In this document: in pieces, positions 1 to 64,000 of the stretch | How the letters are laid out: every line of letters starts with the position of its first letter | How positions within the stretch are numbered: position 1 is the first letter of the stretch | Assembly (NCBI GenBank): GCA_963837175.1 | Contig: CAWIMJ010000034.1 | Span: forward strand, 32,001 to 96,000 | From: an uncultured Nitrososphaeraceae archaeon | GTDB taxonomy: Archaea > Thermoproteota > Nitrososphaeria > Nitrososphaerales > Nitrososphaeraceae | Direction: 5' to 3' | Length of the DNA stretch: 64,000 nucleotides | Program-made: the position numbers and the translations under genes | The notes under the pieces: model-generated | Database searches by the model: none | Told to the model about the DNA's origin: nothing | What the model saw: only the letters and a program-made list of their open reading frames with translations

Positions 1-1000
1 ATCTATTGTTCTCATCAGATATTTCACAATATCTAGATTGAATCTTGTAGTTCTGTAATAATACGAAATTGTATCTTTTAGAAAATCAAACAATGGATAA
101 TAAGTAGAAAGTATATGATACTTTCCTTGTCTCCAGCATTCTTCTACTGCATCAAATTCAGGAGATCCAACAGGAAAATATTCTAATCTGATGGTATCCT
201 TATTAGAATCAAGGAATCTTTTTGTAATCTTTGAACAGTGTGGTGTAGCTCTATCAACAAAAATTACAATTTTACCAACAAATCTTTTCTGTACCTGTTT
301 TAGATAATTAACAAACGTCTTGCTGTTAAATTTATCATATTGTTTGAATAGTTGTTTACCGTCTAAAGATAGACAGCCAAATACAATTGTTCTTTTTCTG
401 GAACCTGTTACAGTTATTATGGGACGTTTGTATTTAGAAATCCATTTCTTTCTTCTGATTGTATAATCATATACAAATATGGATTCATCTTTACAAGTTA
501 CAGTCCAGTCTGATTTTAGATTTTCAATAATATGGTTTACTCTTTTTTGAATTTCATTTTTTCCTTTGCTGAAGCAGTATTTACAAACCTTTTCTGTGGT
601 ACTTTAGATTTGAAACCCCATTTGTGTAATAGACGGTAAATATGTACCTCATGATATCTTACTCCTGTCTTTTTGTAAATAAGATCCATTACCTGTCTGA
701 AATCCCAACCGGTATTACTTTCAGCCAATTCCTGTTTATTTTTATCATTACACCTTTTGGTACATCTGGAGGTCTACCACTTCTTGGTTGATCTTTTAAT
801 CCATCCAGTCCATCTTTATCAAATCTATGTAACCATTTGTAAGCCCACCATCTTGATGTGTTTAATTCATGTTCTGCTACAGATGCCGCTTCTTGTTTGT
901 CTATCTTGACACGTTTTACAAGTAGTATTCTTTCCTTTACATTACTGTCTTTTTCTTTCTTGTATGCATTATTTAGAACAGCGTTAATCGATACGAACAA
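1..1000 (-). pseudogene. IS630-family transposase in several frames (HTH 689-1000, winged-HTH 537-728, DDE domain about 1-536)
   Basis: HTH motif 'WLHRFDKDGLDGLKDQPRSGRPP'. Manual translation below 536 gives 'KDESIF...IVIFVDRATPH...GSPEFDAVEECWR'. An A6G run near 541-549 may be a programmed frameshift; other breaks are also present. Confidence 0.8.
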
Positions 1001-1087
1001 TTATTAAAACTGACTATATATTAGCAAGCTAAATTGGTTATGGTAAAAATAATTAGGTAATAGTATGAATCTATGTTAGTTAGTATA
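1..1087 (-). mobile_element. IS630-family insertion sequence (other end lies outside the window)
   Basis: Transposase pieces at 1-1000. Terminal sequence TATACTAACTAACATAGATTCAT (minus strand, ends at the TA at 1086-1087) resembles the TIRs of the 116-bp MITEs. Confidence 0.8.
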
Positions 1088-1380
1088 GATGGTACAATAA
1101 TTCACGTAAATAGATTAGGATAAAAAACACCTTGTCTATGAATACTGGATTTAGGAACTTGATAATGGAAAGATTTGTACAACAGATAAAGGATAAGATA
1201 GAAACAATGTTTTGATGATCACTTTTCCTATACAAAAAGGATAGAGGTGGAACAGATATCACAAATGTCTCTGTAAAAATCTATTGGAGTCAATGTGTCC
1301 TTGTTGTACATACAGTAATTGTTGTAAATGGATCAAAGAAGGATAAGTAGAAGAATTCAATTGAATTCTAAAGTGTTGCA

Positions 1381-1402
1381 GACAAAGAAGTTTATATATA
1401 TA
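1381..1402 (+). promoter_or_regulatory. Archaeal BRE/TATA promoter of the 1420 gene
   Basis: Purine-rich GACAAAGAAG followed by TTTATATATA, about 20-30 nt upstream of the GTG start; similar in copy 2. Confidence 0.5.
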
Positions 1403-1419
1403 ACCTTTGTGATAAAAGT

Positions 1420-1839
1420 GTGAAGTCAAAAGCGATATTAATTGGAACGATGACAATTCTAGCAATTTTCGTGGGAACCTCGGCTTTTTCAAATAGTGCA
1501 TACGCGGCGACCATACATGTGGCATGTGCAACTCCGCCTAACGAAAATCCAGCACCATCTGACGGAACCTCGTTGGTTTATGCAATAATAAATAACAATT
1601 TGATAGATTTTACTGAAGTAGTTGCTGATGATGTGTTCGGCCATTCTATAGGATGGGATCCAAATGGAGCGGATACATCTTTCATAGTAGACGTACCTTC
1701 TTTTGCCAGTAGTAATTCAGTAATTGCGGTAAGCACAAATGATCCTGTTAATATTAATGTCTGTGGCGTAAATCTTGTTATTCCTGAAGGTTTAGAGGCA
1801 AATATTACAAAGTCTATGAACACGACAGCATCCAAATAA
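1420..1839 (+). CDS. Secreted hypothetical protein (signal peptide)
   Basis: Basic N-terminus, hydrophobic stretch and 'SAYA' cleavage-like site; paralog at 15782-16203. Confidence 0.7.
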   Translation: MKSKAILIGTMTILAIFVGTSAFSNSAYAATIHVACATPPNENPAPSDGTSLVYAIINNNLIDFTEVVADDVFGHSIGWDPNGADTSFIVDVPSFASSNSVIAVSTNDPVNINVCGVNLVIPEGLEANITKSMNTTASK

Positions 1840-1984
1840 TTTTCTTCCTTTTTTTTCTTTGATTAAGGTATATTTACACAATTATAAAAATATAAATCCC
1901 TCTTCTTCTATTCTTCAAATCTATTTTACGTATAAAGCATTTATATTGTATCATTAGTTTCCCTCGGATCAAAGGTTTGCGGAT

Positions 1985-2280
1985 CTATCTTGTATGTACT
2001 CAAATCTCGGATACCTTCCTTCTGAATTTAAGATATTTATTTACCCCGGCTCTTATGCTAGTTCGGGGTCAAGCTGATCTTCAGTGGTCTCTGCTTGCAT
2101 TAAACCTTTGTACCCTTTCGTACCCTTTCCGGTATTTGGATTTCCTCCTGATTCCGCTGCAATGATGCCTCTTACTAAATAGGGATTTATTCCCACCTAA
2201 TCTTCTGATTCTCTCTATTTATGCTTAGATTGAAATCATACAGCGCATAATTAGGTCTAGACTGAGGTGACCTTTCAACA
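1985..2280 (-). pseudogene. Lytic transglycosylase (SLT-domain) remnant carrying a leader homologous to the 20943 gene; not in the ORF track
   Basis: Manual translation: 'VERSPQSRPNYALYDFNLSIN' then 'VGINPYLVRGIIAAESGGNPNTGKGTKGYKGLMQ...DP./TSIRAGVNKYL' (ES catalytic motif and GLMQ motif). Confidence 0.75.
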
Positions 2281-2342
2281 TTCATTGTCACGTTGATAAC
2301 TCTATAAGCTTGCGCTCAATAATCGTATAGACTTGCTGTAAC

Positions 2343-2672
2343 CTTATCAGTTGGTTCAGAGGTCATAAAAAAGCTATTTCACTATTTTGCCAACCATTAT
2401 GAGGGAGCAATTCAGATATATTCCAAGCTTCTATAATATTGATCTTGACATCCCCTTACAAGCTGACCAAAAAAATTGCGAATATTATGTTTGTAGAATT
2501 AAGAAAGCTACACCATAATGTCATGAGAAGAAGCATGGATATGAACGAAGCTGATATCTTGGCTGGTCGTGCTAAATCAGTTTCTGCTAAACATTATGCT
2601 ATGTATGAGCTGGATAAACTTACAAATTCATATATGCAGGCTTGGAGCAAGTTTGGGTTGAAGTTTTCATGA
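2343..2672 (+). pseudogene. C-terminal fragment of an archaeal tyrosine integrase (paralog of 7044-7964)
   Basis: 'ELRKLHHNVMRRSMDMNEADILAGRAKSVSAKHY' is nearly identical to the end of the 7044 protein; frameshifted upstream. Confidence 0.85.
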
Positions 2673-2772
2673 GAAATCTTGATGTATATGCTATATCCTT
2701 TCCATTAGCCAACAATAACAAAAAGAATTGGACAAGATAAAACAAACAAGATTCAATTTATTACGATGTATC

Positions 2773-2888
2773 TATACTGCCTAACATAATTTCGTATATC
2801 TTTTAAAACCAAGTAAAAGGATTTTTTAAGCATAGTAAACCTTACATATTAAGAAAAATCTGTAAACGAACTTTTGTTAGTGAGTATA
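2773..2888 (+). mobile_element. 116-bp IS630-type MITE, copy 1
   Basis: Imperfect TIRs TATACTGCCTAACATAATTTCGT / ACGAACTTTTGTTAGTGAGTATA with TA ends; three copies in the window. Confidence 0.85.
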
Positions 2889-3471
2889 TTCTAAAATTAA
2901 CACAAATAATAAATGTTATCTTTCATAAGCATTGATACTAATTCATAGGACTGTGGTCAGATAACTTATTATTTCATGGTCAGATGATCCTTATATGATC
3001 GTCAAATTTACATCTGATTCTATAAACCCTGACATGACATTGTATATATAATCATTGAACATCATCGAAGAAAGGATACAAAATCTTATGAAGTAAGAAA
3101 ATGTAAAGACTAAATAATCTATAGCAGCAAAAATCGTAAAATCAATTAGAGAACAAGTCATTAAGCAATGACTTCAAGGCACTTCTAAAGAGAAAATTGC
3201 TAAAAATAATAGAACAGGAACTCGAACTTTAAGTTGTATTATAAGAGACTGTAATGAAGGTTTTCTAGATATTAGCTTCTTATTTAGAGGAGTCGACTTA
3301 TAAGGTGACTTACCTTCATGTACTTTCATAGCGTGTTTCTGATAAGTATTTAACAGTTAAACCGTTACCATATAGAGGAACTAAATTATAAATTTCAATC
3401 CTATCTTAGTTTCTAACTTATCTTATTTCCCTCATTCACTAGCTTCTTCTTTATGTTTCAATCCTATCTTA

Positions 3472-4345
3472 GAGCCTATCCCAAAAATAGATAGACATAT
3501 AGCTTGAAGATAATCTGCTTATAGATGTGACGTATAAGAGAAAGAAACATTTTCCAACTATCAGAAAAATTCCAGATGATTTATGGGAAGAGATCAAGCT
3601 AATACTTCCTCCAGAAAAATCAAATAAAACTATAGGGCGCCCTGTTGTCCCATTTAGAAGAGTTCTTGACGGTATTCTATATGTTTTAAGAACTGGATGC
3701 CAATGGAAGATGTTACTGAAAGAATATGGTTCTGGTTCTACATCTCATAGGCGGTTTCAACAATGGATAGTATCTAAAGTATTTCACAGATTATGGATTA
3801 GACTATTGAAAGTTTATGATGATCTTAGAGGTATTAAATGGACATGGCAATCGCTTGATAGTGTATCAGTGAAAGCTCCTTTAGGGGGGACATGATTGGT
3901 CCAAATCCTACTGATAGAGGCAAATTGGGAACTAAGCGTCATGTACTGACAGACCAACGTGGCATTCCAATATCTGTTGTCATTACATCTGCAAATACAC
4001 ATGACATGAAGGCTGCAACAGATACACTGGATAGTGTGGTAGTTGAAAGATCGTTAAAGAAACAGAATCTGTGTCTTGACAAAGGATACGACTTTCCAGA
4101 AATAGAAAAAGAATCTATCAATAGAAGGTACATCCCGCATATCCGTCACAGAGGAGAAGAGAAAAAAGGATTGATAAAGATAGGATACATGGCAAAGAGA
4201 TGGGTTGTAGAAAGAACTAACTCGTGGCATAATAGGTTTAGGAAATTACTAGTAAGGTATGAAAAGAAGTCAGAGAACTATCTTGCACTGGTTTGTTTAG
4301 CTTGCTGTATTATTGTCTACAGGAGGATAATTTTGGGATAGGCTT
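3472..4345 (+). mobile_element. IS5-family element (IS427/IS1031-like), 874 bp, TTA target duplication
   Basis: TIRs GAGCCTATCCCAAAA / TTTTGGGATAGGCTT, with TTA on both sides. Confidence 0.9.
3527..4341 (+). CDS. IS5-family transposase in two overlapping ORFs (3527-3895, 3892-4341), probable frameshift at the G run
   Basis: Motifs 'ILYVLRTGCQW', 'DRGKLGTKRHVLTD', 'LDKGYD', 'RWVVERTNSW'. Confidence 0.9.
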
Positions 4346-4610
4346 TTAGTCAGTTTCTAACTTTCTTTCTTTCTGATACCTCTTAAACCGATTGGCTGTC
4401 CTTTTACTGGCAGTCTGCTGTTCACCAAAAGAATTGTGTTGTCCTAAAGGCGACTGCTGTTCAATTAATGAGCCATGGTCTTGCTGTCTTTTTCAGAGAG
4501 TTGCTCTTGTACTCCAGAGGCTCTCACTCCATTGCTTTGCTGTCCTCCTCTAAAACCATGGTGTTGTCCTCATGCTAAAGGCGGCTGCTGTCCAATAGGA
4601 ACGGAATGTT

Positions 4611-5381
4611 GTGAAGGCTGCCTGCCAAATTGAGTGTCCAGAAGGTACTACAAGGTGTCAGGGTAGGGAATGCTGTAAAGAGTATGAAAGTTGTTGTCCT
4701 GATGGCACATGCGCTTCATACGGCTGTTGTGGGAAAACATGTCCAACTATTGATGACCCTCCCAATTACACAGTTTGCTGTCGTGGTGCATGTCATCCAG
4801 AGGGTTCAGTATGTTGTGGTAGTGATTCTATGTGTTCATCAGATGAGACATGTTGTGCTGATAATCGCTGCGCTCCTCCGGGTAATCCATGCTGCGATAG
4901 TGCACGTGACTGTCCTCCTGATAATCCAGTCTGTTGTGGACACATTTGCCAAGAAGCTGGTACGACAATTTGCATATTTGATGGAAGAGAATTTTGTTGT
5001 CCACCTGGCCGCACCTGTTGTGTAAGTGCGAACCGCTTTGATTGCTGTTCATCGGGTGAGACCTGTTGTGGTGGGGAGTGCTGTTCATCAGATGAATTCT
5101 GTTGTGATGGTAGAATTTGCTGTCCATCGGATGAAATCTGCTGTATTACCGGAAACATACGGTGGTGCTGCCCACCAGATAAAACCTGTTGTGGAACATC
5201 TTGCTGTTCACCGGATGAATTCTGTTGTGGAGAGAGTTTTTGCTGTCGATCAGGATTCAAATGTTGTGGAGGGAAATATTGCTGTCCACCAGATACCAGA
5301 TGCTGTGAGCAAGGCTGCTGTAGGATAACAATATCTGCTGTAGCCCGGAGTAATGATGTGGGCCTAATGGCTGCACCTTAA
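4611..5381 (+). CDS. Cysteine-rich CC-repeat protein, probably 5'-truncated or frameshifted (Cys-rich coding extends back to about 4375)
   Basis: About 61 Cys in 256 aa by my count, mostly as CC pairs every 5-9 residues; upstream frames also read 'CCSPKELCCPKGDCCS' and 'WCCPHAKGGCCPIGTECC'. Confidence 0.7.
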   Translation: MKAACQIECPEGTTRCQGRECCKEYESCCPDGTCASYGCCGKTCPTIDDPPNYTVCCRGACHPEGSVCCGSDSMCSSDETCCADNRCAPPGNPCCDSARDCPPDNPVCCGHICQEAGTTICIFDGREFCCPPGRTCCVSANRFDCCSSGETCCGGECCSSDEFCCDGRICCPSDEICCITGNIRWCCPPDKTCCGTSCCSPDEFCCGESFCCRSGFKCCGGKYCCPPDTRCCEQGCCRITISAVARSNDVGLMAAP

Positions 5382-5599
5382 TTGCTTAGGAACTTTGCCA
5401 TGTGGATCCATATTTTATTTGCACTTTGAATCTCAAATCTGAATGTACCCTCGGGCCCTACTATTCGTGCTAACTTTTGCTGCTCAACGCGTCGCTTAAC
5501 TCGGTAATAGGTCATTCTGCTTATTTCATGCCCATTTGATTTAAGATAATGAAGAGCTTCATTTTCTCTTAGACGCATAATTGTACAATTCACAATCAT
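5378..5599 (-). pseudogene. N-terminal fragment of a small HTH-like archaeal hypothetical protein
   Basis: 'IMRLRENEALHYLKSNGHEISRMTYYRVKRR' is HTH-like; short, with an unrelated-looking tail. Confidence 0.35.
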
Positions 5600-5728
5600 T
5601 TTTTAGTATCAGATAGCACGCTCAAAATGATACAAAAAAGTATCAACAATGCACTTAGCTTTATAGGTTATGCATATCTATTTTCCATCGGCAGAGGCAG
5701 GCTTTGATGAAAGAGAAATGGATGGCTT

Positions 5729-5792
5729 TTATAATTATTATTACCTACTTTTACGGGTACTTTTGAGCGTAAATTGTGAATGTATATGGATG
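5729..5792. repeat. ~64-bp direct repeat, copy 1 (copy 2 at 6988-7050)
   Basis: TTATAATTATTATTACCTACTTTTACGG...TTTGAGCGTAAATTGTGA.TGTATATGGATG at both positions. Confidence 0.9.
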
Positions 5793-5878
5793 CTATGTCT
5801 CTCTCCCCCTTCTCAGGGTATATATCACGGCCATCCATTGCCCATATACATTTACTGGGCTTCCTCCAACGACACTGA

Positions 5879-6915
5879 TTGATAGACATTTTTGATATAC
5901 TACAAAATTTAAATAAGTTGTATAATGTATTTGAAAAGAAGCAAAAGACAATGTCAAGTAGAAGAAGAAATACGATTACGACTGCCTATACGGCTACCTT
6001 TGTAGCGAATAATGACAAATTCCCCTCCCTTTCCCATCGTGAGCATTGTGCAGTAAGCAGTAATCAGATTGAAAAGATAGGGCTAAGTCAAGGTCAGCAA
6101 ATTCGCATATTAAGGCCTACAGCAAACGGAACAAAACTTGCACTTTACACAATAACAGATGTGCATAATGGTGATGGCGAGTACTCAGAAGACACTGTAC
6201 TTGTGGGCTATGGAGATCAAGATGATCTTCAGTAGCGTTGCGGCTACCCCTGGGGGAACACTTTTTCAAGGGCGAAATTGATGTTCAGGCCACAGCTGAG
6301 GGTCTTGATGATGATAAGGCAAAAGAAAATAGTGAATTTATTGAACACCTTTGTGACGGCGGCCAAAATACCGGTCTAATCGTCATCGCTCCGCACGGAG
6401 GCGATATCGAAGCACATACAGACGAGCAAGCGCAATATGTTTATGATCAGCTTATTCTTTCATCGTCCTATCGTGTTTCTACATGGATCTGCAAAGGTTT
6501 CAATAAAAGAGAAGACGGTGGCGCCTTTAACCGTTGGCACATTACTTCAATTGATATCAGCGATAAATCATTTCCAAAGCTTAAGACAGTTTATCAGCGC
6601 GGCTTTGAATATGCCGTTGCCTTCCATGGATTTAATGATGAAAAATATCCAAAGTCCGTTTGCATTGGAGGATTAGTGGACAAGACTCTGAAGGAGGATA
6701 TAAAAACGGCCATCAAGAATGAAGACTCTGAGATAGATATATTCATAGATAGCCAGTGCCCAAGAAACATTAACGGTGATAATAAGTATAACATTGTAAA
6801 CCGCCTTAGCACAAATGGTCTGCAAATTGAACAAACTGAGGAGGTTCGGGATGATTTGCGATTTATAATCGCTGATGCAGTTGTCAAAGTCATTGGTCCC
6901 AAGATAAAGGTCTGA
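5879..6915 (+). pseudogene. Poly-gamma-glutamate hydrolase family protein (DUF867/PghP-like), broken at about 6235
   Basis: 'LIVIAPHGGDIEAHT', 'WHITS', 'AVAFHG', 'NIVNRL..GLQIEQ'. N-terminal ORF 5879-6235 and catalytic ORF 6238-6915 are in different frames. Confidence 0.8.
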
Positions 6916-6987
6916 CTGCATGTCAATGTTAGATGAGCCGAATAATACTCTATTTACATCAAATGCAAAAAAATTTGTGGATATCTA

Positions 6988-7050
6988 TTATAATTATTAT
7001 TACCTACTTTTACGGTATTTTTGAGCGTAAATTGTGACTGTATATGGATG
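6988..7050. repeat. ~63-bp direct repeat, copy 2, overlapping the integrase start codon
   Basis: Matches 5729-5792 and ends in ATGGATG, the first bases of the integrase ORF. Confidence 0.9.
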
Positions 7051-7964
7051 GCTTAAAAACACTAGTCAACTCTGGTTCATTCGAACCAACCTTTTACAAA
7101 AATATAAACTTGGATGATATGCTCAAATATCTTTTAACTATTCGAAAGCTTGACAACAAACATGTAAAAGACATAGTGAGTTACTTTAGACGTTTCCGAG
7201 ATCTATTCTTTGGACCTCAGCCTGAGGAGATTCTCAAATTCAGCCCACCTAAAAGAGGATGGATTATACAAGCTATGCGTCATTTCGGTAACTATTATTA
7301 TTATAAAACTAATAATCCAGAATGTAAAGAACTGATTGAGAAAATTATCAATCGATATGGACTAAATATTGGTTTGGATATGCATCAAAGGATTTACATT
7401 GTAGATGACAACTTCGTTAGTAATAATGTTAAGGTTCTTCTGGCAATTCAAGGTGATATAGGTCAAACAGTCAAAGTTGGCTTGTTCACTGGTTTAAGAG
7501 AGGATGAAATTATCTACATTCATAATAAAGAACTATATAGTAATCTCGGAGGTTGTTCTTGTAATAAACTCCATGCAGTCACCAAACCAAATGGTCTAAC
7601 TGTTGTTGTCATCAATTGGTTTAGGGGTCACAAAAAATGCTATTTCACTATTTTACCAACCATCATGCGGGAGCAATTCAGAAACATTCCAAACTTCACT
7701 CATGTAGATATTGATATTGCTCATAAACTTACAAAGAAAATTGCTAATCTTATGTTTGTAGAATTAAGAAAACTACACTATAATGTCATGAGAAGAGTCA
7801 TGGATATGAATGAGGCTGATATCTTGGCTGGTCGTGCTAAATCAGTTTCTGCTAAACATTATGCTATGTATGAGTTGGATAAACTTACAGAGGCTTATGC
7901 TCAGGCATGGAATAAATTTGGAGTAAATATCTCTGAATCAGATGAAATCAACTATAGCATATGA
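7044..7964 (+). CDS. Archaeal tyrosine recombinase/integrase (SSV1-like catalytic motifs)
   Basis: 'GLFTGLREDEI' (Arg box I), 'ELRK', 'DILAGR' and 'KHY' (catalytic Tyr). Confidence 0.8.
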   Translation: MDGLKTLVNSGSFEPTFYKNINLDDMLKYLLTIRKLDNKHVKDIVSYFRRFRDLFFGPQPEEILKFSPPKRGWIIQAMRHFGNYYYYKTNNPECKELIEKIINRYGLNIGLDMHQRIYIVDDNFVSNNVKVLLAIQGDIGQTVKVGLFTGLREDEIIYIHNKELYSNLGGCSCNKLHAVTKPNGLTVVVINWFRGHKKCYFTILPTIMREQFRNIPNFTHVDIDIAHKLTKKIANLMFVELRKLHYNVMRRVMDMNEADILAGRAKSVSAKHYAMYELDKLTEAYAQAWNKFGVNISESDEINYSI

Positions 7965-8675
7965 ATATTAATAATTATTTTTCTTGGCGTGCATATATCG
8001 TAGTTGATACTTATAATCATATCATAGCCATGCATAACCTCATATACTTACCATAATATTCTCCAGAATAAGGGGTAAGAAAACAATTGAAAAGGTGAAT
8101 CCAGCTAATGTTTGGGAAAGCGCTGCTAAAAATTTGAGTCTATAGAAGGTGTATACATATCAGCAGCTTTATTATACTAAATGCTTTAAGTAAATCAAAA
8201 GAACCATTAAGCACAACTCAAATATCAGAAAAAATTGCAATTAATTCACGGGGTCAGTTATTCAAAGTTTCTGGAGCGCTCAAAGAAACCGACAAATACA
8301 ATAATCTTATAGTATGTAATGCGTCATCATCAACAGGTATACCATCCCAACAATTACCATTAATGCATATTGAGGATTATAAAGATATGATATTAGATGA
8401 ATCTAAAAGGCTTTATGATAGACTATTGAAACATTTTACAAATAGTATTATGGATAATGCTCCCGACAAGCCTTCTTTATCCGACCCCAAATTGTCATCC
8501 ACATTCCCTAGGCCATCAAATCGGGGTAATACATACAGAATAGAATAGAAGAACATGGAAGTTCTCATAATAGTGAAGATGATATTGCTGATTGATTTAA
8601 TAATTGCGTTGGTTAATTTTGAAATATCCATAACTTAATTTTGTAGTGATTGTAGTAAAGTAAGATCCTTCCATC

Positions 8676-8791
8676 TATACTCACTAACAAAAGTTCGTTT
8701 ACAGATTTTTCTTAATATGTAAGGTTTACTATGCTTAAAAAATCCTTTTACTTGGTTTTAAAAGATATACGAAATTATGTTAGGCAGTATA
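8676..8791 (-). mobile_element. 116-bp IS630-type MITE, copy 2 (inverted)
   Basis: Reverse complement of 2773-2888. Confidence 0.85.
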
Positions 8792-9577
8792 CTTTTAGAT
8801 GCATGTATCCAAATTTCAGAAAATAGGCATTATTGCGTAGTTTCTAATAATACTAGTATTAACACGCTGTTGATTTCAGTTATGTCAAGCAAGAATACCT
8901 ATGAAGGACATGACTAGATTATAATATAACTTATTCAGTTTAATCCATTCTTGACAGTCCATTTAGAGAAAAGAGTGTAGAAGGGATTCAGCATTTGATT
9001 ACATTAAAATCAATAAAAGGAAACTGTTATACATCTATTATAATCTCTCTTGCATATTAAACACAGAACCAATTCATATGTAAAGGAGGAAGACCTATAA
9101 AATCTCACAATAAGATCCAATCGTGTCAGAAGATTTTGAATTCCACCTTGCAAAGGGCAAAATAAAAGAAGAACAATCAATCGATGTATGTGTAAGAGCA
9201 GGGATTGGATTTAGTGATTACAAGACGCTAACTAGTATATCCCAAATACAATTCAAGTGAACTTTATATTGCCATAAAAATTGTTTTCTTTGTTTGCATA
9301 TGCGTATATACTATAGTGTGGTTCTAGTAAATACAATTGTTGGACAAATATGAAATAAGATTTTTATTTTTCTATTATAGAGCAGAATTTAATTTTAGAA
9401 CGTCATCTTTTATACAGGACTTCTCTTGCTGACATCAGTTTGATTAACATTTTCTAATTTATTTATACATTAATTGCACTAATCAATCGATCATGGACTA
9501 ACTCATAAAATGTAGAACCAGAGCGTTTTTCTTTTCTAATCAAATAATATTTATTTTCTAAAATATCAATTAGTCTA

Positions 9578-12386
9578 TCAAGCTTCTCCTGGTAAATTGC
9601 GGAGCAATATCTTACTAAGATCTCTTTTTAAAGATCCAAAAAAGGTTGGATCAAAACGTTCCATAATCGGCTTCATAAAATCTTTATTATCAATACGAAT
9701 TGATGTTTTTGTCGTTGCTTTTTTACCGTTTTTGATCCCTATAAAAAGAGATTCTACTTGAAATTCTGGTGCTTTAGGCATAGTTACTACACATATATTG
9801 TTCTGGTGTACAAGCGTATCTTTTCCCAAGTCTCCTGACAAATCTGCAGTATTCATTCCTAACGCAATAATTGCTTTTGAATCTTTAACAGTATATTGCA
9901 TCCTACTTTCAGGCGCAATCGTTTCCGTAAGGTGACCAGCGAAACCTGCAATTTTTTCTACAGCGTTTCTTAATACTGGTTTGACGTTTTTGATTGGACT
10001 ACAAGTTATCTGAATTACTGGAATTTTCTCAAATTTTTTGTTTTCCGCATCATCAATAGATCTAGCGAACGCGTATCCTCCGTAGATAACCGAACTGTAG
10101 TGAACATCTCCTGAAAAAATCACTACGGCGAAAGGATTGAAATTTTCTTTCAGCCACTCCATCAGAGAAGCTCGCTGGCTTGGATTGTTATCGAATAGTT
10201 CCCAGTCGCCTGGATATCTTGCTTCAGGATAAGGATAAGTTGCATCTTGGCCAATAAGGTGAAACGGATGTCCAAAAAAGGGAGTTGGCAGTCCCATTAA
10301 TAAAACAGTGTTTCTGGCAAACTTATGTTTAACTAGCAGGTCCTTAAGTTTTTGCCTCACCTTTGGGCCAGTAAGATTTGCTGATTTGTTGTCTGCGGAT
10401 TGTTTGATATCATATTTAAATCTTGCATATATTTTAGCAATTTGTTCTTTAAGCATAGAACTATAATCTTTACATTTTCTATCAGGTAGAGGAGGATCAA
10501 CAACAGGAAATTCACGAAGTGTTCTAGTGTCAACACAAAGGGCTTTTGGGTTCGAAGCGACCATGAATGACCAGTGTCTTGATAAAATTGCTTTATAGAA
10601 GGATTCGGCATTAGCACCTGGTTTTCCGTTATTTATCATAAGATCATTCAGATGATTTAACATTGATTGTTTGAATGTCTCCTCAAACGTATTTGGATCA
10701 TTTCCCCATCCTTGGAAGATCATGAATGCCGTCAATGCATTTGCAATTATCTGTCTGCCAGGTTGAGTACTTTTTTGTGGTTCTCTCCCACAACGCATCT
10801 AGATTCCGATCATCCGTAACATCATGATCGTCGAAAATCATATAAGTTGCACAATTCGCCATAACCCGACGGCATGCACCTACGTAAAGGGAATAATCCC
10901 AAAGTGTAGGATAACCGTATATCCGAAGTGTAGGATAACCGCCTATTATACGTTTTTTGATTTCATCATCTCTTATACAATATTTATCCCAAAGCTCTTT
11001 AGACCAGACTAGCAAGTACATAGATGCATATTCTGGGAAAGAAAGCAAATGAGCCTCACCATCGTCAGTTGAAAATCCAAACTGACTCGTGGAGTAGTGA
11101 GTTAGATGTTTTCGCCTTGAATATTTTTTAATATCACATTTATCATCGTCTCTCAGGTTATTAGCTGGAATTTCATTCGTTGGAGTAAATTTCCCACCAA
11201 GATTGATCTCCTCATTATAGCCGAAAATATCATAACTAAGTTTTTGAATAGCATGAAAAAGCGGAAGAGCTGCATCATCTGCATATATTTGATCTCCAGT
11301 TAGTATGAGACTTGCTGGTCTTTCATATGTGAGTTTTCTCTTTTCATACATCCAATCATCGAATACTCCAAAAGCGTCCTTCATGGAATCTGGATACTCC
11401 AAATCACCTGACCCTGGACGACGGCAAGAGCCATGTGCTATACTGGTATTTTTCTCCCCTATTATTAGAGTAGGTAGTTGAAATGGTATATAATTTATAG
11501 CTAATTTTAGATCAGAAAGTTTTCTATGTTCAGGTATTTTGTTATAAAACTGAAATTCCACATCATATCCTATTATAGTATCTGTTGGAAATGATCCCTC
11601 TAGTGGATTGACCTCAAATAAGGCCACCCAGAAATTCTTTCCTAACTGCCTAATTATCGTTGTTGGTCTGCTTAAAGGAATCTTATTTAAAATTTTACCT
11701 TCACTATCATAACGAAACATGGTGGTGTATATACCAATTATCTTCTCATTGAGGGCAATCCAAAACCAGACGGAAGTTTTTGTGGCCCTGCGAACTATGG
11801 GGCCAGCAAGCACCAGCGGAAGGTCTTTACTCGGAAAAGAAGGATCCTGAGGCTTAAGAACCGGTGGAGCTATAGGCCCTCTAGAAATTTTGGATCTTTC
11901 GCTCATTACTTTATCACGGAGCTGAAGCCAAAGCGTTTGTAAAGGACAATCTTTAGGATTTTTAGGGTTTGGTACGAGATTATTATTACCTATTAATTTT
12001 CTAAATCTCTGGTTTACTTCTTGTGCAACTTTGGTACACTCTTGTGGCGGGAGGGCTTGGTAAAGCTTTGCCCAGTTTCCAGGTACATACGGTTTTCCTT
12101 TAGTTAATCTATTAGCTATTTCATGTGGTGTTTCATATTCAGTATACTGAATAATTCTAAATGGACTTACTGATTCTGACGAGGCTTCAAAGGGATTAGC
12201 TTCTGACTGCAGAGATGTAGACTCACTTAAATCTCGTATAGGAGAAGTGTAAGATTCTTGTTTAGTCTGCAGCATGTGAATATTAAAAGGACTTTCTGAT
12301 TCTGATTCTGATTCTGATTCTTCTACTGTCCTATTGTTATTATTCCCAAAACTATTATAACTAGGTCTAAAAGGCTCTTTGACCAT
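9578..12386 (-). pseudogene. PhoD-like (alkaline phosphatase D) metallophosphatase with an acidic leader; frameshift near 10771-10777
   Basis: 'AHGSCRRP', 'LTGDQIYADD', 'MIFDDHDVTDD', 'FSGDVHYS'. ORFs 10698-12386 and 9578-10798 join at an A-run. Confidence 0.8.
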
Positions 12387-12935
12387 AAAGGAACCTTAGG
12401 GTTGAAGTATTTGAATTTTTTCCTATAGGAGAATAAACATGAATTAAAGGCTCTAACTTCAGTTGCTAATCGACAATCATATAATTAAATAATACAAAAT
12501 ATTTTTCTTGTTACGCAGGATAGTTTATCAATGCATTGTTGCATAACTCATTAATCTCTATGCGGCATTGCATTTTGAAGCTATTTTCTTGTAATAAATG
12601 TATTGTCACTAAAACAGCTCAAGCACAAGAGATGGAAACATGGGAAATAATTATGAAGATAGATGGATTATGGCAGAAACGGTATTTTCTTTTTTTAAAA
12701 GGATGTTTTTTGGAGAATATGTATCAGCAAAAAAATATACCCAAACAGGATAAATGAAATACTCCTAAAAGCATCGCATTGTATAATGCATTTATCTTCA
12801 TAAAATAATTAATTACATAAACACATGAGTTAACATGTTAGGTTATGCAATAGAGAGAACACAACAAAACTATTTCAGTCAATACATTATGTAATAGGAT
12901 GGGCATATTGTAATTGTATTTGCGCTTTTCCTTTA

Positions 12936-13300
12936 TTAGAAGGTCAATCTGTGTATGTAATATATTATTATTATGCTGCATATCAAAATCTCATGGATTA
13001 TCCATTCGTCTTCAATATTTTCAATAAGCGTATCTAATCTATTCATTGCTACCTTTAATAGAAGTATTGATTTATCGATTACTCTTTGAGCCTTTTGAAT
13101 ATGGTTTGGCTCTTGAGTTTGATAAAATGAATAGTTATTAGTGTATTCTGCTTCATGATCATCACCATCATCATTGACTTTTAGTATTTCACGCGTCTCC
13201 TTTACTGATAAATGTCTTCTAGATGTTAATTTGCAAATTCTGATTGTTTGGACTTGTCTTTGATAGAACACAGTTCTTCTGCTATACTTGTACCTATAAT
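12936..13300 (-). pseudogene. Degenerate C-terminal half of a ParB-like protein (paralog of 35417-36286)
   Basis: 'KAQRVIDKSILLLKVAMNRLDTLIENIEDEWIIHEIL' vs 'KAQRSFDKSIIALKVALNRIGGIISEIEDNWIAYETL'. Confidence 0.7.
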
Positions 13301-13419
13301 AGACTCTGTAATTGAGTCAAGTAAATCATAAGAAAGCTCTAGTAATCTTATCTGTTTAAAATATCAGCATCACAAAGAAAGAGAATCAAAAAGAGTCATA
13401 CAAGAAGTACAAAGGCATA

Positions 13420-14570
13420 ACAGTCTTGAACATGTCAGAGGTCTTCATTGTGATGTCTACTTGTTTGATGTCACAAACCTTTATCCTATAATGATAATAA
13501 TAAAGTATAACCTATCCCCGAAACTATCAATTGCTCCTGCTGTACGAATAATCTAAAGACTAAGAAAATGTTAGACTAGAAATCCTACAAGATTGTAAGC
13601 ATATTCCTAAAGAAGGATCTTATTGGATATATCAGCAAAGAAAAGGTTTATTTGCAAAAATATTGTCAGAGATAACAGAGCAGCGTATCAAATACAACAA
13701 CGCTGGTTTGGAAGTTGAAAGCCAAGCAATAAAAGCAATCATAAATTCAAGATACGGTGTATTTGGTTACCTTATTTCAAATACTATGATCCAATAGTTG
13801 CAGAATTGGTAACAGCATTTGGTAGATATATACATTAACCAAGATTTAAGATGTAGCTCATGGTCTTGTATTTAGCATTCTCTATGGAGATACAGACTCA
13901 TTATTTGTAAATAATGTAAAGAAGGCAGGCGCCAACAACTTCATCTCTGAATGTAAATCAAAATTAGGAATTGAGGTAGGACATGAGAGAACCTTTAGCA
14001 AATTAATCTTAGTTGGCAAGAAGCATTACGTTGGAATATTGTCTGACCTTAAAAAGAATCTATTATTAAAGAAATGGAAGGCATCAAATCAGATAGACCA
14101 GAATTTATTCATAGAGTCTTCAAACAACTAGTAAATGATATCAAATGTGGTAACCAGCCTATTCCAAAATTAAAGCAAGCATTACAGGAACTTAATGACA
14201 GAAGTATTCCTCCAGAGTTGCTAACAATATCTTTGGTATTGCGTAAAAGTCCAGAAGACTATGAACATACTTGCAAGCAAAGCAGATTAGGTACAAAACA
14301 GAGATTATGTAAAGATGATACTCTTGTTTATTACAAATCTCATATAAAGCAGGCCGTTTATGATAAACAAAGACAAAGCAGCAGATATTTTAAGTTGTTT
14401 CTGAATCTTATAGTCCTAATGACATCAGTTATGTAAAATACAAAGAAATGCTTTTGAATGCTGTTAAGGATATGCTGGAAGTTTTAGGCTATGATATTGA
14501 AAAGGATTTACTATTATCCAAGAAAAAACTGATGGATGGCGGTTATTTTAAAGATAGGCTAAATAATTGA
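13420..14570 (+). pseudogene. Family B DNA polymerase (polymerase domain) pseudogene
   Basis: Manual translation: 'FDVTNLYP' (motif A), 'KAIINSRYGVFG' (motif B), 'YGDTDSLF' (motif C), 'KKHYVG', 'EGIKSDRP'; several frameshifts and stops. Confidence 0.8.
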
Positions 14571-14801
14571 GTATAAGAATCTATCAGGTTAAAGCAGAGA
14601 ATAATAATAATATCTCTCAAAATCATAGAAAGCAATTAGTATCACAAGGACTTGATCTTATCTTATCTCATCTCATCTCTTCTCTTTTTACTACGATAAG
14701 CCAACAACGATTATTCCCTAGAAAGATATAATGACCAAATACTCCAAAGGAGCTCTTCATTTACCGATATGATTATAGCTTGAAAACTATTCCTTATAAT
14801 T

Positions 14802-15400
14802 ATGTCGAAAAGAACGTCTTTAGGTTATATCTATTATGCTTTAAAATTATATTCGTCTGGTCTTTCTCTTCGAAAAAGATCTAGGCAGCAGTTATCTATG
14901 CTAATTAAACGAAACCATTTTCTATTTGGAATTGGATTCAGAAATACAAGCCAAAGAAACTATTACAAAACAAAAAGAAGAAAATACAAGATTTATCATA
15001 GATGAAACACTCATTAAAGTTAACAGCGACTATGTTTGGATTTGGATATCAATCGAACCCACTTACAAAACAAATCTTAGCATACGCACTTCATTTGAAA
15101 GAAATATGCTTGTAGCAGAGCAATTTTAAAAATCTTGGTAAAGAATTATGGAAAGTATCCAGTATCAACAGATGATGAAACATGGTATCAATTACAAGCA
15201 TGTAATTTTCTAAAAATAAAGCATCATCTACATTTGCCATATGAAAAAAGTATCATAGAAAGAACCATCCAATACATTAAAGATATAACTGAATACTTTG
15301 ATGATGATTATTTTCCATGTAGAAAAAGCAACTGTAAATTAGGACATATTGTGCATTGGCTAAATTTGTTAGTAGATATGCACAATGAGATGATTCTAGA
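14802..15400 (+). pseudogene. IS6-family transposase pseudogene
   Basis: 'YSSGLSLRK', 'IIDETLIKV..YVWIWI', 'VSTD', 'EKSIIERTIQYIKD' spread over three ORFs. Confidence 0.85.
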
Positions 15401-15450
15401 AATGCGGGAAAGATATGGCAGAAAAGCCATTTACATACAGATGGTGCTGT

Positions 15451-16320
15451 TAGATGGTACAATAATTCACGTAAATACATTAGGATAAAACACCTTGTCT
15501 ATGAATACTGGATTTAGGAACTTGATAATGGAAAGATTTGTACAACCAATAAAGGATAAGATAGAAACAATGTTTTGATGATCACTTTTCCCGTACAAAA
15601 GCGATAGAGGCGGAACAGATATTACAAATGCCTCTGTAAAGATCTATTGGAGCCAATGTATCCTTGTTGTACATTCAGTAATTGTTGTAAATGGATCAAA
15701 GAAGGATAAGTAGAAGAATTCAATTGAATTCTAAAGCATAGAGACAAAGAACTTTATATACTTAACCTTTGTGATAAAATTGTAAAGTCAAAAGCGATAT
15801 TAATTGGAACAATGGCAATTCTAGCAATTTTCGTGGGAACCTCCGCTTTTTCAAATAGTAGTGCATACGCAGCGTCCATACATGTGGCATATGCAGCTCC
15901 GCCTAGCCAAAATCCAGCACCATCTGACGGAACCTCGTTGGTTTATGCAATAATAAATAACAATATTATAGATTTTACTGAAGTAGTTGCTGATGATGCG
16001 TTCGGCCATTCTATAGGATGGGATCCAAATGGAGTGGATACATTTTTCACAGTAGACGTACTTTTTTTTACCAGTAGTAATTCAGTAATTGCGTAAGCAC
16101 AAATGATCCTTTTAATATTAATGTCTGTGGCGTAAATCTTGTTATTCCTGTTGGTTTAGAGGCAAATATTACAAAGTCTATGAACACGACAGCATCCAAA
16201 TAATTTTCTTCCTTTTTTCTTTGATTAATATATGTTAAGCAATTATAAAAATATAAATTCCTCTTCTTCTATTCTCCAAATCTATTTTACGTCTAAAGCA
16301 TTTATATTGTATTATTAGTT
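15451..16320. repeat. ~870-bp duplication, copy 2, containing a pseudogenised copy (15782-16203) of the 1420 gene
   Basis: Start GTG changed to GTA, and a 1-bp loss in the T-run near 16062 gives an early stop at 16096. Confidence 0.9.
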
Positions 16321-18474
16321 ATATTATTTGGACTTACAAAATCTATTCCCTATGTTCTGTATAGTGGTGATTTTATCTTAATGTAACGTTTAGATTTAAT
16401 TATTATATTTGGATCCATTAACTTAAGCAATTATCTTTGTATTGTTTATTATACTCACACACAGAATAGATTGAACCAGCGGAAGTAAAGAAAAACCCAC
16501 TCTTCAGTAATATATAATATATTAACATATATTATAGTAGAAGAGACGAAATTCAATTATATCAAAGAACACGTCTCCTTATTTTTCTTTTCAAAACCTA
16601 TTCATTATTATTACTGCAGATTTCTTTCATTCTCAGCATAAAAAATTTTATCATTAACTTTTTGGGGTTTAATGAAACCTAGTTTGTTTCAAGTCTTTAC
16701 CATAAACAGCCGGATCAATCAATAACCTGTCACAAGTGACATTTGTCACAGATGGAGGATTTGTAGAAATGAGCCTTCACCACCTAGGGAATGAGCCGTC
16801 TTATTATGCTATGCTACATGACTACATCAAGCCTTCAAGGGAACATGCACGAGTCGATAGGCCTTGGACTCGAAAAGGAGAACTAAAAAGGTTCATAAAT
16901 GTGCAGACTATGCAGCAGTTTTCAGCTACTATGAGGCAAGACTCATACGAGGAGCCTGCATGAAAACACTGAACTGTTCACAAAGTTCGAAGGGGATCAT
17001 GTTCATGACATCGAGCAAACCGTCCCTCAGACGTTGGCATATCCAAGGAAGTCATAAATCAAAACAAAGAGCCCGAACTAATCAAACCTAGTCAGAAATT
17101 CGCGCTGTGGAGTAAATCTGAGAGGCAAAAGCGCCGAGCCGAGGTTTACAAACTACGTTTTGACCACGGAATGTCAGCCGCCACTATGATAGCCCATCTC
17201 ATGCAGGTGGACCAGAACATCAACCATTAACAGATACATAGTGCACCTATACAAGGAGCTCCGCAAGAATGCCTAGAACATCGATTTTTCGTCCTACTAT
17301 ACCCGGCAGATGGTAAGGCCAGAATCCCAACGAGCGCGGCTTGCAATCTATCTAAACGACGTCAAAGAGTGAGATAAGAGGATCATGATAGAGCGCTTAC
17401 TGGTAGATATTGACTTTAGGCTTCTGGCCAGTATCCAAAAGGTGTGGAGTCCGGCAAGATAGCATTCATAAAATCCGTCTTGGTTGATCTCAATGATAAA
17501 GCAAAAAACTGAAGATGAATGACAGGTTCCTGACGCTTGAAACACAGCTTAGACTCAAACCAGAGACATATAATAAAGTCTGGCCCACTATCCAAAAGGA
17601 GGGTGGCGCGAGTTGGTAAAAGCTCATAAGAAAATCGATGGTTAACCTTGCCCCATAAAAGGGGAAGATGCAGAGCTCACTACAATATGAAATGACTATG
17701 GTACCGAGATACTAGGCCATCATGTCCAATACACTAATGATTGGCGTTATGAACCACTATCCAAAAATTACTTACCTAAAGGACTTGCTAGAGAGCGACA
17801 CGCATTACCAGATGACATTAAAAAAATTCCCTCAATGAAGCATTCGCAAACAGATGTCAAAGAAGATTGGTAAGAAAGAAGAATAGCATTACACTAAAGC
17901 CGTTAGGTGATGATGCTTTAAGTTCATACTCAGCTGAATGCAATTAGATCGCTCGATGCCGGACAGTAGTTGTTTTAAGTTGTCCATTTATTTTCGTGAA
18001 TATAGATTTGACCATTTGCCCTTGAAGTTTTCTTCAGGATTTGAAAGTCTAGCTCGGCCCCATTAATCGATTGACAGAGGGATGGCTTTGCCTGGATTTC
18101 CATCAATGCCAGCTCTTCTCTCCTTTTAGCCAGGCAATAGATGTGTCTCCAGATAACTCACCTTTGCCGCTATTGCCCAGCATGTGTACTGCTGTGATCA
18201 TATCTCTCTTGCTTTGAAGTAGAATTGCTTTGATAAATAGACACATAGATTCGACAAACTAACATCATTGCTGAATTATCCGGGTTCACCTGCTCTTTTA
18301 TAGAGAGAGATAGAGACTCTTTCATTTGATAACTCCATCAAATACCTTCCATAGCGTCTGGCTAGTACAGACAAGGTAGTTAAAATATGGAAACCATTAA
18401 TCGGCCGACAACTCTTGGGATAACAAAGGCATTGTCATGGCAGATAGGTATCCGGAGAGGTTGGTTTCGGCAGG

Positions 18475-19779
18475 TCAGCGTGATTGGGAAAGTGTGGGAC
18501 GAACAATTTTGTCCCTTATCTTAAGCCATTCCTGCACCCCACTGAGTGTCTTCCGGTCGGATCGGCTGACCTTTAAGTCCTTGATGCCGAGCATAGAACA
18601 CCATATTGGTGAGTTCTTTAGGATCAGTCTGGCCATTCCTTATCGCTTGAGTGACTGCCAGATTTTCTTGACCTGCACGGATTAACTGGCGAAAACGCTC
18701 GATGAATGTCCCGTACAACCCGCTGGACGATGATGTAGGGTTGACTGTAGAGACGGAAGCAGTTGTAGCAATATTGCCGCCCTGCCGGCGGCAATGCCGT
18801 TGTAAATGTAAATCCAGTCGATGTGCTGATCTTTGCGTAACCAACCCGGGTCCCAACATTGTTTGTCTGTAAGACGGCTTAGTGGCGTAATGTCTTCGTG
18901 TCCAAGGAGGCACGAGCTACGCCACCATGGTTGTTTACTTTTCTTACTTATGTCACAAAGGTTATCTGTATAAAGTGGCCATTTATGTCGTTGTGCGATG
19001 TCCCATGCAAGTCGGGCAACTGTCTCATGTTGTGCCTTAGTGAAACGAAGTCCAGGACGCATGGGTTTTGCAGCAGGATCTGTTATCAGTTCACCGTTGG
19101 GACCCCCATTATATACGCAGGGAACACATTCCACGTGAACATATGTCATGTTTGGGTCGTTATGAAGTGGAATGAGATCCAAGGAGTGCGCGCGACCGGG
19201 CCATCGTGCTCGCCAGAGTGGAATAACCACAGGCATTAGATCACTCTCGAAGCGTCCTTCTTTGATTGAGGCCCACTGATCTTTTGATTTATCAATGATA
19301 TAATTACCTGTTGATTTATCGATGATATAATTACCTTTTTTATCCTCCAGGTAAACATGCCCGACACCCCAAGCCACTTGACGCTCGTTCATTACCTGGT
19401 GTAACTGCTACCCTTCTGTACCAGCCCATCCATTCACGTAATGTGTCCCTCCAGTGCCAGGTTTCTCTCTAGTGCCAACATAGTAACGAACCGCATATTC
19501 ATCGGGAGGTTTGCCAGGCAATTCGCGCTTTAATTGGAACGCCCCCCCTGTAGTATGAACTACAAGGCCGTAGACCTTATCGCGCCAAGGAGTAATTCTG
19601 GGACCATGGCCATTGTGGAGGCCGAGGTCCCGACGTGCTAGGGGAGACAAACCATATTCGAGCTCCCCTTGAGGCGTATCAAATTCAAAACCGCTATACT
19701 CGTCCAGTTCGTTAGTTTTAAGGGAAAAAATTTCTACATCTTCTTCGAGATTAGACATTTGATAACTAACATTTACCAT
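18475..19779 (-). pseudogene. N-acetylmuramoyl-L-alanine amidase (Amidase_2-like) with acidic N-terminus and small C-terminal helical domain; in-frame TAG at 19408-19410 plus frameshifts
   Basis: 'LVVHTTGG', 'THYV', 'HVEC', 'LLGHEDI', 'WDPG'. C-terminal 'ELTNMVFYARH...' continues in a shifted frame as 'QEWLKIRDKIVRPTL'. Confidence 0.7.
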
Positions 19780-20942
19780 CTACTTAAGGAATTTGTATCT
19801 ACAAGGGATAAAATGAGGTAAACCATGATTGATATCTATCGTAGATTTATTGGTATCGTGAGTATGATGGAACTGAAAAGGTATCGTACTGGCGCACAGC
19901 ATATACGTAAAAGGTGTTGAGACGGGGAAAGCTAAGTGATCTCAGAAATGAGGGATTTGGATAGGAATATGGATTGGTTCAATGGAGACATTCGAATCAA
20001 GTTAGACGATGTTTAAGTGATTCTCATATATATGAATAATAAAGAACAGAAAGAAAAGGAAAAGTAGTGAAAACAAAACAATAACTGAATATAGAACACC
20101 AGACAAAAAAGATACTGATTTAATCTTTGCAATTTATCAAGACACACAGGTGCAAAATCATTTCCTAGCAAGACCGACGAATATCATAGTGAAAAGAGAT
20201 TTTATTTGCTACAACATAACATATTTACTAGAATATGCATAAGCTGTTAATGAATGAAATTTTCTAACTTAAGGTGTTCAACAATGAAGGTTCCGTTATT
20301 CAGGGAGATGTCATAAGCGCTGTATCCAAGCCTTTCTTTAGGATAGTACTATTGCACTGAATACAAAGGGACAATAATTGTTGACGTACAAAATAGATTT
20401 GTTAGTTTTGATGAATTTATAGATGGGTTTTCCAACTTTTGAAATGATGTATGCTACAGCTAATGATGGTCGTGGTAGAACTCTCTTCCATAGTTCAATT
20501 CCACCAGTAAATACAGTTTTAAAGGTATGGGAAGAGGCAAAAAGAAAAATTTACGCCATTGCATGGATTTAGTTATTTTGCAAGGCAATATTTCTGCAAT
20601 AAATCAGAATATATCGCCTAACGATGTGCTAATTCTGTTAGCCTATAAAAAGTGAAACGTATAAAACTAAACGGCCGCAGCAATCTTCAAACCAATATTC
20701 AATTAACTATAGTGTGTAGTAGATTGTAACAATCAAAGCAAATATAATATTCCATAAAGCAAAAGGTTGTAAGGTAAGAATACAAAGCAGTATATCTACA
20801 TACATATACATACTACAGATCTGAACATTTAAACTCGTATTACTATTGTACTATAGAAGTTATACTCTTGCGTTCATAACAGACAAGGATCTTTGAAAAG
20901 TCAGTTAAATAACTTGAAATATCTGCTTGACGGCATTAGCCT

Positions 20943-22067
20943 ATGAAAAATCTCATTACTAAAAGTAAAGGAGATCCATATAACGAAAGATTATTTTTTC
21001 GATACTACCCTTTTAATAAAATCACATATACGAAAATTGAAAGGTTACCTCAGTCTAGACCTAATTATGCACAGTATGCCTTTAGTCTTAGGATAGATAC
21101 AGAATCAGAAAATACATTTCCATTTAAGAAAATAAATTACATTCGTAGTGAAGCGGATTCCTCAACGATGTATAGTTATCCTTCTAAACAGTCTACTGCC
21201 GGCTCACCCTTGCCTGCTTCGCCATTATTATCATTAGGTACGCTGAGAGTTATGACAGAGCAATACGGCCTGCCCGAGAGACTCCGTTTCGCTTATAAGT
21301 TTACAGCAGATGATGCCCTATGGACAGCGCGATTTATCTTAGGTGAGGCTGGTGGTGACGATAATGCAGACAATCATGCAGTTATTTGGGCTATGTTTAA
21401 CCGCTATGCCTTTTTTACCCACTATGGTAGTCCATGGGGTGGCACATACAAAACATTTTACAGTTATTTAAGAAGTTACTCGACACCATTACAGTCGCCA
21501 CTAAATAGTTGGGCGGCAGCACAGCGTGTAATGAATCGTCCAGATTTTGTAAGGTTTGGTGGTTACTATACGGGAAAGAAGGTCCCAAAAGCATGGCGGG
21601 ACATCATCCCGATTGGTCAGGCCGGGATGTTCCTTAGACTCCAGAGCACTCCTTGGCATAAATTACCAGAAAAGGCCAGGAGGGTAGCAGAACAAATAAT
21701 GAAAGGTAATATTTCTAACCCAGGAGTAGGGGTTGCAACTGAATTTGCTCATACGTTTGTGATACTCAGGCAAAATATGCAAAACCTAGCAAAAGAACAA
21801 AATAAAAGAAATCCTGCTTCAAATATTGACATAAGTAAAATAAAACCTAGTCTTCAGGAGTGGGAACAGTTCAATGAAAAATATAAGAAAGGATGGAAAT
21901 GGATTGGTCATGTTTCAAATCTCCACCAGATGTCAAAAAACACCTTTTTCAAAGATATGCGTCCCATTCCTAGTGATATACGTAAAAGACTTTATTCAGA
22001 TTTACCATCAGAAGTAGTTCAGAGTACTCCCGCCGTAATCTCTTTCGAAAATACTACTTTTAGGTAA
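20943..22067 (+). CDS. Putative cell-wall hydrolase (SleB/Hydrolase_2-like) with 'PFKKIxY' leader
   Basis: 'LWTARFILGEAGG...AVIWAMFNR' matches the SleB-type catalytic Glu helix (LARxIxGEAxG...AVxxVxxNR). Intact ORF, no signal peptide. Confidence 0.6.
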   Translation: MKNLITKSKGDPYNERLFFRYYPFNKITYTKIERLPQSRPNYAQYAFSLRIDTESENTFPFKKINYIRSEADSSTMYSYPSKQSTAGSPLPASPLLSLGTLRVMTEQYGLPERLRFAYKFTADDALWTARFILGEAGGDDNADNHAVIWAMFNRYAFFTHYGSPWGGTYKTFYSYLRSYSTPLQSPLNSWAAAQRVMNRPDFVRFGGYYTGKKVPKAWRDIIPIGQAGMFLRLQSTPWHKLPEKARRVAEQIMKGNISNPGVGVATEFAHTFVILRQNMQNLAKEQNKRNPASNIDISKIKPSLQEWEQFNEKYKKGWKWIGHVSNLHQMSKNTFFKDMRPIPSDIRKRLYSDLPSEVVQSTPAVISFENTTFR

Positions 22068-23236
22068 GAAGAGTATAAAATTTTCTACCTAAATCACAGA
22101 AGGCTGTATTATCCTTCACAAGATGAATGCTATTGGATACATGAGAGAGAAAATATTATAAGCATAAGTTTCTTTAATTAGATAGACACATATACATACA
22201 CACCTCCTCACAAGGAGTTAAAGTTGGCTTTGGACAATGATCAACACTTTCATAGAAGTTCAAGATTGTTATCTTAATCTATACTAATCTTGTAAAAAAA
22301 ATGAATCCTATAGATCAGGCCTCTTTGCACAATTTCCTCGCACACTTGTAATGATATAACGTAATATGCTTGTCAAATGACGCACTGCTAAAAGATATCT
22401 ATGTTAATGCTACGATTCCCATGTGTCATCAACAATAACTATTATTTGGGTCATAGACTATGTAAAGTAGTCCTTCAACGTTATGGACTATTAGCTACAA
22501 ATGGCTTTGCAATCCTTGAAGCTGCAAGTGGTTACTTCACCAAGAATTTTAATCACCTATGGGTTAGTCTTCAAGTCAATAATCAACAACTTATTAGAGC
22601 TATAAACCGTCATCGCAAAACCTTTAACGAGTATGCGATTGAGGGTCTCTTAAATTGAGAAAAAGAACTAGTTGAAGTCCTACTAAGATCCGGTTTGAGT
22701 TGGATGGTCAATGGCATAGCACAAAAGACTTTATTCACTTTGAGGTACCTAATCCATAAAAACATCTGTTAGGAAGAAGCTTGGTCAACAGCAACGGCAT
22801 TTTGTTTTTGAGTATGCTATAATTAAAGAATAAATAAACGCAGATAGAAGAAGGTCTCTGACAAGAGCCGCCTTTGTAGGTATTATTATTATATTACGAT
22901 AGTCACAACAATTATTTCAAAAATAATTAGGTATGTTTTACAAGCTGGTGACGTGTTAGCTCTACTTTGTATAAAGATAAAGTAAAGCAGAGTTGATAAA
23001 TCTCAGACCATCCCAAAATATATCTATTCAGGTTTGGTTTTGATCTCTTCTTAATGTAGAACCTGGCCAGAGAAGAGGTCTAATTCTTAAATTGTTTTAA
23101 AATGAGACTTACTTTTCTTTAATTATTTCCAGAATTCTTCCTTGACCTATTCTTTTCTATTTTTTATTCTTGCTATTTGCTCTCATAATAGAAGGTTTTG
23201 TCATTCGTTTTTTTTATTTCTTGTACTTCTTGCGGC

Positions 23237-23968
23237 CTAGGTCACCAGTGATGGCATCTCTTTCATATGTGTCTTGACTTTTTTCTTGTACTCTTGCTGC
23301 ATTGGTTGTTGTTCTTGTACTTGTTGTCCTTCTTGTAGTATTTCCTTGTTTAGTTGCTGTTCTGGTTTCAGTTCCTGCGGCTTTGGTTGTTGTTCTTGTA
23401 CTTGTTGTCCTTCTTGTAGTATTTCCTTGTTTAGTTGCTGTTCTGGTTTCAGTTCCTGCGGCTTTGGTTGTTGTTCTTGTACTTGTTGTCCTTCTTGTAG
23501 TATTTCCTTGTTTAGTTGCTGTTCTGGTTTCAGTTCCTGCGGCTTTGGTTGTTGTTCTTGCTGTTGTACTAGAACATCTACTCCTTCCGCACTTATTTCT
23601 TCAATTTTGTCAGTTCCTTCCCACACATACTGCCAACTACCTTTTCCTGCATCATAAATTCTAATGATTTTTAATGATGCTTCCTCATCTAGTTCTTTTA
23701 ATTTTATAGATGACGTGTTGAGTTCACCTACTGTTACAAATTCTTCATCTGTACTATTTTTAAGAGCTAGAATCTTTCCTGTATCGAAATGGAATTCAAT
23801 ACATCGATAAAGACCTTCTATTGGATCATTTCCGGTGGACTGAATATTAACACTGCCTATAGAGGGATAATCTAATGAGATCTTAGACCCTTCTGTTACT
23901 GTAGGCGCAGGTCTTCCTCCTTTCCTTTCATTTAGAAATTTAATGTGAAGTGTGGATTTAGATACCAT
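23237..23968 (-). CDS. Hypothetical protein with a Q/E-rich 27-aa tandem repeat; last gene of the operon
   Basis: 11-bp gap to the upstream gene, with GAGGT before the ATG. Confidence 0.7.
   Translation of the reverse strand: MVSKSTLHIKFLNERKGGRPAPTVTEGSKISLDYPSIGSVNIQSTGNDPIEGLYRCIEFHFDTGKILALKNSTDEEFVTVGELNTSSIKLKELDEEASLKIIRIYDAGKGSWQYVWEGTDKIEEISAEGVDVLVQQQEQQPKPQELKPEQQLNKEILQEGQQVQEQQPKPQELKPEQQLNKEILQEGQQVQEQQPKPQELKPEQQLNKEILQEGQQVQEQQPMQQEYKKKVKTHMKEMPSLVT
23302..23560. repeat. 81-bp tandem repeat x3.2 (QEQQPKPQELKPEQQLNKEILQEGQQV)
   Basis: Identical units start at 23302, 23383 and 23464, with a partial unit at 23545. Confidence 0.95.
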
Positions 23969-23979
23969 TTATAATACCT

Positions 23980-24861
23980 CTATGTAGTTTGGGTTGGCAG
24001 AGGTCTACGTCTCTGGGTCAAGGCAGTCTGGAAGAAGTCTACACCGGTAACCTGATACCATGTGCTTGACAGCTCTTTGAAAAAGAGGGAATCATCGTAT
24101 AACGATGTTGCCGCCCTAATATTCCATTGCGTTTGCTCCACCCTGTTAAGGAATACTTCCATTCTTTTTGCGAGTATGAAAAGATACATAGACTCTTTTG
24201 CCACAGGCACTTTCAGTCTCTGTCCTAGTTCTATTAATCGTGAATTTCTTCCTTGTGACCGAATATTAAGCCTCTGAACTATAAATTTATCATTGTCCAA
24301 CCATTGAAGTAAATCCTGAAATGCAACGGCCCAATAGGAAGCTATATCTTCAATTTCATTGTAGGTTCGATTTATCAACATCTTTTGAAAATCATCTAAT
24401 AATTCGGCAAGAGCACTAGGATTTGATAATTTCTCAACGGTAATTTGCTTATCTAGTACTCCCTGGGCTATGTTAAGCATTATTGATTCAAAGGTCTTGT
24501 TAAATTGTCCATTATATGCTTGTACCCTTTCGAAATTATTTTCCTTGCCTCTAATGACGTATCCAAACATTCTCCAATATGCATTATATCTTAAGCGTTC
24601 TAGATCTAGATCTCGAGTGATCGATGACGATGGCATAGGAAAGATCAAATTTGCTGTCTCCTTTAGCCCTTCTATCAGATCACAATCGTCTTTTCTATTG
24701 AGCCTAAGAACATCATCCGAAATAAAAAATGACCTCAATAAGACTCTAAAAACTTCAACTATTCCAGTAGACTCAATAAAGTATGAGTAAATCAAATGTC
24801 GCCTATTAGAAGGGCATATAGCAGCATTATTAGTCGTTAACTGTGTATTGCTATAACTCAA
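23980..24861 (-). CDS. Conserved-looking helical hypothetical protein ('HLIYSYFIEST...RYNAYWRMFG')
   Basis: Intact 293-aa ORF with ATGA overlap with the upstream gene. The motifs recall uncharacterised bacterial proteins (from memory, unverified). Confidence 0.75.
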   Translation of the reverse strand: MSYSNTQLTTNNAAICPSNRRHLIYSYFIESTGIVEVFRVLLRSFFISDDVLRLNRKDDCDLIEGLKETANLIFPMPSSSITRDLDLERLRYNAYWRMFGYVIRGKENNFERVQAYNGQFNKTFESIMLNIAQGVLDKQITVEKLSNPSALAELLDDFQKMLINRTYNEIEDIASYWAVAFQDLLQWLDNDKFIVQRLNIRSQGRNSRLIELGQRLKVPVAKESMYLFILAKRMEVFLNRVEQTQWNIRAATSLYDDSLFFKELSSTWYQVTGVDFFQTALTQRRRPLPTQTT

Positions 24862-26300
24862 ATCGGTAACCCCCCATATGATCGAGCCAATCTTATGAGA
24901 CCTCCAGGCCTTCCTAACTGATTGTCTAAGCTAGACAGATTTCTTTCATAAGTAGCGTACTCCAATTCTAATCGGGCAGAAGAATTGGACTGGTCAATAT
25001 TTTGGTTTGGCCCTCCTGCTAAAACTACTGACGGGCCGCCTAGGCTTCCTGGAAACATGGCATCAAAATTTACACCCTTAGGCGGGTTTCTTCCAGATGC
25101 AAAATCAGGTATTTCTGAGAATTTTTGTTCGTAGGTCAATATCCACCATATGATGAAAAGATAATCAAACCAATTATCATTATCATACTTTAGCCATGAA
25201 TCAGTTGTTGCCAGAACCTGCGTATCCAAGCCTCTTAGACTTCTAAAAGTGTTTATAAAAATGCTAGGTAATGGATTATTAAGTACATTTCTTAGATCAA
25301 TCAATCTTTCTTGCCTTATAGCGCCGCGCAAGTAATCTATTACAGTATCTAACTCGTCAGCGAAAAGGTCTTGCTGACTCGTAGACGGTATAATAGTTTT
25401 GAATGAGCTTTCGATCGATGGCAATTGTTTTTCAATATAATTGATACCATCTGGTGTACCAGCATTTAGAGAAAACAAACGACCCCATATGTCACGGATG
25501 CTATTAAATACCTCTAAATTGAAACCACCAGAGCTATCATCCTGCACAAGATCAAATAATTGATGAAATATGTTTTCCAATCCAACCTTTCTAATTATGT
25601 CATCAGCATCAGGTGCTAGCGGGTCATCAACACATTGTCCTGTTGTTGGATCTTTATGCTGTCCTGGTGGACATTCTACTGACGGAGCCTGTGGCTGACC
25701 TCTAAGAAGTAGATCATCTACAATTGTTATCTCATTATTATCTTCGTAGTCATCATATCGTGGATCGGATATTAATAGATCAACATATATGTTAGGTTTT
25801 ACAGGATCAGGTACAGGGATGTTGCCAATGCGAAGTACTATATTTTTCAGGATTTCTTTTACCTCATCTTGGAGTGGTATACCTGAGCTAGCCTCTTCCA
25901 AATCATTAAGAAATTGAAGCGCTCTAGTATTCCTTCTTGCTTCTTCCAGACCCCTTAGGAAGCGTGGGTCTGAATGTTCTGGAAAATTATCCACTATTTG
26001 TCTTATGTCCCTATAATTAGGAGATAATTCATAAAACCTTGTCGGAAAAAGCAGTGAATATGCCCAAATGCTGTGCAACAGTTGAGCTATTCTAAAATTA
26101 GTGTATGCAGTTGCAATATTCTTATCCTCGTAAATTTGTACAGTAAAAGCATAAACGGTATTATTAGCCCTTTTTTCCTGCAATGGAATAGTGATTTGAT
26201 TTAGGGTACCGCATGGACACGAGCTGGCTACACGCTGATTAGGGCAAAGTTCGAGGATGATCTGCATTTTTGGATTAATATCATTCCTCCAATCAATCAC
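24858..26300 (-). CDS. Hypothetical protein, acidic, with an internal 'CPPGQHKDPTTGQC' loop
   Basis: 480-aa ORF tightly linked to its neighbours (13-bp gap, 4-bp overlap). Confidence 0.75.
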   Translation of the reverse strand: MIDWRNDINPKMQIILELCPNQRVASSCPCGTLNQITIPLQEKRANNTVYAFTVQIYEDKNIATAYTNFRIAQLLHSIWAYSLLFPTRFYELSPNYRDIRQIVDNFPEHSDPRFLRGLEEARRNTRALQFLNDLEEASSGIPLQDEVKEILKNIVLRIGNIPVPDPVKPNIYVDLLISDPRYDDYEDNNEITIVDDLLLRGQPQAPSVECPPGQHKDPTTGQCVDDPLAPDADDIIRKVGLENIFHQLFDLVQDDSSGGFNLEVFNSIRDIWGRLFSLNAGTPDGINYIEKQLPSIESSFKTIIPSTSQQDLFADELDTVIDYLRGAIRQERLIDLRNVLNNPLPSIFINTFRSLRGLDTQVLATTDSWLKYDNDNWFDYLFIIWWILTYEQKFSEIPDFASGRNPPKGVNFDAMFPGSLGGPSVVLAGGPNQNIDQSNSSARLELEYATYERNLSSLDNQLGRPGGLIRLARSYGGLPI

Positions 26301-26313
26301 AACAGAAATACGC

Positions 26314-26778
26314 CTATAACTTATAGGTTCTTTTTACGATTGCGATACGACGTGGTGGATTATTATTAGGATCTAGAAAAACTACGTCTGAGTCTTTGTC
26401 TATCCAGCTTTCATCGGATGGAAATATCCAGTCATATTTTTGAGCAGATATCCTATAAAGGATTTTCGCAAGACTCTTAAATTTTCTAATCTCTGCTTGG
26501 TTGTTTAAAGGGTTGAAGAGAGAGATTAGATCTAGTGAAGCTAACATGGGTAGTCCAATAGAAAATTGAGAATTACCGTTGGCATTACCAAGCAGATACG
26601 GGTCATCAATGGATTCAATCTCTTTACGAAGAGTACGCGCTGACTGTAGAATTTCATAATCTAATGCTATATACTGGATCAATCCTTGTCTCATTATATG
26701 GTTAATGTGTCTGAATTCCTCTGACCCTCGGTCGTTTATGCTATCAATAAAACTTCCTCCATTCATAGTAGAGCTCAT
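26314..26778 (-). CDS. Hypothetical protein
   Basis: 154-aa ORF preceded by a GGAGGT Shine-Dalgarno-like sequence. Confidence 0.7.
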   Translation of the reverse strand: MSSTMNGGSFIDSINDRGSEEFRHINHIMRQGLIQYIALDYEILQSARTLRKEIESIDDPYLLGNANGNSQFSIGLPMLASLDLISLFNPLNNQAEIRKFKSLAKILYRISAQKYDWIFPSDESWIDKDSDVVFLDPNNNPPRRIAIVKRTYKL

Positions 26779-26996
26779 TTTATTTTAACCTCCAATATTT
26801 GAACCTTAAATGATTCATTGAAAGATGGAGATGATGATTCTGCAGAAGATGAAGGGAAATCAGTTTCTAGTAGCTGTTGTTCTTGCTCAGATTCTCTGTA
26901 GATTATTTTTTTAAATGGATAAACCTCACTTTTTCCAGATTCAAAATATTCATTACTTCCATAGCCGCTGTTTTGAAAACGGGATCCTCTTTCCAC
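26775..26996 (-). CDS. Leader-only 73-aa peptide, a copy of the N-terminus of the 31572 protein
   Basis: 'MERGSRFQNSGYGSNEYFESGKSEVYPFKKIIYRESEQEQQLLETDF...' is nearly identical to the start of 30541-31572. Confidence 0.55.
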   Translation of the reverse strand: MERGSRFQNSGYGSNEYFESGKSEVYPFKKIIYRESEQEQQLLETDFPSSSAESSSPSFNESFKVQILEVKIK

Positions 26997-27035
26997 AACA
27001 ACGTAACTGTGTGCAACTATATCAGTTTTTTTCTG
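26807..27035. repeat. 229-bp direct repeat (upstream region plus leader), copy of 31383-31611
   Basis: Near-identical from TAAATGATTCATTG to ATCAGTTTTTTTCTG. Confidence 0.95.
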
Positions 27036-27181
27036 AGATCTATTTTCTTAATTGATATTCTTCACATAGGTCAGTTAGAGCGAATATTGAGTGTTTTAGG
27101 TTTTCAATAAACAAATAATTATATCCCAAAAAATGATAACAATAAAAGGATGGTTAGTAATAAGTAGCAATCAACCTCATA

Positions 27182-28489
27182 TCACGCAATCTTCGCTCCT
27201 CCTAGAGCTAGAGACACTAACCATTTGTACATCTGTTCTATAATCCAGTAATGCGACCTTCCACCAAACATCTGTATTAAACGGAAGCCGAGCAAGGCAA
27301 CAATAGGATGATTAACAAGCATTTTGGCATCGACAGAGAAATTAGAAAAGTCTTTGCCTAAAAACTCCCTTAATCTTGTAGGAGATGAAAAGTGCCAAGG
27401 TAAAAGCATGTCTAGACTTTTACCAGAAAAAGCCTTCATTTTAGTTCTAGAAATAGCATTGCATATTACAGGTAGCAAAGGTATTGAATCGGTTATGACT
27501 TTTGATGCTTCAGCACCTCCAGCACTGATGGGATATAAAATAGACAAAACCCTATCTAAATCATCCCACGGTCCTCTGCCATATGCGATTTTACATGCAC
27601 TGATTCCAAGCATCAATCTGATTATTCCTGCTGGATGAGGATCCCCTTGAATGACTCTCGCGATCCTACGAGCACTGCCTGCAACAACCTCATAAAGTCC
27701 AAGTATTGAGGCAATATTACTTTGATGTAGAGAGTAAAAATCAGCGGCAATTTCGCTTGCCCATGATTCCCATAAATGTGCTAAATATTTCGGTCCACCA
27801 GCGGCTAGTATACTATTGTATAGTAATTCACCTAGCTCTTGGTTCCAGTTTGTTATGTGTGCAACCTGATGACCACATTCATGTAATATGGAAGTTAGCC
27901 TCGGAAGAGGAATAGCGGAGCGAACTACCTTAATAACTGCCGCAGGGTTTGTATTGGAATCCCATAAATAAATTCCAGCTTTAAGAATAGAAGCTCCTTC
28001 TCCTCTGTCTTGATAGCAAATAACAGTAGGAACTTCATGACCTAATGGTTGCAGTACTTGCTGTAAGCTAGCATACGCTATTTGATCACATCCTCTGAGT
28101 AGCATTCCCATATCACGCTCTGAACGTGTATGAAGCAAATCTACGTAATATTCGAAAACTTGCTCAGTACTGAAGTAATGATCTCTGACACTTTGTAAGT
28201 TTGAACGGAAGAGAAGGAGTCCTTCCATATTTCTGATGTTAGTGAATTCTTTTTTTAACTCCGCCAGGTGTGCCTTCAAGCCTGCGGTTCTGGTTTGAAA
28301 AGATCTTTCAATAGCCAACCTTTGTTTATTACCTAAATGCCTTCTAGAGGCTTCTGAGACATTAGCTATGGGGTTGACAAGGCCATCCACTGCTACAGTT
28401 AAGCTGTTCAAGGATAATCGTTGCAAAAACAAACAGTTGTTAAAATCCTTCTCTATAACATTAGAGCCCTGAAGTCTGCTGCTGCTCAT
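27182..28489 (-). CDS. HEXXH-motif putative zinc metallopeptidase-like protein
   Basis: 'SILHECGHQ', downstream 'WASEIAADFY' (third-ligand ExxAD pattern) and 'DPHP'. Confidence 0.7.
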   Translation of the reverse strand: MSSSRLQGSNVIEKDFNNCLFLQRLSLNSLTVAVDGLVNPIANVSEASRRHLGNKQRLAIERSFQTRTAGLKAHLAELKKEFTNIRNMEGLLLFRSNLQSVRDHYFSTEQVFEYYVDLLHTRSERDMGMLLRGCDQIAYASLQQVLQPLGHEVPTVICYQDRGEGASILKAGIYLWDSNTNPAAVIKVVRSAIPLPRLTSILHECGHQVAHITNWNQELGELLYNSILAAGGPKYLAHLWESWASEIAADFYSLHQSNIASILGLYEVVAGSARRIARVIQGDPHPAGIIRLMLGISACKIAYGRGPWDDLDRVLSILYPISAGGAEASKVITDSIPLLPVICNAISRTKMKAFSGKSLDMLLPWHFSSPTRLREFLGKDFSNFSVDAKMLVNHPIVALLGFRLIQMFGGRSHYWIIEQMYKWLVSLALGGAKIA

Positions 28490-28500
28490 GCCCCTTCTAA

Positions 28501-31500
28501 TTACAGTCTATATCCTGGTAATGGTTCTATAGGTGATAAAGTGATAGATGACAAGAGTCTTGGGAGATTCCAAGCCAGCGATGCAATTGTCAACCTTCGG
28601 AGATTGGATATAAAACCACTAGGCAGTATAAGGCTCGATGTAAGCGTTATCCCATCTGGGTGAGCAGATATGCTAGATATTCGTGCAGCTATCTTTCCAA
28701 TGCTTCTGTTCAAGCGCCTTATCACCAATCCAAGAATCAATGAAACTATTTGCTTTGATATCCATGAGGGTATTTTCAGTCTTCTCAGCTGCTTATACAA
28801 TATGTTGGATCCTAGCGTCTTTATAATATCAGATACTGACTTGTTAAGATCTGCAATCATTCTGGTTCTTGCCACGCTCTTAACACTACGTATCGTAAGA
28901 TCATTCAAATATATTCTGAGTTCAAGTCTAGTTCTATCAAATCGTATACTAATGTCATTGCTTCTCACAGCTCCCTTGTCTGGCAAAGGAGCAGAAGGGG
29001 TTTCCTGCATTGGCCTTCCTACAGGCCTTAAAATTTTTACGAAGCAATAGTTTCTCCAAGATGGATCATATCGCAGGATCGATGGCCTTAGTTTACGAAT
29101 TCTTCTGCGTCTTGATAAATATGGGTTATTTAGCAATAATCCTGCAGCAGTAGGAGTCAATGGTATTATTTGGTCTATATGCAAAGCACTCATTCCACCA
29201 ACATAGTCGCGAGCAATCATAGCCAGCCTAGTTCCGACCGGCAGACTTTGGAAAACACGTATACTCACACGAACAGGTGTTGTACCATCCCAACCTTGTG
29301 TCTTACGTAAGATATCAAGTAACGTAGTTCCTCCAAAGCTACGTACACGTGAGGCTAAAGTTGGATACAGGGTTAATTCGGATCTTTGAGATAAAACCTT
29401 GTATGTTTTTCGAGGAATCCACATAATATTAGCTGGGATTCTTCTTCTAGACACAAATTCTTCACGTAACGCTTGGCCTGGAACATTGTCTTTGATAGAT
29501 TCTAGAATAGACTCCTGAACATGAGCCTCCAATACTTGGTCTTCTCCTTCCAAAATGGATTCTGGCAGCGCTGCCTATCCTCTCGACTGATTCTGTCACA
29601 ATATTTGCTATCGTTTCTGCTACTAGTCTATTTTGATTGGGTAATTCTCTTGGGTTTTCTAAAGAGAGTAATCGAAGACCAGCATCTGCAATAACGCGGC
29701 TGAGGGGATTAGCAAAATTCTGGCCGATAAGTGGTTTTAATAACTTAGCAACAAGTTTCGCAAGAAAACCCACTACCCGCTGTCTTCCAATGAGTCTTAT
29801 TCCTATTCTTAATACCGGAAGAAGAGCAGGAGCAAACTCCTGTGTAAGTCTTTGAAGATTAGGTGGATATTCGCTTACTAAACCATTAATAAAATTATTG
29901 CGAGCCTCATTTACGACAAGGGCTTCGTTTACACTTCCAACAAACTCCTCCTCCTCACTTTCCGCTTCAGGAGTATAATATTCTGGAGTAAAGCCTGAGG
30001 TCTGAGCTTCAGGAGTATAATATTCTGGAGTAAAGCCTGAGGTCTGAGCTTCAGGAGTATAATATTCTGGAGTAAAGCCTGAGGTCTGAGCTTCAGGAGT
30101 ATAATATTCTGGAGTAAAGCCTGAGGTCTGAGCTTCAGGAGTATAATATTCTGGAGTAAAGCCTGAGGTCTGAGCTTCAGGAGTATAATATTCTGGAGTA
30201 AAGCCTGAGGTCTGAGCTTCAGGAGTATAATATTCTGGAGTAAAGCCTGAGGTCTGAGCTTCAGGAGTATAATATTCTGGAGTAAAGCCTGAGGTCTGAG
30301 CTTCAGGAGTATAATATTCTGGACTAGCTTTCCATCTCTGCAAAGAGCTCTCTTTCAAAATCTCGTTCAAATTCATAGACCTGCTGGAATTCATGTCCAT
30401 GATATAGTTCTTCTTCCGCTTCACCAGTAAAGCTCTCATTATAGATATTCTCATCTTCATCTTCAAATTCTAGTTCTGTTTCATCCAGAGTTTCAGCACG
30501 CAATACGTTTGAACCGGTTTCTGCTGTTTCCAACTCGCTTTCAGATGGTGGCGTAGTAGGCGGTTGTTCTACTGGTGGTTGTTCTACTGGTGGTTGTTCT
30601 ACTGGTGGTTGTTCTACTGGTGGTTGTTCTACTGGTGGTTGTTCTACTGGTGGTTGTTCTACTGGTGGTTGTTCTACTGGTGGTTGTTCTACTGGTGGTT
30701 GTTGGTACTGGTGGTTGTCCATAACCAAGGGCTCCGAGCGCCTTCTGAGCTATAGCACGATATTGTGGTGGAATATATCGCAATCCTAATCTAAGCACTT
30801 TTCTCACTAGAGGTCTAATACGACGCCCAATTGTTCCAAGTATTCTTCTTAGAATCAACTTAACAGCAGCTGATCCTATCACACTCTTAGCAACACTAAT
30901 GCCCTTCCTTGCTAAACTGAGACCTTTCCCTAAAACTCTTTTTGCCTTTTTCAACCATTTACCCAGAAATTCCTCAGGCTGAACTGGTTGAAATGAGTCA
31001 ATGACACGTTTGGCAGCTTCGTATTCCATTTCAGGTTGTATGTTGGACTGAACATAATTAGAAAAACGTTCAAGCTCATTCTGAATATTTCTCACCGTTC
31101 CACCATAGGTTACTTCATAGAATTGATTGAACATATTCTCGAAATTAGGATTTCTGAGGACCTCTTCAAGCTCACCACCAGTTCCTGTTGTATGACTTAC
31201 ATAGTTAGTAAACTTTGATTCAGCTTCACTTGCCAGCTGTACAAGTGACTGTTCAAATTCATGATCATGTACTTGGTTAGAAAAGAGTTCGAATTCAAAT
31301 TCTCGATCTATCATCTGATATTCTTGTGCTTGTTGTTGTTGTTCTGTCTCACCTGTAGTTATCGACATATTTTCTGTACCAGTAAATGATTCATTGAAAG
31401 ATGGAGATGATGATTCTGCAGAAGATGAAGGGAAATCAGTTTCTAGTAGCTGTTGTTCTTGCTCAGATTCTCTGTAGGTTATTTTTTTAAATGGATAAAC

Positions 31501-31572
31501 CTCACTTTCAGCAGACTCAAAATATTCATTACTTCCATATCCGCCGCTTTGAAAACGGGATCCTCTTTCCAC
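28501..31572 (-). CDS. Single ~1020-aa protein (acidic leader, cationic amphipathic helices, tandem repeats) split into four ORFs by three 1-bp insertions
   Basis: Removing one base near 30705, 30331 and 29575 gives continuous reading 'GYGQPPVQQPPVE', 'EMEASPEYY' and 'ERIAALPESILEGEDQ'. Confidence 0.7.
29964..30323. repeat. 42-bp perfect tandem repeat x8.5 (TPEAQTSGFTPEYY)
   Basis: Unit GGAGTATAATATTCTGGAGTAAAGCCTGAGGTCTGAGCTTCA, no spacers. Confidence 0.95.
30562..30718. repeat. 15-bp tandem repeat, about x10 (QPPVE)
   Basis: Unit GGTTGTTCTACTGGT. Confidence 0.95.
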
Positions 31573-32104
31573 AACAACGTAACTGTGTGCAACTATATCA
31601 GTTTTTTTCTGGGCTTTGATATTTTTAAAATCAACTCTTTTGAACGTAATTTACTTCTGTTAATATTAGAATATATTAAGACATTAATAAACATCTAAGT
31701 CTAAATGGTAAATCAAAAAAGATTTTTCTTAAGTAGAGTTAAGCTTCTGATTTTTTATTTTGTCATACCGAAAGGATGTATATGCGTATTTATGATACTC
31801 AACAAAAACATTCGCTTAAATCCTAATTTTGGCATATTAAGCAATTCATGGTAATGTCATCATCAATTATCAATTAGCTTCTACCTAAGATTATTACTAT
31901 TATAAAGCAAGATGTAGTGTTTTTACTATAATAGAATAGAACATATATTATTACGATAACTTGAGTGCCTACGATAAGCTAAACATATCCGGAACAAATA
32001 TAGATTCCAATACAATTATTGATCCAACAATAGGCATATTTTCCAATAAAAAAATTTACCATTATTTGTCTTGTTATCAGTTATTTTAATTCCATCCATG
32101 TAGA

Positions 32105-33604
32105 GTGGCTATAATAATAATCTTTAACTCTACTTCTTGCTTAACGCCACTGTTGATTGGTAATATAGATCGTTTGGTTGATTCCCAAATGTATAACCTT
32201 GTCTTGGACCTTCAGAAATTAATTCGCCAGCCTAGCGTTTCTGCAAAAAATCATGGTTTGTTAGAGTGTGCGTATCTTGTCTTAACCGTAATGCAAAAAG
32301 CAGGAATAAAGGCTCAAGTATTGCACCTCGAAAGTTCCAAAAATGCAGCTCCAATTGTTTATGGAGAGGTTAGATCAAGATCAAATCCAAGATCAAAGAC
32401 AGTTTTATTTTACAATCATTATGATGTCCAGCCTGTAGAGCCCTATGAACTATGGAAAGGAGATCCATTCGGTGGAAATATCAAAGATAATAAAATTTTT
32501 GGCAGGGATCTTCAGATGATAAAGGCGAGCTCATCACTAGAATAAAGGCAGTAGAGTACTTACTTAAAGAAACTGGAGATGTGCCTTGCAATATAAAATT
32601 TGTTGTAGAAGGAGAAGAGGAAATCGGGAGTATTCATCTTGAAAAGTATCTTTCACAATTTGCCAAGAAATTTTCATGTGACGCGATTATCTGGGAATCT
32701 GGATATATTGATGCAAAAGATCGACCTATTATAGGCCTTGGAACAAAAGGGATCTTATATGTAGAACTGATATCAAGAGGACCCTCTATCGATGTTCATT
32801 CAAGTCTAGCAGTTTTAATAGAAAATCCTGCATGGCGTATCATAAAAGCAGTTAATACATTGTGGGATGATTCAAAAGCTCAGATCCTGATAAAAGACTG
32901 GTATAAAGAAGTACGAGGATTTACTCCTGAGGAGCTCTCTTATTTTCAGACAGCCACTACCCTTTGATGAAGACGGATTCAAAAATAAATATGGCATAAA
33001 TAGACTCGTCGCAGATGCAAGAGGGACTAAAATCAATTTAGCGTTGATGGGAATGCCAACATGCAATATTTCTGGTATAACTTCTGGCTATACTGGTAAA
33101 GGTCTAAAAACAGTTATCCCTTCTATGGCCAAGGCAAAGATTGATTTTCGGCTTGTTCCAAATATGAGTCATGAAAAACAGTTTGAACTACTAAGAAATC
33201 ATCTTTATGAAAAAGGTTTCCAAGATATTACGGCAGTCTTTATTCATGGAGCATCATCGTCTAGAAGCCCACTGAATCATCCTTTTGTAATACAGATAAA
33301 GGAGTCTGCTATGAATAACTTTGGTGCTATGCCAGTTATTCATATGTCATCGTCTGGTGCAGGTCCCATGCACATATTTGTTAGGACATTTGGAGTTCCC
33401 TGTGTTTCTATTGGTTGCACTTACATATTTTCTAACATTCATTCTCATAATGAATATGCAAGAATGGACTTGTTGAATAGGACTACAAAATGGATCGCAA
33501 ATATAATTAAGAGATTTGCAAATTCTTATAACAAGTCGAAAATTGAATCGAGTGTCTTATCTGATTTGGTATCTGAAGAGTTAGGCATCTGGAAGAACTT
33601 TTAA
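32105..33604 (+). pseudogene. M20/M25/M40-family metallopeptidase (DapE/ArgE-like) split into three ORFs
   Basis: 'FYNHYDVQP', 'DDKG' (shifted frame), 'EGEEEIGS', 'DVHSS', 'HSHNE'. Confidence 0.85.
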
Positions 33605-34273
33605 ATCATAGATAAGAAACAGCAGCAAGTAATGCATACTTAATCTCTATTACAATAATTCGACATACCAGCTTTTGGCTTACGTGTTACGATTACAATT
33701 ATGTATAATCATCTCCAAGTAGTTTATGTATCATATAAAGAATGATTGGTTTGCCTGGCTGATAGTTCCAGATTTCATTGTCATTAATAGAGTGACGATG
33801 AACTAGGAACCAAATTGGATAACAGGGAAGAAAACGTCTCGATCATAGAGCTGCTACGATAATGTTATGTGTATTACTTTTGTAGGTATATCGCTTTGTT
33901 TTTCACTCACAACAGAAGCTGAAGATAGTACTCTTACATTATAAGAGCTTGAACATGAAAATTTTGAAGAGAAAGTTCCAAATAATAAAGGAGTTTAATG
34001 ATATGGCCTGAAGGATTTGTATATGTAAGAAATCATACGTTTGAAGTAATTAGAACTATTTTAGCAATCAAGATAGATATTTATATATAATGATATACTG
34101 AAGAAAAGAACCGAAAGTAACAAACCATTCCGTATTTGGAAAAGCTATTTTTATCCAAGCACACGTTACAATCCAGGATAACATTAAATCTGCAATGTTT
34201 ATAACCATATTATAAAATCTGCTTTTTAATTGTGTAAATACACATAATTCAAAATCAAAATCAAAATCGTAAT

Positions 34274-35026
34274 CTAAGTTCTCAAGCTTGGTACATAATT
34301 TTCGTTAAGCCTTGACACAGGGATCCTTTTTCCGCCTACAATTTTTATGTCTATCAAGATCTTTCCTTCTTTGATATTTATGATATTGTAGGCATTCTCA
34401 AAGAATCCTCTATATCTGTTTGAGGATGCTGTTCCAGCATATGCTATTTCTAAAGGTCCGAAATTCCAGATCCATGGTCGGTGTTTATGACCACAAAGAA
34501 CTAGATTAATTCTAGATCTAATACAGGTTCTTAGTATATCTCCAGCATCAAGTATAGGTTTTTGATCACTGCCTGTATCTGGAATACTTACCAAATGGTG
34601 ATGCATTGCAATAATCTTTAGCTTATTATTGAAATACTTGTTTACATTCTTCTCCATCCACAAGTTCTGCAAATATCCTACTTCTCCTTCATCTCTATCT
34701 GGCCTAGCAGTAGTAATGGTGAACAATATTACATTGTCAAATTCATAGATTTGTTTTGGAGAAGGAAAGAATTTATTGAAAAGCAAATATCCAGTGTGAC
34801 GGAAGTCATGGTTACCCGGCAAGACTATTACATTAGAACAGTGAAACTTATTGACTTCAGCGCGTGCCCGTCGAAACTGGAATAACAAACCATCATCGGT
34901 AAGGTCACCTGTAATTATTATGACATCTGGCTTTATTATGCTGTTAACCTCATAAACTATATTATCAAAGATGTCCTGTTTGAAAAAGCCTCCTATATGA
35001 ATATCTGATAGATGAACCAGTTGCAT
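34274..35026 (-). CDS. Calcineurin-like metallophosphoesterase (Icc/CpdA-like)
   Basis: 'SDIH', 'TGDL', 'PGNHD', 'MHHH', 'GHKH'. Confidence 0.9.
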   Translation of the reverse strand: MQLVHLSDIHIGGFFKQDIFDNIVYEVNSIIKPDVIIITGDLTDDGLLFQFRRARAEVNKFHCSNVIVLPGNHDFRHTGYLLFNKFFPSPKQIYEFDNVILFTITTARPDRDEGEVGYLQNLWMEKNVNKYFNNKLKIIAMHHHLVSIPDTGSDQKPILDAGDILRTCIRSRINLVLCGHKHRPWIWNFGPLEIAYAGTASSNRYRGFFENAYNIINIKEGKILIDIKIVGGKRIPVSRLNENYVPSLRT

Positions 35027-35416
35027 AGCCGTTTTTAATAATTCACTTCAAATGTAATATTTAATGAATGTGCTACCTTTTTGATATCTCGCCTTCTTTT
35101 TTACGACTCATTAAATTTCTCTTATCTGATTTTAGTTTTTCAACATCGATATAATGAAAAGATGAAAAGTATCACTTATCGGATAGCTTAAGAGATGCTT
35201 TAACAAATAGTCATAAAGCCTTCCTGTAATTATTTTGTTAGTTTACCCAAAGAATACTTTTCGTATTTATTCTAATTTACAAGATCTACAAAGCGAGTTT
35301 TCAACGTTAAAGTTTGCAAAATCATGGTTTTAATACATTAAGATCACTTGGTGTGCTAACGAATTTTCTCGGCGCCGAGAAGATTCGTAAAAAAGAAGAC
35401 AAAAACTGTGCAACTC

Positions 35417-36286
35417 TTATAGCTTCCTCTTTTCTTTTAGCAATATATCAATTTGACCATGCAATATGTTTTTGTGTTGCATTAAGGTTTCATAAGCTAT
35501 CCAATTATCTTCAATTTCAGAAATGATTCCCCCAATTCTGTTTAAGGCAACCTTTAATGCAATAATAGATTTATCAAATGACCTTTGAGCTTTATGGTCG
35601 ATATCTACCATTTTGATGGCAGATAAGTAAGGTTCTTTGTTGTAATTGTAAGCTGAATTTTCCTTGAGATCTTTAACTAATTCACGTACTTTTCTTGAGG
35701 AAAAACGATTCTTTGATATTAATTGTGTTAGCTGAGATTGTTTATCCTTGTCGTCTAGAGATAACAATTCTTCTGCTACAGCTGTACTGATTGAAGAATT
35801 AGAAATTGAGTTCAGAACATCTAAAGGCAAATCTAGCAGTTTTATGCGCCTATGTACATAGCTCACACTCTTGCCTATTTTTGCAGATAGGTGAGAGATG
35901 CCACCCCAACCATGATCCATAATATAAGTTTTAAATGCCTGTGCTTCTTCTTTTGGATCTAATGTTTTTCTTTGTATATTTTCTATTAGTGAGATTTCAA
36001 ATGCTTCTTTATCATCAAGATCTAGTACATGGCAAATAATTTTTCTCCAACCTAGGCTTTTACATGCATGATATCTTCTATTGCCTGAAACAATTTCAAA
36101 ATATGACTCTTTCGTTCTTACAAGTATTGGTTGTAAAAGCCCTTTCTCCTTTATGGAGTCAGCAAGTTCGATAGAGGTATCATCACTCATATTACGAGAT
36201 AAATAAGAAGATCGTTTTATCCTAGAAAGGTCAATATCTTCTATTATGCCTAGTATCAAGGGAGAAGAAGAAAATAGTTTTGACAT
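35417..36286 (-). CDS. ParB/RepB/Spo0J-family protein
   Basis: 'ELADSIKEKGLLQPILVR...IVSGNRRY', 'ENIQRKTL', HTH 'KIGKSVSYV'. Confidence 0.9.
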   Translation of the reverse strand: MSKLFSSSPLILGIIEDIDLSRIKRSSYLSRNMSDDTSIELADSIKEKGLLQPILVRTKESYFEIVSGNRRYHACKSLGWRKIICHVLDLDDKEAFEISLIENIQRKTLDPKEEAQAFKTYIMDHGWGGISHLSAKIGKSVSYVHRRIKLLDLPLDVLNSISNSSISTAVAEELLSLDDKDKQSQLTQLISKNRFSSRKVRELVKDLKENSAYNYNKEPYLSAIKMVDIDHKAQRSFDKSIIALKVALNRIGGIISEIEDNWIAYETLMQHKNILHGQIDILLKEKRKL

Positions 36287-36518
36287 CTTGGTAAAAAATA
36301 TGAATTATCTATTATATAAGAATATTCCAGTATTATTTATATTTTTTATAATATTTGTTGTCATTTCCTTTTTTCGTCATATCGCGAGCTCAATTCGATA
36401 TCTCAATACGCTCCCTTTTTAGAAATGGAGGCAAATGTTCTGATACTCTCTGGTGAAAGACCTGAGCAATATACATACGGTTCATTCAGCAGGAAGTATG
36501 TTGAAGAGGCTCTGTTAA

Positions 36519-36706
36519 CAGTTTTGTAAAGTAATGAATAGTGGTTTTCTGTAAAGTTGTAGTGGTCAATTAGAACTAGAAAAACTGAAAGCCCATAAAT
36601 ATGTTCTATTTTCTATACGATCAGCATATTATCAAGGTAGAATCTTCGTTTCATGACAACCACGGATGCTTTACATTAAATGACCACTGAGTTCTTTACA
36701 ATGCTG
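36519..36706 (+). mobile_element. 188-bp MITE (CAG...CTG ends, TTAA duplication) inside the left IS6 TIR
   Basis: TIRs CAGTTTTGTAAAG / CTTTACAATGCTG flanked by TTAA. Confidence 0.75.
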
Positions 36707-36753
36707 TTAACTTAACAATAAAATCTATAGCTTCAGACACTCTATTTCTTGTA

Positions 36754-37362
36754 TTGATACTTACCAAAAGAAATAGGACGTCTGCAAAAGATATTGGTTA
36801 TGGTTTATATCTATATTATCTTGATCTTTCATATAGAAATACAGCAAAAGCATTATCCAGGTTTGTAAAACGAAGCCACGTTGCTGTCTGGAAATGGATT
36901 CAAAAATATAAACCTGAAAGAATATCATACAGACGAAGAAAAGTTTCTGAATTGGTAATTGATGAAACACAAATCAAAGTAGGCAATGAATACTTCTGGT
37001 TATGGGTTGCAATCGAACTTATCAACAAATCAATTCTTGATATTTATCTTTCAGCAGAAAGAAACATGTTTGTTGCACAGAATTTTATTCGAAATCTGGT
37101 AAACAAATATGGAAAGCATCCAGTTTCTACAGATGGTGGTACTTGGTATCCGTATGCTTGTAAATTCTTAAAATTAAGACATCATCTTCATTCTTCTTTC
37201 GAGAAAAGCATCATAGAGAGAACAATTCAATACATAAAAGACAGAATAGAAAATTTCGATGATTACTTTCCGTGTAGAAAGAAAAGGTGTAAACTAAATC
37301 ATGTTACCAGCTGGTTCAATGTATTTGTTGACTCATATAACACTAATGGTTCCTTAAGTTAA
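36754..37362 (+). CDS. IS6-family DDE transposase
   Basis: 'LSYRNTA', 'VIDETQIKVG', 'VSTDGGTWY', 'IERTIQYIKDR'. Confidence 0.9.
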   Translation: MILTKRNRTSAKDIGYGLYLYYLDLSYRNTAKALSRFVKRSHVAVWKWIQKYKPERISYRRRKVSELVIDETQIKVGNEYFWLWVAIELINKSILDIYLSAERNMFVAQNFIRNLVNKYGKHPVSTDGGTWYPYACKFLKLRHHLHSSFEKSIIERTIQYIKDRIENFDDYFPCRKKRCKLNHVTSWFNVFVDSYNTNGSLS

Positions 37363-37550
37363 CAGCATTGTAAAGAACTCAGTGGTCATTTAATGTAAAG
37401 CATCCGTGGTTGTCATGAAACGAAGATTCTACCTTGATAATATGCTGATTGTATAGAAAATAGAACATATTTATGGGCTTTCAGTTTTTCTAGTTCTAAT
37501 TGACCACTACAACTTTACAGAAAACCACTATTCATTACTTTACAAAACTG
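37363..37550 (-). mobile_element. 188-bp MITE inside the right IS6 TIR (inverted copy)
   Basis: Reverse complement of 36519-36706 with one visible mismatch. Confidence 0.75.
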
Positions 37551-37841
37551 TTAACAGAGCCGTTGAAGATGTTCTAACCATTTTAGCCAATAAGATGAAA
37601 ATAGAATTATTTTATGCTATACTTTTACTTCAAGTGAAAAGATCCTCAAATATTCAGACTTATATTCTGATTGAAATTATATTGTTGATACAACTTATCA
37701 AGTTAAAACTATGTTAAGGAAAAAATGACATAGAACCTTGTAGCTCTAAACTACAGGATAATAGTCAGAAAGTGCATCAGCTTAAAAGAATAAGAAGAAC
37801 TATAGAACACTTAAAATTGAGATTAAAAAATTGAAAAGATT

Positions 37842-38264
37842 TTGGGTATCATTAATAGGAGGACAGAAAAATCTCTGATAGATCCTCAATTAAGAAGACA
37901 CAGAATCCTTCTTGTTGACGATGAATCCAATATGCTCTTAGCGATTAAACTTAGCCTAGTCAATAATGGATTTGATGTCGATACTTATGACAATCCAAGA
38001 TTAGCATTGATTAATTTTAAACCAAATTTTTATGAACTATTACTTACTAATATTAGAATGTCGGAGTTAAATGGATTAGAATTATATAAAAAGATTAAAA
38101 AAAAAGATTCTAGAATTAGGGTATGTTTTATTACTGCCTTTGTGGATTATTATAAATACATAGTAGAGAAGTTCAATTTGAACCTGCACTGTTTTATTCA
38201 AAAACCAATTACTATTGAAAAGTTAGTAAAGCATCTGGAGACAGAATTAGAGTCCTTGAGTTAA
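37842..38264 (+). CDS. Stand-alone response regulator receiver (CheY-like)
   Basis: 'ILLVDDE', 'LLLTNIRMSELNG', 'FITA', 'FIQKP'. Confidence 0.85.
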   Translation: MGIINRRTEKSLIDPQLRRHRILLVDDESNMLLAIKLSLVNNGFDVDTYDNPRLALINFKPNFYELLLTNIRMSELNGLELYKKIKKKDSRIRVCFITAFVDYYKYIVEKFNLNLHCFIQKPITIEKLVKHLETELESLS

Positions 38265-38509
38265 TTGGAATAGAAAGCTTTTATAAAAATTACATAATTA
38301 CATACTAGCTCGAATTAATTTATAAGAGCAGACGCAGACATATACACAATTGAAATTTTTTTGGATCTAGCAGATTCAATTTCTCATTGTGTTAGTTTTC
38401 TCTCTGCACGATAAGCGTGCAAAGCTTTTTTCTTCTGTCAACGTCTTTTGCTGATCTCTACCAAATCTATATGTTCTTTAATTTCATTAACCTCTTCCTT
38501 TTGCATTTC

Positions 38510-39373
38510 ATTATGCTATCTTTAGTAAAGAAGTACCACACAACAAAATTACGGCCTGAGGTCTTTGTATATATTGGTATTATTCTTATTTCTATTCCTA
38601 TTTTCACTATTCTATTAAGCAGTCCTATCACACCATCATCATTATTATTATTAGAATGGCTTACATCAGCATTTCACATTGTAAGTGCCTCAACTACTGC
38701 AGGTTTCCAATTCATAAGTATACCTTCAATATCATTCCAAGCAAAGATTCTATTGATAATACTTATGTTAGTTGGTGGAACGGCATTTTCTACTGCAGGC
38801 GGCATTAAAGTTGGAAGACTTTTACAAATTTTTCACAAACTCACAAAAAGAAAGACTTCAATAGATACTGCAAATAGATCAATATCTTCTGTATCTTCAC
38901 GATATAACAAATTATATATTAGCTACGAAGAGAGAGCAGAAAAACTAAGAGCAGATAAAACTTTTAGAGAATCTCTCCTTGTAATATTGTTATTTCTATT
39001 ACTATCTTTTATCACAGCTGCAATATTAAGCTATTTTGCTGAAAGAAACTTTATAGATTCTCTTTTTGAATCTGTTTCTGCTCTAACAACTACAGGAATA
39101 ACTACAGGAATAACTGCTCTTAATTTGGATTTGGTATCGAAGACTTTTCTTATAATAAATATGATTGTTGGAAGGTTCGAAATCATACCAATATTCTATA
39201 TATTCTTTGGAATATTAGAAAAATATAGCAAAGGAAAAGGTATAGCCTTTGACATCACCACATTCATTAGCAAGATTACAAAGCTTAAATTAAAGATGCA
39301 GAAAAAGAAAATATCAAATTTAAAGGATAGTATTAATGATCCAGATCGTTCTTGGAAAGATAAAAGAAGATAA
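38510..39373 (+). pseudogene. TrkH-type potassium transporter, C-terminal part only
   Basis: 'SASTTAGF', 'GGTAFSTAGGIKVGR', 'LFESVSALTTTG', 'MIVGRFEI'; N-terminal half missing. Confidence 0.75.
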
Positions 39374-39742
39374 TTCTTGATAACCAACCAACAGAATATA
39401 AAGACTTATCCAGAATATTCCATTTGATAAGTATACATTACCTTGTATACAATATAAGGTTGTTCACTTGAGGCGTCTATCTCTCTTGAAGAGTTCTGCG
39501 GCGAATTTGGTATCGGTTTTTTGTCATCTGTAATTAGATACAGATTTTGCAATAGACCAAAGCGGTGGTGTTGATGGCAGCGAAGATGGAGCAGATGTAT
39601 ATTTACATGTAATACGAAAAAAATATAAAAAATATTATATTGTACTATATTTAGTCAATTTTTAATGTAATAAACCTTTTATACATCATTTTCTTGAAAT
39701 ACTTATATATAAAGTAAATAAAGCGATTACAAGCAGGATCAG

Positions 39743-40867
39743 ATGTATAGTCCGAAAAACGATAATGGACGTAAGCCGGAAACCTCTATTCCGCTTCAAG
39801 TTAGTTGCGGCTTTGATGGCGTTGGTCAAAATGTCTTGGTGAGCGAGACCGACTTGCGTGATGTAATTTCGACCAATGCCCTAGCTGACAAAACAAACTG
39901 GGTGGATGAAGCGTGCAAACTCATCTTTGAGTCAGCTGGTCCACGATCCGGATTCGGATTTCTACTCCGTTACTGGCTATCTCGTTATAGCGACATCCCA
40001 CCCGCGACTCTCCTAGCATTAATGGCCGCCGCGATTGATCCCCCTGTTACAGCTACCTTCTACAACTTCTTGAATCCAGCGCTTACCGACGACCACGATA
40101 TCGACACAGAAGCAGATAGTATACGAAAGACGCTTATGGCGTCGGTACAAGACCCTGGTCTAGCCAATCTTGATACCTTAATCAAAAATGCCCTAAAAAG
40201 TGCTCGGAAATCTCATTTACCTCATTTATACGAAACCAAATGGAGCGCTGTTTACGTAGTCTCAATCATTAGAGGCGCTGCGATTCAACTCCAACTAGAG
40301 GCCATGGTCGGAAATTCTCATGAGGGAAAGGACAAATTGCTCTTAGCTGACTCATATCATAGTAGATACGTGTATAAAGCATATTCTCGCCGATTCGGCC
40401 CCGACCCAAGGAACGGAACTTACCACGCATTTGAGACTCAAGAATACCAGCCGGAAAAAGGTGATATAATTATTCAGGATATGGAGGCAGACAACATCGA
40501 CGACGTGCTGAAATTTGCAGAGATCCCAACCCGCCTTCATCCTGAAAAAGGTGATGATCCACCTCATCATACGCATGGAGACCTCGTGGTAGGAGTACAT
40601 CCAAATCACGATTGCGTAATAACACTTGGCGGCAATTTAGGGAAAGCATTTGAGGGAAGCGTGAGACGTCGCGCATACCCGTTAGATGCTGACGGACGTC
40701 TAATCGTGGACAGTAAGAGATTCTTCAGTAATGAGCTAAATGATGGAACTCTGCCTCCGCTTTCTGACGCTGCTGGCCCCTTCCGCAATAGCACCGGTAA
40801 GATATTCGCGTTATTGAGACCTGTCGTGGAATGCCATGAGATTCCGGCTCAGAAGGTTGACGAATGA
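39743..40867 (+). CDS. DUF2272-domain protein (CHAP/NlpC-like putative peptidoglycan amidase)
   Basis: 'WSAVYV', 'HSRYV', 'PEKGDII', 'HGDLVV', 'TLGGN...SV'; visibly more GC-rich than its flanks. Confidence 0.7.
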   Translation: MYSPKNDNGRKPETSIPLQVSCGFDGVGQNVLVSETDLRDVISTNALADKTNWVDEACKLIFESAGPRSGFGFLLRYWLSRYSDIPPATLLALMAAAIDPPVTATFYNFLNPALTDDHDIDTEADSIRKTLMASVQDPGLANLDTLIKNALKSARKSHLPHLYETKWSAVYVVSIIRGAAIQLQLEAMVGNSHEGKDKLLLADSYHSRYVYKAYSRRFGPDPRNGTYHAFETQEYQPEKGDIIIQDMEADNIDDVLKFAEIPTRLHPEKGDDPPHHTHGDLVVGVHPNHDCVITLGGNLGKAFEGSVRRRAYPLDADGRLIVDSKRFFSNELNDGTLPPLSDAAGPFRNSTGKIFALLRPVVECHEIPAQKVDE

Positions 40868-41212
40868 TTTGTAGCATAGTATGACTAGTTGAGTCACGAT
40901 TTGCTAAACCATCACGGCTTTTACTAGATTCTGGTCTCAGCATTTTTTGTACGAAATCCTTGAAGTATTTTAATAATAATGATACATATGCTATTCTAAA
41001 TTTACAACCTTATATCTAATGTATTTTAGATAAAAAATATAATAAAGATGGTAGAGTGTTATAAGTATGTCCCATACCAATAAAATAGAAAGCTTTTCGG
41101 ATTTCTTGAGCTCAATTCGCACCGCAAAACCAGAGCTTTATTCGAAGAAAAAAAATTATAAGGTTATGAATGAAGATGCATTTACAGAAATGAGGGAGTA
41201 CCTATCAAGAAC

Positions 41213-41328
41213 TACACTGCCTAACATAATTTCGTATATCTTTTAAAACCAAGTAAAAGGATTTTTTAAGCATAGTAAACCTTACATATTAAGAAAAATC
41301 TGTAAACGAACTTTTGTTAGTGAGTATA
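41213..41328 (+). mobile_element. 116-bp IS630-type MITE, copy 3
   Basis: Matches 2773-2888 apart from one base near the left end. Confidence 0.85.
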
Positions 41329-41659
41329 GTATCAGAGGGAGTTAGTTAGTTGGTTAGCTAAGAAGAAGAAGGCACGTTAGCATCTCGAGATGCTAACGTC
41401 AATGGTGCTAATGGTGCTGATGCTGATGTTGTTGCTGTTGTTGTACTTCTTGTTGGTTTCTGCATATCGCTGATACTTTCCTCTTTAGGTCATTCCATAC
41501 ATTACTAGGTGTCGTACTTACAGACATAGGTAACAAATTCACCTACAGACATAGGTTACACTTCTGCTAGGAATTGTATATCATATAGAAATAGAAACAA
41601 AGTTCAACCTAATTCATGAACATGGATGGTCTGGTATAACACCGTCATTAGTATTTGTA

Positions 41660-43224
41660 AAGAATGACCATTCATATCGAAATGGTGCATGTGTCATACA
41701 TATGATTAGACATTATATTGGCAATGATGCTTTCAAAAAATCATTAAATATTTACCTTGACAAATATAAAAATAAGACAGCTGAAACCGACGGTCTTAGA
41801 CAAATCCTTGAGGTAGTATCAGGAAAGAATTTGCAGCCTTTTTTTAATCAATGGATTTACAAAGCAGGCCATCCTGAGCTTGAAATAGAATATGCTTTAG
41901 AAGAGGAAAAGGATTCTAAGAAATTAAAAATTAAAATAACACAAAAACAAGAGCAACAAGAACAAGAAGAAAGTAATGAATTTGTCTTTGAATTTCCATT
42001 AGAAGTACGAATAGTCTTTTCTAATGACAGTAATGATAAAAAACCAGAAATCATCCAGATATCTAAAAAATTAACTGATTACTTGTACAATATTCCAAAA
42101 TATGAAAACATAAAATGGATTTCAATAGATCGAGTTTAAGATATTAAAGCAAATAAAGTCTTTGAAGATAACAGAGGAAAAAGATAATTTTAAATTAAAA
42201 GAAATGCTTATAAATCAATTAAAAAGTGCTAAAACAGTAATTGGGAGAATACAAGCGGCTACTATTCTTCAAGATAAGAGATATTCTGATGAATATGTAA
42301 TAGATGTATTAAAAGATATAATTTTCAGTAACACATTTCATGGTGTATGTGTAATTGCTTACAAACACTCTTGGATCCTATGCTTCTTCTAAGGATGAGA
42401 ATATTAAATCTAAAGTATATCAGACTTTAAGTGCATTTTTTAGAAGAGATAATGAAGGAAAAAACTAACTCTATTCAACATTACGTCCACAGATTAGACA
42501 AACATTAGTCACTGCATTAGGACGGTTTGAAAAAGAAGAGTCACTTGATATACTGAAACCATTGTTATCAGAGCAGAGCTATTTTGTAGAACAACAGGCA
42601 GCAATTGCAATTGGCAGGAGTAGCAAAAATCTCTCATCAGATAATCAAAAGAAAAAGGGTGCGATTCAATTGTTAAAAGATCTTACAAATACTACTACAA
42701 CATTTCAAAATCTGCTAGCTAGAGGAGCTATTGATGGTCTTAGGGAATTTTCAAAAGATATAGATAAGCAAATTGTCGAAGTTGCAGATATCATAGTTAA
42801 TAAGAGTAATTATGGAAATGAGTATTGGATGAGACGTACTGCCACTTCTGCTTTGGGTAAATTTTTACGTAATAAGGATAAGAAAGTAAATAACAAAGTA
42901 TTTGATCAGTTAAAGAATTTACTAAAAGATAATAGATTTTTTTGCAAATAGATGTGTGTATATCATTTGTAGATCCTGATGCTGAGGTATTGAAACCTGA
43001 TGGAAAGTTACTAGAAGCGATTGAGGAGATAACATGGGTTGCTGAACATGACTTGGATGGCTGGGTAAGAAGAGAAGCAGAGGTAAGTCTAAATAAAATG
43101 AGAAAATGAATTAAAGATTGGTTGGAGAAACCTATGGATCTAATTCTTAAGATAAGAGAAGAAGAAAAGGACCTAGAAGAAAAAACAATACAAGCAAGAC
43201 GAAATCTTACGGAACTATATTGAG
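41660..43224 (+). pseudogene. M1 aminopeptidase C-terminal/HEAT-repeat region, fragmented
   Basis: 'GACVIHMIRHYIG..AFKKSL..YL', 'FFNQWIYKAGHP', HEAT repeats, 'EHDLDGWVRR'; many stops and frameshifts. Confidence 0.75.
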
Positions 43225-44249
43225 GCTTTAGCATATTTTTAATTATCTATTTACTTTAAATTCTCAATTTTCGCTATTCATGATTGATAAGTTAATGTTA
43301 TTAAGAATCATTTGATTTTTAGTGTCTATTATTTGCTTATTCTATATTACTAAGTAAATTACTGGGGCCGCAAATTTATGTCCATAACGGTTCATAAACA
43401 CCAATTAACTTATGGTTAAAGTTTATCAGATCTGATCTGTTCTGACTTGCAAATCATTGATATGGATTTCATTCTTTTGTTCTATTTTAGGTCGTCAACA
43501 GTTGCCAATGAATTTTCTCTAAGTTAATACACTTTTGCTATGATTATATTCCCTATATTATCTAAAATATTATGTAGATCAAACTGCCAATACTTTCTAC
43601 ACTCATCAAATTATCTATGCTTGATTAAATTAAAATACTACATTATCATCTACATCCAAACGCAGTTCTCTCCGTGATAATTTTGCTCCTTCACGGTGCG
43701 CTTCTAATACTGTTTCTTTAAAATTGAGTTCTTTTTATCTATTATACTGTCAATATGTTCTTTAATTTCATTGACTTGCGGTTCAAATCTCCTATTATAA
43801 AATTGGAATATCAGTGATATTGCTTTCATCCTTTGCATATCATGTGTCTTGAAGTCATCAACAGTTACGCAACGCTTCTTGATAGAAGATTTGATGAAGA
43901 AAATGACTATCTTAAGAATGAAATTAATCTTAATATGAAGAACCTTGATCAAATAGAAACCTTGCTTTTAGGTTCAGTACCTTCCTATAGATAGTAATGA
44001 GATCATAAAAACCACAGTGTAGATATAGATGCATAGATAAGGTATTGATTAATTTGTGGACATATCACTACAATGCTGTTTTGATTACAAGATATTAAAA
44101 ATAAATACTAAACCCCTCTACCAATAAGGTTCAAACCCGACTGAACGCGGTTAGGTAGAGCAAGTTAGACCAATCCTAGCTAATATCATTATAATAAACA
44201 CATGAGTTTTAACAATACATTAGAGTGCGACCTATGAAGATATGTAAAG

Positions 44250-44430
44250 TATCGCCGGTATCCCCGAATCCCCGGAATAACCAAAATTGAGTTTAATTTT
44301 CTCATAATAATACCGGGGATATTATATTTCAACAAACATAATATCACCGGAATATTCCCGGACAAAATTAAGAAAATTCACGCTCAAAATTATCAATCCG
44401 GCGATACCGGTGATTCCGGGGATATTATAC
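44250..44430. repeat. Cluster of ~9-bp TATCNCCGG-like repeats in both orientations
   Basis: TATCGCCGGTATCCCCGAATCCCCGG (44250), CCGGGGATA (44314), ATATCACCGG (44341), CCGGCGATACCGGTGATTCCGGGGATA (44398). Confidence 0.6.
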
Positions 44431-44660
44431 ATACATCTTTTAGTTCTACAGCTGTTAAGTTATAGTGTAATTCGTCAGTACAACATAATTTGTATTATGT
44501 TAAGAGCTAATTTCAAAAGAAACTCACTACAATATTTAGTATATACATGACAGGACTATTATAGAGCCTATGAATTCAAATACTGTGTATTGGTAACAGT
44601 TGGAAACAGATGATAACAGAGATAATGAAGCTATAGCAATGATAACAAAATTGGTATCAC

Positions 44661-45680
44661 ATGATGACAATAACAATAGCTTTATGCTTCCATCATACTA
44701 TAACTCTTGAAGATACAAAATATATGACGATATTAACAAGACAGGAGAAGGAAAGACTTGTAATAGAGCATTACAATCAAGGTAAAACTTATCGCGAAAT
44801 ATCTAAGGAGGCAAGAATATCTCCACGTGATATAGGAGTTATTTTGAATAAGATAGTTGAAGAGAAGACTGAAGGATTGAAAGAAGAACAAGATAATATT
44901 GAGTCTGAGAAAAACCAAGAACAACGGTTATCTCTTTTCACACAAGCATACAAACTCTTTTCAGAAAGTAAGACTCCATTAGAAGTATCAATTGAATTAA
45001 ACCTAAGAGAGTCAGAAGCAACTAAATTCTGTAGAGAATATTGGAAGCTAAAACAACTACACAATCTAAATGTGGTTTATGAAGAGATTAAAGATGGTAT
45101 TGAACCATTTCTAAGGTTATATAAATTAGCCAAGGCAAAAGGTTTCGGAGTCAAGCAAGTTGTTGACATTCTTGCAATCACAAACAACGATTTACCAGCT
45201 ATTGAAGAGCGATTTAAAAGACTAAGAACTGACGAAAGTATACTGCAAGCTCAAAAACATACATGTAAGAGAAATTTATACCAATTGAATAATCAAATAG
45301 CATCAACAACCAGACTCTTGAGCTCTTTTCGTATATCTTGTGAAAGAGAAAGAAGAGAGATAGAAAATCTCAGTAACGAAAAGGCAAGACTTCAGGATAC
45401 TATAACAGAATTTAAGAACAGTAACGAAGAATATCTTGATAAAATCAAACAGGCAGCTGAAGAAAGTGTGAAAACTGTTTTAACTAACGGTAAATTACTC
45501 TTACAATTTGCTATTGCTTCAATAATAGAATCACTAAGAATAAACCCTGAAATATATGATTTTGTATTAAGTGATGAAATGTATGCTACTTTCATATTAG
45601 AAGAGGCTGAAAAGCTTTACAATAAATTAACAACAAAACTGACAAATGATATTATAGCCGCTGTAGCTCTTAGGGAATAA
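44661..45680 (+). CDS. HTH plus coiled-coil hypothetical protein (multicopy family; paralog at 57361-58439)
   Basis: 'YNQGKTYREISKEARISPRDIG' HTH and a long heptad region; likely start at 44724. Confidence 0.75.
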   Translation: MMTITIALCFHHTITLEDTKYMTILTRQEKERLVIEHYNQGKTYREISKEARISPRDIGVILNKIVEEKTEGLKEEQDNIESEKNQEQRLSLFTQAYKLFSESKTPLEVSIELNLRESEATKFCREYWKLKQLHNLNVVYEEIKDGIEPFLRLYKLAKAKGFGVKQVVDILAITNNDLPAIEERFKRLRTDESILQAQKHTCKRNLYQLNNQIASTTRLLSSFRISCERERREIENLSNEKARLQDTITEFKNSNEEYLDKIKQAAEESVKTVLTNGKLLLQFAIASIIESLRINPEIYDFVLSDEMYATFILEEAEKLYNKLTTKLTNDIIAAVALRE

Positions 45681-45822
45681 TCATCATCATCTCATCTGTA
45701 GAAGTCTCTTTGTATACTTCTATTCCTATTTTATTTTGTAATTGCTGTATCTGTCTATCTTCTTCATTTATTTGCTATTTTGTTTTATAAAATTTCCTTA
45801 GAAACTCAACTTCCAACACGAA

Positions 45823-46353
45823 TTGAGGAACTTCAGCTATCCAGAAGATTATAATAGTTATCAGACATACTACGAGAGCTACCTTAAAATCTACTCTCCA
45901 TCGTCATATATCATGAATAAAATATTTTACCTGTTGGTGGCTTCAGGTGTAGTCATATTTGTGGGGACTATGATAATGTATGCAGTGGAATCAGGAGCAG
46001 AGAATACAAAAATGAAAACCCCTCTAGACGCTTTGTGGTGGTGTATTGCTACTGTTACCACTGTGGGATATGGCGATGTTGTTCCAGTTACCGGTTTAGG
46101 AAGAATTGTGGCAATAGTCTATATGTTTTTTGGAATAACCTTAATTGCCATCTTGCTTGCTGTTATTTCCAACACATTCTACAAGAAAAGAATCGAGAAT
46201 GAAGAAATAGAAAAGAAGAAACAGGAGATGCATTACCTTAGGGATTTGGTCATAAGCAGACTTTCAGACATAGAAGGAAAACAGTCAGAATGCATTGAAC
46301 TAGTCAATCGGCTCAGTTCATCTATTGAAAACAATAGCAAATATGAAAATTAA
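45823..46353 (+). CDS. Two-TM potassium channel (KcsA-like)
   Basis: Selectivity filter 'TVTTVGYGD'. Confidence 0.9.
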   Translation: MRNFSYPEDYNSYQTYYESYLKIYSPSSYIMNKIFYLLVASGVVIFVGTMIMYAVESGAENTKMKTPLDALWWCIATVTTVGYGDVVPVTGLGRIVAIVYMFFGITLIAILLAVISNTFYKKRIENEEIEKKKQEMHYLRDLVISRLSDIEGKQSECIELVNRLSSSIENNSKYEN

Positions 46354-46553
46354 GTACCGATTTGAGGAGAACTTTAAGGAACTATTGTTTGATATCACTG
46401 TAGAGGTAATGCAAAGAAACTAGAACAACTAACAAACAGCTTGATCATTGGTTGAGGTTTTGTCTTCTTTCATTTATTTTCTACTATCTATAAGATACTA
46501 GACAAGTTTATTGTTGGCAGTAAAGAAATGTATTACTTCTATCCTTTCGCTCG

Positions 46554-46889
46554 TTAGCCTTTGATAAATCCAAGAGTAAATCCAGCTGACATACTGCCAG
46601 TTAATGGAATACCAAAGCTAGTCATTGCCAATGAAGAGACTGTTGCAGGAGCATGTACTTTGCTGCTATTATTACCGCTAATACCTGAAATCTGTGTTAT
46701 TGCATTTGAAAGGGTTGTAATAGCACCTTCGGATAGTGTTTGAAGTTTATTCCAGTTTATGTTAGCTATCTGATGATATTGCAGGTACGCTAATCTAGCT
46801 AGAAATAATCCTACTATTACAGCTACAATTTTAATTACTTTCTTCAAGGCATATCCAACTAAGATACCTACAAAGAAGCTGCCGCCCAT
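46554..46889 (-). CDS. FUN14-family membrane protein
   Basis: 'GILVGYALKKVIKIVAVIVG...LAYLQY..IANINW' and C-terminal 'GFTLGF'. Confidence 0.8.
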   Translation of the reverse strand: MGGSFFVGILVGYALKKVIKIVAVIVGLFLARLAYLQYHQIANINWNKLQTLSEGAITTLSNAITQISGISGNNSSKVHAPATVSSLAMTSFGIPLTGSMSAGFTLGFIKG

Positions 46890-47414
46890 AGTAGCTGCAG
46901 TTAGTCCCAGGCTTTCAATGCAAAGAATCTCTTAAAGAAAATTCACAGAATTTCCAATAGGACATTTGTTATTATCGATGAAATTCTAACTAGACATCTA
47001 GACATTAACGATGAAGACACATGATTCGAACAGGAGGAAATGGAAAATGCCATCATAATGAGAATTCACCGGATGAGGAGTGAATGATTGATAAGCAATC
47101 TTAGTAATGGTTCTAGTCTAGACGAAATAATACAAGTAAAGCAAGAAGAATATCATCCAAATCTGCACGAAATGCATGATACCATAACCACAGCCTGTTA
47201 TTATCTTTACTAAACAGGATTGTCTTTGGAGGTTCGTTGTAGCTCCATTTTAAGCGCACACGGTTATGACGTACAAAACTTGCATTCATTAAAACCATAA
47301 TGCGAAGCAAATTATACATTCTTTGTTGAATATAGGTCTAATGATTAATCAGATAACTATCTGAATGGTTTGACCTAAAGTGGGTAATTCAATACTTTTT
47401 TATACAATAAGGAT

Positions 47415-49757
47415 TTGCATACACCGTTGGCGCTATTAGATGAAATAAAGAGCATCTGTTCCCGGTTAAGCTCTCATGGATGGAGAGATCTTCTTTTGCA
47501 ACATGATCTAGATATTACTGCAGAGGATCTAAAAAAAGAACTTTTAAATGAACTTCCATCAATCAACCGACAGATAGAGGGATTTGAAGATTTTGCTATA
47601 GAAGGTAAACGAGGCATTGAACCAGGTAATCCTGCTCGTAGCTTACTTTTTCATGCCCTAGCATCTCCAAATGTTATAAAAAAGGCTAACGGACAAGAGC
47701 TTGATGCCTTTCCTACATTGACAGAAATCAAGAAGGTTGAGAATTTTGTATATGCAATACAACCACCATCATTGCAACAATTAAGGAATAAAGCTAAAGA
47801 AATTGTCCACCTAGTTAACGGACAGGGAAGTGGGAATAATTTGGAAGAAGCAACAATGGCAGTTGTTGTATTTTCTTCAGAATACCGGCCTGCCGCAGAA
47901 ACAGTACATCAAAAACATGCTGATATGTGCTATTCAAGATCTGGAGTTGCAAGAGTCGGCACAGATGAACCATTATACGATAATCGCAGGAGAGGCTTTC
48001 TTCCAATTGTAAATAATAAACACAATGCATTTAGAGTTCTACCCGCTCAATATGATGCCTATATTGCAATTCAACTTACTGGTAATAAAGATATATTTGG
48101 ACCATTGCACTATAGATTAAATCGTATTTCAGATGCAGAAAGTAAATTTTGGGTTCCTCTTCATAAGCTTTTCAGTGGAAATGAATGCTTAAAGGATATC
48201 AATTTGAGCGTAGATCTCAGAGCATTCCATAAAAATGAAAAAATAAAACGAATACATTTGGCGTTACAAAAGATCATAAATTATCCAAAAATCAATGACA
48301 CGACACTAAATAATCCACCATATACTTTTTCAGAAGGTATTGCAGAATTTTCTGCTAATGTGGAACATGGAGATGGACTTTTAGTTCCTGTGTCTCATAG
48401 TCCAATGGTTGAACCAGCTAGAGACAATGGAAAGCGACTTACGTTTCTTGTCCCTCCAGAGCGTGATAAGGATTCCATATTTGAATATCTTGACTCAAGT
48501 CTTAAACTGAATAAAGGACTAGGTATTCCTGGTGCTCCGGAATATGTACATGTTAGACACATGGTTGATGACAATGAAAATATTATGAATTTAAATCTCG
48601 AAGATAATATGATGGCTCTAATTATGGCAGGAGGTTATCAAGCTCAACATTACCATGATTTTACTGGTGATGGCTGGATTGAAGCATCAATTCCTGAATT
48701 GATTTCTCAAGATGAAACATCAATACCACCAAACAAATTTAATATGATTTCAGCTTATTCTCTGATAACTGCCCCTGATTTTTTTACTAATGTGGATCAA
48801 GGGGAATTGAGGAGGTGGTATGATAAACTCGATTCAAATTTGCAAGATCCCAAATGGGTAGAGCAACTTGAAACATTATCAGACCAAAGCGACGTTCCTC
48901 CCAATTTAGATTTAAAAAAGTCTAAAGATGGAAATCTTAAGAGGATATTTAACCCTGATGACAAAACTGCTACAGCCATAGTCTCATTACCGTTAAAAAG
49001 AATTGAAAGACAAATACCTGACTCATTATTAAAAACGATGAGACACTCCTATCTACCCGATGCAGCATCTGGCTATTTTGCTCCTGGATGGGATATAGGT
49101 ATTGATGAATCACATCCTAGTAATCCATATCTTGCTTCTTATACTCTTGGAAGTCCTTTTCCTGAAGATTCTAAACTTTGTGCAGCATTATCTGCGTTTT
49201 GGCCTGCTGTTGCACCAGATGCAGGCCGTAGTTTCTGGTGGGAAGTTAGAAAAGGAGTTTTTCCAACTAGGAGCCCTCTAACAGATGAAGAAATTGGATC
49301 GGTTGGAGATCGTGGTTGGGATGGATTTAGTGGTCCCCAATTGATCTCCGATACTGAAACAAGTGAAATTATAGAATATCATGCAAGCGAGTATGTAGAC
49401 TATGTTGAAAGTGCTCTCGAAAATAAATTCTCACTAAATCTCACTATTAATGTGGATAATGATGAATACCAGAAAAGAATAAAGGCAATGGCAAGAGCAT
49501 ACCTAGCTTGTAGAGCCCCAGACGAATCTTCTCAAACTCGTTCTCCCGTTCTATCGTTTCGTAAAGTATCATCAAATGATTTGCAATTAAGAGAAGCTCA
49601 AGAAAGATTTGGAAACCCAATAAATGGAGATATATTTAGAATTGAAATTGTAAGAGGACAACGAGAAATTAAAATTCAAAAGGTAAGGTTGAAGATATCG
49701 AAAAAATTTGTTTGTTTTGTAGGAAATGATAACATAGGTACTGGTAAAAGAAAATAA
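47415..49757 (+). CDS. Putative divergent LodA/GoxA-like (CTQ) oxidase precursor
   Basis: Collinear LodA-like motifs 'GVARVG', 'DFTGDGWIEA', 'APDF', 'GYFAPGWD', 'PFPEDSKLC..FWP'; paired with a flavoprotein. Confidence 0.55.
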   Translation: MHTPLALLDEIKSICSRLSSHGWRDLLLQHDLDITAEDLKKELLNELPSINRQIEGFEDFAIEGKRGIEPGNPARSLLFHALASPNVIKKANGQELDAFPTLTEIKKVENFVYAIQPPSLQQLRNKAKEIVHLVNGQGSGNNLEEATMAVVVFSSEYRPAAETVHQKHADMCYSRSGVARVGTDEPLYDNRRRGFLPIVNNKHNAFRVLPAQYDAYIAIQLTGNKDIFGPLHYRLNRISDAESKFWVPLHKLFSGNECLKDINLSVDLRAFHKNEKIKRIHLALQKIINYPKINDTTLNNPPYTFSEGIAEFSANVEHGDGLLVPVSHSPMVEPARDNGKRLTFLVPPERDKDSIFEYLDSSLKLNKGLGIPGAPEYVHVRHMVDDNENIMNLNLEDNMMALIMAGGYQAQHYHDFTGDGWIEASIPELISQDETSIPPNKFNMISAYSLITAPDFFTNVDQGELRRWYDKLDSNLQDPKWVEQLETLSDQSDVPPNLDLKKSKDGNLKRIFNPDDKTATAIVSLPLKRIERQIPDSLLKTMRHSYLPDAASGYFAPGWDIGIDESHPSNPYLASYTLGSPFPEDSKLCAALSAFWPAVAPDAGRSFWWEVRKGVFPTRSPLTDEEIGSVGDRGWDGFSGPQLISDTETSEIIEYHASEYVDYVESALENKFSLNLTINVDNDEYQKRIKAMARAYLACRAPDESSQTRSPVLSFRKVSSNDLQLREAQERFGNPINGDIFRIEIVRGQREIKIQKVRLKISKKFVCFVGNDNIGTGKRK

Positions 49758-49763
49758 TAAAGA

Positions 49764-50816
49764 ATGGGACAAGATAGTGATAGAGTAAACCCTAGACCGA
49801 AAGTCATCATCATAGGCAGTGGCCCATCTGGTTCTGCTGCTGCCATTTGGGCTGCAAAACTAGGATTTAGAGTTATTCTACTGGAATCATCAATATTTCC
49901 GCGACATAGACCTGGTGAAACATTGCATCCGGGTCTAGAAAGTATATTTAAAATGCTAGAAGTAAATGACGAAATTGATAAAGAAAAATTCTATCGTCAT
50001 AGTGGTATCGCGGTACAATGGAACTCTGAATGTAAACTAGTACCATTTGGTAAAGATAATAATGGATGTTGGCTTGGATATCAGGCATTACGTTCTAAAT
50101 TAGATTATATTCTTCTTAATCATGCTAAAAAATTGGGTGTATCCGTATTACAACCATGCCATGCAGTCAATATAATTTGCAACTCAAATAAAATCATAGG
50201 AGTAATAACATCAGAAGGTAATTTTCAAAGTAATTTTGTTATTGATGCTGGAGGAAGTGCACACTGGCTTGCCAGAAAAATTGATCTTAAAATATCAAAA
50301 TACTCTTCCAATCTTATTGCCTTCTATGGCTATGCAAAAGGCACTTGTGATTTTAACCATAATAATCCACATTTAAAGGCTGTAGATAATGGTTGGATAT
50401 GGACAGCAAAAGTAAATCAAAATCTTTATCAATGGACGAGACTTTTATTTAATGATAATACAATATCTAAAAATTGGTTGCCAAAAGAACTAAATAAGCT
50501 AGAACCTCTGGGTCCTATTCTAGGATCAGATGTAACATGGCGTCTTGTTGATAGACCGTCGGGATTAGGATATTTTATTACTGGTGACGCCGCAAGTGTT
50601 TTGGATCCTGCATCATCCCATGGTGTTCTGAAAGGAATGATGTCAGGAATAATGGCAGTACATACCATAAATAGAATTATCGATGATGGCATTCCAATAA
50701 ATCTTGCTATAAGAAAGTATAATGAATGGTTATCTGAATGGTTTTTTTATGACTATACCAAACTAAAAGAGTTTTACTTAACTCATCCAACACCTCCAAA
50801 ATGGCTAATAAATTGA
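49764..50816 (+). CDS. FAD-dependent oxidoreductase (LodB/GoxB or Trp-halogenase-like family)
   Basis: 'IIGSGPSG', 'RPGETL', 'IDAGG', 'GWIW', 'GDAASVLDPASSHGV'. Confidence 0.85.
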   Translation: MGQDSDRVNPRPKVIIIGSGPSGSAAAIWAAKLGFRVILLESSIFPRHRPGETLHPGLESIFKMLEVNDEIDKEKFYRHSGIAVQWNSECKLVPFGKDNNGCWLGYQALRSKLDYILLNHAKKLGVSVLQPCHAVNIICNSNKIIGVITSEGNFQSNFVIDAGGSAHWLARKIDLKISKYSSNLIAFYGYAKGTCDFNHNNPHLKAVDNGWIWTAKVNQNLYQWTRLLFNDNTISKNWLPKELNKLEPLGPILGSDVTWRLVDRPSGLGYFITGDAASVLDPASSHGVLKGMMSGIMAVHTINRIIDDGIPINLAIRKYNEWLSEWFFYDYTKLKEFYLTHPTPPKWLIN

Positions 50817-50967
50817 ATTAATAAATATATCTACTATCCCACATCCCCACCGAATTCGTAGACTTTACAAACATGAATGAGGTATTTTATAATTTTATAA
50901 TGTATTATTAAAGGAGTAATATTATGGCCAAGAAGCATTTTGTAATAGATCTATTCATATAAATTTA

Positions 50968-51390
50968 TTATTTTGTTCTTTGATAAGGTAACAATGGAAG
51001 TCGATTACTATGCACCTTGTCTAGTTGTTGGAATGAAAAAAGGGAGCAATTACATTTTAAAATTCTGGTATTCGTTTCTCCATTAAATGTACTCTCTGAG
51101 ACAAATTTACTTGCTTCATCTTCATTTTCTGCATCTATGATCTCTCTCTTCTTTTTGATCAATTCAATACTGTCTCTGGCTGTTTTTCTTACTTGACCAT
51201 CTGGATCATTTTCAGCAACCATCTTAAGTTCATCAATTACAATAGTATTATTAGTATATGCAAATGCCCTGCCAAAAGCTGCAGTTGCATTATTTCTGAC
51301 CTGAACTGATTGATCATCGTACAGTAGTGTCTTTAAATGATTAAATCCTGGATTTTTTATATTTCCATTTTGATCTGCAACGAAAAAGCC
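50968..51390 (-). pseudogene. HEAT-repeat C-terminal fragment similar to the aminopeptidase tail at about 42800-43200
   Basis: 'LLYDDQSVQVRNNATAAF' and 'AENDPDGQVRKTA'. Confidence 0.45.
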
Positions 51391-51547
51391 TAATTCAGAG
51401 GTGGCGGTTCTTCTTTTTCTTTCATGATTCCATAGCTGCTATTATTTATTAATAGTATCGTGACTCGCGTTATAACTTCCTCGTTGTTAGACGTAGTGCC
51501 AAGAATTCTTAAACCGGTAATAGCTCCTCGGGCAACAAGATCTCGGA

Positions 51548-52058
51548 ATGTATACCTTAAGGAAAATTTATTCACGTTATATTAAATCCCAATTAGAACA
51601 AAATAATGAGATTGTTTTAATCATTCCATATTATGAAACTACCAATAGCGTCAGACATATTTTATCTAAAAACAAAGAGGCTAATGATAGTGATAATGAT
51701 CTTCCTTACATTCATGTGCAAAAATATGAGAATGAAGGATCTCTTATAATTATAGATTCAGCAAAAGCATATTTTGGATGAGATAGGACTTGAGTTATTT
51801 ATTCAGAAACTAGTAAAGCAAGCAGAGAGTATAGGTAAGAATGGTGTTTCTGTACTCACTGATTCTGGGTCTTTTTCTCTCTTTGGAGGAAGAGAGAAGC
51901 TAGTAGATTATGAACTATCATTACCATCGAAATATCCTCATGGAACTAAGTTGAAAAGGTTTTGTATTAATAATAAAAAAGAATTCGAAGAGCTTATCCA
52001 AGAGCAAAAAGAAAAATTAATTGAACATCACCGTAAGAATATAGTCATAGATAATTAG
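51548..52058 (+). pseudogene. MEDS/KaiC-like sensory-domain protein, frameshifted
   Basis: 'IVLIIPYYET..SVR', 'GSLIIIDS..AYFG', 'GVSVLTDSG.F...LVDYEL.LP'. Confidence 0.5.
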
Positions 52059-52373
52059 AAGGAAATCTTGATTGAATATATTTATACATATTTACCAATA
52101 ACAATTAGTCTATTGATTTAGATCTATGGCAGTACTATGCGTACACCCTATATTAAGCAGGTTTATAACTTTGTAATAATTGAACGAAACAAAGCTAAGA
52201 ATCCTTATATATAAATTTTCAAAAGAGAATTGGAGAATTACAGCAATTCGAGGGTATTGTACAATTGAACTCTTCTTTGATGTAACTCAATAATGAATAA
52301 TTCTAGAAGTATTAAGATTTTAAGTATATACTCATTAAACAATTTAAATATATACTCTCTATAAATAAAAACG

Positions 52374-53495
52374 TTGACAGAAAATAAGAATATCGGAAAC
52401 CTTATACCGTTAAGAGGGAACATATCTAAGATTTTAAAAGAAGAAAGAAAGGTATTGAGAGATGCATTTATCAAATTAAATACGAACCAGTTCGTATATC
52501 CTGGAGGTAGAAATGATAAACCATTTATTGGAGGGATAACTTATTGGTTTAAACAAGACGAAATTCATCAGGCCACACATGTGCATCATGGTCCTGCATT
52601 CCTCCCATGGCATAGAGAGTTAATAAATAGATTTGAAATGCATCTAAGAATGGTTAATAGAAATACTTCTCTTCATTATTGGGATTGGAATGAAGATCCA
52701 GAAAACACTATTGACTCACAAGGTAAGCCAATAAATCTTTTTAAAGATGAATTTATGGGTAATTCTATTGGCGAGGTAGGGCAGCCATGGCTAAAAGCAA
52801 AATTCTATGATCCGGATGCAGAACAGTATAGAGCCGACGATCCATTTGATAAAGAACATAGCAATCCGTTTGATCCGCCAAAACATTTAAGGAGACAAAA
52901 ACAAAAAGGAACACTAAAAGAATTTATGGAATCAGATGGTGCTCATTTTTACACAGATGAAGAAATAATTAGTTCTGATACATTTACAGAAATGCGGATA
53001 AAATTAGAAGGTGTTCATGATTATGCTCATGGCTATATTGGTGGACATATAGGTGAACTTCATACCGCATTTCGAGATCCTTTTGTATTCTTAATACATT
53101 CAAATGTAGATAGATTATTTGCAGCTTGGCAACTTGCAAGTGGACATGAATCTAGGTTGGATCCGCAATATGTCTATGGAGACGAGAAGAATTCTATGTC
53201 ACTAGGATCTACTTCACCTCATGTAATTGTTGGACTACAAAGTTTATTATCGCCCTGGGCAGGCGTGGGTTATCCATTTGAAAGAAGACAAATTGAAAAT
53301 GAATTATCACTTAAAGAAGAGCCTGGCGTGAATGATGTAAGGCCATGGGCTTATCCTGACAATTGGCATAGAAATCCAAAATCTCCAGCTGAAAAGCCAA
53401 AGAATTCCTTGGACCAATCGGTGGTTGTACCTGCTACTCGATATAATAGCTATCCATCTGGTTTCAATTATAATTTCAATATTTTTAAGGAATAG
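52374..53495 (+). CDS. Tyrosinase (type-3 copper protein)
   Basis: CuA 'H...HVHHGPAFLPWHR', 'YWDW'; CuB 'HDYAH...RDPFVFLIHSNVDRLF'. Confidence 0.9.
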   Translation: MTENKNIGNLIPLRGNISKILKEERKVLRDAFIKLNTNQFVYPGGRNDKPFIGGITYWFKQDEIHQATHVHHGPAFLPWHRELINRFEMHLRMVNRNTSLHYWDWNEDPENTIDSQGKPINLFKDEFMGNSIGEVGQPWLKAKFYDPDAEQYRADDPFDKEHSNPFDPPKHLRRQKQKGTLKEFMESDGAHFYTDEEIISSDTFTEMRIKLEGVHDYAHGYIGGHIGELHTAFRDPFVFLIHSNVDRLFAAWQLASGHESRLDPQYVYGDEKNSMSLGSTSPHVIVGLQSLLSPWAGVGYPFERRQIENELSLKEEPGVNDVRPWAYPDNWHRNPKSPAEKPKNSLDQSVVVPATRYNSYPSGFNYNFNIFKE

Positions 53496-53503
53496 AAAAA
53501 AAT

Positions 53504-55714
53504 ATGGCTATCTTACATTTTAGTGGAAAATTCAAATTCCATGTTCCTCTCTACAACAATATTCCTTATCATGAGGAATTAGAGTTCAACTCACAAATAG
53601 AACCAAAAGAAGTACATAAAAATTTTGGAGTTGATCCATTACAGTATTATGAATTTGAATTTTTGGATGTTTACGTATCAAAAATAACTTATGATGATGG
53701 AACCTCTACTGTAAACCCTAAAAATGATCCAATCATTGGTAAGAAAGTGTTATTAAAGGGTCTCTTAGTGGACGTGGCACCTCATTTAGAGATTGGAAGA
53801 TTGTTTGCTGCCGAATTTAGAGTTATAGATTTTCTTATGGGAAAACTAGATGTTGCAGTACAATCAGAACTTGCTAAGAATATTAAAACTGATATATTAG
53901 ACAATATTCAAAACGAATCTGTTTGTTATTCTGCATATTTCGATACTCGCTTATATGAAATATATAGATTAACACATGAGGAATTAACAAAAGATAGTTC
54001 TAAATTCCTCAAAGAAATTGATAATAACATTTCGAATCTAAAAGTACATTTTACTGTTACCAGATTCATAAATAAATCCTCTGTTTTAGATAATGAGGAA
54101 TCTGTAATTAATGAAGGAAATGTTTATGGATATATTAAAGAAGAAACCCTTTCACAGAATAACAGCGGTGTACGGCTCAAGGAACGTCGTCTTATTTTCA
54201 ATTCTAGTTTAAACTGTAATTCCAATGAAAATGATAATAATTTCCCGTTAGATATTTTTAAGGATTTTGATCTTAAAGGAACTTATGAAATACAAGAAGA
54301 AAAAAAGTTAGTTATAGTATCTTATATAAATTTTATTCCCTATATCGATTTAAATTATAATACCTTTCCACAAGTTAGATATTTCATTAAAATATTTTAT
54401 GAAGATCGGGAGCTTCACTGTGGGGAAGAAGATGTAGAGATTAAAACTAATAGGGAAAGTCTTTTTGAATCTGGCGGAACCAAAGTTTTTAAAATTCCAG
54501 GAGATGTGTGCGATTTATCAAAATTATATCTTATCGTGGTATTAAAAAAAGAAAACAATAATGAGTTCATACTAATGATTGAGCCTGATTATGATATTGT
54601 TTTAGACGAAAATTGTCGATACATATATCTAGAATCTAACAAACAAAAGGAGATAGTATCTTTTATATTCCATAAAAATAAGCTAGATAATGGATTAATA
54701 CCAATAGTTTTAGAAAATCCTACATTGGATCAAAAATCATCGAGAGATGAAAAAAGTAAATACCGATCACCCATTGTTGCAAAATGGATGCAGAAAGAGA
54801 AAGAACCAACAGGGAACAAAAAATCGAATGAGATGACAATTAATGCAATAAATGGCGTCGTACGTGCCGTAATAGAGGCCATAAATTTAGAAGATTCTGA
54901 AAAAGTATATGATCCTGTTAATGATATATATTTAGAAGGAGAACTGCCTTGGAATAGGTATTATGGAAATGAAGTTTCGTTAAAAATAGATATTAATGAT
55001 AATTATAAAATGCAGAGAAATATTCCTGTTCGTGTACTTCATAGTGTTAACTTGGAGTCAAATAATAAAGAAGTAAAATCTTTAGAGATTATAAAAAAGC
55101 TTTTCTCATATTATATCCGATACTATCCTTGGCTGCATACTAGCTATACACAAGATCCGAATATGGAAAAATCAAGATATGTATATAAAAGATTTTTAGA
55201 ACTTGATAAATGGGACTACAACCATCATAACTGGGCTAATACTAAGCAAGTCATAGATAATATAGATAAGATTGTAGAACGTCTTTCAAGAAAAGATGAA
55301 GATTGGAGAAAAATGCCTCGATCAAGAGACTTTCCAATTAATGGTGTGGAATTTATAAAGATATGGCGTACTCAAATTCTTGATGAGTTATTACATGGAG
55401 TAAATGATTATATTAAAATCGATGTCCAAGACAATCTAAAAAAACTTGATAAATTAATAGAGAAAAGTGATGATGAGAAAGATAAAGATGTATTATTAGT
55501 GTTAAAAAGATATATCGAAAGCGAGAATTTGGGTGATGAATTTACAGACGTCCAAGACAATCTAAAAAAACTTGATAAATTAATAGAGAAAAGTGATGAT
55601 GAGAAAGATAAAGAATTTATCAAATCTTTAAGATTAAGAATATTAATTAAAGTATCAGAAAGTATACATAATTTAAGGCAAGAAATCCAGACAAGCCACA
55701 TACATTCTGAATAG
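53504..55714 (+). CDS. Hypothetical protein with VioB/RebD-like terminal motifs, co-transcribed with the tyrosinase
   Basis: N-terminal 'LHFSGKF..HVP..NN' and C-terminal 'YYIRYYPW...KMPRSRDF'; 8-bp gap after the tyrosinase. Confidence 0.5.
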   Translation: MAILHFSGKFKFHVPLYNNIPYHEELEFNSQIEPKEVHKNFGVDPLQYYEFEFLDVYVSKITYDDGTSTVNPKNDPIIGKKVLLKGLLVDVAPHLEIGRLFAAEFRVIDFLMGKLDVAVQSELAKNIKTDILDNIQNESVCYSAYFDTRLYEIYRLTHEELTKDSSKFLKEIDNNISNLKVHFTVTRFINKSSVLDNEESVINEGNVYGYIKEETLSQNNSGVRLKERRLIFNSSLNCNSNENDNNFPLDIFKDFDLKGTYEIQEEKKLVIVSYINFIPYIDLNYNTFPQVRYFIKIFYEDRELHCGEEDVEIKTNRESLFESGGTKVFKIPGDVCDLSKLYLIVVLKKENNNEFILMIEPDYDIVLDENCRYIYLESNKQKEIVSFIFHKNKLDNGLIPIVLENPTLDQKSSRDEKSKYRSPIVAKWMQKEKEPTGNKKSNEMTINAINGVVRAVIEAINLEDSEKVYDPVNDIYLEGELPWNRYYGNEVSLKIDINDNYKMQRNIPVRVLHSVNLESNNKEVKSLEIIKKLFSYYIRYYPWLHTSYTQDPNMEKSRYVYKRFLELDKWDYNHHNWANTKQVIDNIDKIVERLSRKDEDWRKMPRSRDFPINGVEFIKIWRTQILDELLHGVNDYIKIDVQDNLKKLDKLIEKSDDEKDKDVLLVLKRYIESENLGDEFTDVQDNLKKLDKLIEKSDDEKDKEFIKSLRLRILIKVSESIHNLRQEIQTSHIHSE
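55421..55614. repeat. 68-bp in-frame direct repeat, period 126 bp (DVQDNLKKLDKLIEKSDDEKDK x2)
   Basis: Copies at 55421 and 55547. Confidence 0.9.
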
Positions 55715-55837
55715 TAATTTAATTGAAATCTTGTCATTTTTCCCCTTTTTTCTAATTAAAAATTAATTGATATAGTAGCAAGGAATAATTATTTACTATA
55801 CGGGTTCATATTGCAATCAATAATATACAATCACCAT

Positions 55838-55932
55838 TGGATACAAAAGTATAAACCCAAAAAGATATTTGAAAGGAAAACGAAAATCGAGGAATTCATC
55901 ATCTATGAAACATTAATAAAAATTGGTTCAGT
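55838..55932 (+). mobile_element. Short IS6 transposase fragment
   Basis: Nearly identical to about 60485-60579. Confidence 0.7.
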
Positions 55933-56036
55933 ATACTGATTATCAATTTTATTATTATAAATCATAAAACTACAGAAATACTTATCGCATTTTTCAGTTA
56001 TGATTATATGAAGAGTCTTATTTTTATGGTTGTAAT

Positions 56037-56816
56037 ATGATTAAAGAAAAAGATCTTTTTGTGGTAATGTCTATGGTAGCAACAGTAGCATTAATACTAA
56101 CAACAAGCATTGGAATACCTTTTGACATAGCAAATGGTCAAATGGCCTCATGTGACAATGGAGAATTAAATCCATCGCCTTCCAGTCATGTGCTTCCAGT
56201 AATTCTTGTACATGGATATAGAGAAGATTCATCGATATGGTATGAATGGGAACAAAACCTTGAAAGTGATGGCATTCAATTTTGTTTAGTATCTTTCCAT
56301 CCTGATGATATATGTGGAACCGCTTTAGATGATGCTAGCGAATTAAGCCAAATAGTTCAAAGAGTCAAAAGTATGACGCTACAAAATCAAGTAAATATAG
56401 TTGCTCATAGCAAAGGTGGATTAGATGCAAGAGTATATTTGGCCATGACTGGTACTCATGATGTTGCAAACTTGATAATGATTGGAACTCCAAATGCAGG
56501 GTCACCCTTAGCAGATTTCACAGAATACTATAACTCTGACCCGTTTTGTCCAGCTGTACGTGATTTTACAACTTATGCCTGGGATATCAATAGCGGCAGG
56601 AATACAAATACAAAGTATCACACTATTGCAGGTGACTGGTATCCAGATTATGAGGGAAACCCCTACATTCCAGGTCATGATGATGGATGGGTGGCTGTAA
56701 AAAGTGTAGAATCGCAACCATATTTCCACAGTCTTGGACATACTTTACACAAACATTTGGATTTATTAAGCAACATTGAATATGGATTGGCACAGCATAT
56801 ATTACTTGGAAGATGA
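56037..56816 (+). CDS. Secreted alpha/beta hydrolase (lipase/esterase)
   Basis: Signal peptide, 'VILVHGY', nucleophile 'AHSKGG', 'GTPNAGS', 'DDGWV'. Confidence 0.85.
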   Translation: MIKEKDLFVVMSMVATVALILTTSIGIPFDIANGQMASCDNGELNPSPSSHVLPVILVHGYREDSSIWYEWEQNLESDGIQFCLVSFHPDDICGTALDDASELSQIVQRVKSMTLQNQVNIVAHSKGGLDARVYLAMTGTHDVANLIMIGTPNAGSPLADFTEYYNSDPFCPAVRDFTTYAWDINSGRNTNTKYHTIAGDWYPDYEGNPYIPGHDDGWVAVKSVESQPYFHSLGHTLHKHLDLLSNIEYGLAQHILLGR

Positions 56817-57360
56817 GAAGATGAGCAAGTAGGGATGGAAGCAATTTGTTGGAATAGTTGCAAGAATCGCACATTTAATACATCTATCTAATAATCAGTC
56901 TTTTCTAACATTTTTCTGTATCAAATACCAAATCATGGAAAAATTGTGGATCTTGTATGCTTTATTAATTTTTCAATAGCTTCACATGGTCTCCTATTCT
57001 TAATCTTCAAATTCGATATTCGGTAATATATGACCCAAATCTGTAAGTCCCTTAATACCATTTAGAAAATTTTTGGTCTAACTTCGTTTCAGTCAATAAA
57101 TTGGATAAGATGGAATCCTCCATTCTATTGAACCCCTTTACCACAAGGGATATTAATTTCAAAAGAAACTCCTTAGAATATTAGCACATATAGGATAGAA
57201 TTATTACAGATACTCTCAATTCAAATACTGTGTAGTGGTAACAGTTGGAAACAGATGATAGCAAAGGTAACGAAGTGGTAGCAATGATAACAAAATTGGT
57301 AACAGGGGTAGCAAGAGCTTTAAGCTTCTGTTAAGTATAATCAGATATAAAGTTGTCAAT

Positions 57361-58439
57361 AATGACAAGACAAGAAAAATAAAAGATTTGTTTTAGATCT
57401 TTATAACCAAGGTAAAACAATTCGTGAAATAGCAAAAGAGGCTAGAATGTCATTTAGAGATATAGGAGCTATTTTGAACAAAGTAGTTGAAGAGAAAACA
57501 GAGACATTAAAAGAATATAATAATGGCGCAGAGAAGAGTCAACAAGAAGAAGAAGAACAGCTATCTCTATCAACCCAAGCATACAAACTCTTTTCAGAAG
57601 GTAAGACTCCTTTGGAAGTATCTGTTGCATTAAACCTAAGAGAGTCAGAAGCAACTAAATTCTGTAGAGAGTATCGGAAGCTAAAACAACTACACAATCT
57701 GAATATGGTTTATGAAGAGATTAAAGATGACATTACATCATTTCTAAAGTTATACAAATTAGCTAAGAGAAAAGGTATAGGTGTCAGGCATGTTGTTGAC
57801 ATTCTTGCAATTGCTAACAATGATTTACCAGCTATTGAAGAGAGAGTCAAAACGCTAAGAAATGAGATAAGTACGCTGAAATTTCAAAAATATACATGCA
57901 AGAGAAATTTATATCAATTGAATAATCAAATAGCATCAACAACTAAACTCCTGAATTCTTTTCGTATATCTTGTGAAAGAGAAAGAAGAGAGATACAAAG
58001 TCTCCGCAATGAAAAGACAAGACTTGAAGCACTTATAATAGAATTTAAGAATAATAATGAAGATTATCTCAAAATTAAACAGGCAGCTGAAGAAAATGCG
58101 AGAACAGTTTTAATTAACAGTAAAATACTCTTAAGATTTGCGACTGCATCAGTAATTGAATCATTAAGAAGAAACCCTGAATTATGTAATTTTGTATTGA
58201 ATGATATTTCAAATAATAATATTTGTGGATCTAATTGTGATTCGTTAACGTTGCCAGGAGAACAGCAGCAACAATCATTTAGCTGTCTTAATGATGATAT
58301 CTATACTGCTTTGATATTAGAAGAAGCTGAAAAGATTTACAATACTTTAACAACAAGATTGAGAAATGAAGTTATGGCAGCAGCTGCAGCGATGAAGATA
58401 TCATTACCGTTACCACCATCATCATCTAATAACAGCTAG
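57361..58439 (+). pseudogene. Paralog of the 44661 HTH/coiled-coil protein, 5' end frameshifted
   Basis: High similarity to 44724-45680; 'MTRQEK*' is broken at about 57380; upstream DNA (57219-57303 vs 44574-44658) is also conserved. Confidence 0.75.
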
Positions 58440-59051
58440 AAACTAGACTATAAGAATGATGAAATAGAAGAAACTACATGTAATAATAATCAACCACAAA
58501 TTTATAACGGTAATCAAGAGCAAGCAAATGAATAGTAACAGCTATTGTCAACAAAATTGCAGCTTATTTTATAAATATTCAAAATCTATCAGATGCTGAT
58601 TCTTTTAGTAAAATAAAGCAGTGGATTTTAAATAGTAAAACCAAAGGCCTGGGAATGGCTGTTTTTTCTAACTAAAACGTTTGTAATAAGATGTTAAAAA
58701 ATAATAACTAATAAGAGTTATGAAGCAAGGAAAGATACACAAATCAATATAATATATACTCAGGATATGAGCAACAAAAAAGAGAAGTAGGATATTTTCA
58801 TTAAATTTGTTTCATTTAACCTTCTTAACGGAAGAGTATTACGGCTGCAGGAATACCCTGAACTCTATTAATATCTGTTATTCTTGAATGTAGTAGATAT
58901 GCGAATTTATGTTAGTTAGTATATAATATAGAGAGTAGTAGAACTTATTTTATTAGTTTTAGTAGTTCTCCAATTTAGGCGCGCCGCCTAATTTCATGTG
59001 GTTATCAACAAAAGTAAGTGAGTCTATAATTGCTTTTATTGTTCAGCAAAA

Positions 59052-59250
59052 ATATTTTTCGACGAGGCGGTGCGAAGTAAGAAAACTAATAAACGCTTAC
59101 CATTGAATTTAGAGGACTCTACAAAACATGAATGCGCAATAATAGAGCCGCGCGCCGACAGGAGAAAAGTTTGTTTTATGGTAAGTAGTTTTATTATTAG
59201 TTCTCTATATTTTATTTATTGACAAATTTGGTTGTGGCTGCAACGAAGAA
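59052..59250. repeat. Imperfect ~200-bp non-coding direct repeat (copy at about 60073-60268)
   Basis: Shared blocks GAAAACTAA.AAACG..TACCATTGAATTTAGAGGACTC, CATGAATG.GC, AATAA.AGAGC.GCGC, GGTAAGT, TGACAAATT..TGTGGCT. Confidence 0.7.
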
Positions 59251-59326
59251 GAGAGAAGAGAATAAAAAGAACAACCCAACGCAAATGAACCAGTAGTAGT
59301 TCGTTTCACAAATTCAATTAGTTAAT

Positions 59327-59908
59327 ATGGCTGGTATCTGCATAATCCAAGGAATAAGCAATTTGGATTCGAAGACTAGAAATGAAATTGTTATCTTAGG
59401 CACGGTATTTGGTTCTCTTCTATTGTCTTATAGTGCTACGGTATTTTTTATTCCGAACGCATATGCTATTAATAACACTGAGGCAATAGGAGGTCTAGCC
59501 GAAACTGTTGATTTAGGCAGTCCCTTTTATATTCAGCATTATCAGTCTGTTGTTGAAAAGCCACAATCCGAAGACGAGCCTGGAAACTTTACAGGCGAAG
59601 GGATACTCAATGGAAGCTTGAGCGTGAGTGCAATAGGGAATAGCACCGAAACCCTCAGAAATAATGACACAGTCTATATCCAAGGGAATGCAAAGTACTT
59701 TACTGATGATAACATGGACATGGCAAACTACAACTTCCAAGCGATAGGTAATTATCGTCCAGACGGTACTTTCGAAAGCAGGGGAGTGGCGATCTTTGAT
59801 GATGTTGCTACTGGAAAACTCTCGGGTCTAAGCAATTCAGTTGCCATCTATAAGGACAGGATTGATACCAACGGAAACGGGACATTTCTTATGTGGCACT
59901 GGAAATAA
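59327..59908 (+). CDS. Secreted or membrane-anchored hypothetical protein (beta-rich)
   Basis: Hydrophobic N-terminus ending 'PNAYA'; 'ATGKLSGLSN' and terminal 'MWHWK'. Confidence 0.65.
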   Translation: MAGICIIQGISNLDSKTRNEIVILGTVFGSLLLSYSATVFFIPNAYAINNTEAIGGLAETVDLGSPFYIQHYQSVVEKPQSEDEPGNFTGEGILNGSLSVSAIGNSTETLRNNDTVYIQGNAKYFTDDNMDMANYNFQAIGNYRPDGTFESRGVAIFDDVATGKLSGLSNSVAIYKDRIDTNGNGTFLMWHWK

Positions 59909-60289
59909 GATATTGTGAAAACAAGAGAAATATTATTTATAGATGGACTGACTGTTAATATGGATCCTAGGTTGACTACCTGCTACATATGCAGCTAAAG
60001 TTTTCAAAAAGACATGGGATTTAATTTTCATAGCATCAAATTTTTGAAATGAAAGAGTCATAGCTCTTAACGATATTTTTTGATGAAGTTGTTCGGAGAA
60101 AACTAACAAACGGCTACCATTGAATTTAGAGGACTCAACGCGCCATGAATGTGCGGGTTTTTATGCTGTCAATAACAGAGCTGCGCTCGGCCAGAGTAAA
60201 CAACTATTCTTTGGTAAGTGGTCTTTATATTACAAATGCTGACAAATTGAGTGTGGCTTCTAAGAAGAAAACACAACAACACTCCTCTG

Positions 60290-61055
60290 GGCTCTGTTCA
60301 CTTAACGATAAATCTATAGCTTGAAGATGTCCTATCTCTTTTTATGAATACAAGAAACAGAACATCTTCAGAATATATTGGCTATGGTCTATATTTTTAT
60401 TTTTCAGGTCTTTCATTAAGAAAGACAGCCGAAAGATTATCGTCTTGTTTTATAAAAGAGAAATCATGTATAATCAATCTGGAATTGGATACAAAAGTAT
60501 AAACCTAAAAAGATATTTGAAAGGAAAAAGAAAATCGAGGAATTCATCATCGATGAAACATTAATAAAAATTGGTTCAGAATTGATATGGCTTTGGGTTG
60601 CTATTGAACTTGAGAGTAAGGAAATCCTTGGAATTAGTATAACCAAAGAGAGAAATATGCTCTTAGCTGATCGATTTATTTCAAGCTTAGTTGGGATTCA
60701 TGGTCAACATCCAGTTTCCACAGATGGAGGTACTTGGTATCCACAGGCTTGTAGGTTCTTGAGATTGCCTCATCATATCCATTCCTCTTATACCAGTTAG
60801 CAAAAGTATTCTAACTACACTTTAGGAGTTTCAGAGATAAAAATCGATTGTTGAGTTAGAGAAATTATGCAAATTGGTATATGAGAAAAGCATTATAGAA
60901 AGAACAATGCAGTACATAAAAGATAGAACCGAATGCTTTGATGACTATTTCCCTTGCAGAAAGAAGAATTGTAAATTATTACATGTGTGGAATTGGTTAA
61001 ATCTATTCATCGGTTATCATAACAAGCAATTACAAATCGTTAAGTGAACAGAGCC
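60290..61055 (+). mobile_element. IS6-family element, inactivated
   Basis: TIRs GGCTCTGTTCACTTAAC / GTTAAGTGAACAGAGCC; transposase frameshifted and interrupted by a MITE; no TSD seen. Confidence 0.9.
60789..60881. mobile_element. 93-bp TA-flanked MITE inserted in the IS6 transposase
   Basis: TIRs TATACCAGTTAGCAAAA / TTATGCAAATTGGTATA; removing it restores 'HIHSSYEKSIIER'. Confidence 0.8.
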
Positions 61056-61189
61056 GTCAAATCAATCTAAAAAATTATATGTCAATACTTTATTATATAT
61101 ATCCGCGAATCAGACACGAATGAAAATGAAGTATCTGTTGTCATCAATTATTATTAGACAAAAACTACACTGGCTCTGTTATACCTATT

Positions 61190-62716
61190 CTATAGAGAAG
61201 AATATATTTTATAGATTGATCCACCATAAGTAAGAACATATAAACTACCATCATACGGGCTAACTTGTATATCAGTAATTACACCAAATCCTTTTCCAAA
61301 TATTGTTTCATGCATTTCATCTGGAGTATTTGCAATTTTATCTGTAAGCGGACTACCATCACCAAACAATAATCCTGTTCTTTCAGGATTTAATTTAAAA
61401 TTATACAACCAGCCAAGATTAGTATCACCTATAAACATAGTATTTTGGTATTGTTTTCCTAATTTATCGGAGTTGAGAAATTTAAGTGCAGTTACACCAA
61501 GTGTTGCAGTCCAAACAAACTCTGGATCGCTATATTGGCTATTTGCACCAAAATTAACTAAATCAGTAGCAGGATTTATTGTTGTGCTGTTTGTTGCTGT
61601 TGCTGTTGCTGTTGCTGTTGTCTGTGATGAAGAATCATCCTCTGAATCATCCTCTGAAACTTCTGTAATTACATCTTTTACAAAACCTTCAATCTTTGAA
61701 TATCCACTATTAAATCCTGGTTCAACTAGGTTAATTTCATCTGCAAATTCATGACCATTCTCTGTATCCCATAATTTTCCAGTAATAGGATCAAAGTCCA
61801 TTCCAAAAGTATTACGTATACCATATGCATAATAGTAAGGACTCATTGGTTGTATGGATCCTAATGGAGGATTTAGTTGTACTTGACCATCCTGTGTCAC
61901 TCTAAGTATACCACTAGTTCCATCAAGTGGTGCTCCATCAAGAACATTCTGAGCTTGACCTCTATGACCTATAACATCACCAATACCAACGTATACATAA
62001 TTATCAGTAGGGCCGATCATTACCTTACCAGCATTATGCGCTCTTTCAGCATTTTCTCTATCTGGTGGTGGATGCGCTGGAAGATCCAAAAGTAATTTTG
62101 GATTTACTAACTGATTGTCTACTAATTCATATCTGTAAAGACGATTGCCTAATACATTTTCTTCTGAATCAACATCATCACCATCTGTTGCGCTGCTAGA
62201 TTCCGTATAATATAAGAAAACATAAGTAGTGCCATTTTCATGTTGTGATACAGCAATTCCTAGCATTCCTCTCTCAGCTAGATTAGCAACACTTACATCA
62301 AGAAGTGCTTCCGGATTTAATTGACCATTTATGATTCTCTTTACCATACCTGTATTTTTTTCAGTTACTAAAATGTCATTTGGACCTACAAATGCCATAC
62401 TGGTAGGATGGTCAAGTCCAGTAAAGATTTGTTCTAATTTTAGACTAGGATCATTAAGTGTAGGTCCTCCCGGGAGAGGTTTAGACTTTGTATTATGAAT
62501 TGTAGTAGGGATATCATCTGTAGAACTAGAACTAGTGCTAGAAGAAGAATCAGAAGAGCTAGTGCTAGAAGAAGAATCAGAAGAGCTAGTGCTAGAAGAA
62601 GAATCAGAAGAGCTAGAAGCTTGTGCTAGATTTATTATTGGTAGGAAGCTTAGTATTAAAATTAAAACTAAAAGTAATAGAAAAGATATAATGATGTGAC
62701 CTTTTGTATACCTCAA
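61190..62716 (-). CDS. PQQ-dependent sugar dehydrogenase (glucose/sorbosone dehydrogenase family), secreted, with Ser-rich linker
   Basis: 'GLDHPTSMAF', 'ERGMLGIA', 'HNAGK', 'YAYGIRNTFGMDFDP', 'DEINLV'. Confidence 0.9.
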   Translation of the reverse strand: MRYTKGHIIISFLLLLVLILILSFLPIINLAQASSSSDSSSSTSSSDSSSSTSSSDSSSSTSSSSTDDIPTTIHNTKSKPLPGGPTLNDPSLKLEQIFTGLDHPTSMAFVGPNDILVTEKNTGMVKRIINGQLNPEALLDVSVANLAERGMLGIAVSQHENGTTYVFLYYTESSSATDGDDVDSEENVLGNRLYRYELVDNQLVNPKLLLDLPAHPPPDRENAERAHNAGKVMIGPTDNYVYVGIGDVIGHRGQAQNVLDGAPLDGTSGILRVTQDGQVQLNPPLGSIQPMSPYYYAYGIRNTFGMDFDPITGKLWDTENGHEFADEINLVEPGFNSGYSKIEGFVKDVITEVSEDDSEDDSSSQTTATATATATNSTTINPATDLVNFGANSQYSDPEFVWTATLGVTALKFLNSDKLGKQYQNTMFIGDTNLGWLYNFKLNPERTGLLFGDGSPLTDKIANTPDEMHETIFGKGFGVITDIQVSPYDGSLYVLTYGGSIYKIYSSL

Positions 62717-62800
62717 CGAAAAAGATAATGTCTTCTATGATTTAAAGTTATAAGACAAAGAAATATTGTTCTTTATTATATATTTGTGTTACATGGCAGC

Positions 62801-62923
62801 GCCTTCGTAGCTTAGGCTGGTAGAGCGTTGACTTTAATAGAAAGACATAAGGTCAAAACCTATCTATGGCCAAATGCTCCTCCTGTGGTCAAGGTATCAA
62901 GTCAACATGCGTTAGAGAAGGCT
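62801..62923 (+). pseudogene. Possible degenerate intron-containing tRNA
   Basis: 5' GCCTTCGTAGCTTAGGCTGGTAGAGC looks like a D-arm; GCCTTC/GAAGGC and GTTGACT/AGTCAAC pair; TATA upstream; no T-arm. Confidence 0.35.
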
Positions 62924-62964
62924 CAAAAGGCTTAATGCTAAAAGTTGGAATTTACTGCTCTTAT

Positions 62965-63980
62965 TGCTTTGTTGCACAACTCATTTAGATAATCATTCAT
63001 CTATCTTCCAATACTAATTGATAATTATGTAATGGCTATACTCTGAAACCAGTTATACAATGATACTTTCAGCATTATCTCCTTTACCATGTTTTCAAAT
63101 CTAATAGCAGTAACATATTCTCCAAACATTCTCTTGATACAGGAAAAGATAGTTTCTACAATCCATCTCTTGCCATAGATGACGCTATCCTTCCATTGTT
63201 GTAAATCGGTTTTCTGTGATTGTACAGCCTTGTTTCTGAGATAGTGATTTGTTTTTCTGTATATGGAATTCTTTCGTACCTTTATTGCTGGTCTGATTCC
63301 TTTAAATGATAATAGTTGGAAATTCCTGTTACTGTCATATGAACCATCAGCAATAACAGATTCTACTGTCTTATTTTGATTTATTGTTATATATCATCTA
63401 TCAATTCTGACAGTACTTTACCATCATGTACTTGTTCGCTGGTTACATCTAATGATATTATTTTCTTCTTTTTGATATCAACTGCTACATGTATCTTTAG
63501 GTATCCTCTCTTTACATTCCACTTATGTCTAATCCATTCACCTCTATTTGTTACCTTGATACCAGTCGAATCAACTGCAATTACAAAATAATCATCATTG
63601 TTGTTATTGTTTTTTGTTGTTTATGTTGATATCTAATCTGTTTATTCTTCTGCTAATGTTACTATAATAATCAGGAATGGATGGTAATGTACCTTGAAGC
63701 GCGTTCTCGTCCTACACCTTCGGTTTGTCTATAAGGTAGATGAAAGTACACCCTCATGTAGCCAAGTAATTCGATAAATGAATCTGGATAAACAAATTTT
63801 CTACCTTTCTTATCTTTGTTCATCTCATCTAATTCGATATGCCAATTATCAATAACATCAAAATCAAGTAATACCTCACCACGTTTAACAAGAGATTCGT
63901 TGTAATTTCTCCAGTTCATATAAGATGACTATTATCGGTTAGCTAAATGTGTTTATAGCAATGAGTTGTGCAACAAAGCA
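62965..63980 (-). mobile_element. IS5-family (IS903-like) element with frameshifted transposase; 8-bp TSD GCTCTTAT
   Basis: Perfect 20-bp TIRs TGCTTTGTTGCACAACTCAT / ATGAGTTGTGCAACAAAGCA; 'MNWRNYNESLVKRG', 'HLPYRQTEG', 'AVDSTG', 'ADGSYD', 'RWIVETIFS'. Confidence 0.9.
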
Positions 63981-64000
63981 GCTCTTATTGCAATATCTAT

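Follow-up and report, generated by a model that had tools for sequence, protein, structure and literature searches.

Peptidoglycan-hydrolase genes of a soil ammonia-oxidising archaeon are cargo of a conserved bacterial-type gene cluster

The peptidoglycan-hydrolase genes in a 64,000-nucleotide stretch of DNA from an uncultured Nitrososphaeraceae archaeon (hereafter: the window) are not four separate acquisitions. One conserved gene cluster of bacterial type carries at least three of them, and in addition a PhoD-like fifth gene, as its cargo. An earlier inspection of the letters alone (the sequence-only reading) had listed four wall enzymes, namely an Amidase_2-like, a SleB-like, an SLT-type and a DUF2272 gene. 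All four are present, but they are not independent; they go with one conserved multi-gene cluster whose exchangeable cargo shares a leader. We propose that the hydrolase genes are cargo of a horizontally acquired polymorphic effector cluster that is used against bacteria, and give this reading a probability of about 0.5.

The core cluster lies on the reverse strand at positions 23,980-31,572 of the window and consists of four unannotated genes, here called A, H, C and D. Gene A (28,501-31,572, reverse strand) is represented by four overlapping open reading frames (ORFs) in this assembly; its N-terminus is acidic and bears the leader motif, and the gene product also contains cationic amphipathic blocks and tandem repeats. 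A proteins are about 800-1,000 aa long, and their acidic blocks alternate with the cationic amphipathic ones. Gene H (27,182-28,489, reverse strand) encodes a putative zinc metallopeptidase of 435 aa, judged solely by the invariant HExxH and glutamate residues (H203, E204, H207 and E246 in 36 aligned H sequences). Gene C (24,858-26,778, reverse strand) is split here into C1 (26,314-26,778) and C2 (24,858-26,300); its counterpart in G171, a genome from the same archaeal family that is complete in one contig, is a single gene of 538 aa. Gene D (23,980-24,861, reverse strand; 293 aa) has homologues in 11 bacterial loci and in G171. Directly after D, where other loci have cargo, the window contains a repeat-rich ORF of 243 aa (23,237-23,968, reverse strand) with no homologue among the fetched loci. 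Upstream of the cluster a ParB-like gene is located (35,417-36,286, reverse strand; Pfam ParB_N and HTH_ParB), a 54% identical copy of which directly precedes gene A in G171.

None of the four core genes belongs to a Pfam, NCBIfam or PADLOC family, and NCBIfam and PADLOC gave no match for any core or cargo protein tested. In the protein atlas, H and D fell into unnamed bacterial clusters only, with Peptidase_U49 and M48 appearing at a score of 0.77, a mere lead. Foldseek and VIA-align searches with the model of H were dominated by its N-terminal bundle and returned generic helical-bundle matches to residues 1-123 only. Complex prediction for H and the leader of the SleB-like protein (residues 1-98) scored 0.00, which weighs neither for nor against binding. 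The cluster proteins contain no transmembrane-like segments, no signal peptide was noticed in them by eye, and neither an ATPase in the cluster nor an export route for its products was found. A sheath gene as in contractile injection systems (eCIS or type VI) was found in none of three genomes searched with Phage_sheath_1, namely G000 (91% complete), G171 (99%) and G272 (96%); a control search matched 3 of 14 genomes. No description of the cluster was found in the literature searched.

The SleB-like gene (20,943-22,067, forward strand) is intact and encodes 374 aa, with a disordered leader (residues 1-81) followed by a domain that we call domain X. Its AlphaFold model has a pLDDT above 90 for residues ~90-370. 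By VIA-align the model matched the SleB catalytic domain 4fet_A with Z 8.6 and rmsd 3.0 over 120 of 122 residues and 4f55_A with Z 8.5, the next chain reaching Z 3.8; Foldseek likewise ranked 4fet_A first, weakly (E 0.74). Judged by this model, domain X has the SleB catalytic-domain fold. Pfam searches with the protein and two bacterial homologues gave nothing at E <= 10, Hydrolase_2 included, and PDB searches by sequence or profile gave no meaningful match; the SleB-like assignment of the sequence-only reading agrees with the predicted fold. Of the 240 residues of domain X about 120 align to SleB, which makes it about twice the size of the SleB core. It is a family of its own with 211 clusters at 50% identity and is fused to at least seven known hydrolase families. 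Bacterial homologues often have PG_binding_1 or PG_binding_3. We regard domain X as an unannotated family of predicted murein hydrolases with a SleB fold. Throughout 33 domain X sequences, E135, N153, R154, Y179, S180 and T181 are invariant, E135 being the glutamate near the domain start. Compared with its relatives P0002 and P0003, the window copy lacks a helical domain of ~71 aa, and a one-base difference at 22,021 alters its last residues.

The other cargo genes are less well preserved. The Amidase_2-like gene (18,521-19,779, reverse strand; expected at 18,475-19,779) has a small helical domain at its C-terminus; a TAG stop in frame at 19,405-19,407 breaks the gene, and its frame changes at least twice. 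Its ORF at 18,682-19,392 matched Pfam Amidase_2 (PF01510) with E 3.9e-4 and 21.2 bits, short of the cut-off of 26 bits; in the bacterial locus L039 a homologous fusion protein scores 48.5 bits for Amidase_2. The amidase piece is 49% identical over 163 aa to Nocardioides genes located directly upstream of the SleB-like domain, and a PDB sequence search with it found nothing meaningful. The small helical domain was considered as a general feature of the system and rejected, its motif being present in 1 of 24 metagenomic cargo ORFs.

The transglycosylase remnant noted at 1,985-2,280 is a stump (2,053-2,291, reverse strand) made up of part of a leader (2,205-2,282) and, after it in a different frame, 47 aa of SLT sequence (2,053-2,196). 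These 47 aa cover only positions 11-43 of the 117 of Pfam SLT (PF01464), with E 3.5e-4 and 20.6 bits against a cut-off of 21.3 bits. The genome has just two occurrences of the motif of this leader, which shares 68-69% identity with its counterparts in P0002 and P0086; P0086 is an intact relative that combines the same leader with an SLT domain. The PhoD-like fifth effector gene (9,578-12,386, reverse strand) consists of two overlapping ORFs of 562 and 406 aa, with a break near 10,700-10,800, and has an acidic N-terminus with three x-P-F motifs. Over their full lengths the two ORFs share 51% and 45% identity with a 927-aa ORF after D in the metagenome locus L056, which has a weak PhoD match (E 6.9e-8); the window's own two ORFs gave no Pfam match. 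No PG_binding, LysM or similar wall-binding domain was found in the window proteins.

The DUF2272-like gene (39,743-40,867, forward strand) is intact and encodes a papain-like, serine-type protein. It is linked to the cluster by neighbourhood only, lying 8 kb away and having no clear leader. The family had been named in the sequence-only reading for the same interval, and Pfam PF10030 was matched weakly (E 4e-5, 24 bits, below the 27-bit cut-off) but is carried by 13 of the 19 database homologues. In 20 sequences W167 and S168 are at least 90% conserved and H206, H278, D280 and G296-G297-N298 are invariant, and the ~200 N-terminal residues have no assigned family. A PDB search with the DUF2272 profile found nothing meaningful, and to our knowledge no activity has been reported for any DUF2272 member of this branch. 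Pfam as a check of the four domains thus recovered Amidase_2, SLT and DUF2272, but all three below cut-off, and left the SleB-like gene unmatched.

What joins the cargo to the core is the leader. The motif [S/T]-P-F was present within 150 aa of the N-terminus in all 35 of 35 A proteins and within 70 aa of it in 20 of 24 first cargo ORFs, compared with 1 of 63 control ORFs; 13 of the 20 motif-bearing cargo ORFs have at least two copies. In the window, gene A and the PhoD-like gene have a related leader in common with domain X and the SLT stump. The same leader is found on domain X, on SLT (P0086 and the stump) and on a PhoD-like protein. A common N-terminal region is thus combined with interchangeable C-terminal enzyme domains, as in polymorphic toxins. 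Pfam searches with 44 ORFs located after D matched PG_binding_1 (6), Trypsin (6), Amidase_2 (5), PLDc_2 (4), SLT (2), Amino_oxidase (2) and M23, GH25 and S8 (1 each). The other low-GC loci carry directly after D an APOBEC-like deaminase (G171; 27.9 bits), a PhoD-like protein (L056) or a protein with a hydrophobic stretch (G272), none of them murein-directed.

The cluster is of bacterial origin. All 41 genome loci with domain X are bacterial, and in 34 of these H lies upstream on the same strand at a distance of 2.1-7.3 kb. Conversely, 31 metagenome loci picked by H alone have the gene order H, a small ORF (in some loci), D and large ORFs. Homologues of H number more than 1,000 and come from many bacterial phyla, Methanosarcina and ammonia-oxidising archaea. 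Culturable bacteria among the carriers are Nocardioides sp. Root122, Streptomyces hokutonensis and Cupriavidus respiraculi. In the domain X tree all archaeal copies fall into a single clade (100/100 support) that lies within the bacterial ones, the window copy grouping with two low-GC relatives, again at 100/100, and 300 other genomes of the class contained no domain X except for one 17-bit match. Horizontal gain, as the sequence-only reading had supposed and for which it had called for a phylogeny, is therefore well supported by the sequence comparisons. Core and cargo have different nearest relatives, and relatives of the DUF2272-like gene, of H and of domain X were each found on an ENA contig of 112,682 bases. 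A phage module as the identity of the cluster was rejected, since among 2.9 million viral contigs none had a relative of H and domain X was matched just once, weakly. The core occurs in two other genomes of the archaeal family, G171 and G272. In a comparison of the window with locus L054, H and the C-terminal part of A had dN/dS values of 0.23 and 0.22, respectively; these low values, the 100/100 grouping and the presence of the core in G171 and G272 suggest that the archaeal lineage may be maintaining the cluster. A rhizosphere RNA library yielded contigs with 90-99% identity to C, D, H and A, a weak hint only, given that DNA may be present in such libraries.

As assembled here, the amidase gene, A and C contain interruptions, no more than a stump is left of the SLT gene, and domain X is short of one domain; two of the four wall-enzyme genes are thus broken or vestigial. 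Part of this apparent decay may be assembly error because several of the interruptions are missing from otherwise identical short-read contigs. Dropping one base at 26,321, as in the contig of run X7, turns C into a single open frame of 641 aa, and three indel differences in contigs of other runs (at 29,574, 30,325 and 30,704) yield A as a single open frame of 1,049 aa. The region of the amidase (18.0-19.9 kb) is barely covered by contigs of other runs, the ends of which are unlike.

A bacterial contaminant or a chimeric join in the binned genome would account for bacterial genes in an archaeal assembly, and the 58 contigs come with an estimated contamination of 3.24%. The amidase and DUF2272-like genes are, as had been noticed from their letters, richer in GC than their surroundings (47.8% and 47.4%, compared with 35.0% for the whole window). 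Nevertheless, we regard this explanation as very improbable. Contig C34, which carries the window, is 193 kb long and has 33.9% GC, in line with the 32-36% of all 58 contigs. The window shares insertion sequence copies (75-93% identical) and a TrkH fragment (91%) with the same-genus genome G351, C34 carries genes 58-61% identical to G171, and the core cluster and ParB also occur in that one-contig genome. Moreover, short-read contigs from three other studies, at least 99% identical, cover pieces of ~21.6-31.6 kb. The marker check that had been recommended for the contig taxonomy points the same way: the archaeal AmoA profile scored 393 bits in the host genome and matched 0 of 14 control genomes. 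Together with the uniform contig GC and the elements and genes common to genomes of the genus and family, this agrees with the archaeal assignment and identifies the host as an ammonia oxidiser. DNA comparison with G351 gave scattered matches without synteny and no island borders, and tRNA and Rfam scans of the window gave no match.

The host archaeon has no murein of its own. Murein-directed cargo could for this reason act only on bacteria, and the cluster is therefore proposed to be a tool of archaeon-versus-bacterium antagonism. The core would recognise the acidic leader, with its one or two [S/T]-P-F motifs, that is common to A and the cargo enzymes. H would most likely remove this leader, by which the cationic segments of A would be unmasked and active enzymes released. 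The products set free from the cell might then attack the bacterial envelope, A and phospholipases acting on membranes and the amidase, SleB-like and SLT transglycosylases, M23, GH25 and DUF2272-type enzymes on murein. More tentatively, A, H, C and D might constitute a new and widespread machinery for effector handling and release, which would recognise a bipartite [S/T]-P-F leader, bring out enzymes that destroy the envelope and need no known secretion system, and which was captured by soil ammonia oxidisers to kill bacteria; we consider this version rather doubtful.

Antibacterial use is plausible but unproven; against it stand the failure to find an export route, the broken genes and the non-murein cargo after D in low-GC loci. 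The same observations feed a serious competing explanation, to which we give less credence than to the weapon reading but far more than to contamination: with the same bacterial origin, the murein cargo would be dead freight of a self-contained module that acts inside its producer, where wall hydrolases are useless and decay in an archaeon. The module could serve suicide or abortive infection triggered by a protease, with A holin-like and hydrolases, phospholipases, proteases and deaminases as executioners, or conflict of archaeon against archaeon. Action inside the cell fits a cluster in which signal sequences (by eye), transmembrane proteins and an ATPase are lacking, and the low-GC cargo next to D is a deaminase, a PhoD-like or a hydrophobic protein rather than a murein hydrolase. 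In the window the amidase gene is disrupted, SLT is reduced to a stump, and domain X is both inverted and shortened; yet domain X and the SLT version are intact with the lineage's own leader in P0002, P0003 and P0086, the invariant residues of domain X are all retained, and part of the decay may, as set out above, be an artefact of assembly. L-amino-acid-oxidase, trypsin, GH25 and PG_binding cargo are types typical of extracellular enzymes, and PADLOC matched none of the proteins, which also argues against a module acting inside the cell.

The second option of the sequence-only reading, under which the archaeon would draw carbon or nitrogen from bacterial necromass with secreted hydrolases that it gained independently of one another, agrees with an archaeon that has no murein and lives in soil (holders occur in soil metagenomes of ~10 studies) and with a poly-gamma-glutamate hydrolase-like gene nearby. 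However, a common leader unites the genes, which lie within or next to a single conserved cluster, and no genes for muropeptide uptake or catabolism were noticed in the window. With a deaminase, phospholipases (phospholipase D among them) and proteases also among the cargo of this core, scavenging is the less likely purpose, and we consider it improbable. The reading that we prefer remains that of an effector cluster directed against bacteria.

Ammonia-oxidising archaea are commonly regarded as slow-growing chemolithoautotrophs without weapons. The cluster points to a system, so far undescribed, with which archaea may act against bacteria, and a maintained antibacterial system, if true, would change the view of how ammonia-oxidising archaea compete with soil bacteria. 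As a separate, bacterial result, a four-gene core without known families, a leader that can be scored by its motif and a cargo of wall hydrolases, phospholipases and proteases make up a candidate new effector pathway that can be tested directly. In addition, the cargo is a source of lytic enzymes.

Bacterial polymorphic toxins, such as type VI, type VII and contact-dependent inhibition effectors, combine a conserved N-terminal region with interchangeable C-terminal toxin domains. The cluster resembles them in its common N-terminal region, its swappable enzyme domains and the exchange of cargo between lineages but differs in having no known trafficking domains or machines and a core outside all Pfam, NCBIfam and PADLOC families. 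Phage holin-endolysin cassettes pair signal-less cytoplasmic wall hydrolases with a membrane-active partner. Signal-less hydrolases beside a membrane-active partner would likewise be the logic of the suicide version of the dead-freight explanation, whereas the cluster has no holin-like transmembrane protein and H occurs in 0 of 2.9 million viral contigs. With the SleB/CwlJ cortex lytic transglycosylases, domain X shares the predicted catalytic fold (Z 8.6 and 8.5), and its invariant glutamate near the domain start is a candidate for the catalytic one; in contrast to them it is about twice as long and has no sequence match to Pfam Hydrolase_2 or to PDB chains. That this fold is in use as an antibacterial effector is seen in T6EC3, which is reported to be a SleB-fold type VI secretion effector with a glutamate essential for toxicity (PMC11148199).

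According to another source, DUF2272 is a member of the NlpC/P60-CHAP-amidase group in which a serine replaces the catalytic cysteine (PMC10318531). Set beside the Tse1/Tae-type amidase effectors of that group and DUF2272, the window protein keeps that serine (S168) and H278; it departs from DUF2272 in its score of 24 bits, below the cut-off of 27, and in its ~200 N-terminal residues without a family. The closest archaeal comparison is with Woldo and Danwoldo of Halogranum salarium, presented by Strock et al. 2025 (PMC12352652) as modular archaeal peptidoglycan hydrolases. In the main text of that paper, 'Nitrososphaer' and 'Nitrosocosmicus' are absent and 'Thaumarchaeo' appears in the reference list only. 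The enzymes described in that paper are single, secreted proteins with a wall-binding domain, and Sec or Tat signals are given for 32%. Its definition of a modular hydrolase, a catalytic and a wall-binding domain in one protein, does not apply to the window proteins, in which neither a wall-binding domain nor, by eye, a signal was noticed. Like the enzymes described there, they are, by prediction, murein cutters of bacterial origin in murein-free archaea, patchily distributed, horizontally gained and proposed for antibacterial use; unlike them, they travel as cargo of a four-gene core and share a common leader.

The C-terminal ~250 residues of the protein encoded at window positions 20,943-22,067 (+), here called domain X, are unannotated (87 database homologues), and Pfam gave no match to the gene up to E ≤ 10. 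In the AlphaFold model of this protein the first 81 residues are disordered, and pLDDT exceeds 90 at residues ~90-370. The domain X model matched the SleB catalytic domain with Z scores of 8.6 and 8.5, the next chain reaching Z 3.8, and Foldseek returned the same match, but weakly. As modelled, domain X thus has a SleB fold. An exhaustive phmmer search yielded 211 clusters at 50% identity, 179 of them at E ≤ 1e-10, the longest protein having 2,015 aa. Residues E135, N153, R154, Y179, S180 and T181 are the same in all 33 sequences compared, and the bacterial fusion partners are M23, VanY, M15, Amidase_2, DUF2272, M74 and PG_binding.

The sequence-only reading had counted four types of peptidoglycan enzymes in the window, and all four sequences were confirmed at the positions it gave. 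The Pfam scores of the amidase and DUF2272 genes lie below cut-off, and SLT is a remnant (a 47-aa ORF covering 33 of 117 profile positions). The amidase ORF (18,682-19,392, -) has a weak Amidase_2 match (E 3.9e-4) and is 49% identical to Nocardioides genes located directly upstream of domain X. The gene contains an in-frame TAG at 19,405-19,407 plus at least two frame changes; a small helical domain, also present in effectors of relatives, is encoded in its C-terminal part. The DUF2272-like protein scores 24 bits against a cut-off of 27 bits, PF10030 was found on 13 of its 19 homologues, and it keeps the serine and histidine expected of the family, which is papain-like and serine-type according to PMC10318531. 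The suggested GC richness of the two genes was borne out, with 47.8% (amidase) and 47.4% (DUF2272) compared to 35% for the window; the core genes described below have 37-41%.

When the neighbouring ORFs of the window were run as queries against 41 genome loci with domain X, a conserved cluster of bacterial origin emerged, which in the window consists of the core genes A, H, C and D (23,980-31,572, -). All 41 loci are bacterial, from Streptomyces, Nocardioides, Acidobacteriota, Chloroflexota, Bacteroidota, Myxococcota, an anammox planctomycete, Methylobacter and Cupriavidus. The gene for the HExxH protein H (27,182-28,489) precedes domain X by 2.1-7.3 kb in 34 loci, with both on the same strand. 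Of the remaining seven, four extend no more than 2,037 bases upstream, one has an opposite-strand match at the locus edge, and two (L008 and L010) gave no H match within 8-10 kb upstream of domain X. D was matched in 11 of the 41 loci and parts of A in 3-4 by tblastn, or in 10 by phmmer with the protein of G171, a complete genome of the host's family. More than 1,056 homologues of H are in the databases, none of them named or carrying a Pfam domain; they include proteins of Methanosarcina thermophila, Nitrosococcus oceani and Nitrosomonas nitrosa. Its residues H203, E204, H207, E246 and D250 are invariant. Pfam, NCBIfam and PADLOC gave no match to A, H, C or D, no cluster protein showed a TM-like segment, and no description of the cluster was found in the literature searched. 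In A, strongly acidic blocks alternate with strongly basic ones. Peptides of 5-14 residues are repeated in tandem, perfectly and over long stretches, in gene A (window 28501-31572; G171 locus 9219-12182) and in the ORF after D (window 23237-23968); G171 has other repeat units than the window.

Scanning metagenomes with the H profile yielded 492 relatives. Of the 80 loci retained, 76 have an H ORF and 31 have at least 3.5 kb downstream. The order in these 31 loci is H, in some loci a small ORF, D and then large ORFs. No more than two ORFs per locus, each located after D and at least 200 aa long, were scanned against Pfam. Among the 44 ORFs, PG_binding_1 and Trypsin were found six times each, Amidase_2 five times, PLDc_2 four times, Amino_oxidase and SLT twice each, and M23, GH25, S8 and PhoD once each; some of the second ORFs were obviously housekeeping genes and unrelated. 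Envelope-directed cargo is interchangeable in these clusters. A and the cargo proteins have an acidic N-terminal leader in common. Its [S/T]-P-F motif occurs within the first 70 residues in 20 of 24 first large ORFs after D (at least two copies in 13 of these) and in 1 of 63 opposite-strand control ORFs. It was present within the first 150 residues in 35 of 35 A-like ORFs, usually twice and about 26-30 residues apart, and an A-like ORF was missing in three of 38 loci with enough upstream sequence. In the lineage of the window a motif variant is common to A, the domain X gene, the SLT stump and a fifth gene (9,578-12,386), the last being homologous over its whole length to the PhoD-like ORF after D of the metagenomic locus L056. 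The metagenomic protein P0086 combines the same leader with an SLT domain.

The core is present in three genomes of one archaeal family. The H profile matched 4 of 401 genomes of the class, namely the window's genome, G171 (E 6e-108), G272 of the same family (E 2e-66) and one weakly; the same-genus genome G351 gave no match. In G171 (3.43 Mb, single contig) the order is ParB (54% identical to that of the window), intact A (987 aa), H, fused C (538 aa), D, an APOBEC-like deaminase (16588-17487 of the locus) and an FGase-like gene with a weak Pfam match (17657-18445). An M14 carboxypeptidase gene lies upstream of this cluster (5053-6597). In G272 a short A is followed by H, a 435-aa ORF and an ORF that contains a hydrophobic stretch; judged by eye, an FGase-like gene is located beside this cluster, too (16340-17152). 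In 300 other genomes of the class domain X was not found, save one 17-bit match. A tree of 38 domain X sequences was built from 36 of the 41 loci (L017, L021, L031, L035 and L044 left out), minus L045 because of a stop, plus the window, P0002 and P0003. The three low-GC sequences group in one clade (100/100), which has a long stem and lies within the bacterial diversity, with the anammox sequence as neighbour (97/91). This nesting and the bacterial nature of all 41 loci give good support to the proposed acquisition from bacteria. Core and cargo have different histories because the nearest bacterial H proteins are from other phyla.

The window spans positions 32,001-96,000 of a 193 kb contig (33.9% GC) in an assembly of 3.81 Mb and 58 contigs, estimated to be 91.5% complete with 3.2% contamination. 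An archaeal AmoA is encoded (393 bits; none of 14 control genomes matched), the GC content of all contigs is 32-36%, multi-copy transposase-type elements (75-93% identical) and a TrkH fragment (91%) are shared with the same-genus genome, and genes on the contig are 58-61% identical to their G171 counterparts. Hence, the host is an ammonia-oxidising archaeon, the presumed archaeal origin of the contig holds, and contamination is an unlikely source. Synteny with G351 was not found over 1-20 kb or 31-51 kb. The window is rich in IS elements (3527-4341, 36754-37362, about 14900-15400, about 44500-45600 and about 46550-46920), with one IS4/5-type transposase spread over two ORFs and a DDE transposase of IS240 type; several elements have 10-20 copies each in G351 and in G171. 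An SSV-type archaeal phage integrase gene (7044-7964, +; weak Pfam match, E 5.9e-5) and a partial second copy of its C-terminal part directly beside the SLT stump (2387-2672, +) may mark old mobile-element integrations. The window also encodes a 256-aa, extremely cysteine-rich ORF (4611-5381, +; 47% GC, no Pfam match), a poly-gamma-glutamate-hydrolase-like protein (6238-6915) and, at a short distance from each other, a flavin-dependent halogenase-like protein (49764-50816, +) and a tyrosinase (52374-53495, +) with a 58%-identical counterpart in G171.

In this assembly A is split into four ORFs, C and the PhoD-like gene into two each and the amidase gene into three, and of SLT a stump is left. 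Soil metagenomes of other studies contain short-read contigs that match parts of this stretch; 22 of 22 contigs from run X7, 20 of 32 from X1 and 25 of 48 from X3 are at least 99% identical to it. The positions of indels relative to the window coincide exactly with the frame breaks, at 30,704 and 30,325 (X1), 29,574 (X20), and 26,321 and 22,021 (X7). Applying them turns A into one open frame of 1,049 aa instead of 369 aa and C into one of 641 aa, and domain X gains a family-typical C-terminus. Since the contigs concerned are otherwise identical to the window, the breaks at 22,021, 26,321 and 30,704 could reflect errors of the assembly or mutations that arose very recently. Two of 40 genes conserved with G171 are also frame-split (contig C41, 28542-30498; contig C1, 3738-5787), so such breaks do occur elsewhere in the assembly. 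A peptidase M20 gene (32105-33604, +) in three consecutive ORFs, with a 1 kb DNA match of 71% identity in G351, represents a further broken gene or a further indel of the assembly. A helical domain of ~71 aa, missing from the domain X of the window, is kept in other strains (as a loose end in X1). The comparison with locus L054 gave a dN/dS of 0.23 (H) and 0.22 (C-terminal part of A). A rhizosphere RNA library contains contigs with 90-99% identity to stretches of C, D, H and A, a weak hint at transcription.

Ammonia-oxidising archaea have no murein. We assign a probability of about 0.5 to an antibacterial use of the cluster, in which H would process the leader-bearing proteins, A might supply membrane-active peptides and the products would act on bacteria. 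A role that is directed inwards or at targets other than murein, in which the hydrolases would be decaying freight, is rated less likely but a serious alternative; scavenging and artefact share what is left of the estimate. Among the closest known systems are archaeal peptidoglycan hydrolases, described in PMC12352652, and a type VI secretion effector with a SleB fold, described in PMC11148199.

Follow-up and report, generated by a model that had tools for sequence, protein, structure and literature searches.

A paired Pro-Phe leader box on proteins of an archaeal gene island, and its association with a widespread three-gene cluster

Why do several proteins of one gene neighbourhood, unrelated in their enzymatic parts, begin with the same short motif, and does anything encoded beside them read it? 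The question is raised by a 64,000-nucleotide stretch of DNA from an uncultured Nitrososphaeraceae archaeon (the window). A first-pass annotation, made from the letters alone, described an acidic leader motif on unrelated proteins and proposed that it is a targeting or cleavage tag recognised by the operon. The features of the window island are as follows.

20943..22067 (+): effector P0001, 374 aa, with a C-terminal domain that recurs in effector-position proteins
20943..21160 (+): leader of P0001 with two PF boxes, seen in the translation and kept in homologues
28501..31572 (-): large core protein in four frames: w343 (= P0002, 31572-30541), w134 (30728-30324), w334 (30466-29462) and w350 (29553-28501)
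27182..28489 (-): HExxH protein, 435 aa, with invariant motif residues; predicted zincin-like peptidase
26775..26996 (-): leader-only ORF P0003, 73 aa, duplicating the first part of P0002
23980..26778 (-): third core protein in three ORFs: w154 (26778-26314), w480 (26300-24858) and w293 (24861-23980)
23237..23968 (-): last operon gene, 243 aa; an 81-base repeat occurs 3.3 times in its coding sequence
18682..19779 (-): Amidase_2-like effector remnant, broken by an in-frame stop (between 19408 and 19392) and lacking a PF box
9578..12386 (-): PhoD-like effector in two overlapping frames, P0004 (12386-10698) and 10798-9578
2000..2290 (-): degraded further leader fragment, matching the inter-box spacer of P0001 with 82% identity over 79 bases

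Each leader string quoted in the annotation was found in the translations at the place given. P0001 has a first box, YYPFNKITY, at residues 21-29 (YPFNKITY starts at about 21006) and a second, ESENTFPFKKINYIRSE, at residues 54-70 (FPFKKINYIRSE starts at about 21117). The leader of P0002 carries ESEVYPFKKITYRESE at 31509-31462 (-), and P0003 carries KSEVYPFKKIIYRESE (26996-26775, -). The leader of P0004 contains ESESPF (12302-12285), EANPFE (12203-12186) and ESVSPFRIIQYTEYE (12176-12132), all on the minus strand. A six-frame translation of the genome (3,810,681 bases) yields nine matches to PF[KRN][KRI]I.Y, and five of them fall within 21 kb of the window, from 10.7 to 31.6 kb. The remaining four are found one apiece on four further contigs, and none of them has the E/S flanks. 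At the rate taken from the genome outside that stretch, 0.022 matches would be expected in the 21 kb, giving a Poisson P(>=5) of 4e-11. The significance that the annotation had left to be checked is thereby borne out, and the motif is genuine, beyond chance. P0003 does not count as an independent case, as the annotation had taken it, because it is a DNA copy of the start of P0002 (96% identical over 190 bases); counting three independent proteins only, P(>=3) is 1.8e-6.

The leaders do not resemble conventional export signals. In the first 80 residues of P0001 to P0004 there is no hydrophobic h-region (best 12-residue Kyte-Doolittle mean at most 0.42), and their first 40 residues contain no RR, so neither Sec nor Tat signal peptides are indicated, in agreement with the earlier reading. 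The acidic character ascribed to the leaders holds for P0002 (net charge -10 over the first 80 residues) and P0004 (-7) and fails for P0001 (+5). The amidase (19779-18682, -) has the acidic start without a PF box that had been described, and stops are found upstream as well as in frame. Signs of damage are seen elsewhere in this genome too: beside the in-frame stop of the amidase, the PhoD-like gene is in two frames, and an 82-aa segment of the homologues P0125 and P0126 is missing from P0001.

The enzymatic parts of these proteins lead to a larger gene system. The C-terminal domain of P0001 corresponds to the C-termini of effector-position proteins at three other loci (L054, L080 and L002). 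Its label as SleB-like found no support: P0001 matches no Pfam family even at E<=5 and has no meaningful PDB match by sequence. In database homologues this domain accompanies M23, VanY, Amidase_2, DUF2272, M74 and PG_binding domains, and these partners suggest that P0001 may act on the cell wall. Both PhoD-like pieces are spanned by a single 695-aa ORF at locus L060, which is 41% identical to them. The PhoD label stands through this homologue only (Pfam PhoD at 27.4 bits against a cut-off of 27), as the window pieces have no match at E<=5; the L060 ORF has no meaningful PDB match by sequence profile. The amidase remnant matches residues 490-753 of an 882-aa effector (L065), and an SLT-like stretch comes after the leader fragment at 2000..2290, in another frame. 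The window enzymes belong to the effectors of one and the same cluster. The carriers of the motif are thus unrelated in their enzyme parts, as had been said, and are all members of one gene system.

This system was examined in 80 loci fetched by their HExxH homologue, which is therefore present in 80 of 80 by construction. The gene order is an ~800-aa protein, an HExxH protein, an ~400-aa protein, and then polymorphic, mostly peptidoglycan-degrading effectors. The ~400-aa protein stands beside the HExxH homologue in 77 of the 80 loci, and the large-protein pieces w334, w350 and w343 have counterparts there in 71, 55 and 37, respectively. In all-against-all clustering, every non-core family is limited to 22 of the 80 loci or fewer; the non-core families examined are regulators, kinases or further effectors. 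The loci come from many bacterial phyla, both Gram-negative and Gram-positive, and from two archaea, Methanosarcina and Methanothrix, in which the cluster is accompanied by murein-directed effectors. Bacterial carriers include strains of Streptomyces, Chitinophaga and Aquimarina, and Paenibacillus taihuensis. A search with the HExxH component by itself, at E<=0.001, brings up 1066 representative clusters out of 1.84 billion. A scan for metagenome loci returned three only, one of them close (L082).

In the lineage of the window, the HExxH gene was found in none of the 440 other genomes searched, and the comparison shows what reads as a horizontally acquired weapon island. The core proteins, from the window and from canonical loci, have no match in Pfam, NCBIfam, PADLOC or PHROGs, and sequence profiles of the HExxH, ~400-aa and large proteins give no meaningful PDB match. 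A full-text literature search returned no published description of the cluster or of the motif. The three-gene cluster is widespread and previously uncharacterised, and together with the tag it suggests that wall-degrading enzymes are handled or released by a means not yet described. Two familiar classes were considered as a home for it. A defence system or suicide module was rejected for the lack of a PADLOC match and for the murein-directed effectors of the archaeal loci, and an accessory of an eCIS or T6SS for the lack of conserved tail-like genes nearby.

Several core genes of the window are interrupted. Indels at 30704, 30325 and 29574 in contigs of other soil runs would join all four pieces of the large gene in frame, and at least these three frame changes are absent from the other runs' contigs. 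The canonical ~400-aa protein corresponds to the end of w480 together with w293, the N-terminal part being lineage-specific. In L082, w154 and w480 form a single ORF, and a contig of run X1 has an identical w480/w293 junction. The 243-aa last operon gene has no homologue in the 80 loci. Contigs of the metatranscriptomic run X15 cover 11 of 30 bins of 24700-31600, including 30690-31365; because DNA can occur in such libraries, this cover is not counted as proof of expression, and parts lacking cover carry no information.

The stop of P0003 overlaps the ATG of the next gene, and L082 retains a 77-aa ORF that shares both its box and its ATGA overlap. In canonical loci, the small ORFs between the HExxH and ~400-aa genes contain no PF box, so that P0003 is without a canonical counterpart. 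A database search with the 73 residues found nothing among longer proteins, a result of little weight because it also missed the window's own P0002.

The large protein itself is tagged. In the first 200 residues of 73 proteins longer than 700 aa, PF occurs 147 times, 121 of them after S or T, and the consensus of the box is E-[ST]-P-F-[LAV]-[SDN]-[VLI]-[YF]-E. Exactly two boxes are found in 46 of the 73. In 26 aligned large proteins, which are 30-68% identical, F7, P32 and F33 are invariant (26/26), and residues 1-46 of the modelled protein have a pLDDT under 50. A profile built from 26 canonical ~800-aa proteins aligns at its positions 54-238 to residues 89-287 of P0002 (E 7e-26), which places the P0002 box where the canonical boxes sit. 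Across these proteins the PF box has the form of a short linear motif that as a rule occurs twice, the copies being spaced by 25-40 residues, within a disordered leader that lacks a signal peptide.

The boxes of the window differ from the canonical box by one additional residue between F and Y. A canonical-box HMM gives negative bits for P0002 and P0003 and 2.3 bits for P0004. Because of these poor scores and the extra residue, the equivalence of window and canonical boxes rests on position and architecture. The 17-residue HMM is too short for a genome scan: in six-frame translation of the window genome its best hits reach at most 9.4 bits (E >1) and lie in non-coding frames.

Effectors carry the tag as well. 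At least one [ST]PF occurs in the first 150 residues of 36 of 53 effector-position ORFs, against 25 of the 576 ORFs elsewhere in the loci (Fisher p = 2.5e-29). At least two copies are present in 13/53 and 2/576, respectively, and those two resemble further effectors. An HMM made from large proteins only recognises 28 of the 53 at 4 bits or more, against 11 of the 576; five of the seven ORFs outside the effector position that reach at least 8 bits are further downstream effectors, often in tandem. Effector-position proteins carry at least 10 kinds of Pfam domain, namely Amidase_2, DUF2272, SLT, PG_binding_1, M74, trypsin, glucosaminidase, VanY, M23 and 3D. Effectors other than hydrolases of peptidoglycan include a PhoD-like enzyme, a trypsin-like protease and a PLD-like sequence, the last recognised by eye and not by a profile run. 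A constant N-terminal region is thus combined with variable C-terminal domains at one position of the locus, as in polymorphic effectors.

Seventeen of the 53 effector-position ORFs have no [ST]PF. Seven of these, all actinobacterial, share an N-terminal W-P-x-[RK]-x-D-[VI]-[FWL], a pattern written after inspection of those ORFs and found in 1 of the 576 elsewhere. The large protein keeps SPF in the same loci, so effectors and large protein need not share one box.

Relatives of the window proteins repeat this arrangement. Both P0001 boxes are invariant in the homologues P0125, P0126 and P0209, of which P0125 and P0126 are 75-77% identical to P0001. P0209 shares its first ~178 residues with P0126 and then continues into an SLT domain (21.8 bits, cut-off 21.3). 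P0207 carries EDPFI and QTPFKIEYLQDE, and it probably lies on one contig with an 84%-identical HExxH protein (each is on a contig recorded at 112,682 bases, ENA). The window box is best read as a lineage variant that is conserved in metagenomic relatives, with the same leader placed on different enzymes. At the level of predicted proteins, these comparisons show where the tag sits, that it is laid out in two copies, that it is confined to these proteins and that enzymes are exchanged behind a constant leader. The tie between leader and neighbouring operon that the annotation had proposed is strongly supported, as an association, by comparative genomics; targeting or cleavage by the operon stays an inference.

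In the HExxH protein, H203-E204-x-G-H207-Q, W243-x-x-E246 and H285-P286 are invariant; H203, E204, H207 and E246, and likewise the DPHP motif, are kept in 18/18 and 26/26 sequences. HExxH on a helix, followed by a downstream E as third zinc ligand, is the motif of zincins, and on this motif the protein is predicted to be a zincin-like peptidase. Its AF2 model has a pLDDT of 88. Searched as a whole, this model resembled no peptidase of solved fold: with Foldseek, neither it nor the model of the large protein had a PDB match at E<=0.001, and the matches from VIA-align wide were confined to its N-terminal helical bundle, residues 1-123 (best Z 10.9, 92 residues). For the large protein, the same method matched only a helical stretch, residues 291-440 (best Z 7.2). 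Language-model neighbours of the HExxH protein are U49/M48, weakly, at 0.77, and the atlas neighbour of the helical ~400-aa protein is Peptidase_M13_N at 0.87, with low recognition; neither was confirmed by PDB profile search. A predicted complex of the HExxH protein, the ~400-aa protein and leader residues 1-60 scored 0.12, the mark being 0.32, and carries no weight either way.

Taken as a whole, the explanation that we somewhat favour is that the PF box is a substrate tag and that the proteins of the cluster would process or release the tagged effectors and the large protein. The system would be compact and horizontally mobile, consisting of a protein of ~800-1000 aa, an HExxH zincin-like protein and an ~400-aa helical protein, with the large protein itself and interchangeable effectors, mostly peptidoglycan hydrolases, as its tagged substrates. 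That some core component reads the tag seems probable to us. The HExxH protein may be this reader, docking on the unfolded leader and cutting it off together with the acidic linker, an assignment that we make tentatively. The large protein has a charge of -29 over residues 1-160 and +11 over residues 161-200. Before the cut, the acidic N-terminal 160 residues would neutralise the strongly cationic amphipathic segment. It is conceivable, if rather doubtful, that cleavage would free this segment to open the producer's membrane, so that leaderless enzymes could reach other cells. Since the effectors that go with the cluster in Methanosarcina and Methanothrix are directed at murein, the enzymes would most likely act on other bacteria rather than on the producer. 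This model leaves the leader-only ORF P0003 without a role. Whether the core trio and the two-copy box amount to an envelope-independent pathway, new to the literature, that processes or releases leaderless lytic enzymes in many phyla and in methanogens is a bolder claim, possible but on the doubtful side.

Among the alternatives, the box could be an export or targeting signal that is read without cleavage, the core trio forming or feeding a new translocation route. Like the secretion signals of other systems, the box is at the extreme N-terminus, is disordered and has two copies; the cargo must leave the cell yet lacks a Sec or Tat signal; and carriers of the cluster include Gram-negative bacteria, Gram-positive bacteria and archaea. 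We nevertheless consider this reading unlikely. The one large protein examined has no evident membrane span (top 40-residue hydropathy mean 0.51), no ATPase or channel family is conserved across the loci, and the invariant HExxH...E site is hard to account for without proteolysis. The same box on a scaffold-sized protein and on enzymes would also be expected of an assembly tag, by which effectors and large protein dock on a common partner to form a multi-enzyme particle that is released whole, and the tandem effectors (five of seven ORFs at 8 bits or more) fit such a particle. There is, however, no evidence of oligomerisation, and the actinobacterial effectors have a box different from that of their large protein, making an assembly tag improbable.

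The leader might instead be an unread, constant 5' handle of cassette-shuffling recombination, kept by descent and gene conversion. The near-identical starts of P0003 and P0002 agree with this, as does the long constant region of P0209 and P0126, followed by abrupt divergence. Since P and F remain invariant at 30-68% identity across phyla while neighbouring residues vary, and since the box recurs on proteins otherwise without similarity, we think a mere handle very improbable. A chance or compositional effect of acidic, low-complexity N-termini could point to the E- and S-rich flanks and to the duplicate among the five instances. It is refuted by the genome-wide count (0.022 expected against five, and a small probability even for three independent proteins) and by conservation in relatives, and deserves practically no credence.

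If a core component does read the tag, the PF box marks the substrates of an antibacterial effector system that is widespread and whose core proteins have no family in Pfam, NCBIfam, PADLOC or PHROGs and no PDB relative by sequence. Two copies of the box beside the cluster provide a simple rule by which genomes can be searched for effectors, new lytic enzymes among them. The proposal also offers a way, open to testing, for enzymes that lack signal peptides to get out of cells whose envelopes differ widely, including those of archaea. The PF-box leader is portable and might carry foreign cargo. Should the reading as a release pathway be true, cells would have a novel system for protein delivery or release, with a substrate signal peculiar to it.

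Several known systems bear comparison. Precursors of cationic antimicrobial peptides have an anionic propiece that a protease removes. The large protein, with its acidic region followed by a cationic amphipathic segment and its adjoining protease gene, is similar in charge pattern only, for it has ~800 aa and a further folded C-terminal domain at about residues 455-785. The cargo of eCIS (PVC) has N-terminal packaging signals, and the internal proteins of phage T4 have a capsid-targeting sequence that the prohead protease removes. These too are short, disordered N-terminal signals on otherwise unrelated cargo, and T4 uses a dedicated protease. Unlike these systems, the 80 loci have no conserved genes for a sheath, tube, baseplate, capsid or scaffold, and no core protein has a PHROG match. 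Near the cluster in the 80 loci, no T2, T5, T6, T7 or PVC apparatus genes are conserved; effectors and core proteins have no PVC-metallopeptidase Pfam match at E<=0.01, and no LXG/WXG100 Pfam match was found in 10 effectors or in the window proteins.

Polymorphic toxin systems, with their N-terminal trafficking modules and releasing peptidases (Zhang et al. 2012, Biol Direct 7:18), are a further relative in kind. Both they and the PF-box system combine a constant N-terminal part with interchangeable C-terminal enzyme domains, both are associated with a metallopeptidase, and both have spread horizontally across phyla and into archaea. The N-terminal part is a short linear motif in the PF-box proteins, whereas it is a globular domain in the toxins. 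The PVC-metallopeptidase of that account is in the chain and has the signature HExxHxxQ-E, while the peptidase here is a separate gene with HExGHQ, and the large core protein bears the same tag as the effectors. Secreted peptidoglycan hydrolases that serve as weapons, among them the archaeal enzymes Woldo and Danwoldo, which are reported to carry Tat signal peptides (Strock et al. 2025, PLoS Biol 23:e3003235), share the modular joining of PG_binding and catalytic domains. Such hydrolases are carried by archaea that have no murein of their own, which implies bacterial targets. In contrast to those enzymes, the PF-box enzymes have no Tat signal and are instead accompanied by a dedicated three-gene core and a PF-box leader.

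Four proteins of the window begin with a shared N-terminal tag, the PF box. They are an effector (P0001), the N-terminal piece of a large core protein (P0002), a leader-only ORF (P0003) and the first frame of a PhoD-like effector (P0004), and a minus-strand operon that includes P0002 and P0003 neighbours the other two.

20943-21160, plus strand: leader of P0001, first 72 of 374 residues, with two boxes (YYPFNKITY and FPFKKINYIRSE)
31572-30541, minus strand: P0002, with the box ESEVYPFKKITYRESE at the protein start
26996-26775, minus strand: P0003, 73-aa ORF starting with the same box
12386-10698: P0004, with a box at the start and two shorter SPF/NPF elements
31572-23237, minus strand: operon with P0002 and P0003, neighbouring P0001 and P0004

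A six-frame translation of the genome (3.81 Mb) contains nine matches to PF[KRN][KRI]I.Y. Five of them lie inside 21 kb of the window, where 0.022 would be expected from the outside rate (probability of at least five, 4e-11). P0003 does not count as an independent case, since it shares 190 bases with the start of P0002 at 96% DNA identity; counting only three independent proteins, the probability of at least three is 1.8e-6. The shared motif reported in the first-pass annotation is thus confirmed, with corrections. The leader of P0001 has a net charge of +5 and does not fit the description as acidic, which is right for those of P0002 (-10) and P0004 (-7). As also stated there, no hydrophobic stretch or twin arginine was found in any of the four leaders.

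The operon matched no Pfam or NCBIfam family, and one of its members (435 aa) contains an HExxH motif. This gene was not found in the 40 relatives (six of the same genus) or the 400 genomes of the phylum searched, and more than 1000 homologues are found in the database in many lineages; a profile search of 1.84 billion proteins returned 1066 representative clusters at E<=0.001. Eighty loci from named genomes were fetched for comparison of the cluster. Their bacterial sources are Bacteroidota, Actinomycetota, Acidobacteriota, Pseudomonadota, Myxococcota, Cyanobacteria, Paenibacillus, Nitrospirota, Planctomycetota, Verrucomicrobiota and others, and their archaeal sources are Methanosarcina and Methanothrix. 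The genes follow a constant order: an ~800-aa protein, the HExxH protein (~420 aa), a variable small ORF, an ~400-aa protein and at least one large protein. The window counterparts of the ~800-aa protein are the large-gene pieces w343 (P0002), w334 and w350, and that of the ~400-aa protein is the end of w480 plus w293. In all-against-all clustering, only the ~800-aa, HExxH and ~400-aa families are present in most loci; behind them come regulators, kinases or further effectors as the next commonest real families. The ~400-aa proteins (alignment A4, 26 canonical proteins) open with an invariant Met-Phe, mostly MFR, and have long invariant stretches such as WDHLIYAYMIENT, yet they match no family and have no sequence relative in the PDB. 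The last gene of the operon (243 aa; 23237-23968, minus strand) consists in part of 3.3 copies of an 81-base repeat with a Q/E/K-rich unit and has no counterpart among the 80 loci.

The ~800-aa proteins start with two boxes of the consensus E-[ST]-P-F-[LAV]-[SDN]-[VLI]-[YF]-E, and F7, P32 and F33 are invariant among 26 aligned proteins that are 30-68% identical. The AlphaFold model shows disorder over residues 1-46, then helices to ~445 and an alpha/beta domain. [ST]PF occurs within the first 150 residues of 36/53 effector-position ORFs, compared with 25/576 other ORFs of the loci, and two or more copies occur in 13/53 and 2/576, respectively. A box model trained on the large proteins only scored at least 4 bits in 28/53 effector-position ORFs and 11/576 others, and five of the seven "other" ORFs with at least 8 bits are further downstream effectors. 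P0002 aligns to the large-protein profile (residues 89-287 on positions 54-238, E 7e-26); therefore, its box sits exactly at the canonical place. At the sequence level, the tag belongs to the system as a whole and not to the window alone. It is a conserved, disordered, mostly two-copy N-terminal element confined to the effectors and the large core protein.

The large downstream proteins are polymorphic effectors with C-terminal Amidase_2, DUF2272, SLT, PG_binding_1, M74, trypsin, glucosaminidase, VanY, M23 or 3D domains. A strongly acidic linker lies behind their boxes, the enzyme domains are swapped, and there is no classical signal peptide. Judged by homology, the three window enzymes (P0001, P0004 plus 10798-9578, and an amidase) are of this kind. 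The effector-position proteins in L054, L080 and L002 have C-termini that match the C-terminal domain of P0001. P0004 and the overlapping ORF 10798-9578 jointly match a single 695-aa ORF in L060 whose score reaches the threshold for Pfam PhoD, and the pieces of the amidase correspond to residues 490-753 of the effector in L065. The window carries these enzymes as standalone genes dispersed over 21 kb surrounding the operon. Many effectors (P0125, P0126, P0209, P0211, L054, L002) have a small conserved segment (...LTDLIFYARHPER...EWLDIKNRLV...) ahead of the P0001-type domain; in P0001 it is deleted. A 374-aa protein at 39743-40867 (plus strand) matches DUF2272 weakly (24 bits against a cut-off of 27), resembles the C-terminal part of an effector-position ORF of L041, and carries no PF box. 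At 2000-2290 (minus strand), a fragment reading VERSPQSRPNYALYDFNL... is 82% identical over 79 bases to the inter-box spacer of P0001; an SLT-like stretch (...GLMQ...) comes after it in a different frame. This looks like what is left of another leader-bearing effector beside an IS element.

Between F and Y, the window box is one residue longer than the canonical box, and the canonical model gives it a poor score. Both boxes are letter-identical in the database homologues P0125 and P0126 (75-77% identical to P0001), and P0209 shares the first ~178 residues, followed by an SLT domain instead. P0207 carries EDPFI and QTPFKIEYLQDE; its contig has the recorded length (112,682 bases, ENA) of the contig with an 84%-identical HExxH protein and is probably the same one. 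By these comparisons, the window variant is conserved in its own clade and portable between enzymes. The metagenome locus L082 (HExxH protein 84% identical) has a 77-aa leader-only ORF at 2635-2868 whose stop overlaps the next ATG, as does the stop of P0003 (26775-26996, minus strand); the canonical loci have no box-bearing ORF at this position. In actinobacterial effectors, a W-P-x-[RK]-x-D-[VI]-[FWL] start replaces SPF, while the large protein still has SPF. This pattern, written post hoc from cases already seen, occurs in 7/17 SPF-less effector-position ORFs (L029, L032, L037, L050, L067, L070, L077) versus 1/576 other ORFs.

Several parts of the island look damaged in this genome. The large core gene (28501-31572, minus strand) is split over four frames, and its three frame changes adjoin tandem coding repeats.

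30562-30718: tandem coding repeat in the large gene, 15 bases x 10.4
29964-30323: tandem coding repeat in the large gene, 42 bases x 8.6
3527-4341, 7044-7964, 35417-36286, 36754-37362: island flanks, with an IS4/5-type transposase in two ORFs, an integrase-like gene, ParB and an IS240-type transposase

For 24700-31600, the window was compared with contigs from other soil metagenome runs. Three runs from three studies (one an RNA library) lack one base at 30704, one run has two extra bases behind 30325, and one run lacks a base at 29574. By coordinate arithmetic and stop-codon positions, the three indels together would yield a continuous reading frame of ~1023 codons (31572 to 28503), which makes the breaks either assembly errors or lesions specific to the strain. 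A contig of run X1 has the identical w480/w293 junction, and w154 plus w480 form a single ORF in L082. The window amidase has an in-frame stop and no leader, and P0001 lacks an 82-aa segment that its relatives have. An M20/M25/M40 peptidase gene (32105-33604, plus strand) is split into three ORFs of 146, 128 and 186 aa; it is either a pseudogene or another sign of assembly indel errors. The flanking genes fit horizontal acquisition. The HExxH gene was not found in the 440 other lineage genomes searched.

The first-pass annotation proposed a targeting or cleavage tag recognised by the operon. This is borne out in part: the box is on the large protein of the operon and on the effectors, whereas its reader and its cleavage are inferred. 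Less probably, the box would be an export signal that is not cut off, a tag for assembly, or nothing more than a recombination handle. We favour leader reading by a core protein, with the HExxH protein as the preferred candidate; in this predicted peptidase, H-E-x-x-H is invariant, as are an E further downstream and a DPHP motif. A dedicated peptidase next to proteins sharing a disordered leader suggests leader removal. The large protein has a net charge of -29 in its first 160 residues and +11 in residues 161-200, an amphipathic lysine-rich segment. Cleavage could expose this cationic segment, which, speculatively, could open the producer membrane and let the enzymes out. Methanosarcina and Methanothrix lack murein. 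Both carry murein-directed effectors, which therefore argues that the enzymes act on other organisms.

Family libraries and sequence searches of the PDB contain no relatives of the three core proteins, fold searches being uninformative rather than negative, and full-text literature searches found no description of the cluster or the motif. The PF-box effector system is widespread and apparently undescribed. It does not show the defining features examined for PVC/eCIS, T7SS or Sec/Tat. In its N-terminal module and associated peptidase, it resembles the polymorphic systems described by Zhang et al. (2012). As a kind, it is a polymorphic effector system, and the substrate tag of this widespread system can now be stated and tested.

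Follow-up and report, generated by a model that had tools for sequence, protein, structure and literature searches.

Polymorphic toxin systems, reportedly set out by Zhang, Aravind and co-workers in 2012, are said to join a conserved N-terminal trafficking part to a hypervariable C-terminal enzyme. Secreted bacteriolysins of the prolysostaphin type are pro-enzymes that carry an acidic N-terminal pro-region and a Sec signal peptide and are not known to have a dedicated operon. A short N-terminal marker on unrelated effectors is found in the cargo signals of eCIS and in the MIX-type markers of type VI systems, while bacteriocin and RiPP clusters encode leader peptides together with dedicated leader peptidases.

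Peptidoglycan-free archaea have been reported to carry patchily distributed genes for peptidoglycan hydrolases that kill bacteria, 68% of the archaeal peptidoglycan hydrolases being reported without a known signal peptide and the signal-peptide-less ones being somewhat enriched in genomes with sheath domains (P=0.059) (Strock et al. 2025, PMC12352652). The main text of that paper contains no occurrence of Nitrososphaerales, Methanosarcina, operons or gene neighbourhoods.

The gene cluster in an ammonia-oxidising archaeon

The window, that is the whole stretch of 64,000 nucleotides that was analysed, belongs to an archaeal ammonia oxidiser of soil, as indicated by an archaeal AmoA (E=2.7e-118) and two archaeal 16S genes in the genome, and not to a bacterium, as an earlier note on this DNA had assumed. 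That note had described six or seven tightly coupled minus-strand genes. The ORF coordinates bear out the same-strand run (23237-31572, minus strand; consecutive spacings of 11 nt, 185 nt, a 4-nt overlap, 13 nt, a 4-nt overlap and 11 nt), and the number becomes five genes and one duplicated fragment. The gene cluster is real, yet it differs from the picture given by the raw ORFs.

The largest gene, here called the giant gene (28501..31572, minus strand), had been taken for an intact single frame and is represented in the window by four ORFs (343, 134, 334 and 350 aa) that overlap and occupy three frames, with frameshifts near 30704, 30325 and 29574. The four ORFs are collinear with intact proteins of 987 and 889 aa from two related archaea. 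Contigs of three other soil metagenome runs, which come from different studies and are otherwise identical over the giant pieces, carry indels at exactly these three sites, and applying all three yields an open frame of 1049 codons. Since the indels restore the frame, they suggest that the assembly contains indel errors or, at the very least, that intact alleles exist in nature. Altogether, in the window sequence at least four island genes have a broken frame, so that this copy could be dead; the breaks in several of them, the giant included, are most likely indel errors in the assembled sequence. Contigs from an RNA library match the giant at 30690-31365 as well as other parts of the cluster, a weak hint of transcription.

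The giant protein is composed, in this order, of an N-terminal leader, an acidic tract, an EEFLG motif (noted earlier for the first protein, where it is indeed found) with an 85-aa cationic amphipathic segment, acidic repeat arrays made of 15-nt and 42-nt units, a second segment of EEFVG/hydrophobic-cationic type, and a basic C-terminal domain. The 85-aa segment has a net charge of +21 and a mean helical moment of 0.52, as compared to 0.27 +/- 0.05 in 500 shuffles, none of which reaches its helical hydrophobic moment. The giants of the module measure 800-1000 aa, and their acidic and cationic-amphipathic parts alternate.

The 'leader-only peptide' of the earlier note exists as a 73-aa ORF (26775..26996, minus strand) but is not a separate gene. 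A 229-nt direct repeat (26807-27035 and 31383-31611, 97% identity) covers the 5' end of the giant gene plus 39 nt upstream, and the ORF is, judged by its sequence, a recent partial duplicate of that 5' end; a contig of run X1 covers 26417-26836 with zero differences. Likewise, the 154- and 480-aa ORFs, previously listed as two separate proteins, make up one gene of about 635 aa (24858..26778, minus strand; split near 26312-26323), as the close relatives P0358 (635 aa, 90% identical) and P0359 (623 aa) each cover both pieces. This protein is found only in Nitrososphaerales-type loci, with distant homologues of 523 and 538 aa at the same position in loci L007 and G203, and it has no profile similarity to the giants or to the F293 family described below. 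The last gene of the run encodes a 243-aa protein rich in Q, E and K (23237..23968, minus strand; 3.3 copies of an 81-nt repeat), which has no relative in the 82 loci compared below. On the other side, a ParB-like protein (35417..36286, minus strand; Pfam ParB_N and HTH_ParB) is 55% identical to the products of the genes that immediately precede the giants of G203 and L007; all four Nitrososphaerales-type loci have this ParB-like gene on the upstream side of the giant, the copy in L021 being split. A transposase-like pair and integrase-like genes are also present near the island in the window.

The HExxH and F293 proteins

The giant gene is followed by that of a 435-aa HExxH protein (27182..28489, minus strand), a putative zinc metallopeptidase of a family without annotation. 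It contains the sequence HECGH, and 21 diverse relatives all keep its residues H203, E204 and H207, in agreement with the HEXXH protein proposed earlier. E218, E246, D250 and D283-P284-H285 are invariant as well, and E218, E246 and H285 are candidate third metal ligands. More than 1056 relatives were found, and every name given to them is 'hypothetical'. The AF2 model (pLDDT 89) has no Foldseek match in the PDB at E<=0.001, and the wide VIA search matched only residues 5-123, an N-terminal three-helix bundle, so that the catalytic part was barely probed. Neither search matched a zincin-type fold, a point that weighs somewhat against the reading given below, and the assignment, made from sequence, is that of a putative zinc peptidase.

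The third core gene (23980..24861, minus strand) encodes a 293-aa all-helical protein. The pattern 'HLIY..IE.T...NAY.RMFG' of the earlier note is recovered here, as 'HLIY..IE.T' and 'NAYWRMFG'. Its relatives, the F293 family, form 205 representative clusters at E<=0.001 and are all-helical proteins of 290-450 aa that match no known fold: the AF2 model (pLDDT 92.4) reaches a best VIA Z of 4.5 over 48,161 chains and has no Foldseek match at E<=0.001 in the PDB or BFVD.

Pfam gives no at-cutoff match for any cluster protein, and neither NCBIfam nor PADLOC gives one at E<=0.01, the PADLOC-DB 2.0 defence models yielding zero families for the 10 proteins scanned. The PHROGs scan covered seven window proteins, the pieces of the window giant and the 73-aa ORF not being among them, and a Methanosarcina giant, and gave no match for these at E<=0.01; the repeat array of the G203 giant (residues 429-524, a PEA/SNPY stretch) matches one PHROGs family of unknown function. 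A tblastn search of 50,697 phage records, with the HExxH protein as query, found no match. No transporter, ATPase or shell protein is recognised in the core, and the core proteins of the window have no 19-residue hydrophobic window reaching 1.6. The earlier note had seen no resemblance by motif to phage tail/eCIS, ABC, encapsulin or CRISPR components; in the libraries searched (Pfam, NCBIfam, PADLOC, PHROGs and solved folds) the three core proteins map to no known system.

A module scattered across bacteria and archaea

A relative of the HExxH protein is encoded in 397 species genomes, and the 80 loci kept belong, judged by their record titles, to 15 or more bacterial phyla and to Methanosarcina, Methanothrix and two Nitrososphaerales-type MAGs. 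Among 82 loci, the HExxH protein is present in 82, the giant in 81 and F293 in 78, on the same strand and in a fixed order: the giant, then the HExxH protein, then F293. The co-occurrence of these proteins stated in the earlier note is thereby found to be true, and in many phyla. The module is present in monoderm bacteria, diderm bacteria and archaea, and, among 401 genomes of the host's class, was found in 2-3 only; it is widespread, horizontally scattered and so far without annotation.

Neither a transporter nor an ATPase is conserved in the 82 loci (an ABC ATPase family occurs in 11, at variable distance), which weighs against the release proposed below, and the 10 kb around the core contain no conserved machine gene. 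The loci contain no phage-like gene, and an encapsulin shell of the HK97 fold is found neither as an at-cutoff Pfam match in the cluster nor as a conserved extra gene in the loci. Phage_sheath_1 (PF04984) is absent from the archaeal genomes G000 (91% complete) and G203 (complete, one contig), with a positive control in three named genomes; for the tube protein PF06841 there was no match, the control likewise matching nowhere. On the upstream side, 10-16 loci have regulators of the BTAD, LuxR and sigma-54 types.

One to three multi-domain enzymes, hypervariable and mostly peptidoglycan hydrolases, come after the core in bacteria and methanogens. Scanning of 52 of the 63 downstream proteins (a size limit excluded the other 11) gave the Pfam domains Peptidase_M15_3 (11 proteins), DUF2272 and M15_2 (7 each), VanY, Glucosaminidase, M15_4 and PG_binding_1 (5 each), and Amidase_2, SLT, M23, Amino_oxidase, Trypsin_2 and PhoD (2 each); PhoD and DUF7800 occur in two of the 52, and TIR_2, PLDc_2, T6SS_HCP and VgrG3-like_C in one protein each. 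The downstream proteins are mosaics of one another, and the cargo differs extremely between related loci. Methanosarcina, Methanothrix and the ammonia-oxidising archaea have no peptidoglycan; a Methanosarcina locus (L053) carries DUF2272, SLT and PG_binding_1 cargo, and a Methanothrix locus (L018) M15, VanY and PG_binding_1 cargo. Against a reading of these proteins as effectors, the DNA read in two other intact archaeal loci has no peptidoglycan hydrolase: G203 has an APOBEC-like deaminase downstream of the core, and L007 an M20 peptidase and a type I restriction system beside the module.

The enzymes of the source genome are spread over about 30 kb and do not lie directly downstream of the core. 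One leader-bearing enzyme (20943..22067, plus strand) has two PF[KN]KIxY motifs in its first 70 residues, followed by a domain of about 250 aa that has no Pfam model and is elsewhere fused to peptidoglycan hydrolase domains. About 42 of its 87 relatives have precomputed Pfam domains, nearly all peptidoglycan-related (M23, VanY, M15, Amidase_2, DUF2272, M74, PG_binding), and it shares 35-37% identity with parts of downstream proteins from L057, L059 and L081. A second leader-bearing enzyme (9578..12386, minus strand; ORFs of 562 and 406 aa with a frameshift near 10698-10798) has a body of PhoD-like phosphatase type and the motif SPFRIIQYTEYE at residue 77. Its two pieces have no Pfam match, and both are collinear with one 695-aa ORF adjoining the module in L064 (41% and 34% identity). 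By these similarities, the scattered leader-bearing enzymes are homologous to the cargo of the bacterial loci.

Cell-wall enzymes had also been noted nearby, and here the similarity is seen but is weak or fragmentary. An Amidase_2-like gene of the N-acetylmuramoyl-L-alanine amidase type (18521..19779, minus strand), broken into three frame-shifted pieces, matches Amidase_2 at 18682-19392 with E=3.9e-4 and 21.2 bits against a gathering cut-off of 26. A DUF2272-like protein without the leader motif (39743..40867, plus strand; Pfam DUF2272 E=4e-5, 24 bits against a cut-off of 27) shares 31-33% identity with parts of downstream proteins from L029 and L048 (E=1e-25), and a 47-aa ORF at 2053-2196, read by eye, is presumably a lytic transglycosylase fragment.

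The leader and the acidic tract

The motif PF[KRN]xIxY has six matches in the open frames of at least 80 aa of the whole 3.8-Mb genome, five of them N-terminal and in the window at 12164-31494, so that within the genome the local leader motif is confined to the island. The leader of the giant had been said to recur on the enzymes at 20943 and 12386; this holds for the short motif and not for the whole leader of about 60 aa, of which the genome has only two copies.

Across loci, two motifs of the SPF type open both the giants and the enzymes, and a strongly acidic tract comes next. At least two [SATN]P[FY]x motifs occur in the first 150 aa of 53 of the 74 giants and 25 of the 63 downstream proteins, as compared to none of 81 HExxH proteins, none of 78 F293 proteins and 5 of 749 other ORFs of at least 300 aa; some of the downstream proteins (TIR_2, pentapeptide, Hcp) are perhaps unrelated neighbours, which, like the modest share with the motifs, counts against the reading given below. 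Over residues 1-150 the median net charge is -27 in the leader-bearing enzymes and -22 in the giants. By a crude proxy for a signal segment (a 10-residue Kyte-Doolittle mean of at least 2.2 within the first 40 aa), an N-terminal hydrophobic stretch is present in none of the 25 leader-bearing downstream proteins, in line with the earlier inference of a route without Sec/Tat.

A profile built from the 25 effector leaders finds four more downstream proteins and nine further ORFs, seven of which have at least 500 aa and lie further downstream in the same loci, and it finds nothing unrelated. It reaches, weakly, three of the 74 giants, and the leaders of giants and enzymes are alike only in motif architecture. 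With a profile of the giant leader, only the giant is found in four of five carrier genomes; both results count against the reading given below. The same profile finds nothing in 40 relatives without the core, which supports the tie between leader and core put forward earlier as a test.

What the module may do

We consider the chances about evenly balanced that this is a self-contained antibacterial effector module, which arms and releases leader-tagged enzymes. In such a module, for which we infer proteolysis, membrane action, a direction of use and a role for each core protein, the leader and acidic tract would serve as recognition and pro-region and hold the proteins inert inside the producer, and a dedicated peptidase, the HExxH protein, would cut the leader or pro-region. 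Once freed, the giant's cationic amphipathic segments would act on membranes, so that the enzymes leave the producer and/or cross the outer membrane of the prey, and the helical F293 protein may be an adaptor or chaperone. More tentatively, and with somewhat greater doubt than belief, the three core proteins may represent an unrecognised arming and release system that needs no ATPase, membrane channel or phage-derived part, works in monoderms, diderms and archaea, uses a portable SPF/acidic tag and allows archaea to deploy hydrolases lacking signal peptides against bacteria.

The module resembles polymorphic toxins in its conserved N-terminal leader on mosaic, quickly swapped C-terminal enzyme domains and in its tandem leader-enzyme genes beside a conserved gene set; it differs in that the companion genes match no known trafficking machine or its Pfam domains and that its largest leader-bearing protein, the giant, is conserved and not variable. 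As in prolysostaphin, wall-degrading enzymes have an acidic N-terminal stretch that might keep them inactive until cut, but here they lack the N-terminal hydrophobic stretch and have three conserved partner genes. The eCIS and MIX systems also have a short marker common to unrelated effectors whose genes lie close to the machine or elsewhere, whereas neither a sheath gene in the two archaeal genomes nor a phage-like gene in the loci was found. An N-terminal leader common to the products, with a putative peptidase encoded alongside, is reminiscent of RiPP and bacteriocin clusters; unlike these, the substrates would be of 500-2000 aa, the leader has about 50 aa plus an acidic tract, and there is no conserved modification enzyme or ABC exporter. 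With the archaeal hydrolases of Strock et al. the module shares its peptidoglycan-free hosts, and it would offer a route for the signal-peptide-less ones.

Protease-activated bacterial gasdermins and holin-endolysin lysis cassettes are similar in that a putative protease adjoins a putatively membrane-active protein, with a wall hydrolase in the operon. This arrangement, with strongly amphipathic cationic segments next to the putative protease, could suggest a suicide or abortive-infection module, in which a triggered HExxH protease frees the membrane-active segments of the giant and a wall hydrolase on the producer itself. The lack of recognised export machinery in the loci, the restriction system in L007 and the single TIR_2 and PLDc_2 proteins fit such a function. 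We regard it as unlikely, as no sequence or fold similarity to those systems was found, no PADLOC family matched at E<=0.01 and hypervariable mosaic cargo is the pattern of weapons against others. Moreover, Methanosarcina and Methanothrix carry peptidoglycan hydrolase cargo, and the ammonia-oxidising archaeon has such enzymes beside its module; since these hosts have no peptidoglycan, the cargo would be useless against the producer and cannot lyse it.

It is improbable that the core proteins play an accessory part (as adaptors, chaperones or a maturation protease) for cargo which another machine delivers, for instance a contractile injection or type VI/VII system with its genes elsewhere in the genome. 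The T6SS_HCP and VgrG3-like_C domains and the reported sheath-domain enrichment of signal-less hydrolases are consistent with this possibility, to which are opposed the absence of Phage_sheath_1 from G000 and G203 with its control positive, the monoderm, diderm and archaeal carriers having no such machine in common, and no machine gene being conserved within 10 kb.

An equally small likelihood is given to the island of the source genome being the decaying relic of a transferred element with no present function. The three frameshifts of the giant, the one in the 635-aa gene and the breaks in the PhoD-like, amidase-like and M20 genes would fit decay, as would the duplicated fragment, the scattered cargo, the nearby transposase- and integrase-like genes and the rarity of the module in the class; the frame-restoring indels in three other runs, the RNA-library matches and the intact HExxH and 293-aa genes speak against it. 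A developmental or envelope-remodelling module acting on the own wall (sporulation, cyst or filament formation) is very improbable: peptidoglycan hydrolases commonly serve in remodelling, complex life cycles are found in many of the carriers (Actinomycetota, Myxococcota and Cyanobacteria) and the upstream regulators would suit such a role, but it is at odds with hydrolase cargo in peptidoglycan-free archaea, with the extreme variability of cargo between related loci and with the amine oxidase, trypsin-like and PhoD-like domains, which do not concern the wall.

Implications

Even if the mechanism proposed here for a self-contained antibacterial effector module is wrong, there are three large protein families with confident models to name and study, for one of which the searches run detected no structural relative. 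If it is true, at least 397 species from at least 15 bacterial and two archaeal phyla carry an unannotated weapon system unlike anything known, and the route by which archaeal and bacterial wall hydrolases without signal peptides reach their targets would be explained. The case for soil ammonia-oxidising archaea and methanogens fighting bacteria would also gain direct genomic evidence, and the short portable cargo tag would serve to find new antibacterial enzymes and perhaps to load chosen proteins.

Host and Gene Content

The 193-kb contig belongs to a genome of 3.81 Mb (58 contigs, 91% complete) in which an AmoA of the archaeal type (E=2.7e-118) is encoded along with two 16S rRNA genes, likewise archaeal. 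The host is thus an ammonia-oxidising archaeon and not the soil bacterium supposed in the earlier note. G+C ranges from about 32 to 41% along the window, with a genome value of about 34%, and the genus may be Nitrosocosmicus-like. The stretch 23237-31572 is occupied by a minus-strand run of ORFs, which overlap by 4 nt or are set apart by short spacers. None of these ORFs has a credible (at-cutoff) match in Pfam, and NCBIfam and PADLOC gave no match at E<=0.01; PHROGs returned nothing for the seven window proteins scanned.

The map of this run differs from the one first drawn. The giant gene (28501..31572, minus strand), taken as a single open frame, consists in the window of four overlapping ORFs (343, 134, 334 and 350 aa) in three frames, which are collinear with intact proteins of related archaea (987 aa in G203, a complete genome, and 889 aa at locus L007). 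The 154- and 480-aa ORFs, listed as separate genes, are one gene that is covered whole by single proteins of close relatives, of 635 aa (90% identity) and 623 aa, which span both pieces. The 73-aa "leader-only peptide" does exist as an ORF, yet not as a distinct gene, as it lies inside a direct repeat of 229 nt that copies, at 97% identity, the first 190 nt of the giant plus 39 nt upstream. With these corrections, the true content is five genes (giant, HExxH protein, ~635-aa protein, 293-aa protein and repeat-rich 243-aa protein) and one duplicated fragment. In the 243-aa last gene, an 81-nt unit present 3.3 times (23295-23560, 98% matches) is translated into a Q/E/K/P-rich repeat.

A Conserved Three-Gene Core

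The HExxH protein (435 aa) has more than 1056 relatives in a large protein collection, all "hypothetical" where named, including proteins of Nitrosococcus, Nitrosomonas, Aquimarina, Polyangiaceae and Methanosarcina, while 205 representative clusters match the 293-aa protein at E<=0.001. When the HExxH alignment was run against one genome per species, a relative turned up in 397 genomes, and the best 80 loci were taken. By a hand count of record titles, 76 of these are bacterial (about 23 Actinomycetota, 15 Bacteroidota, 8 Pseudomonadota, 8 Acidobacteriota, 5 Myxococcota, 4 Cyanobacteria, 3 Gemmatimonadota and about ten other groups with a single member each); the remaining four are from archaea (Methanosarcina, Methanothrix and two Nitrososphaerales-type MAGs). 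Upon clustering of all ORFs of at least 100 aa in the 80 loci, the window and G203, three families proved near-universal, on one strand and in fixed order: the HExxH protein (82/82), the giant (81/82) and the 293-aa family (78/82). Antisense shadow ORFs aside, no further family occurs in more than 16 of the 82 loci, and the commonest extra genes encode regulators (sigma-54 activator, BTAD, LuxR) and an ABC ATPase. All four Nitrososphaerales-type loci have a ParB-like gene upstream and an additional gene of 523-635 aa between the HExxH and 293-aa genes; when the profile of this 523/635-aa family was compared with those of the 293-aa family and the giants, the probability was about 1% or less.

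Within the host class, the 293-aa family is present in 2 and the HExxH protein in 3 of 401 genomes, and no 293-aa protein was found in the genomes of 40 close relatives, a distribution that fits horizontal spread. A plasmid search yielded only four megaplasmid or chromid records, at 27-30% identity, and a locus search with the 293-aa protein as the sole query found no relative. A variant locus in another genome (G301:C43; L090:6850-11941, minus strand) carries a 258-aa protein and then an HExxH protein (E=1e-59, family profile), followed by two unrelated proteins of ~435 aa, with no 293-family gene detected.

Structure of the Core Proteins

The giant opens with the leader, which is followed by an acidic helical part and the conserved FE(D/E)F-x-GK motif. 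Behind this motif come a stretch rich in lysine and arginine, a repeat-prone acidic linker, a second stretch of hydrophobic-cationic character and a helical part, and a conserved domain of ~330 aa forms the C-terminus. The first cationic stretch of the window giant has a net charge of +21 over 85 residues and a mean helical hydrophobic moment of 0.52, which 0 of 500 shuffles (0.27 +/- 0.05) reached; the stretch bears the signature of membrane-binding amphipathic helices. The 258-aa protein that precedes the HExxH gene in G301 represents a minimal form of the giant, with one acidic part, an FLGK motif and one cationic stretch. None of the window core proteins has a 19-residue hydrophobic window of at least 1.6.

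In a confident model (pLDDT 89), the HExxH protein starts with a bundle of three helices, and its body is helical with the exception of two short strands. Foldseek found no PDB match for this model at E<=0.001, and in a wide VIA search the helix bundle alone was matched. The HExxH motif itself, E218, E246, D250 and a DPH motif are invariant in the family, making the protein a plausible, if putative, zinc peptidase. The 293-aa protein is modelled as all-helical (pLDDT 92.4); with a best VIA Z of 4.5 over 48,161 chains and no Foldseek match at E<=0.001 in PDB or BFVD, its predicted fold appears to have no structural relative detectable by these two methods. Its complex prediction with the leader scored 0.30 against a mark of 0.32, which speaks neither for nor against binding. 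In PDB sequence searches, the family profiles of the HExxH protein, the 293-aa protein and the giants retrieved rows at chance level only, and atlas look-ups with the Methanosarcina proteins gave nothing but "hypothetical" clusters for the giant and scores below 0.9 for the 293-family member.

A Shared Leader and Variable Downstream Enzymes

A large ORF on the same strand directly follows the 293-aa gene in 63 of the 80 loci. The proteins encoded are mosaics with patchily shared domains, and the commonest Pfam families in the 52 that were scanned (11 being left out under a size limit) are peptidoglycan-active: Peptidase_M15_3 (11 proteins), DUF2272 and M15_2 (7 each), VanY, Glucosaminidase, M15_4 and PG_binding_1 (5 each), and Amidase_2, SLT and M23 (2 each). 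Amino_oxidase, Trypsin_2 and PhoD occur twice each, and PLDc_2, TIR_2, VgrG3-like_C and others in single cases. The cargo comprises DUF2272, SLT and PG_binding_1 at the Methanosarcina locus, and M15, VanY and PG_binding_1 at that of Methanothrix. These methanogens have no peptidoglycan, hence their cargo hydrolases must target bacteria. In G203, the gene right after the 293-family gene encodes a 299-aa AID/APOBEC-like deaminase (APOBEC_N, E=2.8e-6; G203:C1:642587-643486, L006:1588-2487), which may be a non-wall cargo and is followed by FGase-like and dioxygenase-like genes.

Giants and downstream enzymes begin with two motifs of the xSPF(L) type, about 25-30 residues apart, and then a long acidic tract. 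At least two [SATN]P[FY]x motifs within the first 150 residues were found in 53/74 giants and 25/63 downstream proteins, as opposed to 0/81 HExxH proteins, 0/78 members of the 293-aa family and 5/749 other ORFs of at least 300 aa, four of these five resembling additional enzymes with the same leader. A profile of the 25 enzyme leaders identified 4 more downstream proteins and 9 other ORFs, of which seven (at least 500 aa) lie further downstream in the same loci and the last two are of 169 aa (at a contig end) and 70 aa. This profile reaches 3/74 giants, weakly, whereas a giant-leader profile matches giants alone in 4/5 carrier genomes, with no match in the Streptomyces genome G420 or in 40 relatives without the core. 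Thus, giant and enzyme leaders share a motif architecture and not a full domain. The median net charge of residues 1-150 is -27 in leader-bearing enzymes and -22 in giants, and none of the 25 leader-bearing enzymes has an N-terminal hydrophobic stretch by a crude proxy. In six loci (L018, L020, L024, L016, L052 and L065), the enzyme-leader profile marks two or three tandem leader-bearing enzymes after the core; in one enzyme of L018, a flavin amine-oxidase-type domain starts right behind the leader.

Leader-Tagged and Wall Enzymes in the Window

The earlier note had proposed a core accompanied by leader-tagged enzymes scattered nearby, and this holds. Indeed, the motif has a local form, PF[KRN]xIxY, which occurs six times genome-wide (six-frame translation, open frames of at least 80 aa), and five occurrences fall in the window at 12164-31494, each within the first 80 residues of its frame, in the giant, its duplicated fragment, the protein at 20943 (twice) and the protein at 12386. 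The enzyme bodies are in turn homologous to cargo of other loci. In its body, the 20943 protein has a domain that no Pfam model covers; this domain shares 35-37% identity with downstream-enzyme segments of three bacterial loci and is often fused, among 87 relatives, to M23, VanY, M15, Amidase_2, DUF2272, M74 or PG_binding; a PDB sequence search with this protein matched a low-complexity stretch only. The 12386 protein and the next ORF resemble PhoD-type cargo and are collinear with one 695-aa ORF adjoining the module in a Solirubrobacteraceae locus, while the DUF2272-like protein at 39743, without the leader motif, matches cargo segments of two loci. The arrangement in the window thus turns out to be a local form of the general pattern.

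Other genes of the window are of note. A 225-aa protein (6238-6915, plus strand) has a Gamma_PGA_hydro (poly-gamma-glutamate hydrolase) domain (E=1.7e-18) and is, putatively, another archaeon-borne enzyme acting on a bacterial surface polymer. A 47-aa ORF (2053-2196, minus strand), which we take by eye to be the catalytic motif region of a lytic transglycosylase, is probably the cell-wall enzyme previously placed at 1985 and seems to be a fragment. An integrase-like gene (7044-7964, plus strand; Phage_integr_3, E=5.9e-5, below cut-off) is preceded, 4.5 kb upstream, by a short ORF (2387-2672, plus strand) that nearly repeats its C-terminal ~70 residues; between the two are found a transposase-like ORF pair (3527-4341) and a 256-aa ORF rich in cysteine (4611-5381), in a stretch of higher G+C (0.42). 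Two paralogous small proteins (1420-1839 and 15812-16096, both plus strand) have a hydrophobic N-terminus and near-identical middles.

Proposed Mechanism and Alternatives

A putative peptidase, a masked cationic amphipathic giant, variable lytic enzymes and a common leader fit a self-contained pro-protein system, as do the lack of a signal-type hydrophobic stretch and of a recognised transporter, and hosts of every envelope type. We give an even chance to the core being a module dedicated to the maturation and release of antibacterial enzymes, and considerably less to any single step. Marking and neutralising the giant and the enzymes would be the task of the leader and acidic tract, and cleavage of the leader-bearing proteins that of the HExxH protein; the released cationic segments would open membranes, those of the producer for release and/or those of the prey; and the enzymes would then degrade the prey wall. 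For the 293-aa protein, a role as adaptor or chaperone is conceivable.

Among the alternatives, self-lysis or abortive infection would turn the same lytic enzymes on the producer. This is unlikely, the main counter-argument to any self-directed role being that peptidoglycan hydrolases are carried as cargo by peptidoglycan-free archaea. Even less probable is that the core provides accessory factors of a machine encoded elsewhere; dependence on a known injection machine is countered by the absence of a sheath gene from the window's genome and from the complete G203, and by a distribution of the module that is independent of envelope type.

That the cluster is a dead relic in this host genome, as its broken frames might suggest, is equally improbable. 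The region was compared with contigs from one soil RNA library and from three soil-metagenome runs, each of a different study, and those covering the three frame junctions of the giant match the window sequence save for one indel per junction: one base fewer at 30704 in runs X1, X6 and X15, two bases extra after 30325 in X1, and one base fewer at 29574 in X6. With all three indels applied by script, the longest stop-free frame grows from 369 to 1049 codons, while any one or two give 429-749. As the indels restore a single frame, the giant gene is intact in nature, and its breaks in the window stem either from indels of the assembly or from strain-specific lesions. Assembly indels are favoured because the M20 peptidase, PhoD-like, amidase-like and 635-aa genes are frame-broken too; no listed contig bridges the split site of the 635-aa gene (26312-26323). 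The M20 peptidase gene (32105-33604, plus strand) seems to be split into three consecutive ORFs of 146, 128 and 186 aa, which is a further sign of assembly indel errors or of gene decay; the L007 module is flanked by an intact M20 peptidase of 468 aa (Pfam E=1e-24). The giant carries perfect arrays of a 42-nt (x8.6) and a 15-nt (x10.4) unit, and two of its three junctions (30704 and 30325) sit at array edges. In X1, the HExxH gene shows compensating indels at 28060-28063 (one base in and one out, 3 nt apart) and a cluster of substitutions at 28046-28081, a variable patch inside an otherwise conserved gene. Wall remodelling, self-directed as well and facing the same objection from the archaeal cargo, is very improbable.

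Relation to Known Systems

A maturation and release module would be similar in logic to polymorphic effector systems, pro-enzyme bacteriolysins, protease-activated pore formers and leader-peptidase clusters, but no component is similar to theirs in sequence or fold in the libraries searched. No description of the module was found in the literature searched, which included PMC12352652, PMC12704722 and bioRxiv 10.64898/2026.07.27.741052, and one may already exist. All in all, what the earlier note had observed is confirmed in part, and its interpretation is in part supported. Strock et al. 2025 (PMC12352652) show that bacteria are killed by archaeal peptidoglycan hydrolases, 68% of which have no known signal peptide. 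For archaeal hydrolases of this kind, the module represents a candidate route, and the finding matters in that it brings to light a large, unannotated gene module that crosses domains and is tied to antibacterial enzymes.
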